Of a stretch of 64,000 bases of DNA, positions 1 to 64,000 are shown piece after piece (positions within the stretch are counted from its first letter, which is position 1; every line of letters starts with the position of its first letter). The stretch is from Escherichia phage PGN829.1. The stretch lies in sequence record NC_070871.1; one strand, written 5' to 3'. The notes beneath the pieces are model-generated. The model saw only the letters and a program-made list of their open reading frames with translations. It was not told the DNA's origin and made no database searches. A program made the position numbers and the translations under genes.

Positions 1-342
1 GTACAAACGGATGAACTTGTCATGCTCACTCTCTTGGTTAAGGTGGCGATTATTATATGCCTCCAGAATCAAGTCTCTTACATATGAGCGAATCTCATAA
101 GCTGGACCAACTTGTTCTGATAGCCAATCTGCCACATGGGTTGGTAAAGGACGTAATACGTTTTCCATGAACGTCCGACGTGTGTCGGCTGGTTCAATGT
201 TTAAAGAACGCAATCGCAAAGTAACCGTAGTGGGGTGAACCCCCAACGTCTTAGCGATAGTTGCGAGGGACAGCCCAACAGCATTCATACGAATGATGTC
301 TTCATCAGTTGCTTTGCGATTACTTCTGAATACTTTACTCAT
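1..342 (-). CDS. helix-turn-helix DNA-binding protein, partial (N-terminal 114 aa; gene continues beyond window start)
   Basis: Own minus-strand translation from ATG (rc of 340-342): MSKVFRSNRKATDEDIIRMNAVGLSLATIAKTLGVHPTTVTLRLRSLNIE..., open to position 1; GGAGG SD 9 nt upstream; HTH-like segment. Not in ORF track because truncated. Confidence 0.45.
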   Translation of the reverse strand, partial: MSKVFRSNRKATDEDIIRMNAVGLSLATIAKTLGVHPTTVTLRLRSLNIEPADTRRTFMENVLRPLPTHVADWLSEQVGPAYEIRSYVRDLILEAYNNRHLNQESEHDKFIRLY

Positions 343-404
343 AGTACAATTCCTCCTCAAAATTACCCTCACTTTATTACAAGTGAGGGCATTTGAACAG
401 GCTA

Positions 405-2465
405 TTACTTAACTGCTTTAACCAGCTTGGTAGCTAATTTAGCTTCTTCTTCAGTCAGACCCATTGCAGTGAATGACTTCTTAGCATGACGTTTATAGTC
501 TTGCAGAGCATGGCCTTTCTGATAGTCAGAATATGACGTATCGTTCAGGATGCTACGCAGATTATCAACGTGTTTACCAGAAGGAGCTACTTTAGAAGCA
601 GCAGCAGAACGTGTAGGTTTAACTGTCTTATCCTGCTTAACAGCTTTAGGTTTACCAATAGGCTTAGTTGTATAGGTAGCACGTACATCAGCAATCTTAG
701 CTACCACGTCACTACCTACATCAAATGCAGCCCAAGGCTTACGAGCTTTGGAACGCAGTTCTACCAGAAGGTCAGCAGCAGCTAACTTATCTTCTGGTGT
801 TGTTGCATTAAGGAACTCTTTAACCAGTTCCTGGATTTGTTCTTTCACAGTAGGAGCCTTCTTAATAACGGGTTTAAGGTCAGTAGCCTTCACTGGTTCA
901 GCAGCTACAGCTTCATTCAGTGACTCTTCCATGTCCAGTGCTTCTTTGCTAGCAACTGTACGGAATTGTTCTACAGAACCAGATGTGAGATTGGTGTATT
1001 TGAGGTTAGCACCACGATGTCCACCAACCATAATAAGTGTGGTAGGTGAACTATGGTTCCCAACGATGGCATCATTAAGTAGTTTCTTACCTACTTCAGT
1101 TTTAGACAAATAGATACCACTGTTAACGTTATTACGTTCCTCTTCCGACAGTTCAGCAATAATGTGATACGCAGATACACGCATCTTATTAGTGCTGTAC
1201 TGAGGAACAGCAAATACATCTTCTGGTGCTACTTTACCAAGGATAGTTACGTTACCACCGAAGCTACGAATATAGCTCATGGATGCTACATGCAGACCGT
1301 TAGAACAGTCCTGACGACGGTCAGGATCTACCAGGTCTTCCCGTACCTGCACTTTACAGCCTACCCACTGTTTGATGTTACCTGAGTGACAGTCAACGAA
1401 TACACGTTTACCATCTTCTTTCCCTTTATACTGAAGGCGTTTAAGGAACAGGATTGAACCATCATCAGCGATAGGCAATTCAGCAGTTTCCATGAACTTC
1501 ATCAGGTCTTCTACTGAGTGCAGACGGTCTTTAATAACCGGAGCCAGACGCTCAAGGAACTTAGTAAAGCCCTTGTAGTCTTTCAACTTGGCAGACTGAC
1601 GTAAGTGACGTTGCAGGTTCTCAACTCCGGGGATAACCCCATCGTTGGTAACAGCAACAACCACTTCATCTTCCTTCACATCAGTGTGAAAGTTAGCGTT
1701 ATCAGTACTAATAGCACCTAATGCAGCTAATTTCTCGGATGCAGCAGCCAGCTTATCCTGGTTCGTAGTTTTAGCTACTTCAATGTAAGGCAGTGGTGTT
1801 TGTTCTCGGTTGGTAAATACAAAATGTACGCCTTTGATGTTCTTGGCTTGTTTAGCAAACTCACCCATTTCATCATCGGATACTGCACGAATGGCAATAG
1901 GCCATTCCTGTCTAAGTACAGTGACAGTAAGATCAGAATTCCCCCACAATACGTCTTTAATAAAACGAATTAGTGCAGGATGGTTATGGTCTTTGTCCCA
2001 GCCAATAACCCACATCAGGTTGTCACGCTTGTCATAAAAACCATCTGTTACTGTTACTTCTGGTTCATTAGCCTGTATAGCCAGGAAGGTATCCATAGCT
2101 TTAGATACTAATGTCTTAGTAGGATTGCCCAGCTTAATATCAGAAACGATACGAGCTGGTGGAACACCTGTACCATCCTGAAAGAACTCTTTGAGTTTAG
2201 CTTTAGCGACCTTGAAGAAACGGACAAATCCATTAGTGTTCTTCTCTGCTTCCAGATACTCAGTACGTAGTGATACTTCTGGTGCAATGTTTACTTCTAT
2301 CAGGTCTTTGGTAATTCCCAAGCCTTTGGTTTGTGCTTCAGATACAATACGAGCAACCCGTGGGTCGCTCTGAGGATATACAATTGTGGAGCCATCGGGC
2401 TTCCACAGTGTAAGGTTACGACTGTCAACTGCCAGTGCGATGATAGAAATCAGTTCGATTTTCAT
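405..2465 (-). CDS. rIIB-like protein (by position; large conserved early-region protein)
   Basis: 686-aa ORF co-oriented with and 4 nt downstream of the GHKL-ATPase rIIA-like gene; order matches rIIA-rIIB pairs; no motif verified. Confidence 0.4.
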   Translation of the reverse strand: MKIELISIIALAVDSRNLTLWKPDGSTIVYPQSDPRVARIVSEAQTKGLGITKDLIEVNIAPEVSLRTEYLEAEKNTNGFVRFFKVAKAKLKEFFQDGTGVPPARIVSDIKLGNPTKTLVSKAMDTFLAIQANEPEVTVTDGFYDKRDNLMWVIGWDKDHNHPALIRFIKDVLWGNSDLTVTVLRQEWPIAIRAVSDDEMGEFAKQAKNIKGVHFVFTNREQTPLPYIEVAKTTNQDKLAAASEKLAALGAISTDNANFHTDVKEDEVVVAVTNDGVIPGVENLQRHLRQSAKLKDYKGFTKFLERLAPVIKDRLHSVEDLMKFMETAELPIADDGSILFLKRLQYKGKEDGKRVFVDCHSGNIKQWVGCKVQVREDLVDPDRRQDCSNGLHVASMSYIRSFGGNVTILGKVAPEDVFAVPQYSTNKMRVSAYHIIAELSEEERNNVNSGIYLSKTEVGKKLLNDAIVGNHSSPTTLIMVGGHRGANLKYTNLTSGSVEQFRTVASKEALDMEESLNEAVAAEPVKATDLKPVIKKAPTVKEQIQELVKEFLNATTPEDKLAAADLLVELRSKARKPWAAFDVGSDVVAKIADVRATYTTKPIGKPKAVKQDKTVKPTRSAAASKVAPSGKHVDNLRSILNDTSYSDYQKGHALQDYKRHAKKSFTAMGLTEEEAKLATKLVKAVK

Positions 2466-2469
2466 CAGA

Positions 2470-5037
2470 TTAGTTACCTTTCAGTTTATTTAGACGATTA
2501 CGGTAGAGGGACTTAAACCCAGGAATATCCTCTGGATTCTTCTTAAGGTGTTTGACCAAACTGCCCAAGTCCAGCGTCTGTAAGATGTCATTTTTATCCC
2601 AGCTATAGCTGAATAATTCTTTGTAACCATTAAGTATTTCAAAGTACTTATGGTTACGTGGATTAGTCATCACTATATATGGCTCTAGGTCATCTACTGA
2701 CTTAATGCAACCCATTTCAACAAGTTTTTCTTTGTTGTCATGTGGTCTATTCCGTAGAAAGTCGTATGCCCATTCATACTCTGGTTTAAAAATCAGATTC
2801 TGTAATGGTTTGAACGTTAGACCCAGTATGCCAAGGATTTCCCAATACTCTCTGTCATCCAGTCCTATGTATTCCAGAATACCGATGCGATGTTCAGTAA
2901 CATATTTCTTGAAGTCCTTACTGGTAATAACAGACATCAACTCATTAAAGCGAACATCATCAATGTGGATAGCACCTCGCCGTTTGGCCTTATTAGCTTC
3001 GATTTGATTGCGACAGACAACAGTATCTTCTTTCATCTCATCAGATAGCTCATACCATTTCCACATGGTTCCAATTCTGGCAGTTAATGGACTACCAGAA
3101 CCAACCTGATTAGCCAGTACATAGTACTTAGGATGCTCTACTTCAACGAAACCATACTTTTCATGACGACTTGGGTCAGCAAACTCCTTCTGAATATACG
3201 GCTTAGATTCCCAATCACCGTTTTTATTACGTACAGGAGTAGTACCAAGAACTGCATTCAATGAAATCAGAGCATTAGTTTTACCCCCTGCTTTGGTTTT
3301 ATTGGCAGCTATTGTCTTAGCCCGTTTCTCAGCAGCTATCTTAGCCTGCTCTCTGCGGTAGTTGGTTGGTTTGTCCCACTCATTATATTGAGTAAGGTCA
3401 ATCACCCGATAACCCATAGCAGTGAACTTAGCTACAGCTTCTTCTGCTGCACCCTTCTTAGGACCAACTAAGTGAACAAAAGCTGTACGCTCCAGGTCAC
3501 CTCGGTTGTATTCTGGGAAGTATGAGAAAGAGTCTGCACAATCAGATAAACGTCGGGTAACTACAACGTTCTTGGTAGTGAATATGCCAATACTCTGATG
3601 AGAGTTATGGAATATCCTAAAGTAGTCAGCGAGTTTACCCTTCTCCAAGTCAACACTGTTACCCTGGTTCACTATGTAACCAGACCACTTAATACCAGTA
3701 GCTTTTAAAGCAGCAAGCTGAGGTAAGTGTAGATGACGATATACTAATTCATGGAATGGGGAGTATGTACTTTCTTCGCGAGTATCCTTAAGAGCACGCA
3801 TAGCCTTACCATACAGCTTCTTAAGACCTGTATATTCAGGACGAGCTAATAATGCTTTATTGGATAGATTACGCCAATGCTTGATGTGATGCTTACGTTG
3901 CTTAGCCCACAAACTAGAGGACATATAACGTTGAACGATTCTGTCTGTAACAGCAAGCAGGAAAGGTGGATATTCCCAAAAGCGGGTAGAGGATTTAGAA
4001 GCATATTCCTCAACCTGCTTAATAGCTTCAGGAATCTTAGCCTTAATTTCCTTCTCCATACGGTCTACTAAATCTACACATAGAGTAGTAATACCATCGT
4101 CGGTTAACTTCTGGTTAGACAGTGTTTCTCGACTAGGAGCAATAGCTAGTGTATCTGGTGCAGCCTGAACTACTAAATTATCAGCACCAATGATATTCAT
4201 GAAGTTGAGAATAAGACCAACAGCCTCTTCACTAGCTGGGCTAGATACTATTGGGTACATTACGTTACCGTAACGAACAAATAAGTTACTGTTACCCATA
4301 TAGCCTTGATACCAGCTATCAGACATGTCATATGAACCAGGTTCAAATGACATACCTAACGTATTCAGTAAAGTGTAGTCACCCTGGTGAATACTATTAC
4401 CTTCCTCTGTTCTAACGAGTTTAGGAATACTAAGCTCAGCTTTAATCTCACCGTTAAATACAATAGATGTAATGTAATGCACAAAGGTATTTACATCATG
4501 CTTACCTAGCTGGAATTTAACTTCCAGACCAGATTCCTCAGTAGGAATATTAGTAACAATAGGAACAATACCCGGTTTACCATCGTTCTCAATTGCAGCT
4601 TTAGCTACGTTATATACCGACATCTTTCCTTGGTTCCATGAAGTAACCTGGAAGCTATCCGTATAAGCGAATGGAGATTTACATCCCAGACCAAAACCAC
4701 CAGTAACACTACTGTTGGACTTCTTAGTAGATGCACCATAGACACCATAAATGGAACCAATGAGTTCATCAGGGATGCCATTACCGAAGTCACGGAAGGT
4801 AATAAAGTTGTCAGTATCAATAGTGATACGAATAGGGGTATCAGTCTTACCTGCTTCAATATGAGCATCCCAACTGTTACAGATAGTCTCACGGACTACT
4901 GCCAGAGTAGGATTGTTATATAAGGAAGTACTTAATACGTGAAAGAATGCCGGGTCATCAGAGATGCCAAAGGCAATTGTTTCTTTGCCACCCAGTGTCG
5001 CTGAGGTAGCTACTTCATTGGTATCTGCAACTAACAT
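2470..5037 (-). CDS. rIIA-like protein with GHKL (Bergerat-fold) ATPase domain
   Basis: 855 aa; N-terminal GHKL motifs read in translation: N-box ETICNSWDAH, G1 box DFGNG, G2 box GGFGLG. Confidence 0.6.
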   Translation of the reverse strand: MLVADTNEVATSATLGGKETIAFGISDDPAFFHVLSTSLYNNPTLAVVRETICNSWDAHIEAGKTDTPIRITIDTDNFITFRDFGNGIPDELIGSIYGVYGASTKKSNSSVTGGFGLGCKSPFAYTDSFQVTSWNQGKMSVYNVAKAAIENDGKPGIVPIVTNIPTEESGLEVKFQLGKHDVNTFVHYITSIVFNGEIKAELSIPKLVRTEEGNSIHQGDYTLLNTLGMSFEPGSYDMSDSWYQGYMGNSNLFVRYGNVMYPIVSSPASEEAVGLILNFMNIIGADNLVVQAAPDTLAIAPSRETLSNQKLTDDGITTLCVDLVDRMEKEIKAKIPEAIKQVEEYASKSSTRFWEYPPFLLAVTDRIVQRYMSSSLWAKQRKHHIKHWRNLSNKALLARPEYTGLKKLYGKAMRALKDTREESTYSPFHELVYRHLHLPQLAALKATGIKWSGYIVNQGNSVDLEKGKLADYFRIFHNSHQSIGIFTTKNVVVTRRLSDCADSFSYFPEYNRGDLERTAFVHLVGPKKGAAEEAVAKFTAMGYRVIDLTQYNEWDKPTNYRREQAKIAAEKRAKTIAANKTKAGGKTNALISLNAVLGTTPVRNKNGDWESKPYIQKEFADPSRHEKYGFVEVEHPKYYVLANQVGSGSPLTARIGTMWKWYELSDEMKEDTVVCRNQIEANKAKRRGAIHIDDVRFNELMSVITSKDFKKYVTEHRIGILEYIGLDDREYWEILGILGLTFKPLQNLIFKPEYEWAYDFLRNRPHDNKEKLVEMGCIKSVDDLEPYIVMTNPRNHKYFEILNGYKELFSYSWDKNDILQTLDLGSLVKHLKKNPEDIPGFKSLYRNRLNKLKGN

Positions 5038-5080
5038 TTATTTACTCTCCAGATTAAATGTTGCTTCTTGGTTATGACTA

Positions 5081-5347
5081 TTAAGAATCTAATGCTGATT
5101 TACAGGCTTCAAAGATTACTTTACGTAATTCCCGTTCTTTTTCTGGTTCCTCGTGGGGACTGTAACCAAAAGGACTGTTTTGCATAAAACTAGTCAGAAT
5201 TAGTAAATCTTCTTCAGATAGACCATCAATAGTGATGGAGTATTGGTTTTTGCTTTTTACTGTAGCGTTAGCCATTTCGTTTCCCCGCCATTGCTTGTAG
5301 TACGAATACAGCCAGGTCTGCTGCTTGGTCATCACTAACTGGATCAT
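5081..5347 (-). CDS. hypothetical protein
   Basis: 88-aa ORF in co-oriented gene string. Confidence 0.3.
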   Translation of the reverse strand: MIQLVMTKQQTWLYSYYKQWRGNEMANATVKSKNQYSITIDGLSEEDLLILTSFMQNSPFGYSPHEEPEKERELRKVIFEACKSALDS

Positions 5348-5597
5348 TACCGTGCCCTAATTGAATGTGACCTTCATCATCCCATTCATCAAGTATACGT
5401 TGTACTTCAGACAAACCGGCTTGGATCATTTCTTTACTTGGTTCCAGCCATAACTTACGTTCCTCTGCCAGCGCAGCAATGCACATACATAGAGAAGCAA
5501 TATTTGCAGGGCAAGCAGCAATATCACCCGTAACTGCAATCTCACTAAGTGGAATAGCCTTACCGGTTTTACTATGAATTACTTCAGGATTAATCAT
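5268..5597 (-). CDS. hypothetical protein
   Basis: ORF 5268-5645 trimmed to internal ATG (MINPEV...) whose start overlaps the stop of the upstream gene (ATGA coupling). Confidence 0.35.
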   Translation of the reverse strand: MINPEVIHSKTGKAIPLSEIAVTGDIAACPANIASLCMCIAALAEERKLWLEPSKEMIQAGLSEVQRILDEWDDEGHIQLGHGNDPVSDDQAADLAVFVLQAMAGKRNG

Positions 5598-5814
5598 GAA
5601 TTTGCTCCAGGTTGTGGGCAGGAATAGGGAAACATGGATAGTCACCGGTAGGGTCCAGTGTCACTGATACATGCAGTGTATTTGTCATCTGGGTTAACAT
5701 CAGAGCAGCATTGAAATCATCCTGGGTACAGGCATACACAATGTCACCCTTCTCACCCTCACACATTACAGGTGTGTCTTTGATACGGTATTTAGCAGGC
5801 ATATGCCCTCCCAA
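5590..5814 (-). CDS. hypothetical protein
   Basis: 74-aa ORF; first gene after the terminator at 5829-5858. Confidence 0.3.
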   Translation of the reverse strand: MGGHMPAKYRIKDTPVMCEGEKGDIVYACTQDDFNAALMLTQMTNTLHVSVTLDPTGDYPCFPIPAHNLEQIHD

Positions 5815-5828
5815 AAGAGTTAATTGAA

Positions 5829-5858
5829 ACCAAAAAAAGACCTCCCGGAGGAGGTCTT
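5829..5858 (-). terminator. intrinsic terminator (minus strand)
   Basis: 9-bp stem AAGACCTCC/GGAGGTCTT with 4-nt loop, followed on minus strand by a T7 run; just downstream of the stop at 5871. Confidence 0.6.
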
Positions 5859-5870
5859 AGGTTTACTGTA

Positions 5871-6815
5871 TCATTCAGTAATAGTTTCACCGGGGATTAA
5901 CTTACGGAATTGAATAAAGTGAAGCAGATTACCTGAGTACAGATTCCCTTCTTTATCCATGGATGTAACACCTTGTTCCCATGTAACTGGGTTCATGTTA
6001 TTCACGTACTTTTCACCAAGGTTCATAGGCGTAGCCTGATGCTCAGTAGGTGAAGCATGAATTGGTTGTTTTTCTACCAACTTAGCAAACAGGTCAAGGT
6101 CATCGCTGATAGTAGATGGCTTACCTTCGAAGTTGTTATAAGAAGCACGGGCACAGCGAGCAGCAGAGACTTTAAGCAGCAAGCCTAAAATCTCTTCATT
6201 ACTTGGTTCATCACGAGTAATTCGTTGATATTTGCAATGATTGTAAGCATTAGCACAATCAACACTACGAATATAAGGCAGATGCCAGTCACCTTTCTTG
6301 AGCTTTTGCGGAACAGATTCTTCATGAGCCTTCTTCATGGCCTGAGCCAGTAAACGGATTTCCGGTTGAGCATCCTCATGGTCACGCAATCCATAGAAAT
6401 TAGCCCAACTTGTTGAAGTTACCACTACACGGATATGTGTGAATGGTTCCAGAATACGGTTAACAATTTGCTTATGTACTTGCCCACGTCGTAGCTGTTC
6501 AGCATACACAGCAGCAGCAGATGCAGCGTTATCCCAGATAAACTTAGCATCCTCAATCTCCATGGGAGTGAGTTCTTCGTCTGCTTGCATACCTTTCTGG
6601 TTCTTACCCCAGTGACTTGGCATCACTGGTTCATTACGAACTTGTTCGATGAACTTAGCTGTGGGAATAGCACGACTGCTTGAAGCATTACGGTTGAATA
6701 CTCGGTGGGTCATAAACTCACTGTGAATGAATCGGGGATAAACCAATTCAAAGGTAGTAATACGAGTTCCTGTTTCTGGGTGAACGGAATCTGCAATGAC
6801 AGTTGCCTTAATCAT
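5871..6815 (-). CDS. ThyX-like flavin-dependent thymidylate synthase family protein (divergent)
   Basis: 314 aa; segment FMTHRVFNRNASSSRA resembles the ThyX RHR-x7-S-x-R-Y signature with substitutions; sits with dCTP deaminase in a nucleotide-metabolism block. Confidence 0.45.
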   Translation of the reverse strand: MIKATVIADSVHPETGTRITTFELVYPRFIHSEFMTHRVFNRNASSSRAIPTAKFIEQVRNEPVMPSHWGKNQKGMQADEELTPMEIEDAKFIWDNAASAAAVYAEQLRRGQVHKQIVNRILEPFTHIRVVVTSTSWANFYGLRDHEDAQPEIRLLAQAMKKAHEESVPQKLKKGDWHLPYIRSVDCANAYNHCKYQRITRDEPSNEEILGLLLKVSAARCARASYNNFEGKPSTISDDLDLFAKLVEKQPIHASPTEHQATPMNLGEKYVNNMNPVTWEQGVTSMDKEGNLYSGNLLHFIQFRKLIPGETITE

Positions 6816-7258
6816 TAGAATGACCTTAGATAGTTGGTGATACCACTACGGTTTTCTGTAATCTTCTTAACCTGAACATATACCAGCTTAAACTCACTAC
6901 GGGGTAGTTCCTGTAATACTGCTATACCTTCGGTAAGGGCCACAGAGCACGCTACAGCGGTTTCTTTTTTAAAGGAGTACAAGTCTTCATACATAAGGGC
7001 TTCATACTCCCTACGAAGCATACAGAGAGCATCTCTTGCCTTATCACTTACTTCTTGTGAACCAGCAGACATAGCTAAGCTGTATATGATAAAGACTTGC
7101 TCAAAAACAAAGTCCAATAACCTATCAGGGTTGTTAGACCCCATGAATAATTTTGTTGTGTAGGAACGAGCTTTACGGTTGAGTTCATACTCATCCTCTA
7201 TGCCTTTATTATAAAGAATAGGATTTCGTTCCCTTTTCCGTAGGAATGGGATACGCAT
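6815..7258 (-). CDS. hypothetical protein
   Basis: 147-aa ORF abutting the upstream gene. Confidence 0.35.
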   Translation of the reverse strand: MRIPFLRKRERNPILYNKGIEDEYELNRKARSYTTKLFMGSNNPDRLLDFVFEQVFIIYSLAMSAGSQEVSDKARDALCMLRREYEALMYEDLYSFKKETAVACSVALTEGIAVLQELPRSEFKLVYVQVKKITENRSGITNYLRSF

Positions 7259-7656
7259 TAGTATTTACTACCTCTTCTATACCAGGGGTAATGATGAGTA
7301 GTGCTCTTTCCTTTGAATACATCCTTAGTACGTGGATTCTTTTGTATTTGAGCCAGGTAAAGTTGTGTATCATCGCCGCATGGGTTAAGCCAGAACTTAT
7401 CTATGATCCTGTCTACCTTAGATTTCAGATGAGGTTCCGGGGGAATGTAAGTATCAACAAATACCTGCCTACCTGACCATCCATGAATTAATGTTTGTTT
7501 CATCTTGGAGAGCATATTCTCCAGATTCTTTAATTCAACCTTAGAAACAGTAACATCTACTGAGTCATGAATGCCTGCGTGTGCAATTAGCCTTTCTTCC
7601 AGCTTACTAAAGTCCATATCATGTAGGACTGATTTACCTCGTCTATTTTGAAACAT
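7258..7656 (-). CDS. hypothetical protein
   Basis: 132-aa ORF in co-oriented string. Confidence 0.35.
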   Translation of the reverse strand: MFQNRRGKSVLHDMDFSKLEERLIAHAGIHDSVDVTVSKVELKNLENMLSKMKQTLIHGWSGRQVFVDTYIPPEPHLKSKVDRIIDKFWLNPCGDDTQLYLAQIQKNPRTKDVFKGKSTTHHYPWYRRGSKY

Positions 7657-7670
7657 AACAGTACCTGTAA

Positions 7671-7698
7671 ATAAAAAAGCCCACGGGTTAGGTGGGCT
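7671..7698 (-). terminator. intrinsic terminator (minus strand)
   Basis: Stem AGCCCAC/GTGGGCT with 7-nt loop, then T-run (TTTTTTAT) on minus strand; downstream of the stop at 7772. Confidence 0.5.
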
Positions 7699-7771
7699 TG
7701 GGTTAGGAGATGGATAAGCAATGAGCTGGAAGTAACTTCCAGAAGTACCCTCTTAGGGATACTTCGGTTAG

Positions 7772-8050
7772 TTACTCTGCTTTACTGCCACCATTGGTTT
7801 GAACAACAGTTACGTTTGTAACTTGGTTCTGCCCTTTGTTGGACAGTGACCAAATGAGTGCTACTACCCAGAAGACTAAAGACCAGCCTAATACAATATT
7901 GAGCACACCAATTCCCCACTTGGAGGCATGGCCTCGTGCAAAAGCAATGATAGTAGGTATGAGGTATACAGATAATATGAATAAGAAAACAAGGATTGCT
8001 GCTAAAGATTCCATGATGGTTCCTATGTGAGGTTGAGTTAGTTTCTTCAC
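7772..8050 (-). CDS. superinfection-immunity (Imm-like) small membrane protein
   Basis: 92 aa, two hydrophobic helices; motif PTIIAFARGH..KWGIGVLNIVLGWSLVFWVVALIWSL matches the recalled Imm_superinfect family pattern. Confidence 0.45.
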   Translation of the reverse strand: MKKLTQPHIGTIMESLAAILVFLFILSVYLIPTIIAFARGHASKWGIGVLNIVLGWSLVFWVVALIWSLSNKGQNQVTNVTVVQTNGGSKAE

Positions 8051-8087
8051 AAATAGCCCAACTATGCTGGGCTATTTAGGCAGCTAC

Positions 8088-8294
8088 TTACTCAGCATCT
8101 TTGCTTGCAGGAGCAAGAGCTTTCTTCAGGTAATTACGTACCGAACGATAGGTTTCTTTGGTAATTACTACATCACCACCTACGGTAGTAATAGCAGAGT
8201 TACCTGCGGTAAGTTCTTGCACTGCAATTACTTGGTTCGCATTAAGGGTCAGGCGAATACCAGTATTTTCTTGTGTTACTTGAAATACAGACAT
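8088..8294 (-). CDS. hypothetical protein
   Basis: 68-aa ORF. Confidence 0.3.
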   Translation of the reverse strand: MSVFQVTQENTGIRLTLNANQVIAVQELTAGNSAITTVGGDVVITKETYRSVRNYLKKALAPASKDAE

Positions 8295-8324
8295 GAGTTT
8301 TCCTTAATTAAGCCGGATAGCCTT

Positions 8325-8831
8325 TTATTTTGAAGGTCTAGCAGCTACTGGTTTGTTTTCCTGGTTCTGATACTTGCCATTGTAATTAGCAGGTTCCTGA
8401 ACCAGATGAAATAATACTTGAGCTATCCCAGCACCAGCCGGGATATGCAATTTCTTACGACCGTGATGGACCAGTTCGAGGGTAAGATACCCTTTCCATC
8501 CTGGTTCTATTACGGTATTGAACACTGATAATGCACGTCTTGCCCATGTAGACTTATCGTGAACGATTGCTACACAGGACGGGGACATGTTGAACTTCTC
8601 AATTGCTGAGGCCAAGGCGAACTTACCGAGATGGCGTGATACTTGATTTCCATCAACGACTTTCACCATTGGAATCAACCCAAATAAGCGATAGAAGGTA
8701 ATATCTTGTTTGATACGAATATCATAACCAGCTTCACCTAATCCATAACTTACACCATGCTCGGATACCTTACGGTCTGGGATATCCAGCAACTGAGATG
8801 AACGGTATAGAGAATTACCATTAACAACCAT
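8325..8831 (-). CDS. dcd: dCTP deaminase-like (dUTPase superfamily)
   Basis: 168 aa; C-terminal IEPGWKGYLTLEL...GAGIAQVLF matches the Dcd/dUTPase beta-clip signature. Confidence 0.55.
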   Translation of the reverse strand: MVVNGNSLYRSSQLLDIPDRKVSEHGVSYGLGEAGYDIRIKQDITFYRLFGLIPMVKVVDGNQVSRHLGKFALASAIEKFNMSPSCVAIVHDKSTWARRALSVFNTVIEPGWKGYLTLELVHHGRKKLHIPAGAGIAQVLFHLVQEPANYNGKYQNQENKPVAARPSK

Positions 8832-10006
8832 TATTTCATTCCTTTAGGGATATGAACTACCTCCCCAAAAGGTACGGTAGCATTGGGATTATTCAGAACA
8901 CACCAGATGATAGGAATATCAAATGGTAATTCTTCCATTGGACGAACATACATATCGGAGAATATGATTGCAGCGGTTGGTTTATTCTTAATAATCCACT
9001 CGCGTACTGGTTCCAGGTTTGTACCACCACGACCAGTAATCTTAATCTCTTCAAAAGTATCTTCTTCAGTGATGTCTATCTCTTCTTGAATAATATCGTC
9101 GAAGGTAATTAGGGACATCTTCTTAGGATTGAACTGGCTCTTGACGTAGGCAACCTCTGAGTTAAATCGCAGAGAATCTGCACTACTAATAGAACCAGAT
9201 ACATCCTCAAAGTAGGCTAAGTGTCGTAAGCGTCCTTCATCATCTTCCATGGAAGGTAGATAGATGTCAGTAAAACGACGGTTAGGTCTGGCCCACGTAT
9301 AATGAGTATCGTCAATGTCGGTAAAGAAGTTCATGAGGACTTCCTGCCATGGAACCACTGGTTTAAGGAATTGGGTAATAACCTCTTCCATACGACCAGC
9401 ACCCTTACCAGGCATTGTTCCACCAGCCATTTTCTGGCTCTGCATTGCTCGTACTACGTTGTTGACGACAGCACCCTGGGACTGCCCCGAAGTGGGGGAT
9501 TTCATGTCGCCAGCAAGACCTGCTCCAGCACCCCCTGACGGCTTCTGCCTTTTCTGAGGGTTCTTCATCAGGTCATCGTAGATGTCTTCTTCGACCCATC
9601 CTTTATATTGAGGGTCTTTGCAAATACCTTTATCAATGCCAGTGAACTTATAACCATCTTCTTCTAACTGAAGGTTAATGAAGTGGTCACACGCCTGGTT
9701 CCAGATTTCTGGGTCACGGCTTCCACGACGGATGCCATGCAGATATGCCACATGCCAAAGTTCATGCATTAACACTGTTTCTCTGGCATCTGGACACATC
9801 CAGATAAAGAAATCTGGATTGAAGTGAAGTTCTATCCCATCAGTACATGCAGTGGGACAATTCTCACGTTTCCATGAGAACTTAAGACTACATAGTAATG
9901 AACCAAAGAACGCAGCACTGCGTCCGAGAAATGCTTGAGCCTGAATACGGTCATACTCACGCATGAGTTGTTCATCACTAAGGGAGTGCTGAGGAAATTG
10001 GTTCAT
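8831..10006 (-). CDS. VWA-like domain protein with HExxH motif (DUF2201-type partner of MoxR ATPase)
   Basis: 391 aa; HELWH (HExxH) motif; immediately downstream of the AAA+ MoxR-like gene, the typical ATPase/VWA pair. Confidence 0.5.
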   Translation of the reverse strand: MNQFPQHSLSDEQLMREYDRIQAQAFLGRSAAFFGSLLCSLKFSWKRENCPTACTDGIELHFNPDFFIWMCPDARETVLMHELWHVAYLHGIRRGSRDPEIWNQACDHFINLQLEEDGYKFTGIDKGICKDPQYKGWVEEDIYDDLMKNPQKRQKPSGGAGAGLAGDMKSPTSGQSQGAVVNNVVRAMQSQKMAGGTMPGKGAGRMEEVITQFLKPVVPWQEVLMNFFTDIDDTHYTWARPNRRFTDIYLPSMEDDEGRLRHLAYFEDVSGSISSADSLRFNSEVAYVKSQFNPKKMSLITFDDIIQEEIDITEEDTFEEIKITGRGGTNLEPVREWIIKNKPTAAIIFSDMYVRPMEELPFDIPIIWCVLNNPNATVPFGEVVHIPKGMK

Positions 10007-10010
10007 TGTT

Positions 10011-11063
10011 TTATCCGTGAATGTAGCGAGAGATATTAGCAGCAGCCTTACGCCATTCAGGAGTAGCCTGAAGTTCTGGCAATGCTCTGCCTACTGTACG
10101 GAAGTACAGAATCTTATGGGTGAACGTTTTAAAGCGTTCAATGTACTGAAGAACATCAGCGAAGTTTTCTTCAGTAGTTTTGTTAGCCAGGTGGTTAACA
10201 GTAGCCCAACACAGGTTGTTATCTTCCGGTAGTGCACAGCCCAGAGGGTCTTTGACTACTTTCTCAATCGTAATCATACGATTGTATACCTGAGTGAATT
10301 GAACAAACTCTGTAGCCTTACCGGCAGTAACATGTCCTGCGTAGTAGATAGAATCTTCATCTGGCAGAGCACCTTCAGGACGGTTCTTGAGGTCTTTGTT
10401 AACAAAGTCCCAGGTGCGTGGGCAACAGAACGTTTTGTTCTTATGGGCTGGGTCGAAGTCATGCAGATAACCTGGGTTAGCATGTAAGAATGCAACCAGA
10501 CGTTCATCCCATTCTTGTGGAATCATTACATCTTCAACAAAGATGTCGAAGTTAAGTTCCATTTCGAAGTGAACCACGCGAGACTGCATTGCAGTGCCCA
10601 GTGGGTTAACAATGGCACGGTCAGTAGCTTTGTTACCAGCACATATAATCATCACATTAGGATGGAGTTTTTTCTGACCAGTCATACGGTCCAGAATCAG
10701 TTTGTATGCAGCAGCTACTACTTCTTTTCTGGCTGAGTTGAACTCATCAAGGAACAGGAGCCAACCATTATATCCTTCCGGTATCTCATCCCCCTCAATA
10801 GGGAATAAGTCAGCGAATGGGATAAACTCTGCACGGTCACCATTACGGAATGGTAGACCAGACAAATCCTCTGGGGCAGAAGTAGACAGACGATGGTCTA
10901 TCAGTTTCATACCAAATTCTTCTGCAACAGAGCGAATAATTGCAGATTTACCCATGCCTGGTGATGAAGTCAGGAATGGTACGTTACCTGCTTGCAAGGC
11001 ACGAATAATAAAGTTACGGGCCTGACGTGTATTACATACGGTCAGTGAGTCAATGCTCGCCAT
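10011..11063 (-). CDS. AAA+ ATPase, MoxR-like
   Basis: 350 aa; Walker A SSPGMGKS, Walker B LLFLDEFN. Confidence 0.6.
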   Translation of the reverse strand: MASIDSLTVCNTRQARNFIIRALQAGNVPFLTSSPGMGKSAIIRSVAEEFGMKLIDHRLSTSAPEDLSGLPFRNGDRAEFIPFADLFPIEGDEIPEGYNGWLLFLDEFNSARKEVVAAAYKLILDRMTGQKKLHPNVMIICAGNKATDRAIVNPLGTAMQSRVVHFEMELNFDIFVEDVMIPQEWDERLVAFLHANPGYLHDFDPAHKNKTFCCPRTWDFVNKDLKNRPEGALPDEDSIYYAGHVTAGKATEFVQFTQVYNRMITIEKVVKDPLGCALPEDNNLCWATVNHLANKTTEENFADVLQYIERFKTFTHKILYFRTVGRALPELQATPEWRKAAANISRYIHG

Positions 11064-11097
11064 TTACTTACTCTCCTAAAGTTAATGGAATTACTAA

Positions 11098-11424
11098 TTA
11101 AGATTTGATACATGGGTATGCTGTATCAATAGCTAACAGAACCACGTCTGATGGCACTTTTACTGCATTAACCTTTCGGTCGTACAGAATAATAGTGGCT
11201 ACTCTGTCAAATATGGCTCCTAACTTCATATTCTCCGGTACACAATTATTTCCTGCCTCTACACCCATAGTAACCATGCCCATGAAGTAACCCTGGTTCA
11301 CAAAGTTTGCATTATTGGCTTTGTAGTCGGCAGCAGCGTCTAACAGAGTTTCACGGCTGGATGCTTGAGCATTGAATGACAGAACTGATAAAGCTACTAC
11401 AGCAACAGCAATTAAAGTTTTCAT
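11098..11424 (-). CDS. secreted/periplasmic protein (signal peptide)
   Basis: 108 aa; N-terminal MKTLIAVAVVALSVLSFNAQA signal-peptide-like segment. Confidence 0.4.
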   Translation of the reverse strand: MKTLIAVAVVALSVLSFNAQASSRETLLDAAADYKANNANFVNQGYFMGMVTMGVEAGNNCVPENMKLGAIFDRVATIILYDRKVNAVKVPSDVVLLAIDTAYPCIKS

Positions 11425-11610
11425 TTAGTTACCTTTTAACTCGTTGAGTTGAAGTACTCCGGTAGGGGTTAATGACCACCCAAGACCAGCATTAAACTGT
11501 ACTAAGCCCAGTTTCTTAAGAGACTGTGCGGTTTTATTATTACGGTTGCTGGTGGCAGAACCACCTTGAACCATGCGAAGGAAGATTGCTTGGGACTGTG
11601 TTAATTTCAA
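11425..11610 (-). CDS. hypothetical protein
   Basis: 61-aa ORF, start overlaps neighbour (coupled). Confidence 0.3.
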   Translation of the reverse strand: MKLTQSQAIFLRMVQGGSATSNRNNKTAQSLKKLGLVQFNAGLGWSLTPTGVLQLNELKGN

Positions 11611-11816
11611 AGGTAATATCCTTCCAGGTTTATTGGAGTTACAAATGTACTTGCTGATAGATAGAATGTTTTACCAGTCTCTACAGCAACAGCAGCAGGT
11701 TTACCATCGGGTAAGAGAACTTTTAGGCACACCGTCTGCATATAAATAAAACCATTGGCAGGTTGTACATCACCAAAAGTTACCTCATTGTTTCCAGAAC
11801 GATTTGTTACTTTCAC
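11607..11816 (-). CDS. hypothetical protein
   Basis: 69-aa ORF, 4-nt overlaps both sides. Confidence 0.3.
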   Translation of the reverse strand: MKVTNRSGNNEVTFGDVQPANGFIYMQTVCLKVLLPDGKPAAVAVETGKTFYLSASTFVTPINLEGYYL

Positions 11817-12073
11817 TCATCTTCTCCTTCATCTGGGAGTGGTGATAAATCTACACATAAATGCTCAAAGCGTTTTTCTAAGACAGCAATTCTCTTTTGA
11901 TAAAATGACAGCAGTTCAGGAAGTATTCTTGTACGAGCTTGCGGTCCTAAATCCGTACCATTGAATGATACTTTCACCATATGAGGTGACTTCTTCAAAC
12001 TAGCTAATTGCTGTCGGTTGTCGTTGTATTCTTCATACAATTTCTTAACCAAACGTAGATTGTGGATATTCAT
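11813..12073 (-). CDS. hypothetical protein
   Basis: 86-aa ORF, coupled. Confidence 0.3.
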   Translation of the reverse strand: MNIHNLRLVKKLYEEYNDNRQQLASLKKSPHMVKVSFNGTDLGPQARTRILPELLSFYQKRIAVLEKRFEHLCVDLSPLPDEGEDE

Positions 12074-12258
12074 TTTTTCTCCGGTACGAACTGCATTACA
12101 CAGTTTTGATTACGAGGGATATTCAATTCACATTCATGCTTGAGGGTTTGCGTTACAGAATTTGGAGTAGAACCAAAGTAGGTATTCGAAATAGCTACAA
12201 ATCCTGCACCTATCAAACCACCCAGTAAGAATGAGAAGAATGCAATCTCTTTATACAT
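12070..12258 (-). CDS. small membrane protein
   Basis: 62 aa with one hydrophobic helix (FFSFLLGGLIGAGFVAI). Confidence 0.3.
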   Translation of the reverse strand: MYKEIAFFSFLLGGLIGAGFVAISNTYFGSTPNSVTQTLKHECELNIPRNQNCVMQFVPEKK

Positions 12259-12283
12259 TTCCTGGCTCCAGAATGTTTAAGTC

Positions 12284-12313
12284 AAAAAAAGACCTCCCTT
12301 CAATAGGGAGGTC
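12284..12313 (-). terminator. intrinsic terminator (minus strand)
   Basis: 8-bp stem GACCTCCC/GGGAGGTC, 7-nt loop, then T7 run on minus strand; downstream of the stop at 12363. Confidence 0.55.
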
Positions 12314-12362
12314 AATAGATATCAAAGGAATGTCATGGGTTTTATTAACCCAAATAAAGCAA

Positions 12363-12677
12363 TCAGGATTGCGTAGCAAGCCAATCCAGATATTCTTCTG
12401 GGTCATCGAAGTATTCATTACCATCTTCATAGAACCAGTCAACCCAACGGTCTTCTAGTTCCATATCGACTAGGTCTTGGTCAGTGAGGGACTCATCCCA
12501 CATCTCAATACCGTTAGCATTAGCATAATCGCCTTTGACATTGTTCTCATACTGAAATAGGTCATAGTCTGCTAATGCATTCTTAATCTTAACAGCTTCC
12601 TGAAGACTGTCTGTTTCTACATGAAATGCCTTCATTGGCACTTGAGGAATGTGCCATACACGTAATTTTTGCGTCAT
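12363..12677 (-). CDS. acidic hypothetical protein
   Basis: 104 aa, strongly acidic C-terminal half. Confidence 0.35.
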   Translation of the reverse strand: MTQKLRVWHIPQVPMKAFHVETDSLQEAVKIKNALADYDLFQYENNVKGDYANANGIEMWDESLTDQDLVDMELEDRWVDWFYEDGNEYFDDPEEYLDWLATQS

Positions 12678-12685
12678 TTTTACTC

Positions 12686-12714
12686 TCCTATAAATACAAG
12701 AAAGCCCTCACAAG
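12686..12714 (-). terminator. intrinsic terminator (minus strand), moderate
   Basis: Stem AGCCCTC/GAGGGCT followed on minus strand by TTCTTGTATTTAT; downstream of the stop at 12743. Confidence 0.4.
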
Positions 12715-12742
12715 GAGGGCTATAACCAAATAAAGGCTACTC

Positions 12743-13576
12743 TTATTCTGCAACAGTAATAGCGATGGTTACATCGACCTTACCGTTGGTAACTACTACA
12801 GAAGTAGCTTCACCAGCAGCTACAGGTTTAACTGTTAGTACGTTACCAGCAATGGTAGCTGTAGCACGGGCAGAATCTGGAGCAGTCTTAATAGACAAAG
12901 TACCAGCAGATGAACCAACAGGCATGTTAGTAATGGTTACAGTCTTACCGGCAGCAGTATCAGCAGCAACAGACAGAGCCAGTGAATCAGGAGTAGCCAC
13001 CAGTGAGCTTGCTTCGTAATAACCTACAGCCAGCAGCGACTCATCTTCTACAGTGGTTCCATTAGCATCAGTAACAATCACTTTATAAGTACCAGCAGAA
13101 GCAGCGGTTACGTTATTAAGGGTTAATGTTGCAGTAGCAGCAGATGCGTTATCACCAGAATCAATATCAGTGAATACTGCACCAGTAGTATCAGCTTTGA
13201 ATTGCCATTTATAAGTAAATGGTGCTTTACCACCTGCTACATCAACATGCCAGTTAATGACTTCACCTTCGATAGCGGAGACTACACGAGGCAGCTTAGT
13301 AGCAATAGTCAGTCGTGGAGTAGCTTGCATATCAATAGAGATGGACTGCATATCTACGATGTTGTTAGGCCAGAAGCCTTCTTCAGATGGGTCTTTAGCA
13401 GAACGTTTATACAGCAGATCACGAACACCATGAAAAATAACTAAACTATCCGGGTAAGTGGCATCAGGATGTACAAAAGTACCTACTTCTACTGAACCAC
13501 CCGGGATAGAACCACTCGCATCCAGTACAGTTGCGACATTGGTGGTTTTGTTAAAACCTACTTTTAAAGTTGGCAT
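12743..13576 (-). CDS. Ig-like domain protein, putative capsid decoration protein (N4 gp17-like by position after RNAP II genes)
   Basis: ORF trimmed to in-frame ATG at 13574-13576 (MPTLKVGFNK...); Thr/Ala/Val-rich beta-strand repeats typical of Ig-like (Big_2-type) domains. Confidence 0.45.
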   Translation of the reverse strand: MPTLKVGFNKTTNVATVLDASGSIPGGSVEVGTFVHPDATYPDSLVIFHGVRDLLYKRSAKDPSEEGFWPNNIVDMQSISIDMQATPRLTIATKLPRVVSAIEGEVINWHVDVAGGKAPFTYKWQFKADTTGAVFTDIDSGDNASAATATLTLNNVTAASAGTYKVIVTDANGTTVEDESLLAVGYYEASSLVATPDSLALSVAADTAAGKTVTITNMPVGSSAGTLSIKTAPDSARATATIAGNVLTVKPVAAGEATSVVVTNGKVDVTIAITVAE

Positions 13577-13621
13577 ATGAATTTCCTCATAAGTAAATAG
13601 CAAGATTAGTATACATGACAT

Positions 13622-13652
13622 ATAAAAAAATAAACCCTCTGTTAAGAGGGTT
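13622..13652 (-). terminator. intrinsic terminator (minus strand)
   Basis: Stem AACCCTC/GAGGGTT then T-rich tract (TATTTTTTTAT) on minus strand. Confidence 0.45.
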
Positions 13653-13848
13653 AGTTGTTTACACAGTAGATAGCAAAAGCTATCCATCCTGCTATTACAA
13701 AGCATCCAAGTGAGTATGCTCCATAATAGTAGTAAGCAAACTTAGACTTGTGGGCACGGACTATTGTAGACAGAACCAGTACAGATAAAACTATCAGTAT
13801 TAGCTGAAAGATTACTTCAAAAGGGATTAGCATAGTTGTTACCTCCAA
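13651..13848 (-). CDS. small membrane protein
   Basis: 65 aa, two hydrophobic segments. Confidence 0.3.
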   Translation of the reverse strand: MEVTTMLIPFEVIFQLILIVLSVLVLSTIVRAHKSKFAYYYYGAYSLGCFVIAGWIAFAIYCVNN

Positions 13849-13851
13849 GCA

Positions 13852-13885
13852 AAAAATAAAGCCCCACTCCCGAAGGAATGAGGCT
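13852..13885 (-). terminator. intrinsic terminator (minus strand)
   Basis: 10-bp stem (two G-U wobbles) with CGAA loop, followed by TTTATTTTTT on minus strand; just downstream of the RNAP II gene stop at 13892. Confidence 0.5.
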
Positions 13886-13891
13886 AGTTTA

Positions 13892-15109
13892 TTAACTTAA
13901 TGCATAGTCTGTTTCGAGAATGTCCTGCCAGAGGCTGTCATCCAGCTTACCAGCAGAGAACTCTTGTCCCAGTACCTGAGACAGAATGAATCCCAGTAGG
14001 TCACTCTTAGCAATGTCAGACAGAATCTGGTTGTACTGACGACGTAAGTCATTACCGTAGTTAGGATGGCAACGGAAGCAGTCATGTACAGTCATTACAG
14101 GGAATGGTTTCTTAGGCATAGTATTGAGCATAGCCATGATTACATCTGTATCAACCAATGCAATCGTTTCTGAGTCCAGATAGTCAAAGATACGGGTAGA
14201 CAGGAAGCCAGACTTCTCATAACTAGTCCACAGTGTATTAACCATTTCATAGTTATCATCAGAACCTACCATGTAGTCACCAGTTCCTTCACAGAGGGAC
14301 TTAATATAGTTCACCTGGTTCATATCGAAGTTACAACGACGTAGCATCTCACGTACCACCATTCCATCAATAGAGTGGGTGATGTTAGCAGAGAGCATAC
14401 GGGTCTTCTCTTCAGTACCCTGAACCATACGAGTGATGTCAAATGGCTTACCTAAGAAGTTAACAGTCTGTACTTCTGGAACCATGACCTTAATGACAGC
14501 ATGGAAGTTGTCAGGTAATACCCATACGTAACGATTAGCATCCGGGTTACCACATTGCAGTAAGAACTTGTTAAGTGCCCAAGGACCACTTGCAACTGTT
14601 TCCATTACATTTTCAAAAGTCTTGAGACGGATACCATCCCCGAATACTTCTTTAGGTTTGGCTTCTGAACCGTAGAATGCAGTCATAACTGCCTGCTTGG
14701 TATCACTACGTTTAATACGGGATGCTTCCCCAAGGATGTCCAGCATCTTGTGATAGATAACTGTATAGGCATCACGACGTAATGGCTTACCATTCTCTCC
14801 CATGTAGTTAACTACGTTACACAGTTCAGCAGCAGAACGGTCACCAGTCAGGCAGGCCAGTAACTGCAAGCCTGATGATGTAGCATCCAGGGCTACGGCA
14901 TATCCGATAGGCTTACCAGCTTTCATATCTTTCCATGCGTTTATGCCAGCATAGAATAGTGCAGATTCTTCAGCTTCATCTACCAGATTAAGCAGGTTAG
15001 CTTCGTTCTCATCGAACCAAGCAATACGCTCATCCCAGGTCTTTTTATCCAGTCCGTAAGAATTCGCAATATCAATTTTTAAATACTCTTTCGGTGTGAA
15101 AATCTGCAT
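13892..15109 (-). CDS. phage RNA polymerase II large subunit (T7-like single-subunit RNAP C-terminal half; N4 gp16-like)
   Basis: 405 aa; DATSSGLQ resembles T7 RNAP motif A (DGSCSGIQ) and HDCF resembles motif C (HDSF); size matches N4 p4B. Confidence 0.75.
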   Translation of the reverse strand: MQIFTPKEYLKIDIANSYGLDKKTWDERIAWFDENEANLLNLVDEAEESALFYAGINAWKDMKAGKPIGYAVALDATSSGLQLLACLTGDRSAAELCNVVNYMGENGKPLRRDAYTVIYHKMLDILGEASRIKRSDTKQAVMTAFYGSEAKPKEVFGDGIRLKTFENVMETVASGPWALNKFLLQCGNPDANRYVWVLPDNFHAVIKVMVPEVQTVNFLGKPFDITRMVQGTEEKTRMLSANITHSIDGMVVREMLRRCNFDMNQVNYIKSLCEGTGDYMVGSDDNYEMVNTLWTSYEKSGFLSTRIFDYLDSETIALVDTDVIMAMLNTMPKKPFPVMTVHDCFRCHPNYGNDLRRQYNQILSDIAKSDLLGFILSQVLGQEFSAGKLDDSLWQDILETDYALS

Positions 15110-15110
15110 C

Positions 15111-15704
15111 TTAGGCTCCTAGTTTCCACTTATATCCGTATGCTTGTGCATACGTACCATTAATTACTTTATTAATATTAGAAGGTATACCATTAACACT
15201 TCGTGCAGCAGCACTGAGTGAATGGAACGTCTTAATGTATTCACCATCTAGTGAGTACTGCTCAACAGGTTTAGCTGATTTAGTATTGATGCCCTTGATT
15301 GCGTCGGAGTAGTACCTCTTTACGTTGGTATTAGCTGTAACAATGCGAATGTTATCCAGGGAGTAACCTTTGTAATCATCCAGTCTGTCTAAGCTAGGCT
15401 TCAAGGCAGTTGGGTAATTTTCCAATACCCACTCGTCATACAATGTGTGAAATTCTTTTCTTGAGTATACCCATTTCTCTAGCTCCTCCTTAGTGAAGGA
15501 TACAGGAGTAAATCCTTTCTTCTTGGTTCTACTAATACAGCCGGAGTACATTTGATTAATGACTCCGTGTTTTGAGCGTATAAAGCGTTTAAGGCAGTCT
15601 TTACAGTCTGCCCTTACACCTTGCTTACCTGTGGACTGTTTATTGAACATGTCCAGAGGCAAGTTCTGCTTACATACTGAACATGTCTTCATACTAATCC
15701 TCAT
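15111..15704 (-). CDS. homing-endonuclease-like protein (zinc finger + HNH-like region + NUMOD-like C-terminal DNA-binding motif)
   Basis: 197 aa; CxxC...CxxC near N-terminus; LDRLDDYKGYSLDNIRIVTANTN (HNH-like); C-terminal VEQYSLDGEYIKTFHSLSAAARSVNG...AYGYKW (NUMOD1-like). Inserted between the two RNAP II subunit genes. Confidence 0.5.
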   Translation of the reverse strand: MRISMKTCSVCKQNLPLDMFNKQSTGKQGVRADCKDCLKRFIRSKHGVINQMYSGCISRTKKKGFTPVSFTKEELEKWVYSRKEFHTLYDEWVLENYPTALKPSLDRLDDYKGYSLDNIRIVTANTNVKRYYSDAIKGINTKSAKPVEQYSLDGEYIKTFHSLSAAARSVNGIPSNINKVINGTYAQAYGYKWKLGA

Positions 15705-16512
15705 TTACTAGTTCTTTGTCTGCAAATTCGATAACAGCTTTGTTATAGGAAGTACCTGCATAATTAATATGGTAACCACAGGCATATGTACGCCCTCGTT
15801 TGTCATATTTGTGAGCCAAGGAGAAGTTATTACCTTCTTTGGTCACTAACTCCATTACTTCCTTAGCAGTACGGCTGTACTTCTCAAAGGCTTTAACACG
15901 TTTCTCATAGTCCTGACGGGTTTCGCCTTCTTTGGGCTTATCCATATTAGGACGAGAGTCTTTTACATAGTTAGCAACGTCCCAGTTGATACTTAGTCGT
16001 TGATTATTCATACGGTTGATATGGTCAAGACAGACATCCATCTCATGATGGTTCTTCTTGAGGATGATACTTCCCCTGCTCTCGTAGTAACCTGTATCAC
16101 GGTTACACAGAACAGGCTTAGGAGCACTTACGATAGGTAATGGATACTGGAATGCTTCCAGTTCCATCTGAACATCTTCACTAATCTCATAGATAACACC
16201 GAACTTGTCGATGGTGGGGTCATAGTTGAAGCAGTCATTCTCTGCCATCTTATACAGACAGTCAGCAATGTACTGAGCATCATCTGAATGGCTCATGAGA
16301 GAGCCAATCATAGTCTGAATGTCAGCACGTTTATGTAGGGCAATCTGCACCATTGCATCAATGAGCAGCTTATAATCAATTTCCAAATAGGCAGCGAATG
16401 CCTTAAAGTCAATTTCTTCGGAGTCCTCAAATTCCTTCCTCATGCGAGGCAAGAGCTGATTTTTATTGAATAGTTTTTCGAGTTGCTTCTGATGTTCAAT
16501 GGATGAGTACAT
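15694..16512 (-). CDS. phage RNA polymerase II small subunit (T7-like RNAP N-terminal part; N4 gp15-like)
   Basis: 272 aa (N4 p4A about 269 aa); DKRGRTYACGY resembles the T7 RNAP DxRGRxY region; directly upstream of large subunit apart from the endonuclease insertion. Confidence 0.6.
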   Translation of the reverse strand: MYSSIEHQKQLEKLFNKNQLLPRMRKEFEDSEEIDFKAFAAYLEIDYKLLIDAMVQIALHKRADIQTMIGSLMSHSDDAQYIADCLYKMAENDCFNYDPTIDKFGVIYEISEDVQMELEAFQYPLPIVSAPKPVLCNRDTGYYESRGSIILKKNHHEMDVCLDHINRMNNQRLSINWDVANYVKDSRPNMDKPKEGETRQDYEKRVKAFEKYSRTAKEVMELVTKEGNNFSLAHKYDKRGRTYACGYHINYAGTSYNKAVIEFADKELVNED

Positions 16513-16565
16513 CGCTTATTCTCCTAAATATTATTAATAACCAAAAGCTGCGGAGCAGCTATTAC

Positions 16566-16946
16566 CTAAAAGGTTCCCCAGTAGATATAGCCATCTCCTA
16601 GAATAGGCTTCCAGGCTTCGTCAAACATGACATTGCCTGTAGCATTAGCAAACATAGGAGCAATGTCCTCGTCCTTATACCCAGCTAACCCACAACCAAT
16701 GCGTGTTACTTTAAAGTCCCACTCTGGGTGTGCAGCTGCATATAGGATGAATGCATCTATGAATACTTTGATGTCATCCAGTTTCATAGACTTGATACGT
16801 TGATCTTTGGTTGGGATTGCATAGCTGCAACCATAATGGCCTACTCCCATACCCCAACGAGCACCGTGCTTCTTATATGCAACCTTTGCTGCACCAGCAC
16901 CATGACGGCCTGCTAAATTACTTCCGAATACAAAGATCTCTTTCAC
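16566..16946 (-). CDS. conserved phage protein (GSN-x2-G-x-HG-x-GAA motif family), function unknown
   Basis: 126 aa; FVFGSNLAGRHGAGAA...SYAIPTKD...IGCGLAG motif string recalled from many phage genomes. Confidence 0.4.
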   Translation of the reverse strand: MKEIFVFGSNLAGRHGAGAAKVAYKKHGARWGMGVGHYGCSYAIPTKDQRIKSMKLDDIKVFIDAFILYAAAHPEWDFKVTRIGCGLAGYKDEDIAPMFANATGNVMFDEAWKPILGDGYIYWGTF

Positions 16947-17125
16947 ACTAACCCCCTTACTTCTTTATAGAATTTAATAGCATCTTCCTGAGATTTAGGC
17001 TTAACCTCATAAACACAGTCAAGAGCTTGCTCATGGTCACGCTGTTCCTTCTTGGTTCGGCAATGACCACATTTACCATCCCATTGGGATACATAGCCTT
17101 TACCACATTTGCATTGTTGGTTCAT
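16943..17125 (-). CDS. small zinc-ribbon protein
   Basis: 60 aa; CKCGKG...CGHC cysteine pairs. Confidence 0.3.
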   Translation of the reverse strand: MNQQCKCGKGYVSQWDGKCGHCRTKKEQRDHEQALDCVYEVKPKSQEDAIKFYKEVRGLV

Positions 17126-17385
17126 TTAAAAGTACTCCATGGTATGGATTCTAGGTAATTAATTTTATAAATAATCTTACTTCTTATTTCTCCTCCAACA
17201 TCTTGTACATGAATTAGGTTTAACCTTTGTGCTTGGGTTATAGTAGCTGCGAGAGTTCTTCCCATAATATTTGATATTTCTATAAAAGATTTATCAGCTT
17301 CTACTAATAACTTTAAGTCAGTATTGTCTACATTGTTCCACTCTTTGGAATGGTTTTTTGGCTTATCCATTGGGATTCTCCGCAA
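17122..17385 (-). CDS. hypothetical protein
   Basis: 87-aa ORF, coupled overlaps. Confidence 0.3.
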   Translation of the reverse strand: MRRIPMDKPKNHSKEWNNVDNTDLKLLVEADKSFIEISNIMGRTLAATITQAQRLNLIHVQDVGGEIRSKIIYKINYLESIPWSTFK

Positions 17386-17743
17386 AATAGTTATACATAG
17401 CTTTTACGAGCTTCTCTTTAATAACCTCACCATGACATGGTTTCGGATAACAGAAGCACTGTAAGGCTAATCCTTTTTCATCTATTGCTTTATTACCAAG
17501 ACGATTAAGTTCATTCAGTACAACTGGATTCTTTCTCATGATTTGTTCATGAAGCCATACTCGATATTTGGTTATAACCTGTTCTCTTGAACCGTCCTTG
17601 CCAATGACAAATGGATTACCTAATGGTGAGCCACGTCCAATATACTCCCCTGATTTACCATGATGTTTATTAACAATAGTAATTGGACGAGCAGATACAC
17701 CCAGTAAAGCATTGGTGTCATCGCCTAATGTAATAGTCTTCAT
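17363..17743 (-). CDS. DUF4326-like protein
   Basis: 126 aa; YIGRGSPLGNPF and C-x-C-x-P-x-x-CHGEV motifs match recalled DUF4326 signatures. Confidence 0.45.
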   Translation of the reverse strand: MKTITLGDDTNALLGVSARPITIVNKHHGKSGEYIGRGSPLGNPFVIGKDGSREQVITKYRVWLHEQIMRKNPVVLNELNRLGNKAIDEKGLALQCFCYPKPCHGEVIKEKLVKAMYNYFAENPNG

Positions 17744-17746
17744 TCT

Positions 17747-18007
17747 TTATTTACCCTGAATTACTAAGTGAGATTCATATAGGTCAACCTTTGCAGAACT
17801 TACTACAGGAATTATTTCATCTGTCTTACTAATACGCATAGCAGAGCAACCAACCTTCATCCATAAGTAGGTATCAGAATCTTCATTTAGGAATCGAAAT
17901 ACATCACCATTTGCTAAGTCTTGAAATTGAAGCACAGGCATGGGCTTCTTCTTAATTACCTCTACTTTCATACTATTGACCTTTTGTTTTAAGTACCTGG
18001 AAAGCAA
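17747..18007 (-). CDS. hypothetical protein
   Basis: 86-aa ORF. Confidence 0.3.
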   Translation of the reverse strand: MLSRYLKQKVNSMKVEVIKKKPMPVLQFQDLANGDVFRFLNEDSDTYLWMKVGCSAMRISKTDEIIPVVSSAKVDLYESHLVIQGK

Positions 18008-18296
18008 ACACAGGACGTTTACTACGCCATTGGTTCATAGCTAGTTCACTAGTTTCAGAACCATCATGTAAGTCATAGATAAATGAGATTACATAGTCTG
18101 GTTCTTCCGGGAAGTTCTCTGTAGAGAATGGTAGACCAGACTCCTTAAGGATAGGAACTAGTGGAGATTCAGCATTGCAGTAGAGGGTAAACTCTTCATT
18201 GAATGCCTGGCTTGTCTGGGATACATAATCAATATTACGCATCATCTTATCTACATCAGTAAATGTAGAATCATGAACTACTAGAATAGTTTTCAT
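17973..18296 (-). CDS. hypothetical protein
   Basis: 107-aa ORF. Confidence 0.3.
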   Translation of the reverse strand: MKTILVVHDSTFTDVDKMMRNIDYVSQTSQAFNEEFTLYCNAESPLVPILKESGLPFSTENFPEEPDYVISFIYDLHDGSETSELAMNQWRSKRPVFAFQVLKTKGQ

Positions 18297-18547
18297 ACCT
18301 TCCTCAATGTCCCATAGATGTTATTATCGACAATACTCAAATCACAAAAACCAATCTCTTCTTGTCTCCCAGAGGATACCCAGATATTGTTTTCTGTTAA
18401 TTTAGGTTTCTTAGAGAACCCTATTAATGAGGTATTAGCACTTTTATATTGTCGTGACAATAATGCTATATACTTAACCCAGTGAGGCACTTGAATGGTA
18501 TGTTTCATATATTCCACAGTCTTACCTGTAGGATATGTAATAATCAT
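18293..18547 (-). CDS. hypothetical protein
   Basis: 84-aa ORF, 4-nt overlaps. Confidence 0.3.
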   Translation of the reverse strand: MIITYPTGKTVEYMKHTIQVPHWVKYIALLSRQYKSANTSLIGFSKKPKLTENNIWVSSGRQEEIGFCDLSIVDNNIYGTLRKV

Positions 18548-18765
18548 TTTTGATACCCCTGTATATAGTTAATACGACGTATACGTTGAGTAGATGCCTT
18601 AACAGCCATCTGTTGATTTTCTTCTTTATGCTGGTTTTCCAACAGCTTATCCCATTCTTTCTGGTTCCGTTGTTTCTGTAATATACGGCTACAACGCTTA
18701 TGATTAGCAACTCCTTTACGTTTGTTACATACAGGGCAAACACCATAATCAGTTGAGTACATCAT
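18544..18765 (-). CDS. small basic zinc-finger-like protein
   Basis: 73 aa; CPVCNKRKG...HKRC; chosen over the alternative-frame ORF 18522-18746 because it is coupled to both neighbours. Confidence 0.3.
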   Translation of the reverse strand: MMYSTDYGVCPVCNKRKGVANHKRCSRILQKQRNQKEWDKLLENQHKEENQQMAVKASTQRIRRINYIQGYQK

Positions 18766-18766
18766 T

Positions 18767-19012
18767 TTAGTTGAATCCGTAATAGTTAAAGTAAGGAGCC
18801 TTTCTGTCTTCAGTTGATTTGATAATCACTGATTCATCTAGAAAGTACATCTCATTATTAATACGTACTTCTCTGTAAGATAACTTACCAAAGTTACGTA
18901 TATATACCTTTCTAACATATACCTTACGGGTATGCTTTAGCATGAACCAGGCATACCCTTTGGGATTTACTAATATTGTTTTATCTACGATGACATCACT
19001 AAGATTGTTCAC
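18767..19012 (-). CDS. hypothetical protein
   Basis: 81-aa ORF. Confidence 0.3.
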   Translation of the reverse strand: MNNLSDVIVDKTILVNPKGYAWFMLKHTRKVYVRKVYIRNFGKLSYREVRINNEMYFLDESVIIKSTEDRKAPYFNYYGFN

Positions 19013-19313
19013 CGAGTGCCTCCATCAGTATTTTACGAATAACGTTAACATCAGATTCAGTACCAATTAAACCAACAGGTTTACCTGTACTATCAGTTAC
19101 AAAGCCAGCAATCCTTTCCATCTCTGCTGTAATTAACTTGTCACCATTAATAAGACGATTACGAAGGTAAGCCTCATAAGCTACCTCTATATCTTCTACC
19201 GTGGTTCTTTCGTTACGAGCAAATGGATTACTTAATGGGAATGGTAAATGTACCCGTATATTCCTGTCAGCTACTTTAGCTTGGTGAGGAAGTATACATA
19301 CTATTTCATTCAA
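18999..19313 (-). CDS. hypothetical protein
   Basis: 104-aa ORF. Confidence 0.3.
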   Translation of the reverse strand: MNEIVCILPHQAKVADRNIRVHLPFPLSNPFARNERTTVEDIEVAYEAYLRNRLINGDKLITAEMERIAGFVTDSTGKPVGLIGTESDVNVIRKILMEALGEQS

Positions 19314-19349
19314 GATTATTTCTCCTGTTTAAATACATATCTAACTATT

Positions 19350-19388
19350 CAAGAATAAAAAATAGGAGCCTCCTAATGGAGGACTCCT
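19350..19388 (-). terminator. intrinsic terminator (minus strand)
   Basis: About 10-bp stem AGGAGCCTCC/GGAGG(A)CTCCT with TAAT loop, followed by TATTTTTTATTCTT on minus strand. Confidence 0.5.
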
Positions 19389-19390
19389 TA

Positions 19391-19519
19391 CTATTTGACA
19401 CATGAATGATTGAAGGTAACAATCTTACGTACTGGTTCAGATGTCTTTTGCTTAGCAGCCAGACGTTCTTTCATCTTTTGTACGTCAGATTTATTACCTA
19501 AAATAAGTGATTTACGCAT
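19391..19519 (-). CDS. small hypothetical protein (42 aa), below ORF-track cutoff
   Basis: Own translation MRKSLILGNKSDVQKMKERLAAKQKTSEPVRKIVTFNHSCVK; AAGGA SD about 9 nt upstream; fills the gap before the terminator. Confidence 0.3.
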   Translation of the reverse strand: MRKSLILGNKSDVQKMKERLAAKQKTSEPVRKIVTFNHSCVK

Positions 19520-19523
19520 TATA

Positions 19524-19997
19524 TTAATCCTTACCATGATTAGAGTGGAAACCATATTCATTGTTAGCTAACTCTCTAGCTTCTACAGCTTCTTCGAAAG
19601 TGTTGAATCTACCTAAATGCTTTAGCTTACCATTAATCTTTATACGAACTCTCCATTTACCAGCTTCATATCTTACTCCCGTTGCACCTGACGTATTATT
19701 AGAAGCTCTACTTCTATTACGATTGTTATCTTGGGAAGATACTGCCCTTAGGTTTTCTAAACGGTCATCTGTTCGTATGTGATTGATATGGTCAACCATA
19801 TAACCGTCAGGCAATTTACCGTTGTGCATTTCCCAGATTATAGTAGCTGCCTTAAGATGTCGGTATTTTACTTGGACATATACATATCCACTGTACGTGT
19901 CGAAACTTCCAGCAATATCCCCACTTTTAGCTCTGCCACTACTAACCTTCCAGTAGAGTTTGCCTTCACGGTAGGAGAAGAGTTCATGCCAGTCCAT
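19524..19997 (-). CDS. HNH homing endonuclease with AP2-type DNA-binding domain
   Basis: 157 aa; YMVDHINHIRTDDRLENLR (HNH_3-type) and GVRYEAGKWRVRIKINGKLKHLGRFNTFEEA (AP2-like). Confidence 0.65.
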   Translation of the reverse strand: MDWHELFSYREGKLYWKVSSGRAKSGDIAGSFDTYSGYVYVQVKYRHLKAATIIWEMHNGKLPDGYMVDHINHIRTDDRLENLRAVSSQDNNRNRSRASNNTSGATGVRYEAGKWRVRIKINGKLKHLGRFNTFEEAVEARELANNEYGFHSNHGKD

Positions 19998-20190
19998 ATT
20001 TGGTTCCCATGATTAATGACTTACGCATGTTTAGTACTCCACATAAAGTTAAAAGGCTTGCTGTTACGTACAATTCTTACAACCATTTGATAGCCATTGA
20101 GTTGCACAACACCATAGTGTCGTTTCTGTACACCAGTGTGATATCTACGAAAGATACATTCTTCAATGGCACCTTCTATGTTAGTGAATA

Positions 20191-20409
20191 TCACTGGTTC
20201 CTCTTTGCAAACTCTTCTGCTTCTTTAGCCCATAGTTGCTTGCGTACCTCTTTAGCTACGATGGAAGCAAACAGACACTTAACGAATACAACAGGTAACT
20301 TACAGATAAGTACCAGCTTAGTTCTTACCCACTTGGCTCCATTGAGAATGTAACCACGTAGGCGATACAGCACATAACAGAGTATTACAAACGCAATGAA
20401 GTCCAACAT
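20191..20409 (-). CDS. small membrane protein
   Basis: 72 aa, hydrophobic N-terminal helix. Confidence 0.3.
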   Translation of the reverse strand: MLDFIAFVILCYVLYRLRGYILNGAKWVRTKLVLICKLPVVFVKCLFASIVAKEVRKQLWAKEAEEFAKRNQ

Positions 20410-20413
20410 AGTC

Positions 20414-20599
20414 TTACACCTTATGAAGTTTACGGATTTGTTTACGAGTAGGTTTAGCTACAAAGAAGTGGTCATGGTGCTGACCATTCTTATCTTCTAC
20501 AGATACCTGCCAACGAGCATTAAGTGATATCTTACTGCCCCAAGGTTGCAACATATTAATCATCTTCTGAGAGTTATAACGGTTACATAATGTACGCAT
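20414..20599 (-). CDS. hypothetical protein
   Basis: 61-aa ORF. Confidence 0.25.
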   Translation of the reverse strand: MRTLCNRYNSQKMINMLQPWGSKISLNARWQVSVEDKNGQHHDHFFVAKPTRKQIRKLHKV

Positions 20600-20703
20600 T
20601 GTGGTTACTCCTTCATCTAATATAAATCTATATCTATCTGGTTACTGTTTCAGTACCCTTCGTCTAAAGATACTCAAAAAGTAGAAATAGCTTATCGTCT
20701 AGT

Positions 20704-20733
20704 TAAAAATAAAAGACTCCCCGAAGGGAGTCT
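20704..20733 (-). terminator. intrinsic terminator (minus strand)
   Basis: 8-bp stem AGACTCCC/GGGAGTCT with CGAA loop, then TTTATTTTTAAC on minus strand. Confidence 0.55.
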
Positions 20734-20742
20734 TATGGTTGA

Positions 20743-21126
20743 TTAGAAAGTCAGTTTACGAGCATATTTATTCTCGTCTGCTGGGATGTCAGCAGCCTCT
20801 GCTTTCACACGACGAAGTTGAACTTGCAGGTTAATGATACCTTCTTCACCTGGTTCCAGGTTCTGAGCATATTCGATTAACTGTTCCAGCAAGTCGTTCT
20901 GTGCACAACGCATAGCACGGAAGTCAGCATTGCTGCTATTAGTAGGCAGTGGTTCCTGAGTATCCAGCGGAATACCAGTAGGCAATGAGATGAATTTCTC
21001 ATCATCAGAGCCTTCATTAGCTACATAACCAATGTTCAGCCAGAACTGAGCTTTAGGCTTATCAGCCTTAGCAGTAGAAGTAGCAGCAGCGTTAGATTGA
21101 CCGAAAGTGAATTTTTGAATAGACAT
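20743..21126 (-). CDS. hypothetical protein (127 aa from internal ATG)
   Basis: ORF 20743-21219 trimmed to ATG at 21124-21126 (MSIQKFTFG...), which has a GGAG SD; the upstream in-frame start lacks an SD. Confidence 0.35.
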
Positions 21127-21233
21127 TTTGTACTCTCCAGATTTATGTGATTTACGGGTGAACTCGTCGGTGAGAACACCCAAACAAAAGGATAAAAGTT
21201 CAATGATTAGTGGATGCATTTACATCATCCATA

Positions 21234-21248
21234 AGACGCGGAGCGTCT
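21234..21248 (-). promoter_or_regulatory. candidate hairpin promoter of the N4 virion-RNAP type (6-bp stem, GGA loop) driving minus-strand transcription
   Basis: Plus strand reads AGACGC-GGA-GCGTCT; core GCGGAGC equals the core of the N4 P2 hairpin as I recall it; in a 127-nt intergenic gap upstream of the ATG at 21126. Confidence 0.35.
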
Positions 21249-21253
21249 GGTTT

Positions 21254-21472
21254 TTAAGGCTCAAAGCCAGGTTGTAATTGATAAGGTAATTCAACAACTT
21301 TCCAGTATCTATCGTGATATTCTGGAGTGGATTCGTTGATAGCATCTGCAACCTTTTGTGCAGCTTCTTCACTGTGAAAGTAAGGGAGATTCTCTACGAA
21401 TTTCTCGTCTGGATAATCCCCATCAAAGTTGTCTGTTTGTACGATTTTAAACTGAGGCATATCTATCTCCAA
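21254..21472 (-). CDS. hypothetical protein
   Basis: 72-aa acidic ORF. Confidence 0.3.
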   Translation of the reverse strand: MEIDMPQFKIVQTDNFDGDYPDEKFVENLPYFHSEEAAQKVADAINESTPEYHDRYWKVVELPYQLQPGFEP

Positions 21473-21510
21473 AGTAGATAGTTATCTACTTTTGATTGAC
21501 TATCTAATGT

Positions 21511-21538
21511 TTATAAAAGGAGACTCCGAAGAGCCTCC
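21511..21538 (-). terminator. intrinsic terminator (minus strand)
   Basis: Stem GGAGACTC/GAGCCTCC (one G-U) with CGAA loop, followed by CTTTTATAAAC on minus strand. Confidence 0.45.
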
Positions 21539-21546
21539 TAGGTGAC

Positions 21547-21870
21547 TTAGTCTTTAGTCAGGATGTCAATTACTTTGGAATATTCTGCGTTATAGATACG
21601 AGCGTTCTCTGAATCCTTGCAGAATTCTTCAATACTTTTCTTACGCAGAGTCTCAGTCATAGCTGTTTCCTCTGCCAGTTTATTAACAAAGGTATGCATT
21701 TCTAATTTAGTACGAATGGCTTGTTTCTCTGCCATAGTACTTACATATGAATTAAGCATACCTACTGCTTTAGTTGCTGTACCGAATGTATCTGCAACAG
21801 TAGTAGCAGCTGAGTTAACAGTACCAAGTAAAGTTCCTGCGGTCATACGTACAGTAGCGGTAGTAGTCAT
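21547..21870 (-). CDS. hypothetical protein
   Basis: 107-aa ORF. Confidence 0.3.
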   Translation of the reverse strand: MTTTATVRMTAGTLLGTVNSAATTVADTFGTATKAVGMLNSYVSTMAEKQAIRTKLEMHTFVNKLAEETAMTETLRKKSIEEFCKDSENARIYNAEYSKVIDILTKD

Positions 21871-22071
21871 GATGATAGCTCCAATAGTTGATGATAGGAC
21901 GACATGTCCATAACATGCGGAGCATGTGTAACGTGTAAGGTGGGGTAGGGTAGTGGCTACACCGTCAACATACCGGGGGGGCTAGTTGAGTGTAAGGGTG
22001 TAGCCCCAGCCACAACACTGCTGCTGTACATAGTTATGACCAAAATGGTATGCAAAAATATGATAGCTATC

Positions 22072-22410
22072 CTACTTATAAGCAGTTAAATAGGAGGGAG
22101 CTTTGTTTATGAAACGTATAGTCCTGAATGAGTTACCTTCCCTCACCACACTGGCTCTTATTTTTACGGGTAAGAAGATGTGGAAGTAGTCTCCTTCCGG
22201 AGCAAGGTAACAATCATGTTCGTTGAGGATAACTATCTCAGCATTACTGTTATTAAGCAGTTTATGCCCTTGGGCAAAGTTTGCTAACTCTCCAGGTTCC
22301 ATTATTAGAGTAGGATTACCATAGGGCATAACGTGGATGATTGCTTTCTCTGGTTCAGAGGAATAGTGCAGTAAGTCTGTACCATTCATGCCTAAGAGCT
22401 TAACGTTCAT
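22072..22410 (-). CDS. early-region paralog family member (divergent)
   Basis: 112 aa; weak version of the family motif (MEPGELANFAQGHKLLNN). Confidence 0.35.
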   Translation of the reverse strand: MNVKLLGMNGTDLLHYSSEPEKAIIHVMPYGNPTLIMEPGELANFAQGHKLLNNSNAEIVILNEHDCYLAPEGDYFHIFLPVKIRASVVREGNSFRTIRFINKAPSYLTAYK

Positions 22411-22714
22411 GCTTTAATACCTGTTCAAGAATGCTATCCATGTAATAACAGTATGCTTCACTGTTACTACTGTTTACAGGCATACCAATGTAATCAAATA
22501 CCCATAAGCAGAAGTGGTTTACTTCATGGATAAGTGTCGGTAAGGGTTCTGAAAAGATACCCATAAGAACCTTATTGCCGGAGTAAGAAGTGAAACCCTT
22601 ACAACCTTCTATGTCTGGTTCGTACCCTTTGAGCTTCTTGTACTTTTTTCGGAAGACTTCTCTGTCATTAACTATCTCCAGTTGTACTGGGTATGGGGAT
22701 GTGTTTATTTTCAT
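22400..22714 (-). CDS. hypothetical early protein with HExxH-like motif
   Basis: 104 aa; TLIHEVNHF; doubtful member of the neighbouring paralog family. Confidence 0.3.
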   Translation of the reverse strand: MKINTSPYPVQLEIVNDREVFRKKYKKLKGYEPDIEGCKGFTSYSGNKVLMGIFSEPLPTLIHEVNHFCLWVFDYIGMPVNSSNSEAYCYYMDSILEQVLKHER

Positions 22715-22995
22715 TGTCTTTCCTTATATACAGGGGTGTCATCCTCGAAGGATAGGATGTACTTATCTGTATTGAGGTGCCAAGGACTAAAGCTACCTTG
22801 CCAGGACATTGGTGTTCCTGGTTCTAGTAAATGTACTACTGAATTCTTATTGCATAAGAAAAGTAATCCTTGTAGTTCATGCAAGGACTGTTCGTCTGGA
22901 ACCAGGATAAGTACATCAGCATCTAGGTTATCTACATCTTTATGGAGAATGTAATCCTCCCCATTAGGTTCTGGATAAACTTTACTGATAACCAT
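22711..22995 (-). CDS. early-region paralog family member
   Basis: 94 aa; VLILVPDEQSLHELQGLLFLCN...LLEP. Confidence 0.4.
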   Translation of the reverse strand: MVISKVYPEPNGEDYILHKDVDNLDADVLILVPDEQSLHELQGLLFLCNKNSVVHLLEPGTPMSWQGSFSPWHLNTDKYILSFEDDTPVYKERQ

Positions 22996-23315
22996 TAGAG
23001 GCTCTCGTCGCTAGATAAATATGAGGTAGAAGGGTAGAGGGTAATAAGTCTACCGGTTAGGGTAGTTACTACCATAGGCTCATTCACAGATAGTATGTAC
23101 ACACTAGTGTGTTCTGGTACTTCCACGGAATCTTCTATCTTAATAAATTTGATAGGCTGCCCCAACATTAAGCAAGTACCAATGAACACTTCTGCTTCTT
23201 CACTTGGCTCATATAGGATGGTGGTAACTCTCTCCCTACCTGCCAGGATATTATCCAGCGTATATGGGGATAGATAGCAAGTAGTGGCAAAGCTAATAAG
23301 GCAGTACGGGTGCAT
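22995..23315 (-). CDS. early-region paralog family member (divergent)
   Basis: 106 aa; ILYEPSEEAEVFIGTCLMLG. Confidence 0.35.
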   Translation of the reverse strand: MHPYCLISFATTCYLSPYTLDNILAGRERVTTILYEPSEEAEVFIGTCLMLGQPIKFIKIEDSVEVPEHTSVYILSVNEPMVVTTLTGRLITLYPSTSYLSSDESL

Positions 23316-23318
23316 AAC

Positions 23319-23633
23319 TTATTTCCTTACATAGTAGTAACGGTATTCCTCATTCTCATAATGACTATCCCACTGGTACTCATCAGATACCATCATGAAT
23401 GGTAGAGCATCATGAGCACTACTAACAGCGTATACTGATGGAGGAATGATACATATAACCTTACGGTCACTACCTGCTAAGAATAACTGACCTCTTGCTT
23501 CATGGTAGTCCTCTAGAGTAGGAACCAGGATTACACGTTGTGAGCTACTGTTCATGACTTCTTCTAAAGTGAAGTCATTTGTATACAAAGATTCCCTTTC
23601 AGCATAACTGGGGACGGTCATTATGAATTTCAT
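23319..23633 (-). CDS. early-region paralog family member
   Basis: ORF 23319-23696 trimmed to ATG at 23631-23633 (GAAGGA SD); RVILVPTLEDYHEARGQLFLAG...IIPP. Confidence 0.4.
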   Translation of the reverse strand: MKFIMTVPSYAERESLYTNDFTLEEVMNSSSQRVILVPTLEDYHEARGQLFLAGSDRKVICIIPPSVYAVSSAHDALPFMMVSDEYQWDSHYENEEYRYYYVRK

Positions 23634-23997
23634 GATTGATTTTCCTTCCTTTGGGGATAGGTCTGAAGTAAATGGAAAGTGTTTTATTAAAGACATTATG
23701 GTCAGCTATCAATTCCCAACCAGGTATTTTATAGAACCTAACACCAGGGAAAATCATACTAAAGTCGCTGTAAAAGGAGAGGTCATACACCTTTGGTTCA
23801 GTGAGTATCTTAGTATTGAGTTTCAAGTTGGATAAGAAAAGAGAACCAATAACTTCGTGGGACTCTTCACAATCAGGAAAGAATACTGATTGCCACGGGG
23901 TAATGAACTTACTTACTATCTCTGGTTCCCCAAGGTAGTAAGGTTCTTGATTACGAAGTATTCCAGTAATATCAATATCAAAAGCGTAGATGCTCAT
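23599..23997 (-). CDS. early-region paralog family member
   Basis: 132 aa; AGGAGG SD 9 nt upstream; SVFFPDCEESHEVIGSLFLSN...ILTEP. Confidence 0.4.
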   Translation of the reverse strand: MSIYAFDIDITGILRNQEPYYLGEPEIVSKFITPWQSVFFPDCEESHEVIGSLFLSNLKLNTKILTEPKVYDLSFYSDFSMIFPGVRFYKIPGWELIADHNVFNKTLSIYFRPIPKGRKINHEIHNDRPQLC

Positions 23998-24197
23998 AAT
24001 TGCATACCTCCTGAAAAAGAAATGGGGTAGAGCCTCTCGACTCTACCCCTTACCGTTTTCAATCACGGGTCAGTTCATCACCCTAGATACATGTGTATCG
24101 TTAGCCTACTAGGTAGGAAAGGAGCCGGGTAACCCTGACTGTAGAAGTTATTAACTCTTTACGAGTACCGCCACTATCTACTAGGCGGCATGACTAA

Positions 24198-24488
24198 TCA
24201 CATCGTCACCATCATCCGAACACTGTCTTTTTCTCGTCTGACGGAGACACTATGAGGTAATTTTGTGAAGAACACAAGAGATGGAATAGACTTTTCTAAA
24301 GAGTAAGTTTCTCTTGGTTCTAAGATCTTAATGCCTGGACGATTTTCTAACAGCATCATCCCAGCTAATTCGTGGTAAGTATCCTCATCGTGGGTAATGA
24401 TGATATCACCTGATAGAAAGCCAACCTTGGTGTGGTCTAGCTCAGAGTATTTATCTTCAGAGTCTTGGACTCTCATATAGATTCTCAA
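24198..24488 (-). CDS. early-region paralog family member (first gene of the minus-strand early block)
   Basis: 96 aa; TTG start with AAGGAG SD 6 nt upstream; DIIITHDEDTYHELAGMMLLEN...ILEP. Confidence 0.4.
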   Translation of the reverse strand: MRIYMRVQDSEDKYSELDHTKVGFLSGDIIITHDEDTYHELAGMMLLENRPGIKILEPRETYSLEKSIPSLVFFTKLPHSVSVRREKDSVRMMVTM

Positions 24489-24659
24489 AGGTTACTCCTT
24501 TTGGGAATAGGGTCATCGGAACATTACATACTATTTAGTATCATGAACTTTTTCTATATCATGACTAAAGTGTAACTGTATGGTATCGTTTCTTCAAGGG
24601 GTATCTCACCCCAAGAAAAGAATCTTCTTTAATAGACATAACTTTGTAGCGAGATAAGT

Positions 24660-25349
24660 ATGAGTGAACTAACTAAGCAGCAGATTGTTAATGCCCTACC
24701 TGCTAACTTCAAAAACAGTGTAACCCAGGAGTTGGTGGACACAATTAACAACATTACCCAAGACCAACTGGTTGCTGAAGCATTCCGTGAAAACTTCATC
24801 TCTTACTCTGGAGTTATGAAGGAAGGTAAGTTTAAGACACAGGACTACATGAATGCAGTTCAGTATGTGACTTATAAACACATGGGCTACTCAAACAAGG
24901 AAGCCTACTTCAAGACATTCCCTAACCGACAAGCAGAACTTGTAGCAAGGGGAACCAGTGAGAAAGACATTAGTGCTTACGTGTCTGCTTACCACAGAGG
25001 CAAGCTAGTTAACCTCATCATGGAACAAAGTTTGGTTCCAGTGTGGATTGTGAACCAGGATAATTATCAGAAAGCAATCAACGTTCAGGTTGAACTAATG
25101 ACCACAGCAGCCAGTGAGAAGGTAAGATGTGATGCAGCTAACTCTATCCTTACCCACTTGGCTAAACCAAAAGACCAGGTAACAAATATCAATCTGGACT
25201 TAAGAGAAAACTCTGGGTTGACTGACCTCAAGGCAACACTTGCTGCATTAGCTGAACAGCAAATTAATGCAATCAATAGTGGTGTACCTACCAAGGAGAT
25301 TGCTGGTTCTAAACTAGTACGTGCAAATGAGGACATTACAGATGTCTGA
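24660..25349 (+). CDS. putative terminase small subunit (by position upstream of terL)
   Basis: 229-aa first gene of the plus-strand late operon; its stop overlaps the terL start. Confidence 0.4.
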   Translation: MSELTKQQIVNALPANFKNSVTQELVDTINNITQDQLVAEAFRENFISYSGVMKEGKFKTQDYMNAVQYVTYKHMGYSNKEAYFKTFPNRQAELVARGTSEKDISAYVSAYHRGKLVNLIMEQSLVPVWIVNQDNYQKAINVQVELMTTAASEKVRCDAANSILTHLAKPKDQVTNINLDLRENSGLTDLKATLAALAEQQINAINSGVPTKEIAGSKLVRANEDITDV

Positions 25350-26931
25350 GTTAATTAAACAGGAACTAGATGAATGGCTGGACCAGGTGGATTACTCCTA
25401 CCTTAATTCATCTAACTATGTTCCTAGTCAGTTTGCTCTTACCTTTGCCAACTTTATTAAGTTGGTTAATGGTAAGGAAGGTGAATCCAACAAAACACCT
25501 CCAGTTCACTTGAAGATGTTGGATAAGATGATTAGTCCGAACCAGTATGTAGTTAACCTGTGCTTCCGTGGTGCAGGTAAGACTGCTGTGTTCATGGAAT
25601 ACTTTACTTTATTCCTGGCAGTGTTTGGTCACTTGCCCAGTCTGGGTAAAGTTGAAGGGATGATTTACGTATCCGACTCAATGGATAACGGTGCTAAATC
25701 TGCACGTAAGAATATTGAGTTCCGATATAAAAACAGTGAGTTCCTTCAGCAATGGATACCTGAAGCTACCTTTACGGATAACCTGTTAGAGTTTCGTAAT
25801 GTAGAAGGGCATCGGCTTGGCGTTAAGCTGTTTGGTGCTAAGACAGGTCTTCGTGGTACGAAGATATATGGTAAACGTCCAACACTCTGTGTATTGGATG
25901 ACTTGATTAGTGATGGTGATGCTAACTCCAAGACAAGCATGGAAGCTATCAAGGATACCGTCTATAAAGGTGTGAACCACGCCCTTGACCCAACCCGTCG
26001 TAAAGTAATTTTCAATGGTACTCCCTTTAATAAGGAAGACATTATCATTGAAGCAGTTGAGTCTGGTGCATGGGATGTCAACGTATGGCCTGTATGCGAG
26101 AAGTTCCCCTGTAGCAGGGAAGAATTTCAGGGTGCATGGGATGACCGTTTCTCATATGACTACATCAAAGCTCAATACGATATGGCAGTTAAGACGGGTA
26201 AGCTGGCAGGCTTCTATCAGGAACTTATGCTTCGTATTAGCTCTGAAGATGAGAGACTGGTTCAGGATAGTGAAATTAGATGGTATAGCAGACAGCAACT
26301 GTTAAGGATGAAGTCCTGCTACAACTATTATATTACAACCGACTTTGCTACTTCGGAGAAACAGACCAGTGACTACAGTGTCATTTCAGTTTGGGCTTAT
26401 AGTTCTAATGGAGATTGGTTCTGGGTTGATGGTGTGGCTAATCGTCAGCTTATGGATAAAAACTTTGATGACCTGTTCCGTCTGGTTCAGGAATACCAAC
26501 CACAAAACGTTGGTGTCGAAGTTACAGGTCAGCAGGGTGGATTCATTTCACTCCTTCAGAAAGAAATGATTAACCGTAATGTCTTCTTTAATTTTGCATC
26601 CTCTGAGGGTGGTAAGCCAGGCATACGTCCTGTAACCTCTAAGCTGTCACGCTTTAACCTGGTAGTTCCATGGTTCAAAGCTGGTAAGATGTACTTCCCA
26701 GAAGAGTTGAGAGATTCAACTATTATGGGTCTGTTCATGGGCCAGATTAAACTAGCTACCATTAATGGAATCAAAGGTAAGGATGACTGTATTGATACTA
26801 TCTCCATGCTGGGTTATCTCAATCCCTGGAAACCACAAGCAGGTATGACCATGGTGGATAACAAAGGTGACCCAATGTGGGATGATGAAGAAGAAGATAG
26901 TGTTAACCCACTACGTTCATACATTGTGTGA
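25342..26931 (+). CDS. terL: terminase large subunit
   Basis: Trimmed to ATG at 25342 (ATGTCTGA overlap); Walker A-like CFRGAGKTAV, Walker B-like LCVLDD; about 530 aa with C-terminal nuclease-size domain. Confidence 0.7.
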   Translation: MSELIKQELDEWLDQVDYSYLNSSNYVPSQFALTFANFIKLVNGKEGESNKTPPVHLKMLDKMISPNQYVVNLCFRGAGKTAVFMEYFTLFLAVFGHLPSLGKVEGMIYVSDSMDNGAKSARKNIEFRYKNSEFLQQWIPEATFTDNLLEFRNVEGHRLGVKLFGAKTGLRGTKIYGKRPTLCVLDDLISDGDANSKTSMEAIKDTVYKGVNHALDPTRRKVIFNGTPFNKEDIIIEAVESGAWDVNVWPVCEKFPCSREEFQGAWDDRFSYDYIKAQYDMAVKTGKLAGFYQELMLRISSEDERLVQDSEIRWYSRQQLLRMKSCYNYYITTDFATSEKQTSDYSVISVWAYSSNGDWFWVDGVANRQLMDKNFDDLFRLVQEYQPQNVGVEVTGQQGGFISLLQKEMINRNVFFNFASSEGGKPGIRPVTSKLSRFNLVVPWFKAGKMYFPEELRDSTIMGLFMGQIKLATINGIKGKDDCIDTISMLGYLNPWKPQAGMTMVDNKGDPMWDDEEEDSVNPLRSYIV

Positions 26932-26937
26932 GGAACC

Positions 26938-27648
26938 ATGCAGAAATTATCGGAAGTATACCGTGGCTTGGCACTGAGTACCTTGAAGGGTACTGGTGCA
27001 ATCACGGATGACAGATTAGATATTGAACCAGATAGTAAGCCAGAGATATTGGCTGCTATTAATGAGGGGCTGGTACGTCTGCATAGTCGTTTCCCCCTTA
27101 GAACTAATAGCTGCATTGTGGAGATGAAGGAAGGTCGTACTGATTACCCTCTTCAATCCAAATATGCTTACTCCAGATTTACTAAGCCTACTCTTGAGAT
27201 CCAATACCCATACATCATGGATGGGTTCATGAAACCTTTCCAGGATGATGTTATTAAAATCCTAAATGTGTTTGATAACTCGGGTAATCGCCGTAGACTT
27301 AACGACGACTCAGACCCTCATGCAATCTTCACTCCTCGGCCTGATACTATTCAGTGTATGCGACCTCGACACTTCGAGGCACTTAACGTAACTTATCAAG
27401 CTAAGCACCCAGTACTTACGGGTGACGAAGAACAGGAAGTTGACTTAGCAGATACACTAATGACGGCACTTCATAACTGGGTTGGTTATCGTTACCACAC
27501 TGGTTTGAATACTCCGGAAGCTAATGCTAAGGCAGCAGAGTATCTGCAAACATATGAAAGCATCTGTGGTGAGGTTGTTGATTATGACCTAGCTAATGGA
27601 AGTATTTCAATTACCGAAACTAAATTTGAACAACGAGGATGGCGATGA
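26938..27648 (+). CDS. virion structural protein (N4 gp67-like by position)
   Basis: 236-aa ORF between terL and the tail fibre gene, coupled. Confidence 0.35.
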   Translation: MQKLSEVYRGLALSTLKGTGAITDDRLDIEPDSKPEILAAINEGLVRLHSRFPLRTNSCIVEMKEGRTDYPLQSKYAYSRFTKPTLEIQYPYIMDGFMKPFQDDVIKILNVFDNSGNRRRLNDDSDPHAIFTPRPDTIQCMRPRHFEALNVTYQAKHPVLTGDEEQEVDLADTLMTALHNWVGYRYHTGLNTPEANAKAAEYLQTYESICGEVVDYDLANGSISITETKFEQRGWR

Positions 27649-30600
27649 ACGCACACAACCCCTTTGATGCAAAACAGGATTGGACCAATCCATACTGTCA
27701 AAACAGTTCCAATGACCCAATGGTAGATGCACTACTCGGTAATGCTTACCATGTGGTTCGTACTGTGTACTGCAACCTGGGTAATCTTAAACTTCTGTAT
27801 GATTTCCTGAACCAATATGGGATGGTCATCGGCGTAAACTCTGAAGAGGAGTTGAAGGCATTATCCACGCAAGTTAAATACTCTCGTATCTATGGTTTCT
27901 CTCGTGCAGGTGACCGGCAGGTAACTGACTACTTGTACGTAGAGGGTGACCGTACAGGTATTCTACCCAACGATGTTGATGCAACTGGTTCATGGATTAC
28001 TGTTGCTACTTCTGGTTCCTCTAGTGGTGGTACTTCCTCTGGAGAAGGTGCTTATATTCCTTGGGTATACAGCAATGGTTCTGCTACTGGTGGGGAAACC
28101 ACAATCAATGTACCGGATGGTACGGTGGGTGTACCATTTATCATTATTAATGGTGATATGCAGTATGTAGGACGTGGTTTTGAGTTTGATGTAGACAGTT
28201 TGTCAGTAACTCTGGCTCAGCCTCTAGAAGAAGGTGATGAAGTGGTATTCCTTCTGACTGGAGTTCCTGCTGTACCAGATAATCCTAACATTAATGACTG
28301 GATTCAGATTAATTGGTTGTACAACAATGGTGCTGCTGTAGGTGGTGAGCAGGCTATTACTATTCCTTATACCTTCCAGTCTATTCCGGCTGTGTATAAG
28401 AACGGTCTTCGTTTGTATAAAGGATTAACTACTGAGTCTTATACTGCTGACCCGGATAACCAACGTATTTTTCTTACCGAACCACTGACAACCAATGATC
28501 GCTTGATAGTACAGATTGGTGGTGAAGCACGAGTATTAGAAGCAACGGATCGTACCATACAGGAAGTGGCTCGTGCGGCTAATGTAAAAGATTCTGAAGT
28601 TATTCTCAGTACTGATACAGTACATTCCTTGAATAACAAAAAAGTCATTTATAATCTTGATAATCAGCAGATTTACGTTATTCCAGAATTACCAACTAAT
28701 GTATATATATCCAGCGTAGCTGGTAATATACTTACATATATTCCGGGTAACATTCAGGTTAAGTTACTAACCAAAAAAGAAACTGACCAAATTACCCTAT
28801 GGCGGGATGCCGGGGATGTGCGGGGATGGGGCGCTAAGGGTGACGGAGTAACAGACAGCACTGCTGCATTCTTGAGCGCGTTAGCAAATCACAACAGAGC
28901 TTATGTCCCGGATGGTACTTTTTTAGTGGATACGACTGCTATTGATATCAATCTGGTTCATGGCGAAGGCTATATTCTGACAAATGCTGGCATTCGAATT
29001 TCGGTTCAACAATTTCGTCATCAGATGAAAATGGTACAGGCCAAGCTGATGGTGCCAAATTTCGGCTTTGACAACGGCACTACAGATACATCAATTTACC
29101 CTGGTGCAAGGAACGCTCTACAAGGAATAGCCGTCGTCGAAGTAAATGGGGTCACAAAACTCTTTATGTCGCAGCGTGTTGCTGGCGGTTCATGGACAGC
29201 AACCACACGTTGCAGAATTGTTGAGTGCGAACTGGTTGTCGATGGCTCTACAGTTCCACTTGTGACGTACTCAGGATTGCTTAACATTGGGCATGGTATT
29301 GATCTAACGGCTCGCATCGAGAATGGCGAAGTTTACCTTTATTCCTCACAGTCTGTTGATCCGGCCTATCCTGACGATAAGGCGGGTAAGGGTTACAGTC
29401 GCATTCACTGGCGTGGTTCACTGACCAGTCAGGCGGATGTTGAATCATTCGCACTGTGGGGGCAGGTAGGTAGCGGGCATCGTTTTGAGAAATACAACCG
29501 CGCCTGCGTTAAAATTTCTGACGATGGGAAATTTCTCATCATGGCCTCCTCGCCGGTCAATGCAGGGGCCAAGCGTCAGATCTTCGTCTACGACTTTAAG
29601 GAAGTACAGAACGCTTCGGACAAATTGTCTGTGGGACCTAAATACATTACCGAGTACTCGGTACCGAGTGAGCAAAACTCCAACGTTCTGCAGGGCATCA
29701 TGTCGGATGGGCGCACATTGACCATCAACATGGGTGGAACCGTGACCTTGAGTCCAAACTACATCATAGATGTAGGTTTCGACGGAACCACAGAAGTTCG
29801 CCAGGAGTACGAGGGTGCGCTAGACCAGTATGGGCTTTCTGGAATACTCAATAACCCAACTCAGGGCCATCCATGGCGTTTTGAACCAGAGGGAATCTGC
29901 TCATATAAAGGTGGGCGACTTGTCTCCATTGCAGAGGGCTGGTATGCAACTGCAAAAATAGTTTCATGGGAAGGGGCTAACTGGGCGTGCATTACGCCGA
30001 AAGATACAACTGGTGTCCCACCATCGAACGGTTCGTACTGGATAAAGACAACAAAGGCCGCGACTGAGGGTGCCTGGAGTTCAGCCGTCAACTATGCAAA
30101 CACAGCTGATTTCTCTCATGAAGTGAAGACTATCTACTACATTGGGCCATCACTTGGTTTGCCACAGGAAAAGCCGCTTACCAGTGGGATTAATAACAGA
30201 CCTGACCCGTCGCAGGTTCCAACCGGGCAGGGATCTGGTGCTACATCTATCGGCTTCCAGTGGCGTAATATACTCACAATCAGAGGATGGGCGGCAGCGA
30301 TAAACCGGTACTTTGATGCGTTACAATACGACAATTCATCGAGGTTAAGAATTTATGATTCCCAGGAAGGAGCTGACAATACCCAGTATGTATCAGTACA
30401 GGCCCTCTTTAATAGTACAATCAAGGCATTAATCCTCAGAGCGGGCGGCGCCAGTGTAACTGATAGTGCAGCCATGCGCTTACACAAGCGAGATGATCCC
30501 ACGTATCCTGGTTATATCGTAGAGAGCACGCGAGCAACTGGTGAGTTTTCCAGGGAAACCAATGATTCTGGGGCGACTAGGTTTGCATCTGCTGCTGGCA

Positions 30601-30818
30601 GTACGCCAGTAACAGCTTGCCGTCCCGATGATGGGATGATGTATGGATTCGAAAAAAGCAGGAATGTAAATCTCTGGGGGATCTATCGCGGGATAGGTTC
30701 CCCAGAAGGGGTGATTACGGCACCTCGTGGCTCTCTATATGTGGCAGCAACAGGCGCCCCGGCAACGTTATACGTTAAAGAATCTGGCTCAGGAAATACA
30801 GGATGGGTGGCAAAATGA
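27639..30818 (+). CDS. tail fibre/tailspike protein with conserved N-terminal virion-attachment part and GC-rich, probably exchanged, C-terminal receptor-binding/enzymatic module
   Basis: 1059 aa; GAKGDGVTDSTAAF (pectate-lyase-superfamily N-cap motif) at about aa 395; abrupt shift to GC-rich codons from about nt 28795. Confidence 0.6.
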   Translation: MAMNAHNPFDAKQDWTNPYCQNSSNDPMVDALLGNAYHVVRTVYCNLGNLKLLYDFLNQYGMVIGVNSEEELKALSTQVKYSRIYGFSRAGDRQVTDYLYVEGDRTGILPNDVDATGSWITVATSGSSSGGTSSGEGAYIPWVYSNGSATGGETTINVPDGTVGVPFIIINGDMQYVGRGFEFDVDSLSVTLAQPLEEGDEVVFLLTGVPAVPDNPNINDWIQINWLYNNGAAVGGEQAITIPYTFQSIPAVYKNGLRLYKGLTTESYTADPDNQRIFLTEPLTTNDRLIVQIGGEARVLEATDRTIQEVARAANVKDSEVILSTDTVHSLNNKKVIYNLDNQQIYVIPELPTNVYISSVAGNILTYIPGNIQVKLLTKKETDQITLWRDAGDVRGWGAKGDGVTDSTAAFLSALANHNRAYVPDGTFLVDTTAIDINLVHGEGYILTNAGIRISVQQFRHQMKMVQAKLMVPNFGFDNGTTDTSIYPGARNALQGIAVVEVNGVTKLFMSQRVAGGSWTATTRCRIVECELVVDGSTVPLVTYSGLLNIGHGIDLTARIENGEVYLYSSQSVDPAYPDDKAGKGYSRIHWRGSLTSQADVESFALWGQVGSGHRFEKYNRACVKISDDGKFLIMASSPVNAGAKRQIFVYDFKEVQNASDKLSVGPKYITEYSVPSEQNSNVLQGIMSDGRTLTINMGGTVTLSPNYIIDVGFDGTTEVRQEYEGALDQYGLSGILNNPTQGHPWRFEPEGICSYKGGRLVSIAEGWYATAKIVSWEGANWACITPKDTTGVPPSNGSYWIKTTKAATEGAWSSAVNYANTADFSHEVKTIYYIGPSLGLPQEKPLTSGINNRPDPSQVPTGQGSGATSIGFQWRNILTIRGWAAAINRYFDALQYDNSSRLRIYDSQEGADNTQYVSVQALFNSTIKALILRAGGASVTDSAAMRLHKRDDPTYPGYIVESTRATGEFSRETNDSGATRFASAAGSTPVTACRPDDGMMYGFEKSRNVNLWGIYRGIGSPEGVITAPRGSLYVAATGAPATLYVKESGSGNTGWVAK

Positions 30819-31024
30819 AAATGATGAAAGTTATTCGTGATGAAACCGGCGCAGTAATAAACATCGGCGAATGGGATTACGTTTATGCAGAATCTGAGCC
30901 GGGTAAGGGGATAGTCGCCACCAACCCGCTACCAGATGGATCAACGGAAAGCGAAGAAGAGGTGGTCAATGGCTGGGATGGCGGACTTTATGTTAAAGGT
31001 GATCCGAGGGCAAATGGGGCTTAA
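30815..31024 (+). CDS. small protein linked to the tail fibre C-terminal module (possible fibre assembly chaperone)
   Basis: 69 aa from ATG at 30815 overlapping the upstream stop (ATGA); shares GC-rich composition with the adjacent C-terminal fibre module; function inferred from position only. Confidence 0.3.
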   Translation: MKMMKVIRDETGAVINIGEWDYVYAESEPGKGIVATNPLPDGSTESEEEVVNGWDGGLYVKGDPRANGA

Positions 31025-31163
31025 TAGTTATTTTCTATACCCTGAATAGTAGACAGAGTAACTATTATGGTAACGACTATGGCAAGGATGCCAGTAATTA
31101 TAAACACGAAAATTCCTTAAACCCCTCTTCGGAGGGGTTTCCCAGAAAAACAAAGAGGTTTAC

Positions 31164-33050
31164 ATGAACGAATTATTCTCACAAGGTGGTAAAGGCTCTA
31201 CTGGTATTCTTACCAATAAACAAGCCATTGCCCGTAAGTTTGGTGTTAAGCAGAATGAAGTAGTCTACTTTTCTGTAGGTGTAGACTTGGGGGGTTACAA
31301 AGTCATTTATGACAAGACTACTCAGCGTGCTTACTCTTTGCCCGTACTCCCGGTAGGAACCACTGCTGTAAGCCTGAATGAACAAGCAATCCTGGTTCAT
31401 TCAGCAGGTACTGTTGATTTGGGGGAACTTGGGAAAAGCAGGGGGGAGTATACTACCCTACCTGGCACGTTCTCCACCGGTTCCATAGTAAATACTAAGA
31501 ATGACATACTCGTTTACAATGATACTGGATACACCTACCAGGGTGCACTACCCGTTACTGTAGCTCCTGGATCATCCCCTGTTGGGGATGCTAATTGGGT
31601 TGCTATATCCGACGCATACCTGAAAGAGGAACTACTTAATAAGTATATACACTATGTTACCCCGCAAGTATTTGGTGCTATGGGGGATGGTGTTACTGAT
31701 GATACTGAAGCCATTCAAGCAGCAATGGATTACTGTCAACTGAATCGAACTAAGTTGGTGATTCCATCCAAGAAGTACATTATTACTAAACCCTTGTTGT
31801 ATCGCAATTTAGGCTTTTATAACTATGAAATTGAAGGACAAGGTGGTAATGCAATTATTGAATTAACTACCTTAGCTAAGACAGGTATAACTGAGCCAGA
31901 TGCTTACGGGGTGGATGTTAACGTAAATGCTGCTATTGTTGTATTAACAGATACTAATCAGAGTAAGTATGCTCGTATTTCAGGTATTCGCTTTACAACT
32001 ACAGTCAATGCTGACTACGGTATCTATTTTAGTATAACGGAGAACAGTTACGTATCAGATTGCCTCTTTGAAGGTTATAAGTTTGGTATATTTGATAAAG
32101 GTTCATGGATTCAACGTATATCCCGGTGTATTGCTCGTAACTGTACGGATACCGGGTTCTATATCCAAGACGGTACTAGTACCTACATAAAAGAATGCTA
32201 TGTTGATTATGCTAATCGTGGTTACTACTTAGCTAGTGGCTATAGTTCGATTATTGATTGTGCATGCGACCATACTACCCGCTGGAGCTATGTATTTGGC
32301 GGTGGTTCCGGTGATAACGCTACTACAGATACCCGAAGCATTAGTATGCATAATTGTGGTTCTGAAAATACAGGAACGGGTTCTGCTATCTACATAGATG
32401 GTAGGGTTGCATTAGGTATTTCTAATTATCATGCGGGTAATTACCCTCCATACCAAACAGCCAATACCCCCTATCTTGTAGATGTTTCAAGTAAGGGTTC
32501 AGATTCTCAAATTACTATGAGTAATGTGCGATGTGTTAACTTCTCTTACCTTATTAATGATGCCAGCAGCTCTAATAACTATTTTGACCTTACTAACGTT
32601 ACCTGTCGTAGTACATTAACTGGTAAATACAGTCTGGCTTCTGGAACCAGGGTACTAGAAAGAACCAAGGAAGGTGGTGTACGAATCATTACTAATACTG
32701 ATTTAACTGGTATTGGTATTGTTGCTGGGGATATTGTGGACTCACTCTCCGATAACACCACTTTATCTGGTTTGCGTAATGGGCAATTCATCTATCGTAA
32801 GGGTATATCTATCACCCGCTCTACTGGTTCCGCTGGTAGTACTGAAGTAACACTACCTATTAACTTACTGGATTATCGTGTAGCCGTAACCTTTAATGGG
32901 GGTATTGGTGCATTGCAGAGTATTGCCCCTGTATTTAGCGTTACTAACCAAACCCCTTCTGGGTTTACGGTTAACTGCGCAAGTTCTCGTGGTGACGAAG
33001 CGTGGACTACATTAGGTGCAGATATTATTGTATATGGCTTGAAGCAGTAA
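31164..33050 (+). CDS. second tailspike, pectate-lyase-fold (beta-helix) depolymerase-like
   Basis: 628 aa; GAMGDGVTDDTEAIQAAMDY motif then repetitive Asn/Gly/Thr-rich beta-helix-like segments. Confidence 0.55.
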   Translation: MNELFSQGGKGSTGILTNKQAIARKFGVKQNEVVYFSVGVDLGGYKVIYDKTTQRAYSLPVLPVGTTAVSLNEQAILVHSAGTVDLGELGKSRGEYTTLPGTFSTGSIVNTKNDILVYNDTGYTYQGALPVTVAPGSSPVGDANWVAISDAYLKEELLNKYIHYVTPQVFGAMGDGVTDDTEAIQAAMDYCQLNRTKLVIPSKKYIITKPLLYRNLGFYNYEIEGQGGNAIIELTTLAKTGITEPDAYGVDVNVNAAIVVLTDTNQSKYARISGIRFTTTVNADYGIYFSITENSYVSDCLFEGYKFGIFDKGSWIQRISRCIARNCTDTGFYIQDGTSTYIKECYVDYANRGYYLASGYSSIIDCACDHTTRWSYVFGGGSGDNATTDTRSISMHNCGSENTGTGSAIYIDGRVALGISNYHAGNYPPYQTANTPYLVDVSSKGSDSQITMSNVRCVNFSYLINDASSSNNYFDLTNVTCRSTLTGKYSLASGTRVLERTKEGGVRIITNTDLTGIGIVAGDIVDSLSDNTTLSGLRNGQFIYRKGISITRSTGSAGSTEVTLPINLLDYRVAVTFNGGIGALQSIAPVFSVTNQTPSGFTVNCASSRGDEAWTTLGADIIVYGLKQ

Positions 33051-33055
33051 ATTTA

Positions 33056-33086
33056 GGTAGTGGGGTAAATTTAGTACCCCACTACC
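33056..33086 (+). promoter_or_regulatory. perfect 12-bp hairpin just downstream of the tailspike stop (no U-tract)
   Basis: GGTAGTGGGGTA-AATTTAG-TACCCCACTACC; candidate RNA-stability or processing element rather than a classical terminator. Confidence 0.35.
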
Positions 33087-33308
33087 AAACCCATTAGTGT
33101 TTGCTGATTCCATTGCTCTAACTGTAAAAATGGTTAGGGTAACTCTCCCCCATAGGGTATTGAATATATCCAATGATGCCCTTTCTACAAAGCACAGGTT
33201 TTGCTCGTCTCTTTGTCTGGATGTATTTCAGCATACTAAGTATTATCTAAGAGTCATCTTATGATACGACCCCATTGGGGTTCCTAACTTCGTAACTACG
33301 GTAATAAT

Positions 33309-33638
33309 ATGAATGAATCGGGTGAACTGCTTCTAGTCAGACTGGAGGAACGATTGAAGACTCTGTTTGAGAACCAGACAAGGGACAGACAGGACCGTGA
33401 GAAACTGGAGGAAACTCTGGGAGAACTACGGGATTCAATCAATGACATAGGTAATAGACTAAAAAATGTGGAGGATAGCTTAGCTAAGAATGAACCTACT
33501 ATTGAAGAGTTCATCACTATTAAGCATAAAGTCGTTGGTGCTGGAATTTTTGGTAAGTGGGTGTGGGCTGGGGCAGGTGCAATTATTGGTGTATTGGCTG
33601 CTGCAAGACGGGAGATATTCGCATGGTTCGTAGGCTAA
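33309..33638 (+). CDS. lysis-cassette membrane protein (holin/antiholin candidate), coiled-coil N-terminus and C-terminal TM helix
   Basis: 109 aa; C-terminal hydrophobic GAGIFGKWVWAGAGAIIGVLAAA; directly upstream of holin-like and endolysin genes. Confidence 0.35.
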   Translation: MNESGELLLVRLEERLKTLFENQTRDRQDREKLEETLGELRDSINDIGNRLKNVEDSLAKNEPTIEEFITIKHKVVGAGIFGKWVWAGAGAIIGVLAAARREIFAWFVG

Positions 33639-33883
33639 AAAGAAAGATTGAGTTAGTACCTAACTGGAAAAGATGCTGGAAGTGGGCATCCGTTCAGATT
33701 AGTACATTTGGTTTAATTTTATTCTCTGCTGTAGATATCATCCAACCAATGGTGACAGGATTACCTCGTCACATCCTGGAAGATATTCCCCATGGTTCCA
33801 ATATTGCAATCGCACTGTTTGCCTTAAACATCATAGGCAGATTAATACGGTTCCGTCCAAAGGAAAATTCTCATGAAAGCTAA
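33623..33883 (+). CDS. holin-like small membrane protein (two TM helices)
   Basis: ORF trimmed to ATG at 33623 (MVRRLKRK...); two hydrophobic helices; stop overlaps endolysin start. Confidence 0.4.
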   Translation: MVRRLKRKIELVPNWKRCWKWASVQISTFGLILFSAVDIIQPMVTGLPRHILEDIPHGSNIAIALFALNIIGRLIRFRPKENSHES

Positions 33884-34508
33884 ACAGAAACTTGCTGCAA
33901 AAGGTGGTGCAGTGGGAGGGGTTGTCGCTGCTATCCTGGGGGCAGTGTTCTATATGGAAGGGGGTTATGTAAACAATCCTCGTGACCCAGGTGGGGAAAC
34001 TAATCATGGTATTACCCAATCGGTAGCTAAGTCTCATAAGGAGGTTCTGGCTACTGAATATGGTTGGGATGGTTCTATGAAAGGTTTATCTAAGGAGATG
34101 GCTGCTGAGATATACATTGATGACTACGTACTTAAGCCTAACTTCGTAGCCTTCGCTGATATATCTCCTGCTGTAACGCATAAGCTGGTAGATGCTGGTG
34201 TTAATACTGGTGTAACCCGTCCGGCTAAGTGGTTGCAGTTATCCCTTAATGAAATGTCCCGTGATGGCAAAGACTACCCTAAAATACAGGTTGATGGTAA
34301 AGTCGGTGCAAGTACTGTTAATGCTTATAAAGCATTACAGAAAAAACGAGGCAAAGTTGCAGCATGTCAGGTAATGATTAAGCTGCTTGATGCTAAACAA
34401 CTAAACCACTATACCTCATTAAACATGCCAGACTTTACGTATGGTTGGGTAGCTAACCGAATAGGCAATGTGCCACTGGAGGCATGTAATGAAGATGCTA
34501 ATCTCTAA
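33873..34508 (+). CDS. endolysin, GH108 N-acetylmuramidase with PG-binding domain and N-terminal signal-anchor-like segment (N4 gp61-like)
   Basis: 211 aa; EGGYVNNPRDPGGETNHGIT matches the GH108 catalytic motif; N-terminal GGAVGGVVAAILGAVF hydrophobic stretch. Confidence 0.7.
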   Translation: MKAKQKLAAKGGAVGGVVAAILGAVFYMEGGYVNNPRDPGGETNHGITQSVAKSHKEVLATEYGWDGSMKGLSKEMAAEIYIDDYVLKPNFVAFADISPAVTHKLVDAGVNTGVTRPAKWLQLSLNEMSRDGKDYPKIQVDGKVGASTVNAYKALQKKRGKVAACQVMIKLLDAKQLNHYTSLNMPDFTYGWVANRIGNVPLEACNEDANL

Positions 34509-34995
34509 AGGTTGGCCTTATCTTCTGGTGGTGGTCCTTGGGGCCACCATTTACTTTTGGGGCAATTCCAATGGACAGTCTACTGTTCAAAAGAAATGGG
34601 ATGCCCAAAAGGTCGAAGACCAAAGGGCAACACAAAAATTACAGGACAAATACAATGCTCTCCAAAGAAACCATAGTTATGAAGTCGGGTTACTCACTTC
34701 TCGGTTGCAGACGGCTGAGAGTAATTACGCAAGCGAGCTTGCTCGCGTTAGTAGTGATTATGACAGCCGGATGCAACAGTCTGAAAGACGGGCATCGGTA
34801 TATAAACGTCAAGCCGAAGCCGGAACCCTTGAGTGCAGAAGTCTTGCAAGCCATGCAGCCAAACTCGACAGCAGTCTTGAAGAAGGCAGACGTTTGGTTG
34901 AAGAACTCCGGGCAACTGTTAGACTCCGTGACAGCCAACTAATTGAGTTGGGTAAACAGATTCAGGCTGACCGTAAACTTTTTGAACAGGAATAA
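34489..34995 (+). CDS. i-spanin (Rz-like inner-membrane spanin)
   Basis: Trimmed to ATG at 34489 (GGAGG SD 6 nt upstream); N-terminal TM then coiled-coil periplasmic domain; follows endolysin. Confidence 0.5.
34679..34942 (+). CDS. o-spanin (Rz1-like lipoprotein) embedded in the +1 frame of the i-spanin gene
   Basis: Alternative-frame ORF inside 34489-34995; signal peptide ending in lipobox-like IMTAGC; Pro-rich mature part (KPKPEPLS); start codon uncertain. Confidence 0.4.
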   Translation: MKSGYSLLGCRRLRVITQASLLALVVIMTAGCNSLKDGHRYINVKPKPEPLSAEVLQAMQPNSTAVLKKADVWLKNSGQLLDSVTAN

Positions 34996-34997
34996 CT

Positions 34998-37268
34998 ATG
35001 GAACACCAAGACACTTTTAAGCCTTTACCAGACCCGGCTCAATCAGAGAAGTTAACGGACTGGAAGAAAGAACCAAGTATCCAATTACTGAAAGGTGATC
35101 TGGAATCAGCTAAACCTGCTCACGATGCAATCATGGCTCAGATTCGTGAGTGGAATGACTTGATGGAAGTTAAGGGTAAGGCTAAACCACCCAAAGTTAA
35201 AGGACGTTCGCAAGTTCAACCTAGACTGGTTCGCCGTCAGGCAGAGTGGCGTTATGCACCATTGTCTGAACCATTCCTCTCGTCTAATAAACTCTTTAAA
35301 GTAACTCCTGTTACTTTTGAAGATGAATTAGCTGCACGTCAGAATGAATTAGTTCTTAACTACCAATTCCGTACTCAGCTTAATAAAGTAAAACTGGTAG
35401 ATGATTACGTGCATAGTGTCGTAGATGACGGTACTGGTATTGCTCGTATCGGTTGGGAACGTAAGACTGTTAAGATTAAGACAGAAACCCCAGTCTTCCA
35501 GTTGTATCCAATTGAGAACCAGGAACAAGCAGATGTTCTTCAACAGGCTTTGCAGCTTCAGGCAGAGAATCCCCGTGAGTATGATGAAACAATGCCGGAA
35601 GATATTAAGGAAGCTGTTAACTACTTCAATGAAACTGGAGAAGCTACATATGCAATCCAGACCGGTGTTACTGAGGTAGAAGTAGAGAAAGCACTGGTTA
35701 ACAGACCTACCGTTGAAATGCTTAACCCCAATAACGTAGTTATTGATCCAAGCTGTAATGGTGATTTGGATAAGGCTTTGTATGCAGTCATTTCGTTTGA
35801 GACATGCAAAGCAGACCTCATGAAGAACAAAGACCGTTATCACAACCTGGATAAGATTGACTGGGAAAGTTCCAGTCCTATGACTGACCCAGACCATGAA
35901 AGTAAAACTCCTGGTGACTTCCAGTTTAAGGATGCACTTCGCAAGAAAGTAATTGCTTATGAGTATTGGGGATTCTACGACATTAACGATGATGGTTCAC
36001 TGGAACCAATTGTTGCTACCTGGATTGGCTCTACTCTTATTCGTATGGAGAAGAATCCATTCCCTGATGGTAAGTTACCGTTGGTAGTTGTTCCCTATAT
36101 GCCTCGTAAACGTGAACTCTATGGTGAAGCTGATGCTGAATTGCTAGGAGATAACCAAGCAATTCTTGGTGCAACCATGCGTGGGATGATTGACCTGTTG
36201 GGCCGAAGTGCAAATGGTCAACGTGGTTATCCTAAAGGGATGTTAGATACCCTGAACCGTCGTCGATACGATGATGGACAAGACTACGAATATAACCCAA
36301 TGCAGGGCAATCCTAGTCAGGCCATTATGGAACACAAGTTCCCTGAGTTACCCCAGTCGGCAATAGTAATGACTCAGATGCAAAACCAGGAAGCAGAAGC
36401 ACTAACGGGTGTTAAAGCATTCTCGGGTGGTGTAACTGGTGAAGCTTACGGAGATGTAGCTGCTGGTATTCGTGGTGTACTAGATGCAGCATCCAAACGT
36501 GAGATGGCAATCCTTCGTCGATTAGCTAAGGGTATGGCAGACATTGGTACTAAGATTTGTGCAATGAATGCTGTGTTCTTATCTGAGAAAGAAGTAGTAC
36601 GTATTACTAACGAGCAGTATGTAGAAATTAACCGAGAAGACCTTAAGGGTAACTTCGACATTGAGGTTGATATTAATACTGCTGAGATTGATAACCAGAA
36701 ATCCCAGGACTTGAGCTTCATGGTTCAAACGTTAGGTAATACGGTTGACCAAACTATTACGCTATCTCTTGTAGCTAAGATTGCAGAACTTAAACGTATG
36801 CCAGACCTTGCTCATGAGTTACGTACCTGGAAACCACAGCCAGACCCTATGGAAGAACAGCTTAAGCAATTGGCAATTCAGAAAGCACAGCTTGAGAATG
36901 AAGAGTTGCAAAGTAAGATTGCACTCAATATGGCTAAGGCTAAAGAGGCTGCTTCTAGTGGTGACCTTAAAGACCTGGATTATCTGGAACAGGAATCTGG
37001 TACTAAACATGCTCGTGACATGGAAAAACAAAAAGCACAATCTCAAGGAAACCAGAACCTTCAGATAACTAAGGCGTTGACAACACCTACTAAAGAAGGT
37101 GAAACTACCCCCAACATATCTGCTGCTGTTGGATATAACGCTTTGACTAATGGGAACTCTATACCAGAACGTGACTTAGCTGCACAACAAGACCCAGCTT
37201 ATTCACTTAGTTCCCAATTCTATGACCCTAGCCAAGACCCAGCATCGGCTCTTGGCATGAACTTGTAA
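34998..37268 (+). CDS. portal protein (N4 gp59-like)
   Basis: 756 aa; between lysis cassette and scaffold/MCP as in N4-like phages; size matches. Confidence 0.55.
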
Positions 37269-37281
37269 GGCAGACCTTCAC

Positions 37282-37626
37282 ATGAGTAAAGAATCAACAA
37301 TCACTGGACTGGAACATCGACTGGAAGCTGCTAAAGGTGCAGTTGCACATGCAGAAGATGTACGTAAACTTCTGGAGAATCCACTGTTCCGTAAAGTAAT
37401 TCTTCGTCAGTTCTGTGTGGAAGATTGTGCACGTTACGTGCAGGAGTCTGGTGACCCACTGCTTGAACCTAATAACCGTGCAGATGCATTGAACATGGCT
37501 CAAGCTGCTGGTCACTTACGTCGTTGGCTCGACCTCGCCATTCGTATGGGCGAAAACGAAGCTGATGTTATTCTTCAGGTAGAAGAAGAACTCGATGCAG
37601 TTCGTGCTGAACCTGAAGACGAATAA
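37282..37626 (+). CDS. hypothetical virion-assembly protein
   Basis: 114-aa ORF between portal and scaffold. Confidence 0.35.
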   Translation: MSKESTITGLEHRLEAAKGAVAHAEDVRKLLENPLFRKVILRQFCVEDCARYVQESGDPLLEPNNRADALNMAQAAGHLRRWLDLAIRMGENEADVILQVEEELDAVRAEPEDE

Positions 37627-37645
37627 TTAACCGGAGATATTTCCT

Positions 37646-38866
37646 ATGACTACGGAAGCTGCAACCACAGCTTCCGACATTCTCGCAATGTCGGATGATG
37701 AGATTCTGAATATGGAAGCCCCAGCAGTTATCGCTGAGGGAGATACTTCCACTCAGAACAACCCAGAAACCAACGGCGTACAGGCTCCTGATGAAGAAGT
37801 TGACACCTCTGCTGTTGAAGACCTACCAACCGAAGAAGCCTCCCCTGAAACCGAACCAGTTGAAGAAGATGAAGCAAATTCTTTAACTTCTGATAAAGTT
37901 GATGATAAAGTTGTTGACACAGAAGTTGATAGTAACGGTAAGCCGATTACTAAAGCTGAACCTTCTACTGCTGAACCAGGCCAGGAACAGAAAGAAGAAG
38001 GCAAACAGTCTGAAGGTCTGCCTGCTGACTTCAACTATAAGGAAGGTTACGAGAAGTTGATGGCTCCTTTTAAAGCTAACGGCAAAATGATTACTCCCCG
38101 TTCACCGGAGGAGGCCATTAGCCTAATGCAGATGGGTGCTAACTATACTCGCAAAATGCAAGAACTACAGCCATACCGTAAGGTAATGCTGATGTTACAG
38201 AACAACGGTTTAATGGATGAGGACAAACTTTCTTTCCTGATTGACCTGGATAAGAAGAATCCTGAGGCTATTAAGAAGTTGCTCAAAGACTCTGGTACAG
38301 ACCCTCTGGATTTTAACCCAGATGAGGAAATTAACTACCAGGGTGGCAATCACCGTGTTACCGACACCGAAGCAGATTTTGCAACCGAAATTGACGACTT
38401 AAAGTCTACTCAAGAAGGACAAGCTACATTAGGTGTTATTGGCTCGACATGGGATGCTGCCAGTAAAGATGCTCTTTATCAGAATCGTGGCTTACTCCAT
38501 ACGATTCACGAACAGCGTGAGAATGGTATTTATGACACCATTGCTAACGAAGTGAATCGTCTTCAAATGTTAGGTCAGATTCCGGTAGGTACTCCGTTTA
38601 TTCAGGCTTATAACTACGTTGGTAATCTCCTTGCACAACAGGGAGCATTTAACCAAGTAGCTAAGCCTGAACCGGTACAAGCAGTTAAACCAGCAGTTCA
38701 GCCGGTAGTGCGTGTAGCACAACCTAAGCAGACTCTGGCTAACAACGAGCAAGCTAAAGCAGCTTCCCTTAATCGGGCTGCTACACGCAAAGCAACACCT
38801 ATTGTAAACCCACTCGCCATGAGTGATGAAGATTTCGCTAAACTCCCAGTACCGGGTAGTCTTTAA
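37646..38866 (+). CDS. putative scaffolding protein
   Basis: 406 aa; very acidic N-terminus (PETEPVEEDEANS...); directly upstream of MCP. Confidence 0.45.
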   Translation: MTTEAATTASDILAMSDDEILNMEAPAVIAEGDTSTQNNPETNGVQAPDEEVDTSAVEDLPTEEASPETEPVEEDEANSLTSDKVDDKVVDTEVDSNGKPITKAEPSTAEPGQEQKEEGKQSEGLPADFNYKEGYEKLMAPFKANGKMITPRSPEEAISLMQMGANYTRKMQELQPYRKVMLMLQNNGLMDEDKLSFLIDLDKKNPEAIKKLLKDSGTDPLDFNPDEEINYQGGNHRVTDTEADFATEIDDLKSTQEGQATLGVIGSTWDAASKDALYQNRGLLHTIHEQRENGIYDTIANEVNRLQMLGQIPVGTPFIQAYNYVGNLLAQQGAFNQVAKPEPVQAVKPAVQPVVRVAQPKQTLANNEQAKAASLNRAATRKATPIVNPLAMSDEDFAKLPVPGSL

Positions 38867-38882
38867 ACAGGAATAATACGAT

Positions 38883-40085
38883 ATGTTAAACTATAACGCT
38901 CCAATTGACGGTCAGAAATCTAGCATTGATGGTGCTGGTTCCGATCAGATGAATACCTTTTACTGGCTGAAGAAAGCTATTATTCAGTCTCGTAAAGACC
39001 AGTACTTCATGCCACTGGCTAACACCATTAACATGCCGAAGAACTACGGTAAGACTGTTAAGGTGTATGAGTACGTTCCTCTGCTCGACGATAAGAACAT
39101 TAACGACCAGGGTATTGATGCTAATGGTGCTACCATCGTTAATGGTAACCTGTATGGTTCTTCTAAAGACGTTGGTAACATCACTTCCAAACTGCCTCTG
39201 CTGACAGAGAACGGTGGTCGTGTTAACCGTGTAGGCTTTACCCGTCTGTCTCGTGAAGGCTCCATCCATAAGTTCGGTTTCTTCTACGAATTTACCCAAG
39301 AGTCCCTGGACTTTGATTCCGATGACCAACTGAAAGAACACCTGTCCCGTGAACTGATGAATGGTGCTGTACAGTTGACTGAAGCTGTTCTCCAGAAAGA
39401 CCTGCTGGCTGCTGCTGGTACTGTACTGTATGCTGGTGCTGCTACCTCTGATGCTACCATCACTGGTGAAGGTTCTACCCCGTCTGTAGTTTCTTATAAG
39501 AACCTGATGCGTCTTGACCAGATTCTTACTGAGAACCGTACCCCGACTCAGACCACTATCATCACTGGTTCTAAACTGACCGATACCAAAGTACTTGGTG
39601 GTACTCGTGTAATGTACGTTGGTTCTGAACTGGTTCCAGAACTGAAAGCGATGAAAGACCTGTTCGGTAATAAAGCATTCATCGAAATTCAGCATTATGC
39701 TGATGCCGGTACTCTGATGAATGGTGAAGTTGGTTGTATCGACAAGTTCCGTATTATCCAGGTTCCTGAGATGCTGCATTGGGCAGGTGCTGGTGCTCAG
39801 GCTACTTCTAACCCGGGCTACCGTTCTTCTATGGTTGATGGTCAGGAACACTACGACGTATTCCCGATGCTGGTAGTTGGTGATGACTCCTTCTCTACCA
39901 TTGGCTTCCAGACTGATGGTAAGTCTGTTAAGTTCTCCATCATGACTAAGATGCCTGGTAAAGAAACTGCTGACCGTAATGACCCGTATGGTGAAACTGG
40001 TTTCAGTTCTATCAAGTGGTACTACGGTATTCTGGTTAAACGTCCAGAACGTCTGGCTCTGATTAAGACTGTTGCTCCTCTGTAA
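38883..40085 (+). CDS. major capsid protein (N4 gp56-like)
   Basis: 400 aa (N4 MCP about 401 aa); host-optimised codon usage suggesting high expression; strong terminator immediately after. Confidence 0.65.
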
Positions 40086-40103
40086 TAGTCCGAAATAAAA
40101 CAA

Positions 40104-40128
40104 GGGGGACATTAGTCCCCCTCTTAAT
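40104..40128 (+). terminator. intrinsic terminator after the major capsid gene
   Basis: 7-bp stem GGGGGAC/GTCCCCC, ATTA loop, then TCTTAATAAAA. Confidence 0.5.
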
Positions 40129-40152
40129 AAAACTAAATGAACCACAGGAAAT

Positions 40153-40794
40153 ATGAACATGAGCATTAACGATAAACCGACCGCTGACGTAGAAGTAAAC
40201 GTACAGGGCAACGAAGATACCGTTAACGATATTGCAATGCCTAGTGAACTTGAAGTTCTTAAGCAACGTGCAACGTTGATGAATATCAAGTTCTCTAACA
40301 ACATCTCCGTTGAAAAACTTCGTGAAAAAATTGAAGCAGCACAAGTAAAAGATGAACCAGTAGTAGAAGAAGCTGCTGTTAATCCGCTTGGTGAAAAACA
40401 GGAAGCTGGTGTTAAGAAGATGACTCTTGGTCAAAAGATTCGTGCAGAACAGACTCGACTGATTCGTGTACGTATCCAGAACCTTGACCCTAAGAAGAAA
40501 GACCTACCAGGTGAGATTATCACCGTAGCTAACGAATATATGGGTACTGTGCGTAAGTTTGTTCCATTCGGTGAAGTAACCGACAATGGTTATCACATTC
40601 CGTATTGTATCTACGAGTTCCTTAAAGAGCGTAAGTTCATCAACATTACGACCCGTAAAGGTAAGAATGGCTTACCGGATATTCGTGCAACTGAAGCACG
40701 AGAGTTCTCCATTGAGGTACTGCCTCCGTTGACTGAAGCTGAATTAGCTCAACTAGCTCAGGCACAGATTGCTGCTGGTAGCCTGAACGATTAA
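40153..40794 (+). CDS. virion structural protein
   Basis: 213-aa ORF downstream of MCP. Confidence 0.35.
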   Translation: MNMSINDKPTADVEVNVQGNEDTVNDIAMPSELEVLKQRATLMNIKFSNNISVEKLREKIEAAQVKDEPVVEEAAVNPLGEKQEAGVKKMTLGQKIRAEQTRLIRVRIQNLDPKKKDLPGEIITVANEYMGTVRKFVPFGEVTDNGYHIPYCIYEFLKERKFINITTRKGKNGLPDIRATEAREFSIEVLPPLTEAELAQLAQAQIAAGSLND

Positions 40795-40864
40795 CGTATA
40801 AGCTACAGTTCAACACGGCTCACTGGGGTAACTCCGTGGGCCGTTTCTTTTTGAACCAAGAGGA

Positions 40865-41707
40865 ATGATTATGTCTTGTTCTGCTGAGGTAGAAGCTAAC
40901 CGACTCCTAGAAGAGTTGACTAAGGGTGATGACTTTACCCTTCCCGATGTTGATATGACTGGTCCCGAATGGGATATCCCAGGTGGGGATGATTCTCCAA
41001 TCTTTGGTGCTATTGATAAAATATCCAATGAATCCCTTACTACCCGTGAAGTAGGTGGTAGTGGTACGTTTGATGCATTAATGGAATCTGCACATAATCA
41101 CCTTAAAGCTGAGTTTAAAGCTAACCGTATTACCGGTGGTGAATATACCAAAGCATACATTGCTATGATGGAATCTTGCATGAGCAATGCTGTTCAGTTC
41201 TTACTTGGTCGTGACCAGGCATACTGGGCTGCTGCTATGGCACAGATTCAGGCAGTTACTGCTCGTGTTCAACTGGCAACTTCTAAGGCACAGTTTGTGC
41301 TGGCTAAGATTCAGGCACTGTCTGCTAAGAGTGAATATGCTCTTACTAAGATGAAGATTGCTACTGAGTCTGAAACATACTGTGCTGCACTGTTTAATGC
41401 TAACCAGATGTTACCTCAACAGCTTAAATTGCTTACTGAGCAGACTGAAGCACAACGTGCACAGACACTTGATACCCGTAGTGATGGAGCTACTGTTACT
41501 GGTTCTGTAGGTAAACAGAAAGAGTTGTACTCACAACAGATTACTTCTTATCAACGTGATGCAGAGGTTAAAGCATCTAAGCTGTTTACTGATGCATGGA
41601 TTACTCAGAAGACTATTGATGAAGGCTTGAATCCACCAAATGGTTTCACTAACGCAAGTATTGATACCATTCTGACCAAGCTGAAGTCTAACAACGGGCT
41701 GAACTAA
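40865..41707 (+). CDS. virion structural protein
   Basis: 280-aa ORF, coiled-coil-rich (AQ-rich heptads). Confidence 0.35.
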
Positions 41708-41708
41708 T

Positions 41709-44363
41709 ATGGGCTTATTCAGTGGGAAGACCAAAGTATACGTAGCATCCTCTGTCTATAACATGGCAGGGGATATACATAAACGCCCTAACTATATGAA
41801 GACTGTAGTTATAGGTAATATTGTTTCCAATACAGGATTCACTATGGCAGATACTATCTCTGATAGTTATCTGAATGGGCCAGGTATTCGTATGCGACTG
41901 TTCTCCAGCTGGAGTAAGAACCACTATGATTCAGTAGTTGGTATGGCTGGTTCTTCATTGGGTGTATTGGCTAAGATTGACCCTACCGTTATAGAGGGTC
42001 AAATTACACCCCCTGCTGGTGAATCAGTCTATGTTCAGGCAGCAGAGATTGGCTTTGCTGACTTTGAGCAATGGTGTGACCAGTATCTTTATGAGAATGC
42101 TCCAAGTCGAATCATGGAACGATTCGACATAGATATTGATGAAGATACTAATGAAATCACTATGACCTCCTTAGATGGAGGCTCTACTATTACATTCACA
42201 CCTACTAACTTTGAACCAGGTGCTTTATATCTCTATGCTGATTACTCATTCTATAAGTCCCCTTCTACTAATCCTCCGGTAGTAGGACCGACTACTGTCT
42301 ATGATGATGAGGATGACTTACCTTCCACTTTGTTATGGACTACCGTCTCAAGTGATACGACGGCTAACACAACCAATCTTACTAAGACTATACATACTCA
42401 TTCTGTTTACTCTGATGGCAGACCGGATGAAGACAGTACTGTCACAGAACCAAGTGTGGATAACTGGAACTCTTACGTTAAAGTTTATCGTAGAGGATTC
42501 ACTGAGAAACCCGATGATGTGACTGTAGTTGTATCTGACAGGGTAATGACTCATACAAAATTTGGTGAGATTCAATCCAGTACTTCTGTAACTACTAATG
42601 TGGTTGATATAGGTGGAGGTGTTACTCGTACAGATACAATCACTACAACCACAGAGACACTGGTTCGTAAGTACTCATCCCAGACTACCCGTACTGATAC
42701 CGAGATGACTGCTGTTAGTACACCTAAAATGCTTATTTATAAGCAGAACTCCGGTAACGTTGCACTGGATTCTTTGTTCGAGACTGAAGCTACTGATAAC
42801 CGATTCTACCCATTCATTCCAATCAGGAATGATAAACAATGGGTAGAGAATGACCCAATCTACCCTCACTGTAAGAAAGCCCTTTATAAAGCTACTGGTG
42901 GAAAAATTGATAAAGTAGTCACAGAGCTTAAGAAGAATGATGATATAGGAGATATTCAGTACATCTATGGTTCATTCGGTGTATCCCTTAATACTCCTGA
43001 GGATACTGCTAAGGAATATATCTACCGTTTCTTTCAGATGGCTACTGAAGCATTCCCACCTGACCCAACCTACCCAACACTGGAAGCAGTGATTGCAGGC
43101 TATCAGGCAGCAAACGATGCAGTTGATGCATACGTAGAATGGTGGAACAGGCAGGAAGGTCAGATTGTTGGAACACCTCCACCATTACCAGAATACCCAG
43201 TCATACCTAAGCGTGAGTTTAGGGTACATAGTAATAAGCAATACAAGTACGATATGACTATTGGCTGGAACTATGTATCTGAAACTACCCATTCAGGACA
43301 AGCATGGTCTGGTGCTAAGCAAGGACAACTTCGAGCCAGATATGCGGGAGATATAACGCTTACTCGTAAGAACATACGTACTGCTAGTAACTCTGGTTCA
43401 GTTAAGAAGTTGGAAGTTACTACTACATTTTACTCTATGCAGGAGTATGAGTTACTTTGGCAGGATGGTAATGACACTTACCGTAAACTTAGAGTATTGG
43501 GTCTAAACCACAATAACAGGGTATATAAGAATAAGTCAGTGCATATTGACGTTGCCGAAGCAATGGGGGATGCAGAGGAGAGTGGGTTCATTATCCCGCT
43601 GCACACCAATATTTACCGTTCAATGTCACTGGTTCGTAGTACACAGCTGTCTACTGCCTGTTCCTACTTAGTGATGAACTCATATAAGAAAGTTAAGCAG
43701 AAGTGGTACACAACATCTGCCTTTAAGATTGTGGTTGTTGTAGTTGCTGTCGTTGTATCTGTATTTACTATGGGTGCTGGTGGTGCAGGTATTCTTGGGG
43801 CATACGGTGCAGTTGGTGCATCCCTGGGTTTTGTTGGATTAGCTGCTGTAATAGTTGGTGCTGTAGCAAACGCAATTGCTGCAATGATTCTGGTATCTAT
43901 TATCACAAAAGTATCCACTTCATTGTTCGGTGATAAGCTAGGTTTTATCATTGCTGCTATTGCCTCAATGGTAGCCATGAACGTTGGTACTGCTTTGTCT
44001 ACTGGTACATCCTTATCCTCCCTAGCTGGTGAAATGATGAATGCTCAAAACATCATGCAGCTTACCAGTTCGGTAGGTAATGGTATTAGTCAGTATATTA
44101 ATGCATCCACGGCTGCTACTATTCAGAAAGCAGAGAATATAATGCAGCAGTACAATACTGATATGATGGCAATCAATAAGCAGTATGAAGAAATGTTTGG
44201 TACTGCTGGACAGGGTGTGATTGACCCCATGCAATTCGTGTCAATGGAGTCGTTGGATTCATTCTTGTCACGTACTCTCATGACTGGTTCAGATATAGCT
44301 GACTTGTCCTTAGACATGGTTGGCAACTACTCTGATATGACTCTTAATACTGACCTTGTTTAA
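41709..44363 (+). CDS. large internal virion protein with C-terminal multi-helix Gly/Ala-rich membrane region (candidate ejection/channel protein)
   Basis: 884 aa; C-terminal VVVVVAVVVSVFTMGAGGAGILGAYGAVGASLGFVGLAAVIVGAVANAIAAMILV... hydrophobic bundle. Confidence 0.4.
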   Translation: MGLFSGKTKVYVASSVYNMAGDIHKRPNYMKTVVIGNIVSNTGFTMADTISDSYLNGPGIRMRLFSSWSKNHYDSVVGMAGSSLGVLAKIDPTVIEGQITPPAGESVYVQAAEIGFADFEQWCDQYLYENAPSRIMERFDIDIDEDTNEITMTSLDGGSTITFTPTNFEPGALYLYADYSFYKSPSTNPPVVGPTTVYDDEDDLPSTLLWTTVSSDTTANTTNLTKTIHTHSVYSDGRPDEDSTVTEPSVDNWNSYVKVYRRGFTEKPDDVTVVVSDRVMTHTKFGEIQSSTSVTTNVVDIGGGVTRTDTITTTTETLVRKYSSQTTRTDTEMTAVSTPKMLIYKQNSGNVALDSLFETEATDNRFYPFIPIRNDKQWVENDPIYPHCKKALYKATGGKIDKVVTELKKNDDIGDIQYIYGSFGVSLNTPEDTAKEYIYRFFQMATEAFPPDPTYPTLEAVIAGYQAANDAVDAYVEWWNRQEGQIVGTPPPLPEYPVIPKREFRVHSNKQYKYDMTIGWNYVSETTHSGQAWSGAKQGQLRARYAGDITLTRKNIRTASNSGSVKKLEVTTTFYSMQEYELLWQDGNDTYRKLRVLGLNHNNRVYKNKSVHIDVAEAMGDAEESGFIIPLHTNIYRSMSLVRSTQLSTACSYLVMNSYKKVKQKWYTTSAFKIVVVVVAVVVSVFTMGAGGAGILGAYGAVGASLGFVGLAAVIVGAVANAIAAMILVSIITKVSTSLFGDKLGFIIAAIASMVAMNVGTALSTGTSLSSLAGEMMNAQNIMQLTSSVGNGISQYINASTAATIQKAENIMQQYNTDMMAINKQYEEMFGTAGQGVIDPMQFVSMESLDSFLSRTLMTGSDIADLSLDMVGNYSDMTLNTDLV

Positions 44364-44820
44364 CAGGAGAATCCCCATGGATTTGTCATTCTTAACAGGC
44401 AACCCAACTCCACAGCCAGCTGCTATGTCTTGGATGCCTAATAACAATCAGAACTTTAATACCCCGACTATGAACTATAACCCAGGTGCAACTATTGGTA
44501 TGGGGGCAAATACAGGAGTAGCCTCCCCTACTTCTTTCCTGTCTGGTTCAGCTGATCAGTTGGGATTGAATGTACCTACCTTCCAGTTAGGCTTGGGTGC
44601 ACTTGGTTCATTAGCTAATATCTACAGTGGTTTCCAGGCTAATAAGTTAGCCAAAGACCAGTTGAACTTTACCAAAAGTGTTACTAACACTAACCTGAAT
44701 AACCAGATTAAGTCTTATAACACTGCACTGGAAGACCGTGCTCGTAGTCGTGCTACGGCAGAAAACCGTGACCAGTCTACTGCTGATGCTTATATTGCAG
44801 CTAATAAACTAACTCGTTAA
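44356..44820 (+). CDS. virion protein
   Basis: 154-aa ORF overlapping the upstream stop by 8 nt. Confidence 0.35.
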   Translation: MFNRRIPMDLSFLTGNPTPQPAAMSWMPNNNQNFNTPTMNYNPGATIGMGANTGVASPTSFLSGSADQLGLNVPTFQLGLGALGSLANIYSGFQANKLAKDQLNFTKSVTNTNLNNQIKSYNTALEDRARSRATAENRDQSTADAYIAANKLTR

Positions 44821-44892
44821 TAGGAAACCATCATGGCTCATTGAGTTTTGGGTATTGTTTAGTTAGTATGTGCCAATACTAGGAGAACTGCT

Positions 44893-45429
44893 ATGAAACA
44901 ATATCCAAACTCAAATATTAACGTTCAGTGGAAACCTGCTCATATGGTTAATTCTGGCTGCAAATTTTCTACTAAAACCGAAGATGGTAGTAAGACATGC
45001 TCTGCATACATAAGATGGTGGGGTATGTTTATGCGGTGTTACAATCCTACCAATCCTGGTTATCCTCAATATGGTGCTAAAGGAGTTGTTGTTAGCAAAG
45101 AGTGGGGTAACTACCAAGACTTTGCTCAATGGTACTATGATTCCTGTTTTCTTTTAGGCATTGATCCGGAAAACAATAACTTCCAACTGGATAAAGATAA
45201 TGGGCCTGTCCCTGAGTATAGTCCAAAAGTTTGTAAACTAGTCCCAGTGTCTGACAATGTAGCTAAGGCTAATAGTAAATCACACTGGTACATAAACCCC
45301 AATGGTGACATTGTGGAAATCATTAATTTAAACAAATTCTGCCGTGAGCATGGGTTAAGTCGCAAACAAATGTATCGTTTGCGGGATGGAACTTGTGAAT
45401 CTCACCGAGGATGGAGGCTTTACGTATGA
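44893..45429 (+). CDS. homing-endonuclease-like protein (paralog of the 15111-15704 product) inserted in the late operon
   Basis: 178 aa; shares W..M.RC, F..W and LDKDN...P.NCK-like motifs with the 197-aa product; Cys/His-rich. Confidence 0.4.
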   Translation: MKQYPNSNINVQWKPAHMVNSGCKFSTKTEDGSKTCSAYIRWWGMFMRCYNPTNPGYPQYGAKGVVVSKEWGNYQDFAQWYYDSCFLLGIDPENNNFQLDKDNGPVPEYSPKVCKLVPVSDNVAKANSKSHWYINPNGDIVEIINLNKFCREHGLSRKQMYRLRDGTCESHRGWRLYV

Positions 45430-47390
45430 GTCAGATAACCTGGCGTAATGTTGATGCACCTAACTTTTCTGGAGTTGGTGACAGCATTCGCACATTTGGC
45501 AATATGATTGGTAACGCTACCTCCGGCTTAAGTGATGCACTGGGTAATTTCCAGAACGCTGCTAAGCAGGAGGCTGGCAATGCCGTCATGATGAATGCTA
45601 TGCAATACCAAGACCCTACTGAGTATCGTAATGCTTTGGCATCTGGTGCATTGTTCCAGGGGGTTGACCCTTCACTTGTAAGTCAACGCACTCTCCAGAA
45701 TCTGGATGAGCGAGCAGGTACTCTTCTGACTCAGCAAGGTCAGCAGGGAGCCAATGACTACAATGCTTATCGTTTTGGTCGTTTACAGGACACTGACTCT
45801 GCATTAGATAATGCATCCCCAGCTATTCGTTTATTGTCTGAGGCTTATCAGTCTGGTGACCAGAATCGTATTAATGCTGCACTGGGTCAGACACGAGAGG
45901 CATTATCGGCACTCCCTGCTGACCAACAGTTGGAGATGTTAGGACGTCTTCAAGGTCAAGGTGGTGCTGCTATTAACCAAGCACAAAACCGTTTTGATTT
46001 GGGTGTGGCTCAACGTAACGATGCGGATAGTCAGGCTGCTTTAGGTGTAATGTCACAAATTACCCGTGGTGCTGAGAACCCCAATGATGCTCGTTTGTTG
46101 GCAGAAGCATATAGTAAGAACCTTTCCCCTGTTGCACAGGCACGTTTACAGGAAATGCTTGCTCGTGCATACCCGGGTGTTTACGGCAATAATGTTGGTG
46201 CTACATCCGCTCCCGGTACTGCTGGTACTCGTCAGGGTTCTCCTTATGATGTTACTTATCAGTTTGCTGGTACATCTACCCCTATTACTCAAATGAGTAT
46301 TGGTGATGTAATTAAACATCAGGACGTTATGAAGACTAATCAGGGTGCTTCACCTGTTGGTGCATTCCAGATTAACCAAGCTACTCTGCAAGACTTTGCC
46401 CCCAAAGTTCTTGGTTCAGATTGGAAGAATCAGCCTCTTTCCCCTGAGAACCAGGAGAAGATTGGTAAGGCTATCTTCGAGGCTCGTAAGAACGGCAATC
46501 TTAAAGATACCTGGGCTGCTTTACCTAACTCTACCCCAGGTGCTTATAAGGATATGACTTGGGAACAGATTAAACCTGTTATTGCCCAAGCTGAAGTAGG
46601 GGCTGACCCATTTAATCTGACTCAGAATAGTCAAGGGAATCAGGCAGTATCTACCTTGGCTCAGGGTATGATTGGTACTCGCTCTATGCAGGATAATACC
46701 GGTAGTCTTAATACCGATTTCCTGGGTACTGTCACCGATAATACTCCAGTAGGTGAGATTGCTAATCGTCTGCTGGATGGTGACTTTAAGGGTGCTGACC
46801 GTAACTGGGTACTTAACAGATTAACTGATATTTCTCAACGTGGGAATATGTCACCAGCTATGGCTGCTGCTGTTATGCAACGTGCACAGACCGGTGTACC
46901 AGAAGGATACATTAGCCGTGCTATTGATGCGGTTAACCCATTCATTACTAATGAAGCCGGTAATGGTATGCGTCTTAATGACCGTCTGGTAGATCAGTTA
47001 ATTGAGGGTGTACAACGAGGTGAACCACTGGAAGGAAGTGTACGTAATCTTGGGCGTGCTCAAGCTATGCAGAACATTCAGGCAGCACAGACTGCTTATG
47101 ATGCTGCTGTAGCTGCACTGACAAATACCCAGAACAAGATTAACACTGGACAAACTGGACTTACTGCATTGTTACCTGCACGTCAGGAAGCTGTTACTAA
47201 AGCTGCTGCAATGCTTCAAGCTGCACAAGCCCAGGTACAAGCAGACCCAGCTAATCTGGCTCCAAGAGGTTTTCGGTCACAGGCTAGCGTGGACAGAGCA
47301 CGAGCCAAGGAAGATGAAGAACGTGCTGCACGTTACCTACGTCAGGCACAAGGTTTGCCTGAGTATATGCAACCAAGACAAAATCGGTAA
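45426..47390 (+). CDS. internal virion protein (N4 gp51-like by position, immediately upstream of vRNAP)
   Basis: Trimmed to ATG at 45426 (GGAGG SD); Ala/Gln-rich, likely co-injected protein. Confidence 0.4.
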   Translation: MSQITWRNVDAPNFSGVGDSIRTFGNMIGNATSGLSDALGNFQNAAKQEAGNAVMMNAMQYQDPTEYRNALASGALFQGVDPSLVSQRTLQNLDERAGTLLTQQGQQGANDYNAYRFGRLQDTDSALDNASPAIRLLSEAYQSGDQNRINAALGQTREALSALPADQQLEMLGRLQGQGGAAINQAQNRFDLGVAQRNDADSQAALGVMSQITRGAENPNDARLLAEAYSKNLSPVAQARLQEMLARAYPGVYGNNVGATSAPGTAGTRQGSPYDVTYQFAGTSTPITQMSIGDVIKHQDVMKTNQGASPVGAFQINQATLQDFAPKVLGSDWKNQPLSPENQEKIGKAIFEARKNGNLKDTWAALPNSTPGAYKDMTWEQIKPVIAQAEVGADPFNLTQNSQGNQAVSTLAQGMIGTRSMQDNTGSLNTDFLGTVTDNTPVGEIANRLLDGDFKGADRNWVLNRLTDISQRGNMSPAMAAAVMQRAQTGVPEGYISRAIDAVNPFITNEAGNGMRLNDRLVDQLIEGVQRGEPLEGSVRNLGRAQAMQNIQAAQTAYDAAVAALTNTQNKINTGQTGLTALLPARQEAVTKAAAMLQAAQAQVQADPANLAPRGFRSQASVDRARAKEDEERAARYLRQAQGLPEYMQPRQNR

Positions 47391-47398
47391 TACTAATA

Positions 47399-47421
47399 AA
47401 AGCCCTTCGGGGCTTTTTTCT
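47399..47421 (+). terminator. intrinsic terminator/attenuator between internal-protein gene and vRNAP gene
   Basis: Stem AGCCC/GGGCT with TTCG tetraloop followed by TTTTTTC. Confidence 0.5.
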
Positions 47422-47466
47422 TACACAGGCTTACTGTAGAGTAAGCTTCCTATATACGATATAAGT

Positions 47467-50400
47467 TTGAACAGGAAACATGCTATGTCAACATTTGACC
47501 GTCTGGCAGGTTTCGCAGACAGCATCACTAATGCTAAGCAAGTCGATGTCTCTACTGCAACCTCTCAGAAGCAAGCTGCACAAGGGCAAAGCCCTTTCCA
47601 ATTAACCCCAGAGAATGCTTACAATCTCCAAACTGGTCGTGTAGGTAATCTTGGAATTGGTGCATTCGAACCAGGTTCACTTCAGGCAGATTTCACTCAA
47701 GCCTCCCCATTAGAAATCCTTAATAAATACGGTAATGAGCAAGGTCTACAGATTATTAATAGCCGAGCTAATGCTGCTGATGTTGTACGTCAGGACTTAT
47801 CTAAACAACGTACTAACGCGGAAGCATTTGGTGATACTCTTTCTGGTGTTGGTCTTGGTGTTGCTAATACCCTTGGGGGCATTGCTGCTCTTGGTACAGG
47901 TCTGGTCAATGATAATGCCGGAGCATCCATTGCTTCCGGGATGGATTGGCTGAATGAAGGTGTACACAATTTACAGTCTGATGCACTGAATGCTACCCGT
48001 AAGGTTGTTCAGAATCAGAACCAGATTTCTGCACAAAAGAACCAGAAGCTCTATGAAGAAGATATTAAAAATGGGGAGAGCAGTTTGGTTGCCTCCCTGT
48101 CTCGCATTGGTCGTGATGCTTTTGATTCTGTTGCTAATACACTTGATAATGGTATGGCTGCTACCGATGGGCTGAGTGAAGGTGTTGGTTCTCTCTTTAC
48201 TGGTGGTCCATTAATTCGTGGTGTATCCGCACTCGGTAAAGTAATGGTAGGTGGAGATAAAGCCGTTAAAGGTATTACCCTAGCTGCTGAGTTAGGTTCA
48301 CGTCCTGCACAGATTGCATTGTCTGCTGGTCGTGTTGCTGCACCTGCTATTGCAATTGGTGGTATGGAAGCTGGTGGTGCATACCAGCAGACTGCTTCTG
48401 AAATCATGAAGATGTCCCATCAAGAATTGGCAAGTAAGTCTCCTGTTTATCAACAACATATCGCTGATGGTTTATCTCCTGATGAAGCACGTCGTCAAAC
48501 TGCATCTGAAACGGGTATCATTGCTGCTAGCTTAACTGCTCCAGTTGCTGCTGCTACTGGTCCACTGGTATCTAAGTTTGAACTTAACCCACTTAAGGTA
48601 GGTTCACTGGCTGGTGCTGGCTCTAACATGCTTCGTGAAACCGTAGAAGAAGGTATTCAGTCTGGTACAAGTCAGTTTGCACAGAACAAGGCAATTCAGG
48701 GTAATGTAGATGCTAAGCGTGATCTGCTTAAAGGTGTCGGTGAGCAAGCAGGTCTTGGTGCACTCTATGGCTTCGGTAGTGCTGGTGTTTCTCAGGCTCC
48801 TGGTGCAACTGTTAAAGCTGTTGGTGCTTCTGCTGGCCCTGCTCTTCGTACTACCCTGGCTGGTGCTTCTCTGGTTGGTAGTGCATTAGCAAAAGCTGCT
48901 TCTCCTATTACTAACATCCTGGTTCAACGTGGTGAAGAAGTTGCTAAGCGTAATGAACAAGCATCCCCTGTATCTGATGCCACTGTTAATGCTGCTGCAC
49001 AAGAAGCTACTGCTCAGGCAGAACAAGCACAAGCAACTGTACAGGAAGCAGTAGATGCAATGGATATTTCTCCTGAAGAGAAAGCTGCTGCTACTCAGTA
49101 TGCTGCTGACTTAACTCAGGCAATGAAGTTTGACCCAGTAGAGTTAGAGCAAGCTAATCCAGCAATCCGTGAAGCCGTTTCTGGTTCCACTAACCGTGTT
49201 GAAGCTATTCAGAAGATGGCTGACCTGGTTAATACTGCCGAAGACCCTAACGTTCAAATGGAAGCTGCAATCCAGATGTATGACAATATCATGTCTATGG
49301 ATAGCTTCATTAACCGTGACCCAGGTGCTCTGGCTAACCTGGAACAAGGTTCCCCTGCTGCTGCAATCGTTGACCAGTTCTCTGGTCTGATGGCTAACGT
49401 TCAGAATACACCTAAAGTACTTCGTGCATTCCGTGCTATTCATTCTATGATTCAGGAACAGGCTGAAGCAGGTAAACTGAAAGCTACTGAAGAAGCCAAC
49501 CAAGCCCAAGCAAACAATATTGCTATGGCTGCTGATATGTCTCCAGAAGTACTGGATGCTGATTCAGTGAACATGATTCTGAAACATGCAAGTGAAGGTA
49601 AGATTACACTGGGGAATCATCAGCGTGCTGCCCTGCAATCGGCTGCTGCCTTGTTACAGGGTGCACGAGAATTTGATGCTAAAGCAGAAGAACTAGGCTT
49701 ACGTCCTCAAGACATTGTTAGTAAACAGATTAAAACCGACGAGTCTCGTTCTAATGAAGGTCAGTACTCTGCGTTGCAACATGCTAAACGCATTCGTTCT
49801 GCGTACAACTCTGGTAATTTCGATTTGGCTTCCGCTTACCTCGACGACTTTATGAAGTTCGCCCAGCACATGCAGAATAAGGTCGGAGCGTTGAATGAGC
49901 ATCTGATTTCTGGGAATGCGGATAAGAATAAGTCTGTCCATTATCAGGCTCTTACTCCCTCCCGTGAATGGGTACGTAGTCGTACTGGTCTTGGTGTCAA
50001 TCCGTATGATACCAAGTCGGTTAAGTTTGCCCAGCAAGTAGGACTGGAGGCCAAAACCGTAGCTGATATTGCTAACGCACTTGCTACGGCTTACCCGGAG
50101 CTTAATGTTTCTCATGTGAAGGTTACTCCATTAGATTCACGTCTGGACAAGCCTGCTGCCCAGGTAGTTAAAGAGTTCCGTCAAGGTGGTCTTGATGCCA
50201 CTCAGTCTCAACAGACCAATGAACCAGTGAATCAGGTTGATGAAACTCCTGCACCAGCGCAAGAGACTACTACTACTGTACAGCCTAAAGCTAAACCAGT
50301 GGTAGAAAATAAGACTGTTCCTGTTAAAGAGGCTAGTTCAAAAGCAGAAGAAGTCTCTACTACTAAGTCTGAAACAGTAGATGCTACCCTCACCAATGAG

Positions 50401-53400
50401 GATACCACTCAAAAAGTAGCTGAAACTAAAACGGAAATGGAAACAGTTTTCCCTGTCTATAACAATGACAAGACACCGAACCAGTTCCTGAAATCATTTA
50501 CCCTGCCGGAAGAACCTAAGTCTCGCACCATTGGTTCTGAATCCCCTTTGACTGATATTAAGCAAGCACTGTCTTCTACTGCACGCTTTGAAGCATTCAC
50601 TCAAAAAGAAAATAACGCTCTCACAAGTGATGTGATTAAGCGTTATCAGGACTTAATGGGCTTTGGTGAAACTCTGAAGACTACTCTGTCTGATCGTCTG
50701 GCTAAGTTTCTTGCTAATAAGAACGTTGGTAAACGCTTTGCAGAAGGCACAGAGGCTAACCGTTGGGTAGGTGGTAAGTTACTTAATATCGTAGAGAAAG
50801 ACGGAGACACCTTTAAGTTCAATGACCAGTTGTTAGAGACTGCTGTACTTGCTGGTCTGCAATGGCGACTGACTGCTACACAGAATGCTGCTGTTAAAGA
50901 CATGAAAGATGTAGCTGCTATTACTGGTGTAGAGGCATCTCTGTTACCTGAAGGTATTCTGGCTGACTTCGAGAATGCTCAGACTCTGGTTGAAGCTACT
51001 AACTCACTGGCTCAAAAGATTGAATCTTACTGGGGTTTGAATCGCAATCCAAATGCACCACTGGGTTATACCAAAGGTATCCCAATGGCAATGGCTACGG
51101 AGATTCTGTCTTCTTTCATTGAGATGGGTGAAGTTAAAGAATCTATGCTGGATGTGTCTGAGTTTGACCCAGACTCTAATAAGACCGTCGGTCTGTATAC
51201 CATTGAGAAGCTGGATGATAACGATGCCATTAACAAGTTCCCTACTGCTATCGAGGAAGCTGTTCTCGTAGAACCAGAAGAGAAAATGTACTTTGGTGAT
51301 GATATTCCTTCCGTGGCTCAAACTCAGTTACGTAACCCTGCTGTTAAGAATACCCCAGAGCAGAAAGCTGCTCTTAAAGCAGAACAGGCTACCGAGTTCC
51401 GTGTACACATGCCGATGGTTAACTTCTATGAAGCATTAGGTCGTGACAACATTCTGGAACTGATGGGTGCTGGTACTCTTAATCCTGAACTGCTGAACGT
51501 GAACACTGCTAAGTCACTGGAGGGTAAAAACCTGTCAGTGTCTATGGCATATGATTCCCTGTTCGGTGTAATCAACCAGTTACAGGAACAGGAGAATGGT
51601 CTGGATACGCCTATTCACTATGGTTACAACATGACCCGTGTAGGTCGTATGCAGATGTTAGGTAAGAACAACCCACAATCCAGTAAACTGGTTCGTGAAG
51701 CAATTCTGCCAACCTTCTCTACTATTGACTTGAGTAATGAAAATAGCCAAACATTCTCTGACTTCCAGCTAGGACTGGCTCAGGCATTGGGTATCAAGGT
51801 ACATAACATGTCCCGTGAAGCTATGTCTGAAAAGTTGACCAAGGCTCTGGAAGGTAATCTGAAACCTGCCGTTGATATGGTGGTTGAGTTTGATAAGTCT
51901 GGTCACTTACCAGCTAATGCAGTGGATATTCTGAAAACATCTCTGGGCGGCGATAAATCATTCGTAGCTCTTATGGCTCTTATGGAATATGCCCGTTACC
52001 TGAACAGTGATGACCGTGCCAACTTTAATACCCCTCTGTACGTTGAAGCCGATGGTGTAACTAACGGACCAATCAACGCAATGGTATTAATGACCGGTGG
52101 TAAGTTCACTTCAGACTGGGTTAAGAATACTGCTAAAGGTGGCTTGTTCTTCGGTAAAGCTGGTAAGACTATGAATGAACATCGTTCACAGGATGACAGT
52201 GTTGACCTGTATGAAGCATCTACCAATGGTCTGCAACAAGCACTTAATGAGTTACGTACTACTTACCGTAACAACGTTCCGGTTATGAACCAAATGAATC
52301 ATCTTCAGAAGTTAATGGACCTGTTTATTAAAGACTTTAACCTGAATGAAGACGGTACTCTGGACCTGAAACGTGGTATCGCTAAAAACCCACTGACTAT
52401 TACCATCTATGGTTCTGGTGCTCGTGGTATTGCTGGCAAGATGGTTAGTGCAATTACTGACACCATCTATGAACGCTTCAGTGATGTTCTGCAAGCTCGT
52501 GCTGCTGACCCTAGCATTTCCCCAGCTATGGCAATGTTTGGTAAGGAGGCTGCGTCTGAGGCTGATGCTCAGGCTATGCTGGATACTTTCCTTACTTCTA
52601 TGGAAGCACTGACTGGTAATGTTCCAGTTATGCGTAAAGGTGAACTGTCTATTCAACAGGTAGAAGGTGCTCTGACTGGTAAGTTAGACCCTCAGAAGTT
52701 TACCGTATCAGGAAATGCTCTGAAGAACTTACAAGAGAACATGCTTCACCTGTTCGTTGAACCAATGCGTACTGGTATCCGTAATACTGTTGGTGAAGGT
52801 CTGATGCATTCTACTGAGAACTTGCAGAAGGCTACCCAGATTCAGTCACTGGTATTGCAGGATATGTTCCAGCAACGTGTCCAGGAGAAGCTAGCAGAAA
52901 AAGAAAAAGACCCAACATGGAAAAAGGGTGATTTCTTAACACAGAAAGAACTGAATGAAATCCAGGAATCATTATCCCCACTAGCTCCAATGATTGAGAC
53001 TGGTTCACAGACTTTCTACATTGCTGGCAGTGAAAATACTGATGTTGCTAACCAAGTTCTGGCTACCAACTTAGATGATCGTATGCGTGTGCCAATGAGC
53101 ATCTATGCTCCTTCACAGGCAGGTGTTGCAGGTATTCCTTTTATGACCATTGGTACTGGCGATGGCATGATGATGCAGACCCTTTCTACTATGAAAGGTG
53201 CTCCGAAGAATACCCTGAAAATCTTTGATGGTATGAACATTGGTATCAACAACATCACTGATGCAAGTCGTAAAGCTAATGAGGCTGTATACACTTCCTG
53301 GCAGGGTAACCCTATCAAGAATGTCTACGACTCCTTCTCTAAGTTCATGAAGAATGTAGACTTCAGCAAACTGTCTGATGAAACCAAACAGGCTATCGCT

Positions 53401-56400
53401 AAATCTGCTCTGGAATATGACCAGCGTGAAGGTGCTACCGATGACCTGTTACGTGTTGGTGCTGAACAGATTGAACGTAACCTGCGTAATATTGCTCTGG
53501 GTGTAGATATTCGTCACAAAGTAATGAACCAGGTACAGACTACTGTTGACCAGATGGCTGCTGTTGGTGCTCCTTATGTGAACAACGGTAAAATCTCTCT
53601 GGAAGGTCTGACCGTAGACCAACAAGTAGCTAAGCTAAATGAACTGTTCGATGCTGAATTAAACAAACGTCGTGATGCAGTACGTGCTGCTAAAGTAGAA
53701 CCAGTGAAAGAAGTGCCAGCAATGGAACAGGTTGGTCGTGTACTGAAGTCTGGTGTACGCCTACTGTCTAATACTGCTATCTCTAAGCTGGCTAAAGAGA
53801 TGTCTCCGGAACAGCAAGCAGTACTGAAAGAAGTACAGAAATCCCTTGCTGCTAAAGACTATAAGGTTGTTTACGGTACACCTTCCCAACTGGATGCTTA
53901 TGCTATTGAGAAGAATATTACTCGCCCAGCACCAGAAGATATTGAAGCTGCTGAAGCTGGTAATGCGTATGGTTGGACTAACTTTGAAGATAAGACCATC
54001 TACTTAGTTACCCCTTCCTTAGAGACTCTGGTTCATGAATTGGTGCATGCTTCTACTTTTGAATCTGTACTGGCTCACTATGAGGGTACTCCTAATGAAG
54101 CGGTCCAGAACATTGAAGACCTGATGAACCAGTTCCGTGCTCTGGATGTTAAGGATGAATCCCCGGCAGTTCGGGAAGCATATGCAGATGCTCTTAATAC
54201 TATTAACGGTCATTTATCTAATGGCTTTATTGAGCCAGCAATGGCTAAAGCTGCTGCACTGAATGAGTACATGGCATGGGGTTTAACCAACCGTGAACTG
54301 ATTAGTAAGCAGAAGAAAACCACTGCACTTAAGACTATGGTTCAGGCTGTATATGAAGCAATTAAACGTCTGGTATTCGGGCGTAAGAAAGCACCAGCTA
54401 ATGCAGATGATATGTTCTCTGGCTTACTGTTTAACTCGTCCGTAGTTATGCGTGGGCAAGCTCCTACTGCTGCTGTAGTCAAAGATACTACTCTGTTCCA
54501 TAACAAAACGTATGGTGACAATACTCGTCTGGAAGAGCTAGGGAAAACCTTCGATAAACTGATTACTGACTACATTGGTTCTGAACCAGTACAGCAAGTA
54601 ATTCGTAAAGGTAAGTTCTCTGATGCAGTGGTTAATGCGACTAAAGTAACTCGTGATGTTCAGGCTCATGGCTTCACTATGAATATGCAGGAACAACGTC
54701 TCTTTACTAACATTGTTGCTGCTCTGGCTACTGAGGCTGCTATTAATCCTGCTGCTCTGGCTCGTGCGCAGGAATACTACACACATGTTACTAAGAACCT
54801 GACCGTTGAGTCATTCATGACTGACCCAGATAGTACTAACCCTGCTGACCGTTACTATGCACAGCAGAAGTTCGATACCATCATGGGTGCTAACAACATT
54901 GAGTTTGATTCACAAGGTCGTTCCTCCTTACTGCCTACCTTTATTGGTCTGGCGATGGTAAGTGAAGAGGTACGTAAAGTGCTGGCTGATATTCCAGTTA
55001 TGAAAGTAGACAAGAAATCTGGCAATACCGCTGATGCAATGCTGACTAACATCGGTACTGCTGCAATGGCTAGTCTGAATGCTCGTGTAGCAGGAGATAC
55101 TAAAGCTACCAACGTACAGGAAGGTATGGATGCACTGGCTCAGACAATCATGCAGACCAGTCTTAATGCACAATCCTTCTATGATTCCGTTGCTACTCCT
55201 ACGGGTAATGCTATTGATCGTGCTAACCAGTATCTGGTGGACTCTATTGATGTACTGTCTACCCGTGCTTTAGAAGGTGCTCGTGAAGTTGCAGCTAATA
55301 CCAAGAACCCGTTGGTTAAAGGTGCTGCCCATGCTGCACAATTAATAGCTGCTATTGCTACAGAGAAGAATGGTGCAATCGTAGCCGAAGGTGTTATGGC
55401 TGCAATGAACCAAGGTAAAGTATGGCAACCCTTTCACGATCTGGTTAATGACTTAACTGGTCGTACTAAGAGTAATGCTTCTGTATATGATTTGATTAAG
55501 GCAGTGCGTGCCCAGGTACAGGCTGACCGTCAACAGTTCCGTGAACATCTGCCCACCACTATCGCATCTAAGTTCAGCCGTAAGCTGACTAATGATGAGT
55601 GGAAAGCAATGCATACCGGTATGGGTAAAACCGACTTAGCTGTTCTGCGTGACACTATGTCTCTGGCTGAAATTCGTGACCTGCTGACTGACCAGAAGAT
55701 TGTTGACCGTGAGGTTAATAAACTGGAAGCAGATTTGCAGAAACAAGCTGGTCGTAACTGGCCTTTGATTAACCGTAAATCTAAGCAACTGGCTCAGTAC
55801 ATGATTAATGGAACAGTTGGTAATAACCTGCTGCGTAATGCTACAGCAATCTCTCGTATGCTGGGTGAACGTCAGGCTGCACGTTCTACTGTAGACGTAG
55901 CTCAACTGGATAAACTGATTACTCTGTATGCACTGGAAGCAATGAGTAAAACTGACCGCGAGGTGTTATCTTCACTGGCTCAGACAGAGATTGAAGGCAT
56001 GGACTTCGCTACTTCTTATCTGGTTGGTCAGCGTAAAGATGAAATGGCTAAAGCCAAATCTGATACTCGTGCAACTCTGAACCAGTACAAAGGGTATATT
56101 CCTGGTGAGACTAAACAGGGTGTTAACTTGATAGTTGCTGAAGATAGTCAGTTTGCTGATTTGATTGAGAAGTCCTATGTACGTCTGGGTACTTATCAGG
56201 GTAGCTCTGCTAATCGTGGTCCAGCACGTAGCTACTACTTTGCACCGGTACAGGCACAGGCTCCATTCTCGCAAGGTATCTTACAGAACGTTCGCAATAC
56301 TGCTGGTGGTGTAGACCTTGGTACAGGCTTTACGATGGGTACAATGGTAGCTGGTCGTATCACTGACAAGCCTTCTGTAGACCGTATCACTAAAGCACTG

Positions 56401-57837
56401 GCTCGCGGTGAACGTGGTAATGAACCACTGCTGCCTGTATATGATGATAAAGGCAATGTGGTTGCTTATGAGCAATCTATTGACCCTAACATGCTGAAGC
56501 ACATTGAGGGTGAGAACCATCTCGCTCGTGCAATCGGTGTATGGCGTGGTCGTCAGGTAGAGGAAGCTAAGGCTCAGCGTTTCAACGATATGCTGATTGA
56601 GAACCTGCATAGCATGTATGAGAACGACATTAAGATGTCTACCTCTAATAAGTCACAGTACGTTAACCTTCTTGGTTCTAAACTGGATCCAGTAACTGCT
56701 GATGCTCTTAAACTGATGAACAGTGAAACTCGTCAGAAAGCAGAAAGTCTGTTTGGTGAAGGTGAACTGTGGGTACGTCGTGACATGCTGAATGATGCAC
56801 TGGGTTATCGTGCAGCTTCTGTAGGTGATGCCTGGTCTGGTAACTCTCGTTGGTCACCGGAAACATTGGATACCTTCAAGAAAGCTATGTTGGGTGTATT
56901 TGGCAACCGTGCTTACAAATATGTAATGGGTGGTGAGAATCTGGTTCAGAACTTAGTTAAAGAAGCCAAAACTCTGATTGTAGTTAAATCAGTAGTTGTG
57001 CCTGCTGTTAACTTCCTGGCTAACCTTTACCAGATGGTCGGTCGTGGTGTACCTGTTAAGAACATTACTAAGAGTATTCCACAGAAGACTGCTGAGATTA
57101 ATCAGTACCTGAAATCTCGTCTGCGTCAGGTAGATGCAGAAGCGGAATTACGTGCAGCTACTAACCCGAACCAGATTCGTAAACTTAAAGCTGAGATTCA
57201 GTCCATCACTGATAGCCATAAGCGTATGAGTATCTGGCCTCTGTTAGAAGCTGGTGAGTTTTCTTCAATTGCAGATGCTGGTATTGGTCGTGATGACATC
57301 CTGATTACTGAAGGTAAACTTCATGAATACATGGATAAGCTGGCTGATAAGTTACCTAAGTCTGTACGTAATGCTGGACGTTATGCACTTATCACCAAAG
57401 ATACTGCTCTGTTCCAGGGTATCCAGAAGACGGTTGAGTACTCTGACTTTATTGCTAAAGCAATCATCTATGATGATTTGACTCAGCGTAAAGGTAAGAC
57501 TCGTGAAGAAGCACTTGGACGTGTAACGGAAGAGTTCATTAACTATGACCGTCTGCCTGGTCGCTTCCGTGGGTATATGGAAAGTGTTGGTCTTATGTGG
57601 TTCTATAACTTTAAGATTCGTTCTGCAAAAATTGCAGTATCCATGATTCGTAACAACCCGGTACACGCAGCTATGGCTATGTTGGCTCCAACTCCTACCA
57701 TGTTTGGTAATGTTGGTTTACCTATTCAGGACAACATCTTCAGTATTGCTGCACAAGGCAATCTCGGTTACTCCTGGGGCTTCGGTCAGGGACTTCGTGC
57801 CCATAACCTTAACCCTTGGCTCAATCTAGCTAACTAA
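47467..57837 (+). CDS. virion-encapsidated RNA polymerase (vRNAP, N4 gp50-like giant protein)
   Basis: Single 3456-aa ORF (N4 vRNAP about 3500 aa); last gene of the late operon, converging on a bidirectional terminator. Confidence 0.9.
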   Translation: MNRKHAMSTFDRLAGFADSITNAKQVDVSTATSQKQAAQGQSPFQLTPENAYNLQTGRVGNLGIGAFEPGSLQADFTQASPLEILNKYGNEQGLQIINSRANAADVVRQDLSKQRTNAEAFGDTLSGVGLGVANTLGGIAALGTGLVNDNAGASIASGMDWLNEGVHNLQSDALNATRKVVQNQNQISAQKNQKLYEEDIKNGESSLVASLSRIGRDAFDSVANTLDNGMAATDGLSEGVGSLFTGGPLIRGVSALGKVMVGGDKAVKGITLAAELGSRPAQIALSAGRVAAPAIAIGGMEAGGAYQQTASEIMKMSHQELASKSPVYQQHIADGLSPDEARRQTASETGIIAASLTAPVAAATGPLVSKFELNPLKVGSLAGAGSNMLRETVEEGIQSGTSQFAQNKAIQGNVDAKRDLLKGVGEQAGLGALYGFGSAGVSQAPGATVKAVGASAGPALRTTLAGASLVGSALAKAASPITNILVQRGEEVAKRNEQASPVSDATVNAAAQEATAQAEQAQATVQEAVDAMDISPEEKAAATQYAADLTQAMKFDPVELEQANPAIREAVSGSTNRVEAIQKMADLVNTAEDPNVQMEAAIQMYDNIMSMDSFINRDPGALANLEQGSPAAAIVDQFSGLMANVQNTPKVLRAFRAIHSMIQEQAEAGKLKATEEANQAQANNIAMAADMSPEVLDADSVNMILKHASEGKITLGNHQRAALQSAAALLQGAREFDAKAEELGLRPQDIVSKQIKTDESRSNEGQYSALQHAKRIRSAYNSGNFDLASAYLDDFMKFAQHMQNKVGALNEHLISGNADKNKSVHYQALTPSREWVRSRTGLGVNPYDTKSVKFAQQVGLEAKTVADIANALATAYPELNVSHVKVTPLDSRLDKPAAQVVKEFRQGGLDATQSQQTNEPVNQVDETPAPAQETTTTVQPKAKPVVENKTVPVKEASSKAEEVSTTKSETVDATLTNEDTTQKVAETKTEMETVFPVYNNDKTPNQFLKSFTLPEEPKSRTIGSESPLTDIKQALSSTARFEAFTQKENNALTSDVIKRYQDLMGFGETLKTTLSDRLAKFLANKNVGKRFAEGTEANRWVGGKLLNIVEKDGDTFKFNDQLLETAVLAGLQWRLTATQNAAVKDMKDVAAITGVEASLLPEGILADFENAQTLVEATNSLAQKIESYWGLNRNPNAPLGYTKGIPMAMATEILSSFIEMGEVKESMLDVSEFDPDSNKTVGLYTIEKLDDNDAINKFPTAIEEAVLVEPEEKMYFGDDIPSVAQTQLRNPAVKNTPEQKAALKAEQATEFRVHMPMVNFYEALGRDNILELMGAGTLNPELLNVNTAKSLEGKNLSVSMAYDSLFGVINQLQEQENGLDTPIHYGYNMTRVGRMQMLGKNNPQSSKLVREAILPTFSTIDLSNENSQTFSDFQLGLAQALGIKVHNMSREAMSEKLTKALEGNLKPAVDMVVEFDKSGHLPANAVDILKTSLGGDKSFVALMALMEYARYLNSDDRANFNTPLYVEADGVTNGPINAMVLMTGGKFTSDWVKNTAKGGLFFGKAGKTMNEHRSQDDSVDLYEASTNGLQQALNELRTTYRNNVPVMNQMNHLQKLMDLFIKDFNLNEDGTLDLKRGIAKNPLTITIYGSGARGIAGKMVSAITDTIYERFSDVLQARAADPSISPAMAMFGKEAASEADAQAMLDTFLTSMEALTGNVPVMRKGELSIQQVEGALTGKLDPQKFTVSGNALKNLQENMLHLFVEPMRTGIRNTVGEGLMHSTENLQKATQIQSLVLQDMFQQRVQEKLAEKEKDPTWKKGDFLTQKELNEIQESLSPLAPMIETGSQTFYIAGSENTDVANQVLATNLDDRMRVPMSIYAPSQAGVAGIPFMTIGTGDGMMMQTLSTMKGAPKNTLKIFDGMNIGINNITDASRKANEAVYTSWQGNPIKNVYDSFSKFMKNVDFSKLSDETKQAIAKSALEYDQREGATDDLLRVGAEQIERNLRNIALGVDIRHKVMNQVQTTVDQMAAVGAPYVNNGKISLEGLTVDQQVAKLNELFDAELNKRRDAVRAAKVEPVKEVPAMEQVGRVLKSGVRLLSNTAISKLAKEMSPEQQAVLKEVQKSLAAKDYKVVYGTPSQLDAYAIEKNITRPAPEDIEAAEAGNAYGWTNFEDKTIYLVTPSLETLVHELVHASTFESVLAHYEGTPNEAVQNIEDLMNQFRALDVKDESPAVREAYADALNTINGHLSNGFIEPAMAKAAALNEYMAWGLTNRELISKQKKTTALKTMVQAVYEAIKRLVFGRKKAPANADDMFSGLLFNSSVVMRGQAPTAAVVKDTTLFHNKTYGDNTRLEELGKTFDKLITDYIGSEPVQQVIRKGKFSDAVVNATKVTRDVQAHGFTMNMQEQRLFTNIVAALATEAAINPAALARAQEYYTHVTKNLTVESFMTDPDSTNPADRYYAQQKFDTIMGANNIEFDSQGRSSLLPTFIGLAMVSEEVRKVLADIPVMKVDKKSGNTADAMLTNIGTAAMASLNARVAGDTKATNVQEGMDALAQTIMQTSLNAQSFYDSVATPTGNAIDRANQYLVDSIDVLSTRALEGAREVAANTKNPLVKGAAHAAQLIAAIATEKNGAIVAEGVMAAMNQGKVWQPFHDLVNDLTGRTKSNASVYDLIKAVRAQVQADRQQFREHLPTTIASKFSRKLTNDEWKAMHTGMGKTDLAVLRDTMSLAEIRDLLTDQKIVDREVNKLEADLQKQAGRNWPLINRKSKQLAQYMINGTVGNNLLRNATAISRMLGERQAARSTVDVAQLDKLITLYALEAMSKTDREVLSSLAQTEIEGMDFATSYLVGQRKDEMAKAKSDTRATLNQYKGYIPGETKQGVNLIVAEDSQFADLIEKSYVRLGTYQGSSANRGPARSYYFAPVQAQAPFSQGILQNVRNTAGGVDLGTGFTMGTMVAGRITDKPSVDRITKALARGERGNEPLLPVYDDKGNVVAYEQSIDPNMLKHIEGENHLARAIGVWRGRQVEEAKAQRFNDMLIENLHSMYENDIKMSTSNKSQYVNLLGSKLDPVTADALKLMNSETRQKAESLFGEGELWVRRDMLNDALGYRAASVGDAWSGNSRWSPETLDTFKKAMLGVFGNRAYKYVMGGENLVQNLVKEAKTLIVVKSVVVPAVNFLANLYQMVGRGVPVKNITKSIPQKTAEINQYLKSRLRQVDAEAELRAATNPNQIRKLKAEIQSITDSHKRMSIWPLLEAGEFSSIADAGIGRDDILITEGKLHEYMDKLADKLPKSVRNAGRYALITKDTALFQGIQKTVEYSDFIAKAIIYDDLTQRKGKTREEALGRVTEEFINYDRLPGRFRGYMESVGLMWFYNFKIRSAKIAVSMIRNNPVHAAMAMLAPTPTMFGNVGLPIQDNIFSIAAQGNLGYSWGFGQGLRAHNLNPWLNLAN

Positions 57838-57844
57838 ATGAAAA

Positions 57845-57873
57845 AGCCCCTCATTAGAGGGGCTTTAATTTTT
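57845..57873. terminator. bidirectional intrinsic terminator between convergent vRNAP and DUF2829 genes
   Basis: 8-bp stem AGCCCCTC/GAGGGGCT with ATTA loop, A-run upstream and TTTAATTTTT downstream. Confidence 0.65.
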
Positions 57874-57874
57874 A

Positions 57875-58375
57875 CTAAACTAACACCCAGTCTTCAGCTA
57901 ATATATCTGATTGGGATGGGACCCAAGGCATAAACTGGTTATCAACAGTTTTGATTCCTAACCATGGACGAGGTTTCAATTCATCAGCAAGTCCTGGACG
58001 CTCTAAGCTACTGCTATTCCATTCTTGAGCAGCAACGTACTCAATGTACATTCCTTTACCATTCCAGCCTTTACGGGCTAGTTTGAAGCCGGATTTGAGA
58101 AGCTCTACTGCATGACCAAAGGTGCAACCTTTTTCTACGTCATGGTACGCAGTTTCAAATGCAGATTTAGGTGACCAGCTAATATAGCCACGGAACTGAG
58201 GATGGTTAGACTTAGAGTCTGGGTACTCTACTAAGTAACCTTCTTCTAATGGGTCCTCATTAGCAGGTACATCCCAGCCACGAAGTTTGCAGTATGTTTC
58301 TTTGTTCATTCGGAAACCATTTACACACTTGGTTCCGATATAATTGGTAAAATGGACTTTAATTTCTTCTGACAT
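57875..58375 (-). CDS. DUF2829-domain protein (Tad2-like candidate cyclic-nucleotide sponge) with extra N-terminal domain
   Basis: Trimmed to ATG at 58373-58375 (GAGG SD); C-terminal half FGHAVELLKSGFKLARKGWNGKGMYI...PWVPSQSDILAEDWVLV matches recalled DUF2829 signature. Confidence 0.5.
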   Translation of the reverse strand: MSEEIKVHFTNYIGTKCVNGFRMNKETYCKLRGWDVPANEDPLEEGYLVEYPDSKSNHPQFRGYISWSPKSAFETAYHDVEKGCTFGHAVELLKSGFKLARKGWNGKGMYIEYVAAQEWNSSSLERPGLADELKPRPWLGIKTVDNQFMPWVPSQSDILAEDWVLV

Positions 58376-58393
58376 AACTACCTCAAATGAGAA

Positions 58394-58425
58394 AGCCCTC
58401 ACTAGGAGGGCTTGTTTTGTTTTGG
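58394..58425. terminator. hairpin with T-tract (terminator-like), between DUF2829 gene and upstream gene
   Basis: Stem AGCCCTC/GAGGGCT with 5-nt loop; TGTTTTGTTTT on plus strand, weaker TTCTCATTT on minus strand. Confidence 0.35.
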
Positions 58426-58493
58426 CTTCATGAGCCTTACCACATGTCGGGTAGTTCAGTACCTTTCGGTAAAAACTACCTTACACTTTTGAA

Positions 58494-58886
58494 TCAGATT
58501 GTACAACCACCACCATCACAGGTGTTGTTTTCTGCAAAGGAAGCCAGAGCTTTAGCAGTCTCTTCTTTCTCATGCAGTACCTGACGTAGCAGGTAACCTT
58601 CTAATTCCCAAATCTTATTGAATGCATTTTCATATGCATACTGACGGCCTTTTTGCTCATCATAGATAGCTGGGTCAACACAGGCAGATACACCTTCAAC
58701 TTTGAAGCCATTTTCCAAGATGATAATGCAATAGGTTATCAGACCCAGGTTAGCCAAATCATCTGCCGGGAGTGCAGATGGATCAACAAATGCAGACTTC
58801 ACTGCATCAGCTCCATTAAAATAGTAGACGCTCTTAATCTTAGCTTCGATTGCTTCTTTACTTACTGTTGCCATTATTAGCCTCAT
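58494..58886 (-). CDS. hypothetical protein
   Basis: 130-aa ORF (possibly starting at internal ATG 58874); no family recognised. Confidence 0.35.
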   Translation of the reverse strand: MRLIMATVSKEAIEAKIKSVYYFNGADAVKSAFVDPSALPADDLANLGLITYCIIILENGFKVEGVSACVDPAIYDEQKGRQYAYENAFNKIWELEGYLLRQVLHEKEETAKALASFAENNTCDGGGCTI

Positions 58887-59016
58887 AGAGTGGTTTGAGT
58901 TTGTACTTAAACATGACTGCGTTGTTATAGGCTACGCTACCTGCAAACACCAAAGACTTGCGTCCTCGATTATCCGTTACCTCATAGGCATACGGGGTTG
59001 AGATTAGGTCAATCAT
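58858..59016 (-). CDS. small hypothetical protein (weak)
   Basis: ORF-track ORF uses TTG start inside the terminator; internal ATG at 59014-59016 gives 52 aa; no good SD. Confidence 0.2.
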   Translation of the reverse strand: MIDLISTPYAYEVTDNRGRKSLVFAGSVAYNNAVMFKYKLKPLYEANNGNSK

Positions 59017-59040
59017 ATTGATTATCCAATTATTAATACT

Positions 59041-59080
59041 CAAATAAAAAAGTCCCCCAGAGTGACGGCTCCAGGGGACT
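59041..59080 (-). terminator. intrinsic terminator closing the minus-strand noncoding/tRNA-like transcription unit
   Basis: Stem AGTCCCC/GGGGACT enclosing a 16-nt loop, followed on minus strand by TTTTTATTTG. Confidence 0.55.
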
Positions 59081-59762
59081 TAGTACTATTTACCCATAGC
59101 TGGGAGGCTTTTGGTTCTTACCACGAAGACAGTCCACGCTGACCAGGCTTGGGATTGATAGTCCCGTTCCTGTGGTAATTACTCAGGCTAGGATTTAAGG
59201 AGTTCCTATTCTCCAGCGAAATTCCCGTCGAAGGGAATAACAATACAATAGCAGCCACTGGACTGTCTTACCAGTGTTGTCTTTAGAGTGCGGTGCAATC
59301 AGGACTATGTTACTGCTAAATAGGTGAGTCATGCCAGACTCTAACTGGCTCCTTCTTCGCAATCCTTACATACCCCTACATAATTATTGCGTTAAGCTTT
59401 TTTGTTTAAGTTTAAGTGAAGGCGTTCTTGCTGACTCATAATAGGGTGGGCGTTTGACGAATGACTAGTTCGTTACTACCCATTTGCCATAAGTACCTGG
59501 CGACTTGGGTTTGAGGTGGGAGTCCGAGTCCTGTACAGCCTTACCGTTAACACATTGGCAGCGTATCTAGAATTGCACTTCCGGCAACTGGATTTAACTG
59601 TTACACCTCAAATATGGTAGGGGCGTCCAGAAGTCTCATCTGGTACTTACGCCGTCGTATGGTTACGACTTACCCCCATAATTCTTCCAATTCAGAGTAG
59701 CACTGTCACGGTAGGTGCTTTAAATGCCGGGAAACATTTAAATATACAATGCTACTTTGAAT

Positions 59763-59886
59763 TGGTTATCAGTGAAGGATTCGAACCTCCGGTTGGAGTC
59801 TATAGCTTACCGCAGCAGCCCTCCAATCTAGCGGTGTCACACTTAGTCCAAACTTGAACATGTCAAGCCATCTCGTGCAACTGATA
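59763..59886 (-). tRNA. tRNA-like element 1 (acceptor stem, D-arm-like, T-arm, encoded CCA; 124 nt, no canonical anticodon arm)
   Basis: Minus-strand read: TATCAGT...GGAGG-TTCGAAT-CCTTC-ACTGATA-A-CCA; 7/7 acceptor pairing; U8, A14, G18G19 at expected positions; about 48 nt excess in the body. Confidence 0.4.
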
Positions 59887-59888
59887 AT

Positions 59889-59954
59889 TGGTTCCGGCGT
59901 CTGGACTCGAACCAGAACACTCATGCCGTGCACGGCACTAGTACCTACACCGGA
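59889..59954 (-). tRNA. tRNA-like element 2 (acceptor stem, T-arm, encoded CCA; only 66 nt)
   Basis: Minus-strand read: TCCGGTG-...-TCTGG-TTCGAGT-CCAGA-CGCCGGA-A-CCA; 2 nt from element 1; central GCCG-TGCA-CGGC hairpin instead of D/anticodon arms. Confidence 0.4.
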
Positions 59955-60135
59955 ATAAATTGCCAGGGATTCCACCTGGCTCCATCTGTTTTTAAAGTCA
60001 CTCAGATATCGTCTGGACTTGTTGTGGAGTGACGCACCACCTCACTCTTAAATGTTAACCCATTCCCAGCCCCACAACACACGCTACGGTTAAGATTATT
60101 GCGCATGGTGTATGGTCTTGCTGGTCACAACGGAA

Positions 60136-60218
60136 AGAGCACTTGCGGAGTCGAACCGCCTTGTCTTCTAGAGCTTTCGCATATAACTAATCGCTAGTCT
60201 ACGTCACCCGTAATGCTC
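60136..60218 (-). tRNA. tRNA-like element 3 (acceptor stem and T-arm, no encoded CCA; 83 nt)
   Basis: Minus-strand read: GAGCATT-...-GGCGG-TTCGACT-CCGCA-AGTGCTC-T; acceptor 7/7 with one G-U; body does not fold into a canonical cloverleaf by hand. Confidence 0.3.
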
Positions 60219-60912
60219 TTTCCTGTTATGTTCCCTGACTTATTAATCACACCTCAGGGACGCAGTGCGCCGAATTTGTTTACAAGGAATCGGAAGACCT
60301 TGCTGACTTACAGGCTATTACGCCGCCATCAGAATAACATCATCGTTTGCATTTATGTAATTGGTTCGTTTCTAAAAAACCGCATAATCGCTTACGAAAA
60401 CTATCAAAGAGTACACTAAGCACAGGTAGCTATCCTGCCGTCTTCTCTACCTACACCGGCTACAGTGTAGACCTCCGCACGTTAGCTTAATATACTCATT
60501 GATAGGATGTTATAATAGGGGAGGGAGGACGAGTCCCTCTTTACCCTATGATTTAGTTTACACGTAAGACCTAACATTTCAATGCTGGATGAATAGAGTA
60601 ATGAACTATCCGACATTAATGGTTAATGTTGTGCTCAGCATGAGCGTTAGTTGATAAGGGATCTGAAGCCTTATCCCAAAGATACTAACCTTTGGGATAT
60701 AGCCTAAGATTCAGAAATGGCCACTATAGGGAGAGGCCATTGATTAACCCGAATGTTGCTTTACATTTTCTGTGATAACCCATTCTTAAAATAGTCTGTC
60801 TGACGGATGGGGGGCCACCCCTAGCGTCAGTGCCATACGGCAAAGATTAAGTTAAGAAAGGTTATGATAGGAGTTCCTATCTCAAAGGATTCTAACAGAA
60901 CCCTTCACGATA

Positions 60913-61083
60913 TTAACTACTCTTTTTCAGTGCTTCTACTTCGCCCTCTTTATACCAAGCATATGGTATTAAGATTTTGCAGCCTTCTGATTCAATGTGA
61001 AATGCTTTCTTTCCTTCAACAGGTTCTCCACCCATGAAAGAACTAATCTTCCCATTGAGCCAGTGAATAGTAAATTTGTTCAT
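60913..61083 (-). CDS. small hypothetical protein (56 aa), below ORF-track cutoff
   Basis: Own translation MNKFTIHWLNGKISSFMGGEPVEGKKAFHIESEGCKILIPYAWYKEGEVEALKKSS; GAGG SD 7 nt upstream. Confidence 0.35.
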   Translation of the reverse strand: MNKFTIHWLNGKISSFMGGEPVEGKKAFHIESEGCKILIPYAWYKEGEVEALKKSS

Positions 61084-61314
61084 ATTAGCCTCAGTTGAAC
61101 CAATCCCCTTCGGAGAGTATTAAAGGGGACTGGTTCGGTTGTTGTTATTCTGGCGGCTTGTCACCACCGTGTTTACCACTGCATTTCCACAGGATAATGA
61201 CAGTGATGATAAAAGCTATGTATGGAGCCGACACGTCTATAATCCTGACCAGTAGTAGCATCAGGACTATAAACACTACCACACCTAGCAGCAGCTTCTG
61301 AGCCACCTACCAAA

Positions 61315-61755
61315 TTAACTACGTTTAAGGCCAGCGAACAGTGAAGGCTTAGTAGCAGGTTTCTCTGCTGGTTCTTCAGCCTTAACTTCTTCCTGCACAA
61401 CTTCTTCTTGTGCTTCTGGTTCAGTCACTGCTTCTTCTTCAGGTTCCGGCGTAGAACTCCCGTTCTGACCACCAGTAGAGGTCTGGGTTTCTTCTTCCTT
61501 TACCTCTTCAACCGTTTCTTCCGGTTCCGGTTCTACCGGACGGTGTTTGGCTTCCTGAGGATTCTTACGAGAACGGCGAGTTTTCTTCTCTACTCCCACG
61601 GGTGGAGTATCTTCATGAACCTCTTCGTTGATACCAACGGAGGCTGTACCATCTGCATTGATGACAATATTAATATCACCAGCAAGGTTGATTTGATCAT
61701 CGACATAAGCCTGTACAGCAGCTTCTACTTCGGACTGGTTCAAAATGATTTGCAT
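61315..61755 (-). CDS. acidic protein with SSB-like C-terminal tail tip
   Basis: 146 aa; Glu/Pro-rich low-complexity tail ending KPSLFAGLKRS, echoing the SSB C-terminus ...GGKSLFGKR. Confidence 0.4.
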   Translation of the reverse strand: MQIILNQSEVEAAVQAYVDDQINLAGDINIVINADGTASVGINEEVHEDTPPVGVEKKTRRSRKNPQEAKHRPVEPEPEETVEEVKEEETQTSTGGQNGSSTPEPEEEAVTEPEAQEEVVQEEVKAEEPAEKPATKPSLFAGLKRS

Positions 61756-61756
61756 A

Positions 61757-62311
61757 TTATGCCTTTAATAACTTAATGAGGTTCTGGAAAGCTGGGAGAT
61801 TTACACCAGCGTGGATTGCACCGATTGCATCTGCTAAGTGCTCATTCTTATTCAGAAGTTTGCCCTTCTTATCAGTGAGCCAGTTGGCTTCTGGATAGAC
61901 GGCATGAGCAGCACGAATCATCGTGTCCTTAGATGCAGTTTTATCACCGACCAGTGCAAGTTTGTTTTCAATTGGGGATACTTCAAAGATTGGACAACCT
62001 AATGCACGAAATGCACCTATTAATCCTACGCATACGCCATAGGATTTCATACCGTTAGCAGACTGAGAGCCTACTGGTACTTCTACGAATACTGCTTTAG
62101 CAGACCGTAACCATTCTTCACAACCAAGAAACAAATCGTGAGCGGCTTGTATATCTTTGGAGTTGGTTCGAACTTGTTTGTTGTGGTCAACTTCAGTTTG
62201 AACCAGTTTAAGTTCGACCTGCTCGAAGACGCCGGACTCAATGTCCAGCATCCCACGAGCTAAACCCCAATTGCGGAGACTAATGTCTGCACCAACAATT
62301 GGGATTTTCAT
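61757..62311 (-). CDS. RuvC-like Holliday junction resolvase
   Basis: 184 aa; N-terminal IVGADIS (RuvC GxDxGS-like), VFVEVPV, C-terminal NEHLADAIGAIHAG (RuvC H-x-AD-A motif). Confidence 0.5.
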   Translation of the reverse strand: MKIPIVGADISLRNWGLARGMLDIESGVFEQVELKLVQTEVDHNKQVRTNSKDIQAAHDLFLGCEEWLRSAKAVFVEVPVGSQSANGMKSYGVCVGLIGAFRALGCPIFEVSPIENKLALVGDKTASKDTMIRAAHAVYPEANWLTDKKGKLLNKNEHLADAIGAIHAGVNLPAFQNLIKLLKA

Positions 62312-63108
62312 TAACGTTTACCGAACAGTGATTTACCACCAGCAGGAGCAGTACCCGTGCCAGCACTTGGTTTAGGAAGCAAGCCACCTTTGCCATTAAC
62401 ACCAGCAGAACCCTTGGTCTTATCACGGGTTTTACCCTTGTTCTTTTCTAACCATGCTGCATAAAATACAGCCAGTTCTGGGGTCAGTTCTTTCTCAGCC
62501 TTCTCTGCTTCCTGAGCCTCGACGACTGTGACCAGCAGTTCCGGGTGAAACACTTTCTGAATCTCGTTTACTTCACGGGTTTCACCGGAATCAACGTAAC
62601 CGTTGTCACCCTTAACCTGCTTAGATTCCAGAACCTTTTCCAGGGCGAAGGTAACAGTCTGACCAACCAGGTCTACTGGAACCATGACAGATTTATTAAC
62701 TTCTGCTTTAGCATCGAAGTCATAGACTTTAACAATCTTCTCTTCGAAGTCAGCCTCAGGCAGTTCCGTACCGGTAGCCATCAGCATCATGTCGTTAATG
62801 ACGGTGTATCCCGGCAGGAAGTATTCTTTACCGTTCTTCTCGTAAGTAGGCTTATTGCCTTTAGAATTACCAGAAGTGAAGTACACCTGTGAACGGAACT
62901 CGCCAGCATCATTACCATCAGAACCTTTCAGGTTTTCAATGATTAACTGCATCCAGTCTGCACCAGAGTCAGCTTTACCTACGTAAGCTACTTTTACAGT
63001 ACCGGTGTAGATATCTGACTCCTTTGCACCGAAGCCACCACCACCAAGGGAGTCTTTTACAGCTTCAACGTTTTTGGTTTTTTCTTTCAAGTTACTGAAC
63101 AGTGACAT
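62311..63108 (-). CDS. single-stranded DNA-binding protein (N4 SSB/gp45-like)
   Basis: 265 aa, the size I recall for N4 SSB; Gly-rich flexible C-terminal tail; sits between RecA-fold ATPase and resolvase genes. Confidence 0.5.
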   Translation of the reverse strand: MSLFSNLKEKTKNVEAVKDSLGGGGFGAKESDIYTGTVKVAYVGKADSGADWMQLIIENLKGSDGNDAGEFRSQVYFTSGNSKGNKPTYEKNGKEYFLPGYTVINDMMLMATGTELPEADFEEKIVKVYDFDAKAEVNKSVMVPVDLVGQTVTFALEKVLESKQVKGDNGYVDSGETREVNEIQKVFHPELLVTVVEAQEAEKAEKELTPELAVFYAAWLEKNKGKTRDKTKGSAGVNGKGGLLPKPSAGTGTAPAGGKSLFGKR

Positions 63109-63148
63109 AATATTTTTCCTAATAAGTGATTAACAACCAGGCAAACGC

Positions 63149-63901
63149 TTAAGCGTAGTATTCAGCCAGATGGTCTAAGAGTTTCTGGGCATCATTATCA
63201 ATGTAAGTCTCAGACTTATCGAACATACCCATTGGGGAACGTAGACGTTTACCAACAGACTTCTTGGTTGGGCGAGTCTGGAATACGTGCTTATAACCTA
63301 AGTCACGTTCTTCTTCGGTAATTTCAAGCATCTTGTTGCCATACTTCTCCAGCTCTTTAATGTCTACACGCTCTGCGTAAACCACTGTAGAGAAGTAAGC
63401 CTCAAGACCATTGTTCTTCAGAGAACCTTTCACTGGGATGAATGTTTTAATCACACCAGCAGCTTCGTCGAGTTCATCTTTGGCATGGGCAGTAATAATT
63501 ACTGGCTTACCAAATTTAACAACTTTCTGTTGCAGCAGTATTTTAAAGAACTGTGCAAAATCTCCCCATGCCTTCTGAGTATTAGCAGATGGCAGTACAT
63601 ACTGAGATTCCAGCATATCCATCATGAAGGTAGCAGAGTCGATAATGATTCCATCAACATCGTCTGCCATTTCACCACCTGGGGATGCAACATCAAATGC
63701 TTCCCAAATCTGATATGGGTCTTCAATGTTGTAGGTATTAAACTTGTTACGGAAAGGTAGACGTTTACCTGCTTCAGTATTCAGATAGAGCCAGCGTTCC
63801 TGGTTCCTGATGTTACGCAGTGATGCTGATTTACCACTCGCTGAGAATCCTGCAATCAGGATTAGCTGAGTGTTCATATCATTGGAGATTTCTTCGGACA
63901 T
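63149..63901 (-). CDS. P-loop ATPase (RecA-fold recombination/replication ATPase, Sak4/AAA_24-like)
   Basis: 250 aa; Walker A GFSASGKS near N-terminus, Walker B-like IIIDSA. Confidence 0.5.
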   Translation of the reverse strand: MSEEISNDMNTQLILIAGFSASGKSASLRNIRNQERWLYLNTEAGKRLPFRNKFNTYNIEDPYQIWEAFDVASPGGEMADDVDGIIIDSATFMMDMLESQYVLPSANTQKAWGDFAQFFKILLQQKVVKFGKPVIITAHAKDELDEAAGVIKTFIPVKGSLKNNGLEAYFSTVVYAERVDIKELEKYGNKMLEITEEERDLGYKHVFQTRPTKKSVGKRLRSPMGMFDKSETYIDNDAQKLLDHLAEYYA

Positions 63902-63958
63902 TATTTTTCCTCGTTTAATTTAGGAGTCCTTCAAACCAAAGAAAGACTCCTGTTTACT

Positions 63959-64000
63959 TATTTGCCAGCGTAGCGTTTAGCTACAGTGACCATTACGGTT
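63959..64000 (-). CDS. 3' end of an upstream minus-strand gene (partial, last 13 codons in window)
   Basis: Own translation ...TVMVTVAKRYAGK-stop with TAA at 63959-63961; too short to characterise. Confidence 0.25.

Follow-up and report, generated by a model that had tools for sequence, protein, structure and literature searches.

A conserved C-terminal motif on the SSB and on a resolvase-linked protein of N4-like phages is a putative shared docking peptide

Why should the SSB of an N4-like phage and an acidic 146-residue protein encoded two genes downstream end in the same short C-terminal motif? The stretch of DNA analysed here, 64,000 nucleotides of Escherichia phage PGN829.1 (NC_070871.1) and hereafter the window, comes from an N4-like, G7C-like (Gamaleyavirus) phage. 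A first-pass annotation had noticed the common tail tip; both proteins are indeed encoded by minus-strand open reading frames, and their tips were recovered on re-translation. It had also stated that the N4 SSB C-terminus activates the host RNA polymerase at late promoters, in agreement with a review stating that the C-terminal residues of N4SSB are essential for activation of E. coli sigma70-RNA polymerase at these promoters and that N4SSB binds the beta' subunit (PMC4496689). Single-stranded DNA binding and C-terminus-dependent activation of RNA polymerase are known for SSBs of this type from the N4 literature only.

The N4SSB literature consulted does not define a tip motif, its family-wide conservation, a copy at the N-terminus or its presence on gp47, and we found no prior description of a shared tip in the literature on gp47 of N4-like phages or on the SSB tails of Schitoviridae. 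The second protein is the orthologue of N4 gp47 and a homologue of Bes2 (gp61 of Pseudomonas phage Ab09), which was described in a 2026 preprint as an immune-evasion factor whose mechanism is not reported (bioRxiv 10.64898/2026.06.04.730250).

The SSB, resolvase and gp47 genes

The SSB gene (62311-63108, minus strand; 265 aa, ending ...PSAGTGTAPAGGKSLFGKR) is of the N4 type and is the orthologue of N4 gp45, or N4SSB. The initial call of an SSB is upheld by a match of its product to phrog_743 over residues 1-264 (E=3e-88), hence over its full length, and by an identity of about 59% to the SSBs of Enquatrovirus, the N4 group; identity to G7C gp45 is 95%. The gene holds the position of an N4-type SSB, flanked on one side by the resolvase gene gp46 and on the other by the orthologue of N4 gp44, a Sak4-like (AAA_24) ATPase (63149-63901, minus strand; PF13479, E=1.3e-10; phrog_124, E=2e-49), which is its upstream neighbour within one recombination-replication operon. 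The gene between SSB and gp47 (61757-62311, minus strand; 184 aa; phrog_159, E=2e-42) encodes a RuvC-like Holliday-junction resolvase, the orthologue of N4 gp46 and of Ab09 Bes1; the records of relatives annotate it as a RuvC-like resolvase, and other subfamilies carry a RusA-type resolvase in its place. The gp47-family gene itself (61315-61755, minus strand; 146 aa, ending ...EKPATKPSLFAGLKRS) matches phrog_7641 (E=5e-68), and its orthologue is annotated 'similar to N4 gp47' in the G7C record. A small, conserved transmembrane ORF comes after gp47, and a tRNA scan of the region 3' of gp47 found none. The 'two SSBs' of Shigella phage pSb-1 proved to be a single SSB broken by a frameshift rather than paralogues.

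Each tip ends a tail of the flexible kind that had been proposed for it, AlphaFold2 (AF2) predicting disorder in SSB residues 234-259 (pLDDT <50) and gp47 residues 80-128. The SSB tail (residues 226-258; 62335-62433, minus strand) is rich in G, A, P, K and T, varies in length and sequence across the alignment, and is strongly basic, with a pI of 11.3 and 9 K+R against 1 D+E when the tip is included (residues 226-265). It leads into the tip K259-SLFGKR-265 (62314-62334, minus strand), in which F262 is invariant and L261 nearly so among 38 aligned sequences; N4's own SSB ends in AAKSLFGKK.

The 146-residue protein is acidic, as first described, with a pI of 4.35 and 34 D+E against 14 K+R. A small folded alpha/beta domain at its N-terminus (residues 1-48; 61612-61755, minus strand; AF2 pLDDT 80-91) places it, by phrog_7641, HMM and AF2 alike, in the gp47/Bes2 family. 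There follow a basic patch, DTPPV..KKTRRSRKNPQEAKHRPV (residues 49-75; 61531-61611, minus strand; pI 10.4), which is conserved in the Enquatrovirinae alignment, and an E/P/T-rich acidic linker (residues 76-134; 61354-61530, minus strand), which is predicted to be disordered (pLDDT 43-52, residues 80-128 below 50) and contains 21 D+E against 3 K+R. The C-terminal tip TKPSLFAGLKRS (61318-61353, minus strand) ends in KPSLFAGLKRS, with P137, S138, L139, F140 and L143 invariant in an alignment of 16 sequences.

A third copy of the PhiF-x-x-L pattern occurs at the other end of the SSB, as MSLFSNLKEK (63079-63108, minus strand). This N-terminal motif is kept family-wide as M(S)xLFGNLK, the strict pattern being found in 103/120 homologues and FGNL in most others, and its residues 5-10 are predicted to form a short helix (pLDDT ~71) joined to the core through a low-confidence linker (residues 17-24). 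The C-terminal segment of gp46, PAFQNLIKLLKA (61760-61795, minus strand), resembles the tip of gp47 as well as the motif at the SSB N-terminus and is conserved in RuvC-type loci as TP[AMVIL]F[QLK]NL[MI][KR]L; as a copy of the motif it is uncertain, and it could be no more than a structural helix.

Conservation and co-variation of the tips

Strict identity between the SSB and gp47 tips is confined to S-L-F, three residues with basic flanks. That likeness alone is weak evidence; at the level of sequence it is conservation that settles the matter. The window contains 69 non-overlapping ORFs of 60 aa or more, and S[LIM]F occurs within the last 12 residues of just two of them, SSB and gp47. Three further ORFs with a C-terminal SLF were rejected, one (10274-10522) because it lies out of frame inside a genuine ATPase gene and two (27607-27786 and 51996-52262) because, within the late-gene block encoded on the plus strand, they fall on the strand that is non-coding, as judged for these two by GC skew only. 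In the one close relative checked, the tip was absent from the helicase, DNA polymerase, PNK, exonuclease, primase and Sak4 proteins.

Every one of the 120 SSB homologues, the most distant at 37% identity, retains [LIM]F within the last 12 residues (as S[LIM]F in 111/120), and the individual positions of the tip are S in 111/120, L in 118/120 and F in 120/120; the family consensus reads A-P-[RG]-K-S-L-F-G-K-K. For gp47, an HMM built solely on the N-terminal domain recovered 52 non-redundant gp47-like ORFs, of which 51 have [LIM]F in the last 25 residues. The sole exception is the N4 reference, whose frameshifted gp47 annotation conceals the tip and should be corrected; the frameshift, at an A-run in gene 47, may be either an error of the reference or a mutation of the laboratory strain. 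A second ORF bearing the tip is present at 55/55 loci with at least 2.5 kb of sequence downstream of SSB (52 recovered through the N-domain HMM, 3 by eye), and position counts over 55 non-redundant proteins give the consensus [PK]-[KP]-[RK]-S-[LI]-F-[AG]-[GN]-L-[KS]. When gp47 residues 1-75 were searched against 1.84 billion representatives, 12 of 14 matches ended ...SLF[AG][GN]L.., the other two being truncated or frameshifted. Homologues in a 90%-clustered database were near-identical Gamaleyavirus proteins only; among 120 near-identical gp47 sequences, SLFAGLKRS is retained in 119 and the acidic linker is the most variable segment. The gp47 tip is thus under selection, remaining fixed while the linker changes among close relatives. 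The first-pass annotation had staked its proposal on conservation of the motif in the orthologues of both proteins; the tip is conserved in both sets, across many Schitoviridae subfamilies, and the proposal survives this check.

The two tips also tend to change together within a phage. Both proteins carry PTKSLFA in Pollock, SLFS* in Pa2/Ab09, QPR[KR]SLFG in phiEaP8, G-LF in L077 and SLFN* in L059, and the paired tips of roseophages read SLFD / SIFD. Permutation tests uncorrected for phylogeny give p ~5e-5 overall and ~7e-4 within the short-tip clade, and the association is weak within the large long-tip clade (p 0.06-0.2); much of the co-variation between short and long tips falls on one deep split of the SSB tree. 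In most pairs the synonymous codons of the two tips differ. We therefore reject gene conversion of one 3' gene end by the other; the codon differences point to selection at the protein level. Conservation and co-variation within phages thus back the proposal that a tip repeated on another protein signals a common docking site. A chromosomal SSB homologue in Salinimonas, considered as a non-N4 context, is part of an N4-like element that encodes a vRNAP of its own and so is uninformative for phylogenetic profiling.

The resolvase link and the Ab09 Bes2 protein

Across the family, gp47 lies directly after a Holliday-junction resolvase gene, whether RuvC-like or RusA-like, or is fused to it. RusA::gp47 fusions occur in some phages and are confirmed by PHROGs, and their existence explains the phrog_14238 match in the window. 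In our reading, gp47 is the free-standing form of the C-terminal extension that is fused to RusA-type resolvases in other N4-like phages. SSB, a Holliday-junction resolvase of RuvC or RusA type, and gp47 would constitute one functional module conserved across the Schitoviridae, which take in therapeutic phages of Pseudomonas, Klebsiella and E. coli. Docking on RNA polymerase, the one client with experimental evidence, would not obviously suit a module linked to a resolvase.

The HMM of the gp47 N-terminal domain matches an ORF of Pa2, a phage of the Litunavirus Ab09 species (E=7e-22), which corresponds to Ab09 ORF61. Bes2 and gp47 therefore belong to one family by this HMM, both follow a RuvC-like gene, and their architecture is alike; immune evasion is reported for Ab09 gp61 only. 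According to the preprint, the evasion phenotype is common to gp60 (RuvC-like, Bes1) and gp61 (Bes2), for the deletion phage Bes2 alone is enough for rescue from Thoeris I/II and CBASS II-A, neither protein binds or cleaves the signals tested (3',3'-cGAMP as well as His-ADPR), and late proteins, the side tail fibres, trigger the type II Thoeris system that Bes2 helps to evade (bioRxiv 10.64898/2026.06.04.730250). A text search of the preprint found no mention of the motif, of disorder, of an SSB-like tip or of an in-frame fusion (bioRxiv 10.64898/2026.06.04.730250).

The published Ab09 deletion (41,096-42,899) is bounded by two 7-nt microhomology copies 1803 bp apart. This spacing predicts an in-frame SSB(1-246)::gp61-tail fusion ending ...TGGSLFS, so that the viable phage with this deletion probably carries a chimera of SSB and the Bes2 tail, a natural tail swap. 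If the deletion is instead 1804 bp, as a literal reading of the coordinates gives, the SSB tip would be lost, and hence dispensable in a growing phage. A mutant lacking gp60-61 could be recovered and propagated, and one with the larger deletion, gp57-61, grew well where immunity was absent (bioRxiv 10.64898/2026.06.04.730250), so any recruitment role would be non-essential in the laboratory.

Candidate receptors and known systems

We infer a docking function for the tip, one receptor addressed by both proteins, and joint action of gp47 and the resolvase. Probably, then, a shared docking peptide takes SSB and the resolvase-linked gp47 module to the same partner. In this model, [KR]-x-S-[LI]-F-[GAS] would be a short linear motif for docking, exposed where a disordered tail ends, which Schitoviridae would display both on the N4-type SSB, with its basic tail, and on the gp47/Bes2 module, in which a small N-terminal domain is followed by a basic patch, then by an acidic linker and finally by the tip. 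In RuvC-type phages, gp47 is a separate protein encoded directly 3' of the resolvase. The tip would admit the resolvase-linked module to the receptor of the SSB tail and so recruit it to the partner of SSB. One site with two ligands implies hand-off or competition between gp47 and SSB, and it is plausible that gp47 competes with SSB for the docking site; the resolvase link, the Bes phenotypes and the SSB N-terminal motif are explained by recruitment, or by an adaptor function, no less well than by competition alone. That the receptor is a phage replication or recombination protein, for which the Sak4-like ATPase is a candidate, or the SSB core itself, falls just short of an even chance. The C-terminus of host beta', the documented client of the N4SSB C-terminus, is a possible but doubtful receptor, and some other outcome (beta-clamp, another host protein, the membrane or no common receptor) is slightly less probable again.

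The proposal that the C-terminal region of host beta' is the shared receptor, at which gp47 competes or co-activates with SSB and tunes late genes, seems to us somewhat unlikely. It draws on the requirement for the N4 SSB C-terminal residues in late activation and on the high conservation of the beta' region bound by N4SSB (PMC4496689), as well as on an S-L-F core that is invariant over phages whose hosts are alpha-, beta- and gamma-proteobacteria, which a highly conserved host target would predict; throttled late expression would also explain the evasion by Bes2 of a Thoeris system triggered by tail fibres. It leaves without explanation, however, the fusion or adjacency of the module to a resolvase, and the RuvC-like Bes1 has the same phenotype as Bes2. 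Extended further, to an S-L-F tip that couples replication and recombination to late transcription and a contest for the beta' C-terminus between SSB and gp47/Bes2, the latter delivered with the resolvase, that throttles or delays late structural proteins and so evades immunity, the idea becomes quite unlikely; here the delayed products, such as the tail fibres, would be the triggers of Thoeris and CBASS, signals would not be sponged, and, if true, the mechanism of Bes2 would be accounted for. We consider it unlikely, though less so than this extension, that the tips and the SSB N-terminal SLFxNLK bind the SSB core, giving SSB-SSB cooperativity on ssDNA and loading gp47 or RusA::gp47 onto SSB-coated DNA. 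Both ends of SSB carry the motif, the tethered N-terminal helix is predicted with moderate confidence (pLDDT ~71) on a low-confidence linker to the core (AF2), and in the long-tip clades gp47 SLFA[GN]LK is closer to the SSB N-terminal SLFGNLK than to the SSB C-tip. Tip flanks moreover differ between phages of the same host (N4 and Pollock; Litunavirus and Zuri), as expected if the receptor is phage-encoded. Against this, the short-tip clades have an N-terminal LLxNL and a gp47 tip without xxL, so that the resemblance is clade-limited.

An improbable alternative is that the tip is a degenerate beta-sliding-clamp motif of the QL[SD]LF type, docking SSB and the resolvase module on host DnaN. The tips match [SD]-L-F at positions 3-5 of the pentapeptide and lie at disordered termini, and the first 50 kb of a close relative's record, which cover the early and replication genes, contain no annotated phage clamp. 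Precedents exist in the archaeal Hjc resolvase, which has a C-terminal PCNA-binding tip, and in T4 gp43, gp33 and gp55, whose C-termini bind the gp45 clamp in replication and late transcription. Yet position 1 in SSB is R, G or K and not Q, position 2 is K in 80/120, and gp47 is similar; N4 inhibits the host clamp loader through its gp8, and it replicates with little dependence on the replisome genes of the host. It is more improbable still that the tips are basic-hydrophobic sequences targeting the inner membrane in the manner of the C-terminus of E. coli MinD (...KRLFGG), a reading suggested by the K/R flanks around L-F(-x-x-L), which resemble short amphipathic membrane anchors, and by the conserved small transmembrane ORF 3' of gp47. 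The hydrophobic residues number two or three only, the tips of roseophages finish with acidic residues (SLFDD, SIFDVD), short tips (SLFG*) have no amphipathic helix, and the gp47 linker is strongly acidic. Chance, or a remnant such as an ancient 3' gene-end duplication without present common function, is barely credible and is effectively refuted by the conservation data. In its favour are the restriction of strict likeness to S-L-F and the deep SSB-tree split noted above; against it, both families retain the tip near-universally as the adjoining tails change freely, several fine-scale co-variations are independent, and the codons have diverged.

A shared docking peptide, if it is one, gives concrete form in [KR]-x-S-[LI]-F-[GAS] to two questions: how N4SSB activates RNA polymerase or makes other tail contacts, and how Bes2/gp47 acts. 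A receptor that proved to be RNA polymerase would mean a new mode of late-transcription tuning; a phage protein or SSB itself, a new system in which a resolvase is recruited by sharing the SSB tail.

The bacterial SSB-Ct (...DDDIPF) is an interaction hub in which an ssDNA-binding core is joined through a disordered linker to a hydrophobic docking tip. The phage SSB has the same plan, with a folded core, a disordered and variable linker and a short conserved hydrophobic tip, but its tip lacks the acidic residues followed by IPF with a free Phe carboxylate. Its flanks are instead K/R, 1-7 residues follow the Phe in SSB and up to 15 in gp47, the core is a divergent monomer-type fold, and the tip also occurs on a non-SSB protein. 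In T7, gp2.5 and gp4 have acidic C-terminal tails with a terminal Phe that bind the same basic patches of gp5/thioredoxin, giving hand-off or competition on one common receptor. SSB and gp47 are likewise two replisome proteins with look-alike C-termini; unlike the T7 tails, the SSB tail is basic (pI 11.3), its Phe is not terminal, and acidity is confined to the gp47 linker. In T7, moreover, the second protein is a helicase, whereas here it is resolvase-linked. The T4 gp45 clamp, the QL[SD]LF motif and Hjc-PCNA share with the tips a short hydrophobic peptide of the ...[SD]LF type at disordered termini, and with the putative receptor the part of one hub that couples replication, recombination and late transcription, but the SSB and gp47 tips lack the Q and L of the clamp motif at positions 1-2. 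Among known systems N4SSB is the orthologue of the phage SSB, with an activation determinant at its C-terminus, in a phage whose gp47 tip had been hidden by a frameshift.

SSB and gp47 in the window

Over the 2.75 kb surrounding the SSB-gp47 site, the window shares 93-98% identity with G7C-like coliphages (Gamaleyavirus, Enquatrovirinae, Schitoviridae). The genes here, all on the minus strand and matched to their N4 counterparts, are a Sak4-like/AAA_24 ATPase (63149-63901; gp44), an N4-type SSB of 265 aa (62311-63108; phrog_743, E=3e-88; gp45), a RuvC-like Holliday-junction resolvase (61757-62311; phrog_159, E=2e-42; gp46), and a 146-aa protein (61315-61755; phrog_7641, E=5e-68; gp47). Directly after gp47 comes a 53-aa ORF (61145-61306, minus strand) containing a hydrophobic stretch that apparently spans the membrane; several metagenomic loci, as well as N4, JWAlpha, and Pollock, have similar small hydrophobic ORFs in the same place. 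ARAGORN found no tRNA genes in 56000-61400; in the close relatives UE-M3, KP8, Moo19, and SPSP, a tRNA cluster is annotated in the interval that separates gp47 from the vRNAP gene. The window stops short of the full genome by about 9 kb, and the part outside it includes the genes for DNA polymerase, primase, and exonuclease.

Re-translation reproduced exactly the SSB and gp47 C-termini of the first-pass annotation, and its description of gp47 as acidic agrees with a computed pI of 4.35. For the SSB tail, which is basic, the pI is 11.3. AlphaFold2 gave SSB a confident core (residues 25-233) and a tail with pLDDT below 50 (234-259), and gave gp47 a confident 45-residue N-terminal domain followed by some 85 low-confidence residues. 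Identity between the two tips is literally just S-L-F plus basic flanks; SSB and gp47 are nevertheless the only ones of 69 non-overlapping window ORFs with S[LIM]F among their 12 C-terminal residues, further six-frame ORFs with a C-terminal SLF being rejected as spurious. In the one close relative checked, the tip was absent from DNA polymerase, primase, exonuclease, helicase, PNK, and Sak4. The PhiF-x-x-L motif has a third copy, also conserved, at the N-terminus of SSB itself (MSLFSNLKEK, 63079-63108, minus strand; M(S)xLFGNLK across the family), where it is a predicted short helix (pLDDT ~71) with a low-confidence linker to the core, and in long-tip clades, where an x-x-L extension follows SLF, the gp47 tip SLFA[GN]LK is closer to this N-terminal motif than to the SSB C-tip.

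Conservation and co-variation of the tips

The shared tip proposed in the first-pass annotation is conserved among orthologues of both proteins. All 120 SSB homologues listed, down to 37% identity, have [LIM]F within 12 residues of the C-terminus, in 111 of them as S[LIM]F (consensus A-P-[RG]-K-S-L-F-G-K-K). In a 38-sequence alignment F262 is among just eight invariant residues of the entire SSB, and the G/A/P/K tail ahead of it varies freely in length and sequence. Two adjacent CDSs of Shigella phage pSb-1 (L001, NC_023589, 7115-7911) are both annotated 'single strand DNA binding protein'; a duplication was rejected in favor of a split gene, by frameshift or sequencing error.

For gp47, the proteins of G7C, KP8, Moo19, and phi1_146050 all end KPSLFA[GN]LKR(S), and SLFAGLKRS is kept in 119 of 120 near-identical sequences, the acidic linker being the variable part. 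A search of 1.84 billion representative proteins used residues 1-75 only, such that matches could not be selected on the tip; 12 of 14 end in SLF[AG][GN]L followed by further residues, and the other two are truncated or frameshifted. An HMM of the N-terminal domain, built from 11 phages, was run on 81 sequences: the window segment and 80 loci fetched from named phages and IMG/VR contigs, with ORFs of metagenomic loci called stop-to-stop. Among its 52 non-redundant complete matches, 51 have [LI]F within 25 residues of the C-terminus, almost always preceded by S. The sole exception is the N4 reference, whose annotated gp47 (YP_950525.1; L007, NC_008720, 5679-6113) ends KPNLLCLQV; an alternative frame reads EEEAKEPVQAKPSLFAGLKR before a stop, with the corrected end KPSLFAGLKR. 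Since one A is missing from an A-run relative to phage SPSP (L008, 5352-5795), the N4 annotation is frameshifted, by either a reference error or a laboratory-strain mutation, and this probably hid the motif from earlier workers. We found no earlier description of the shared tip in the literature searched.

All 55 loci whose sequence runs on for 2.5 kb or more downstream of SSB contain a tip-bearing second ORF (52 by HMM, three gp47-like by eye). One of the three, an unannotated 154-aa ORF downstream of SSB in roseophage DSS3phi2 (L014, FJ591093, 5312-5776), ends KKSSIFDVD, matching the SSB tip KSSLFDD of the same phage; it probably represents a diverged gp47-like gene that was overlooked. Within the 3.77-Mb Salinimonas marina chromosome record (L082, CP064795, 1-20741) there is also a block of N4-like genes (primase, AAA_24, SSB, resolvase, gp47-like, vRNAP), which may represent an N4-like element, integrated or carried, or else an artefact of the assembly.

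Within a phage, the tips of SSB and gp47 tend to agree in detail, as in Pollock (SSB KPTKSLFAK, gp47 NPTKSLFARN), Pa2/Ab09 (PASLFS, GGSLFS, both at the stop), phiEaP8 (QPRKSLFG, QPRRSLFG, both continuing), Vibrio 1.025.O (terminal SLFG in both), the roseophages (SSLFDD or TSLFD, SSIFDVD or GSIFDT), and two fetched loci, L077 (SGLF, RGLF) and L059 (terminal SLFN in both). Shuffling SSB/gp47 partners among phages, with phylogeny ignored, gave p ~5e-5 overall, ~7e-4 in the short-tip clade, and 0.06-0.2 in the long-tip clade. This co-variation is supportive, not decisive, since the shuffling takes no account of phylogeny and a single deep event on the SSB tree accounts for most of the short-versus-long split. 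The tips of the two proteins in one phage use different synonymous codons (for example AGC CTA TTC versus TCA TTA TTT); recent gene conversion was therefore rejected as the cause of the match, which is maintained at the protein level.

The resolvase link and the Ab09 deletion

gp47 always follows a resolvase, either RuvC-like or the non-orthologous RusA-like type of Pollock and Vibrio 1.025.O. In several contigs (L036, 4784-5704; L080, 4768-5694; L040, 2329-3198; L032, 2297-3226) a RusA-type resolvase, the gp47 N-domain, the linker, and the SLF tip form one ORF; PHROGs confirm the RusA and phrog_7641/18842 parts, and PHROG families 14238, 1682, and 33948 ('RusA-like') consist of such fusions. 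This is a classic Rosetta-stone link of gp47 to the resolvase. The RuvC-like gp46 itself ends in a segment, PAFQNLIKLLKA (61760-61795, minus strand), that is conserved in RuvC-type loci as TP[AMVIL]F[QLK]NL[MI][KR]L and resembles the SSB N-terminal motif and gp47 tip, and that may simply be a structural helix.

The gp47-family member of Pseudomonas phage Ab09 is gp61. A June 2026 preprint (bioRxiv 10.64898/2026.06.04.730250) names the RuvC-like gp60 Bes1 and gp61 Bes2, reports that either one suffices to rescue a phage lacking gp57-61 from Thoeris I/II and CBASS II-A, and suggests that they "may contribute to phage development"; a text search of it found no mention of motif, disorder, or fusion. 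The Cas3 deletion, reported there as 41,096-42,899, begins 51 bp ahead of the stop codon of SSB, and its end lies 53 nt ahead of that of gp61. In the Ab09 sequence (L081, HG962375) both ends fall on the 7-nt microhomology CCGGCAG, with a spacing of 1803 bp, divisible by three, between the two copies. The mutant product is likely an in-frame fusion of SSB(1-246) to the last 17 gp61 residues, ending in PAAKQAAPASTGGSLFS. In that case the viable mutant represents a natural tail swap in which the SLFS tip is retained; were the deletion literally 1804 bp, SSB would lack the tip, which would then be dispensable in Ab09.

Candidate receptors and known systems

The best-supported reading of the tip is a short linear docking peptide on disordered tails. 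SSB and the resolvase-linked gp47 module would display it to one receptor, and a common receptor would imply both recruitment of the module to the partner of SSB and, with two ligands, hand-off or competition between them. The only documented client is the beta' subunit of host RNA polymerase. The role of the N4 SSB C-terminus in late host-polymerase activation, given in the first-pass annotation, is stated in a review from the N4 laboratory (PMC4496689): the C-terminal residues are essential, ssDNA binding is not needed, and a conserved region at the beta' C-terminus is contacted. Such a receptor fits the invariance of S-L-F across hosts, and would attractively explain Bes2 as acting through less or later synthesis of immune-triggering late proteins, but leaves the resolvase link unexplained. 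That link, the N-terminal motif copy on SSB, and the variation of tip flanks among phages of one host fit a receptor that is either a phage protein of replication or recombination or the core of SSB. The host beta-clamp is a further candidate, although its motif is matched at positions 3-5 only; a membrane anchor is unlikely, because roseophage tips are acidic.

Shared C-termini have precedents: T7 gp2.5 and gp4 have tails in common, and T4 gp43, gp33, and gp55 have clamp-binding C-termini in common. As sequences, the SSB and gp47 tips fail the defining features of these systems and of bacterial SSB-Ct, being basic rather than acidic, with a Phe that is not terminal, and lacking the Q-L prefix of the clamp-binding motif; the record of a close relative has no annotated clamp gene within its first 50 kb, where the early and replication genes lie. 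By analogy, however, the arrangement may work as does the bacterial SSB-Ct hub, the common tails of T7 gp2.5 and gp4, or the clamp-binding C-termini of T4 gp43, gp33, and gp55.
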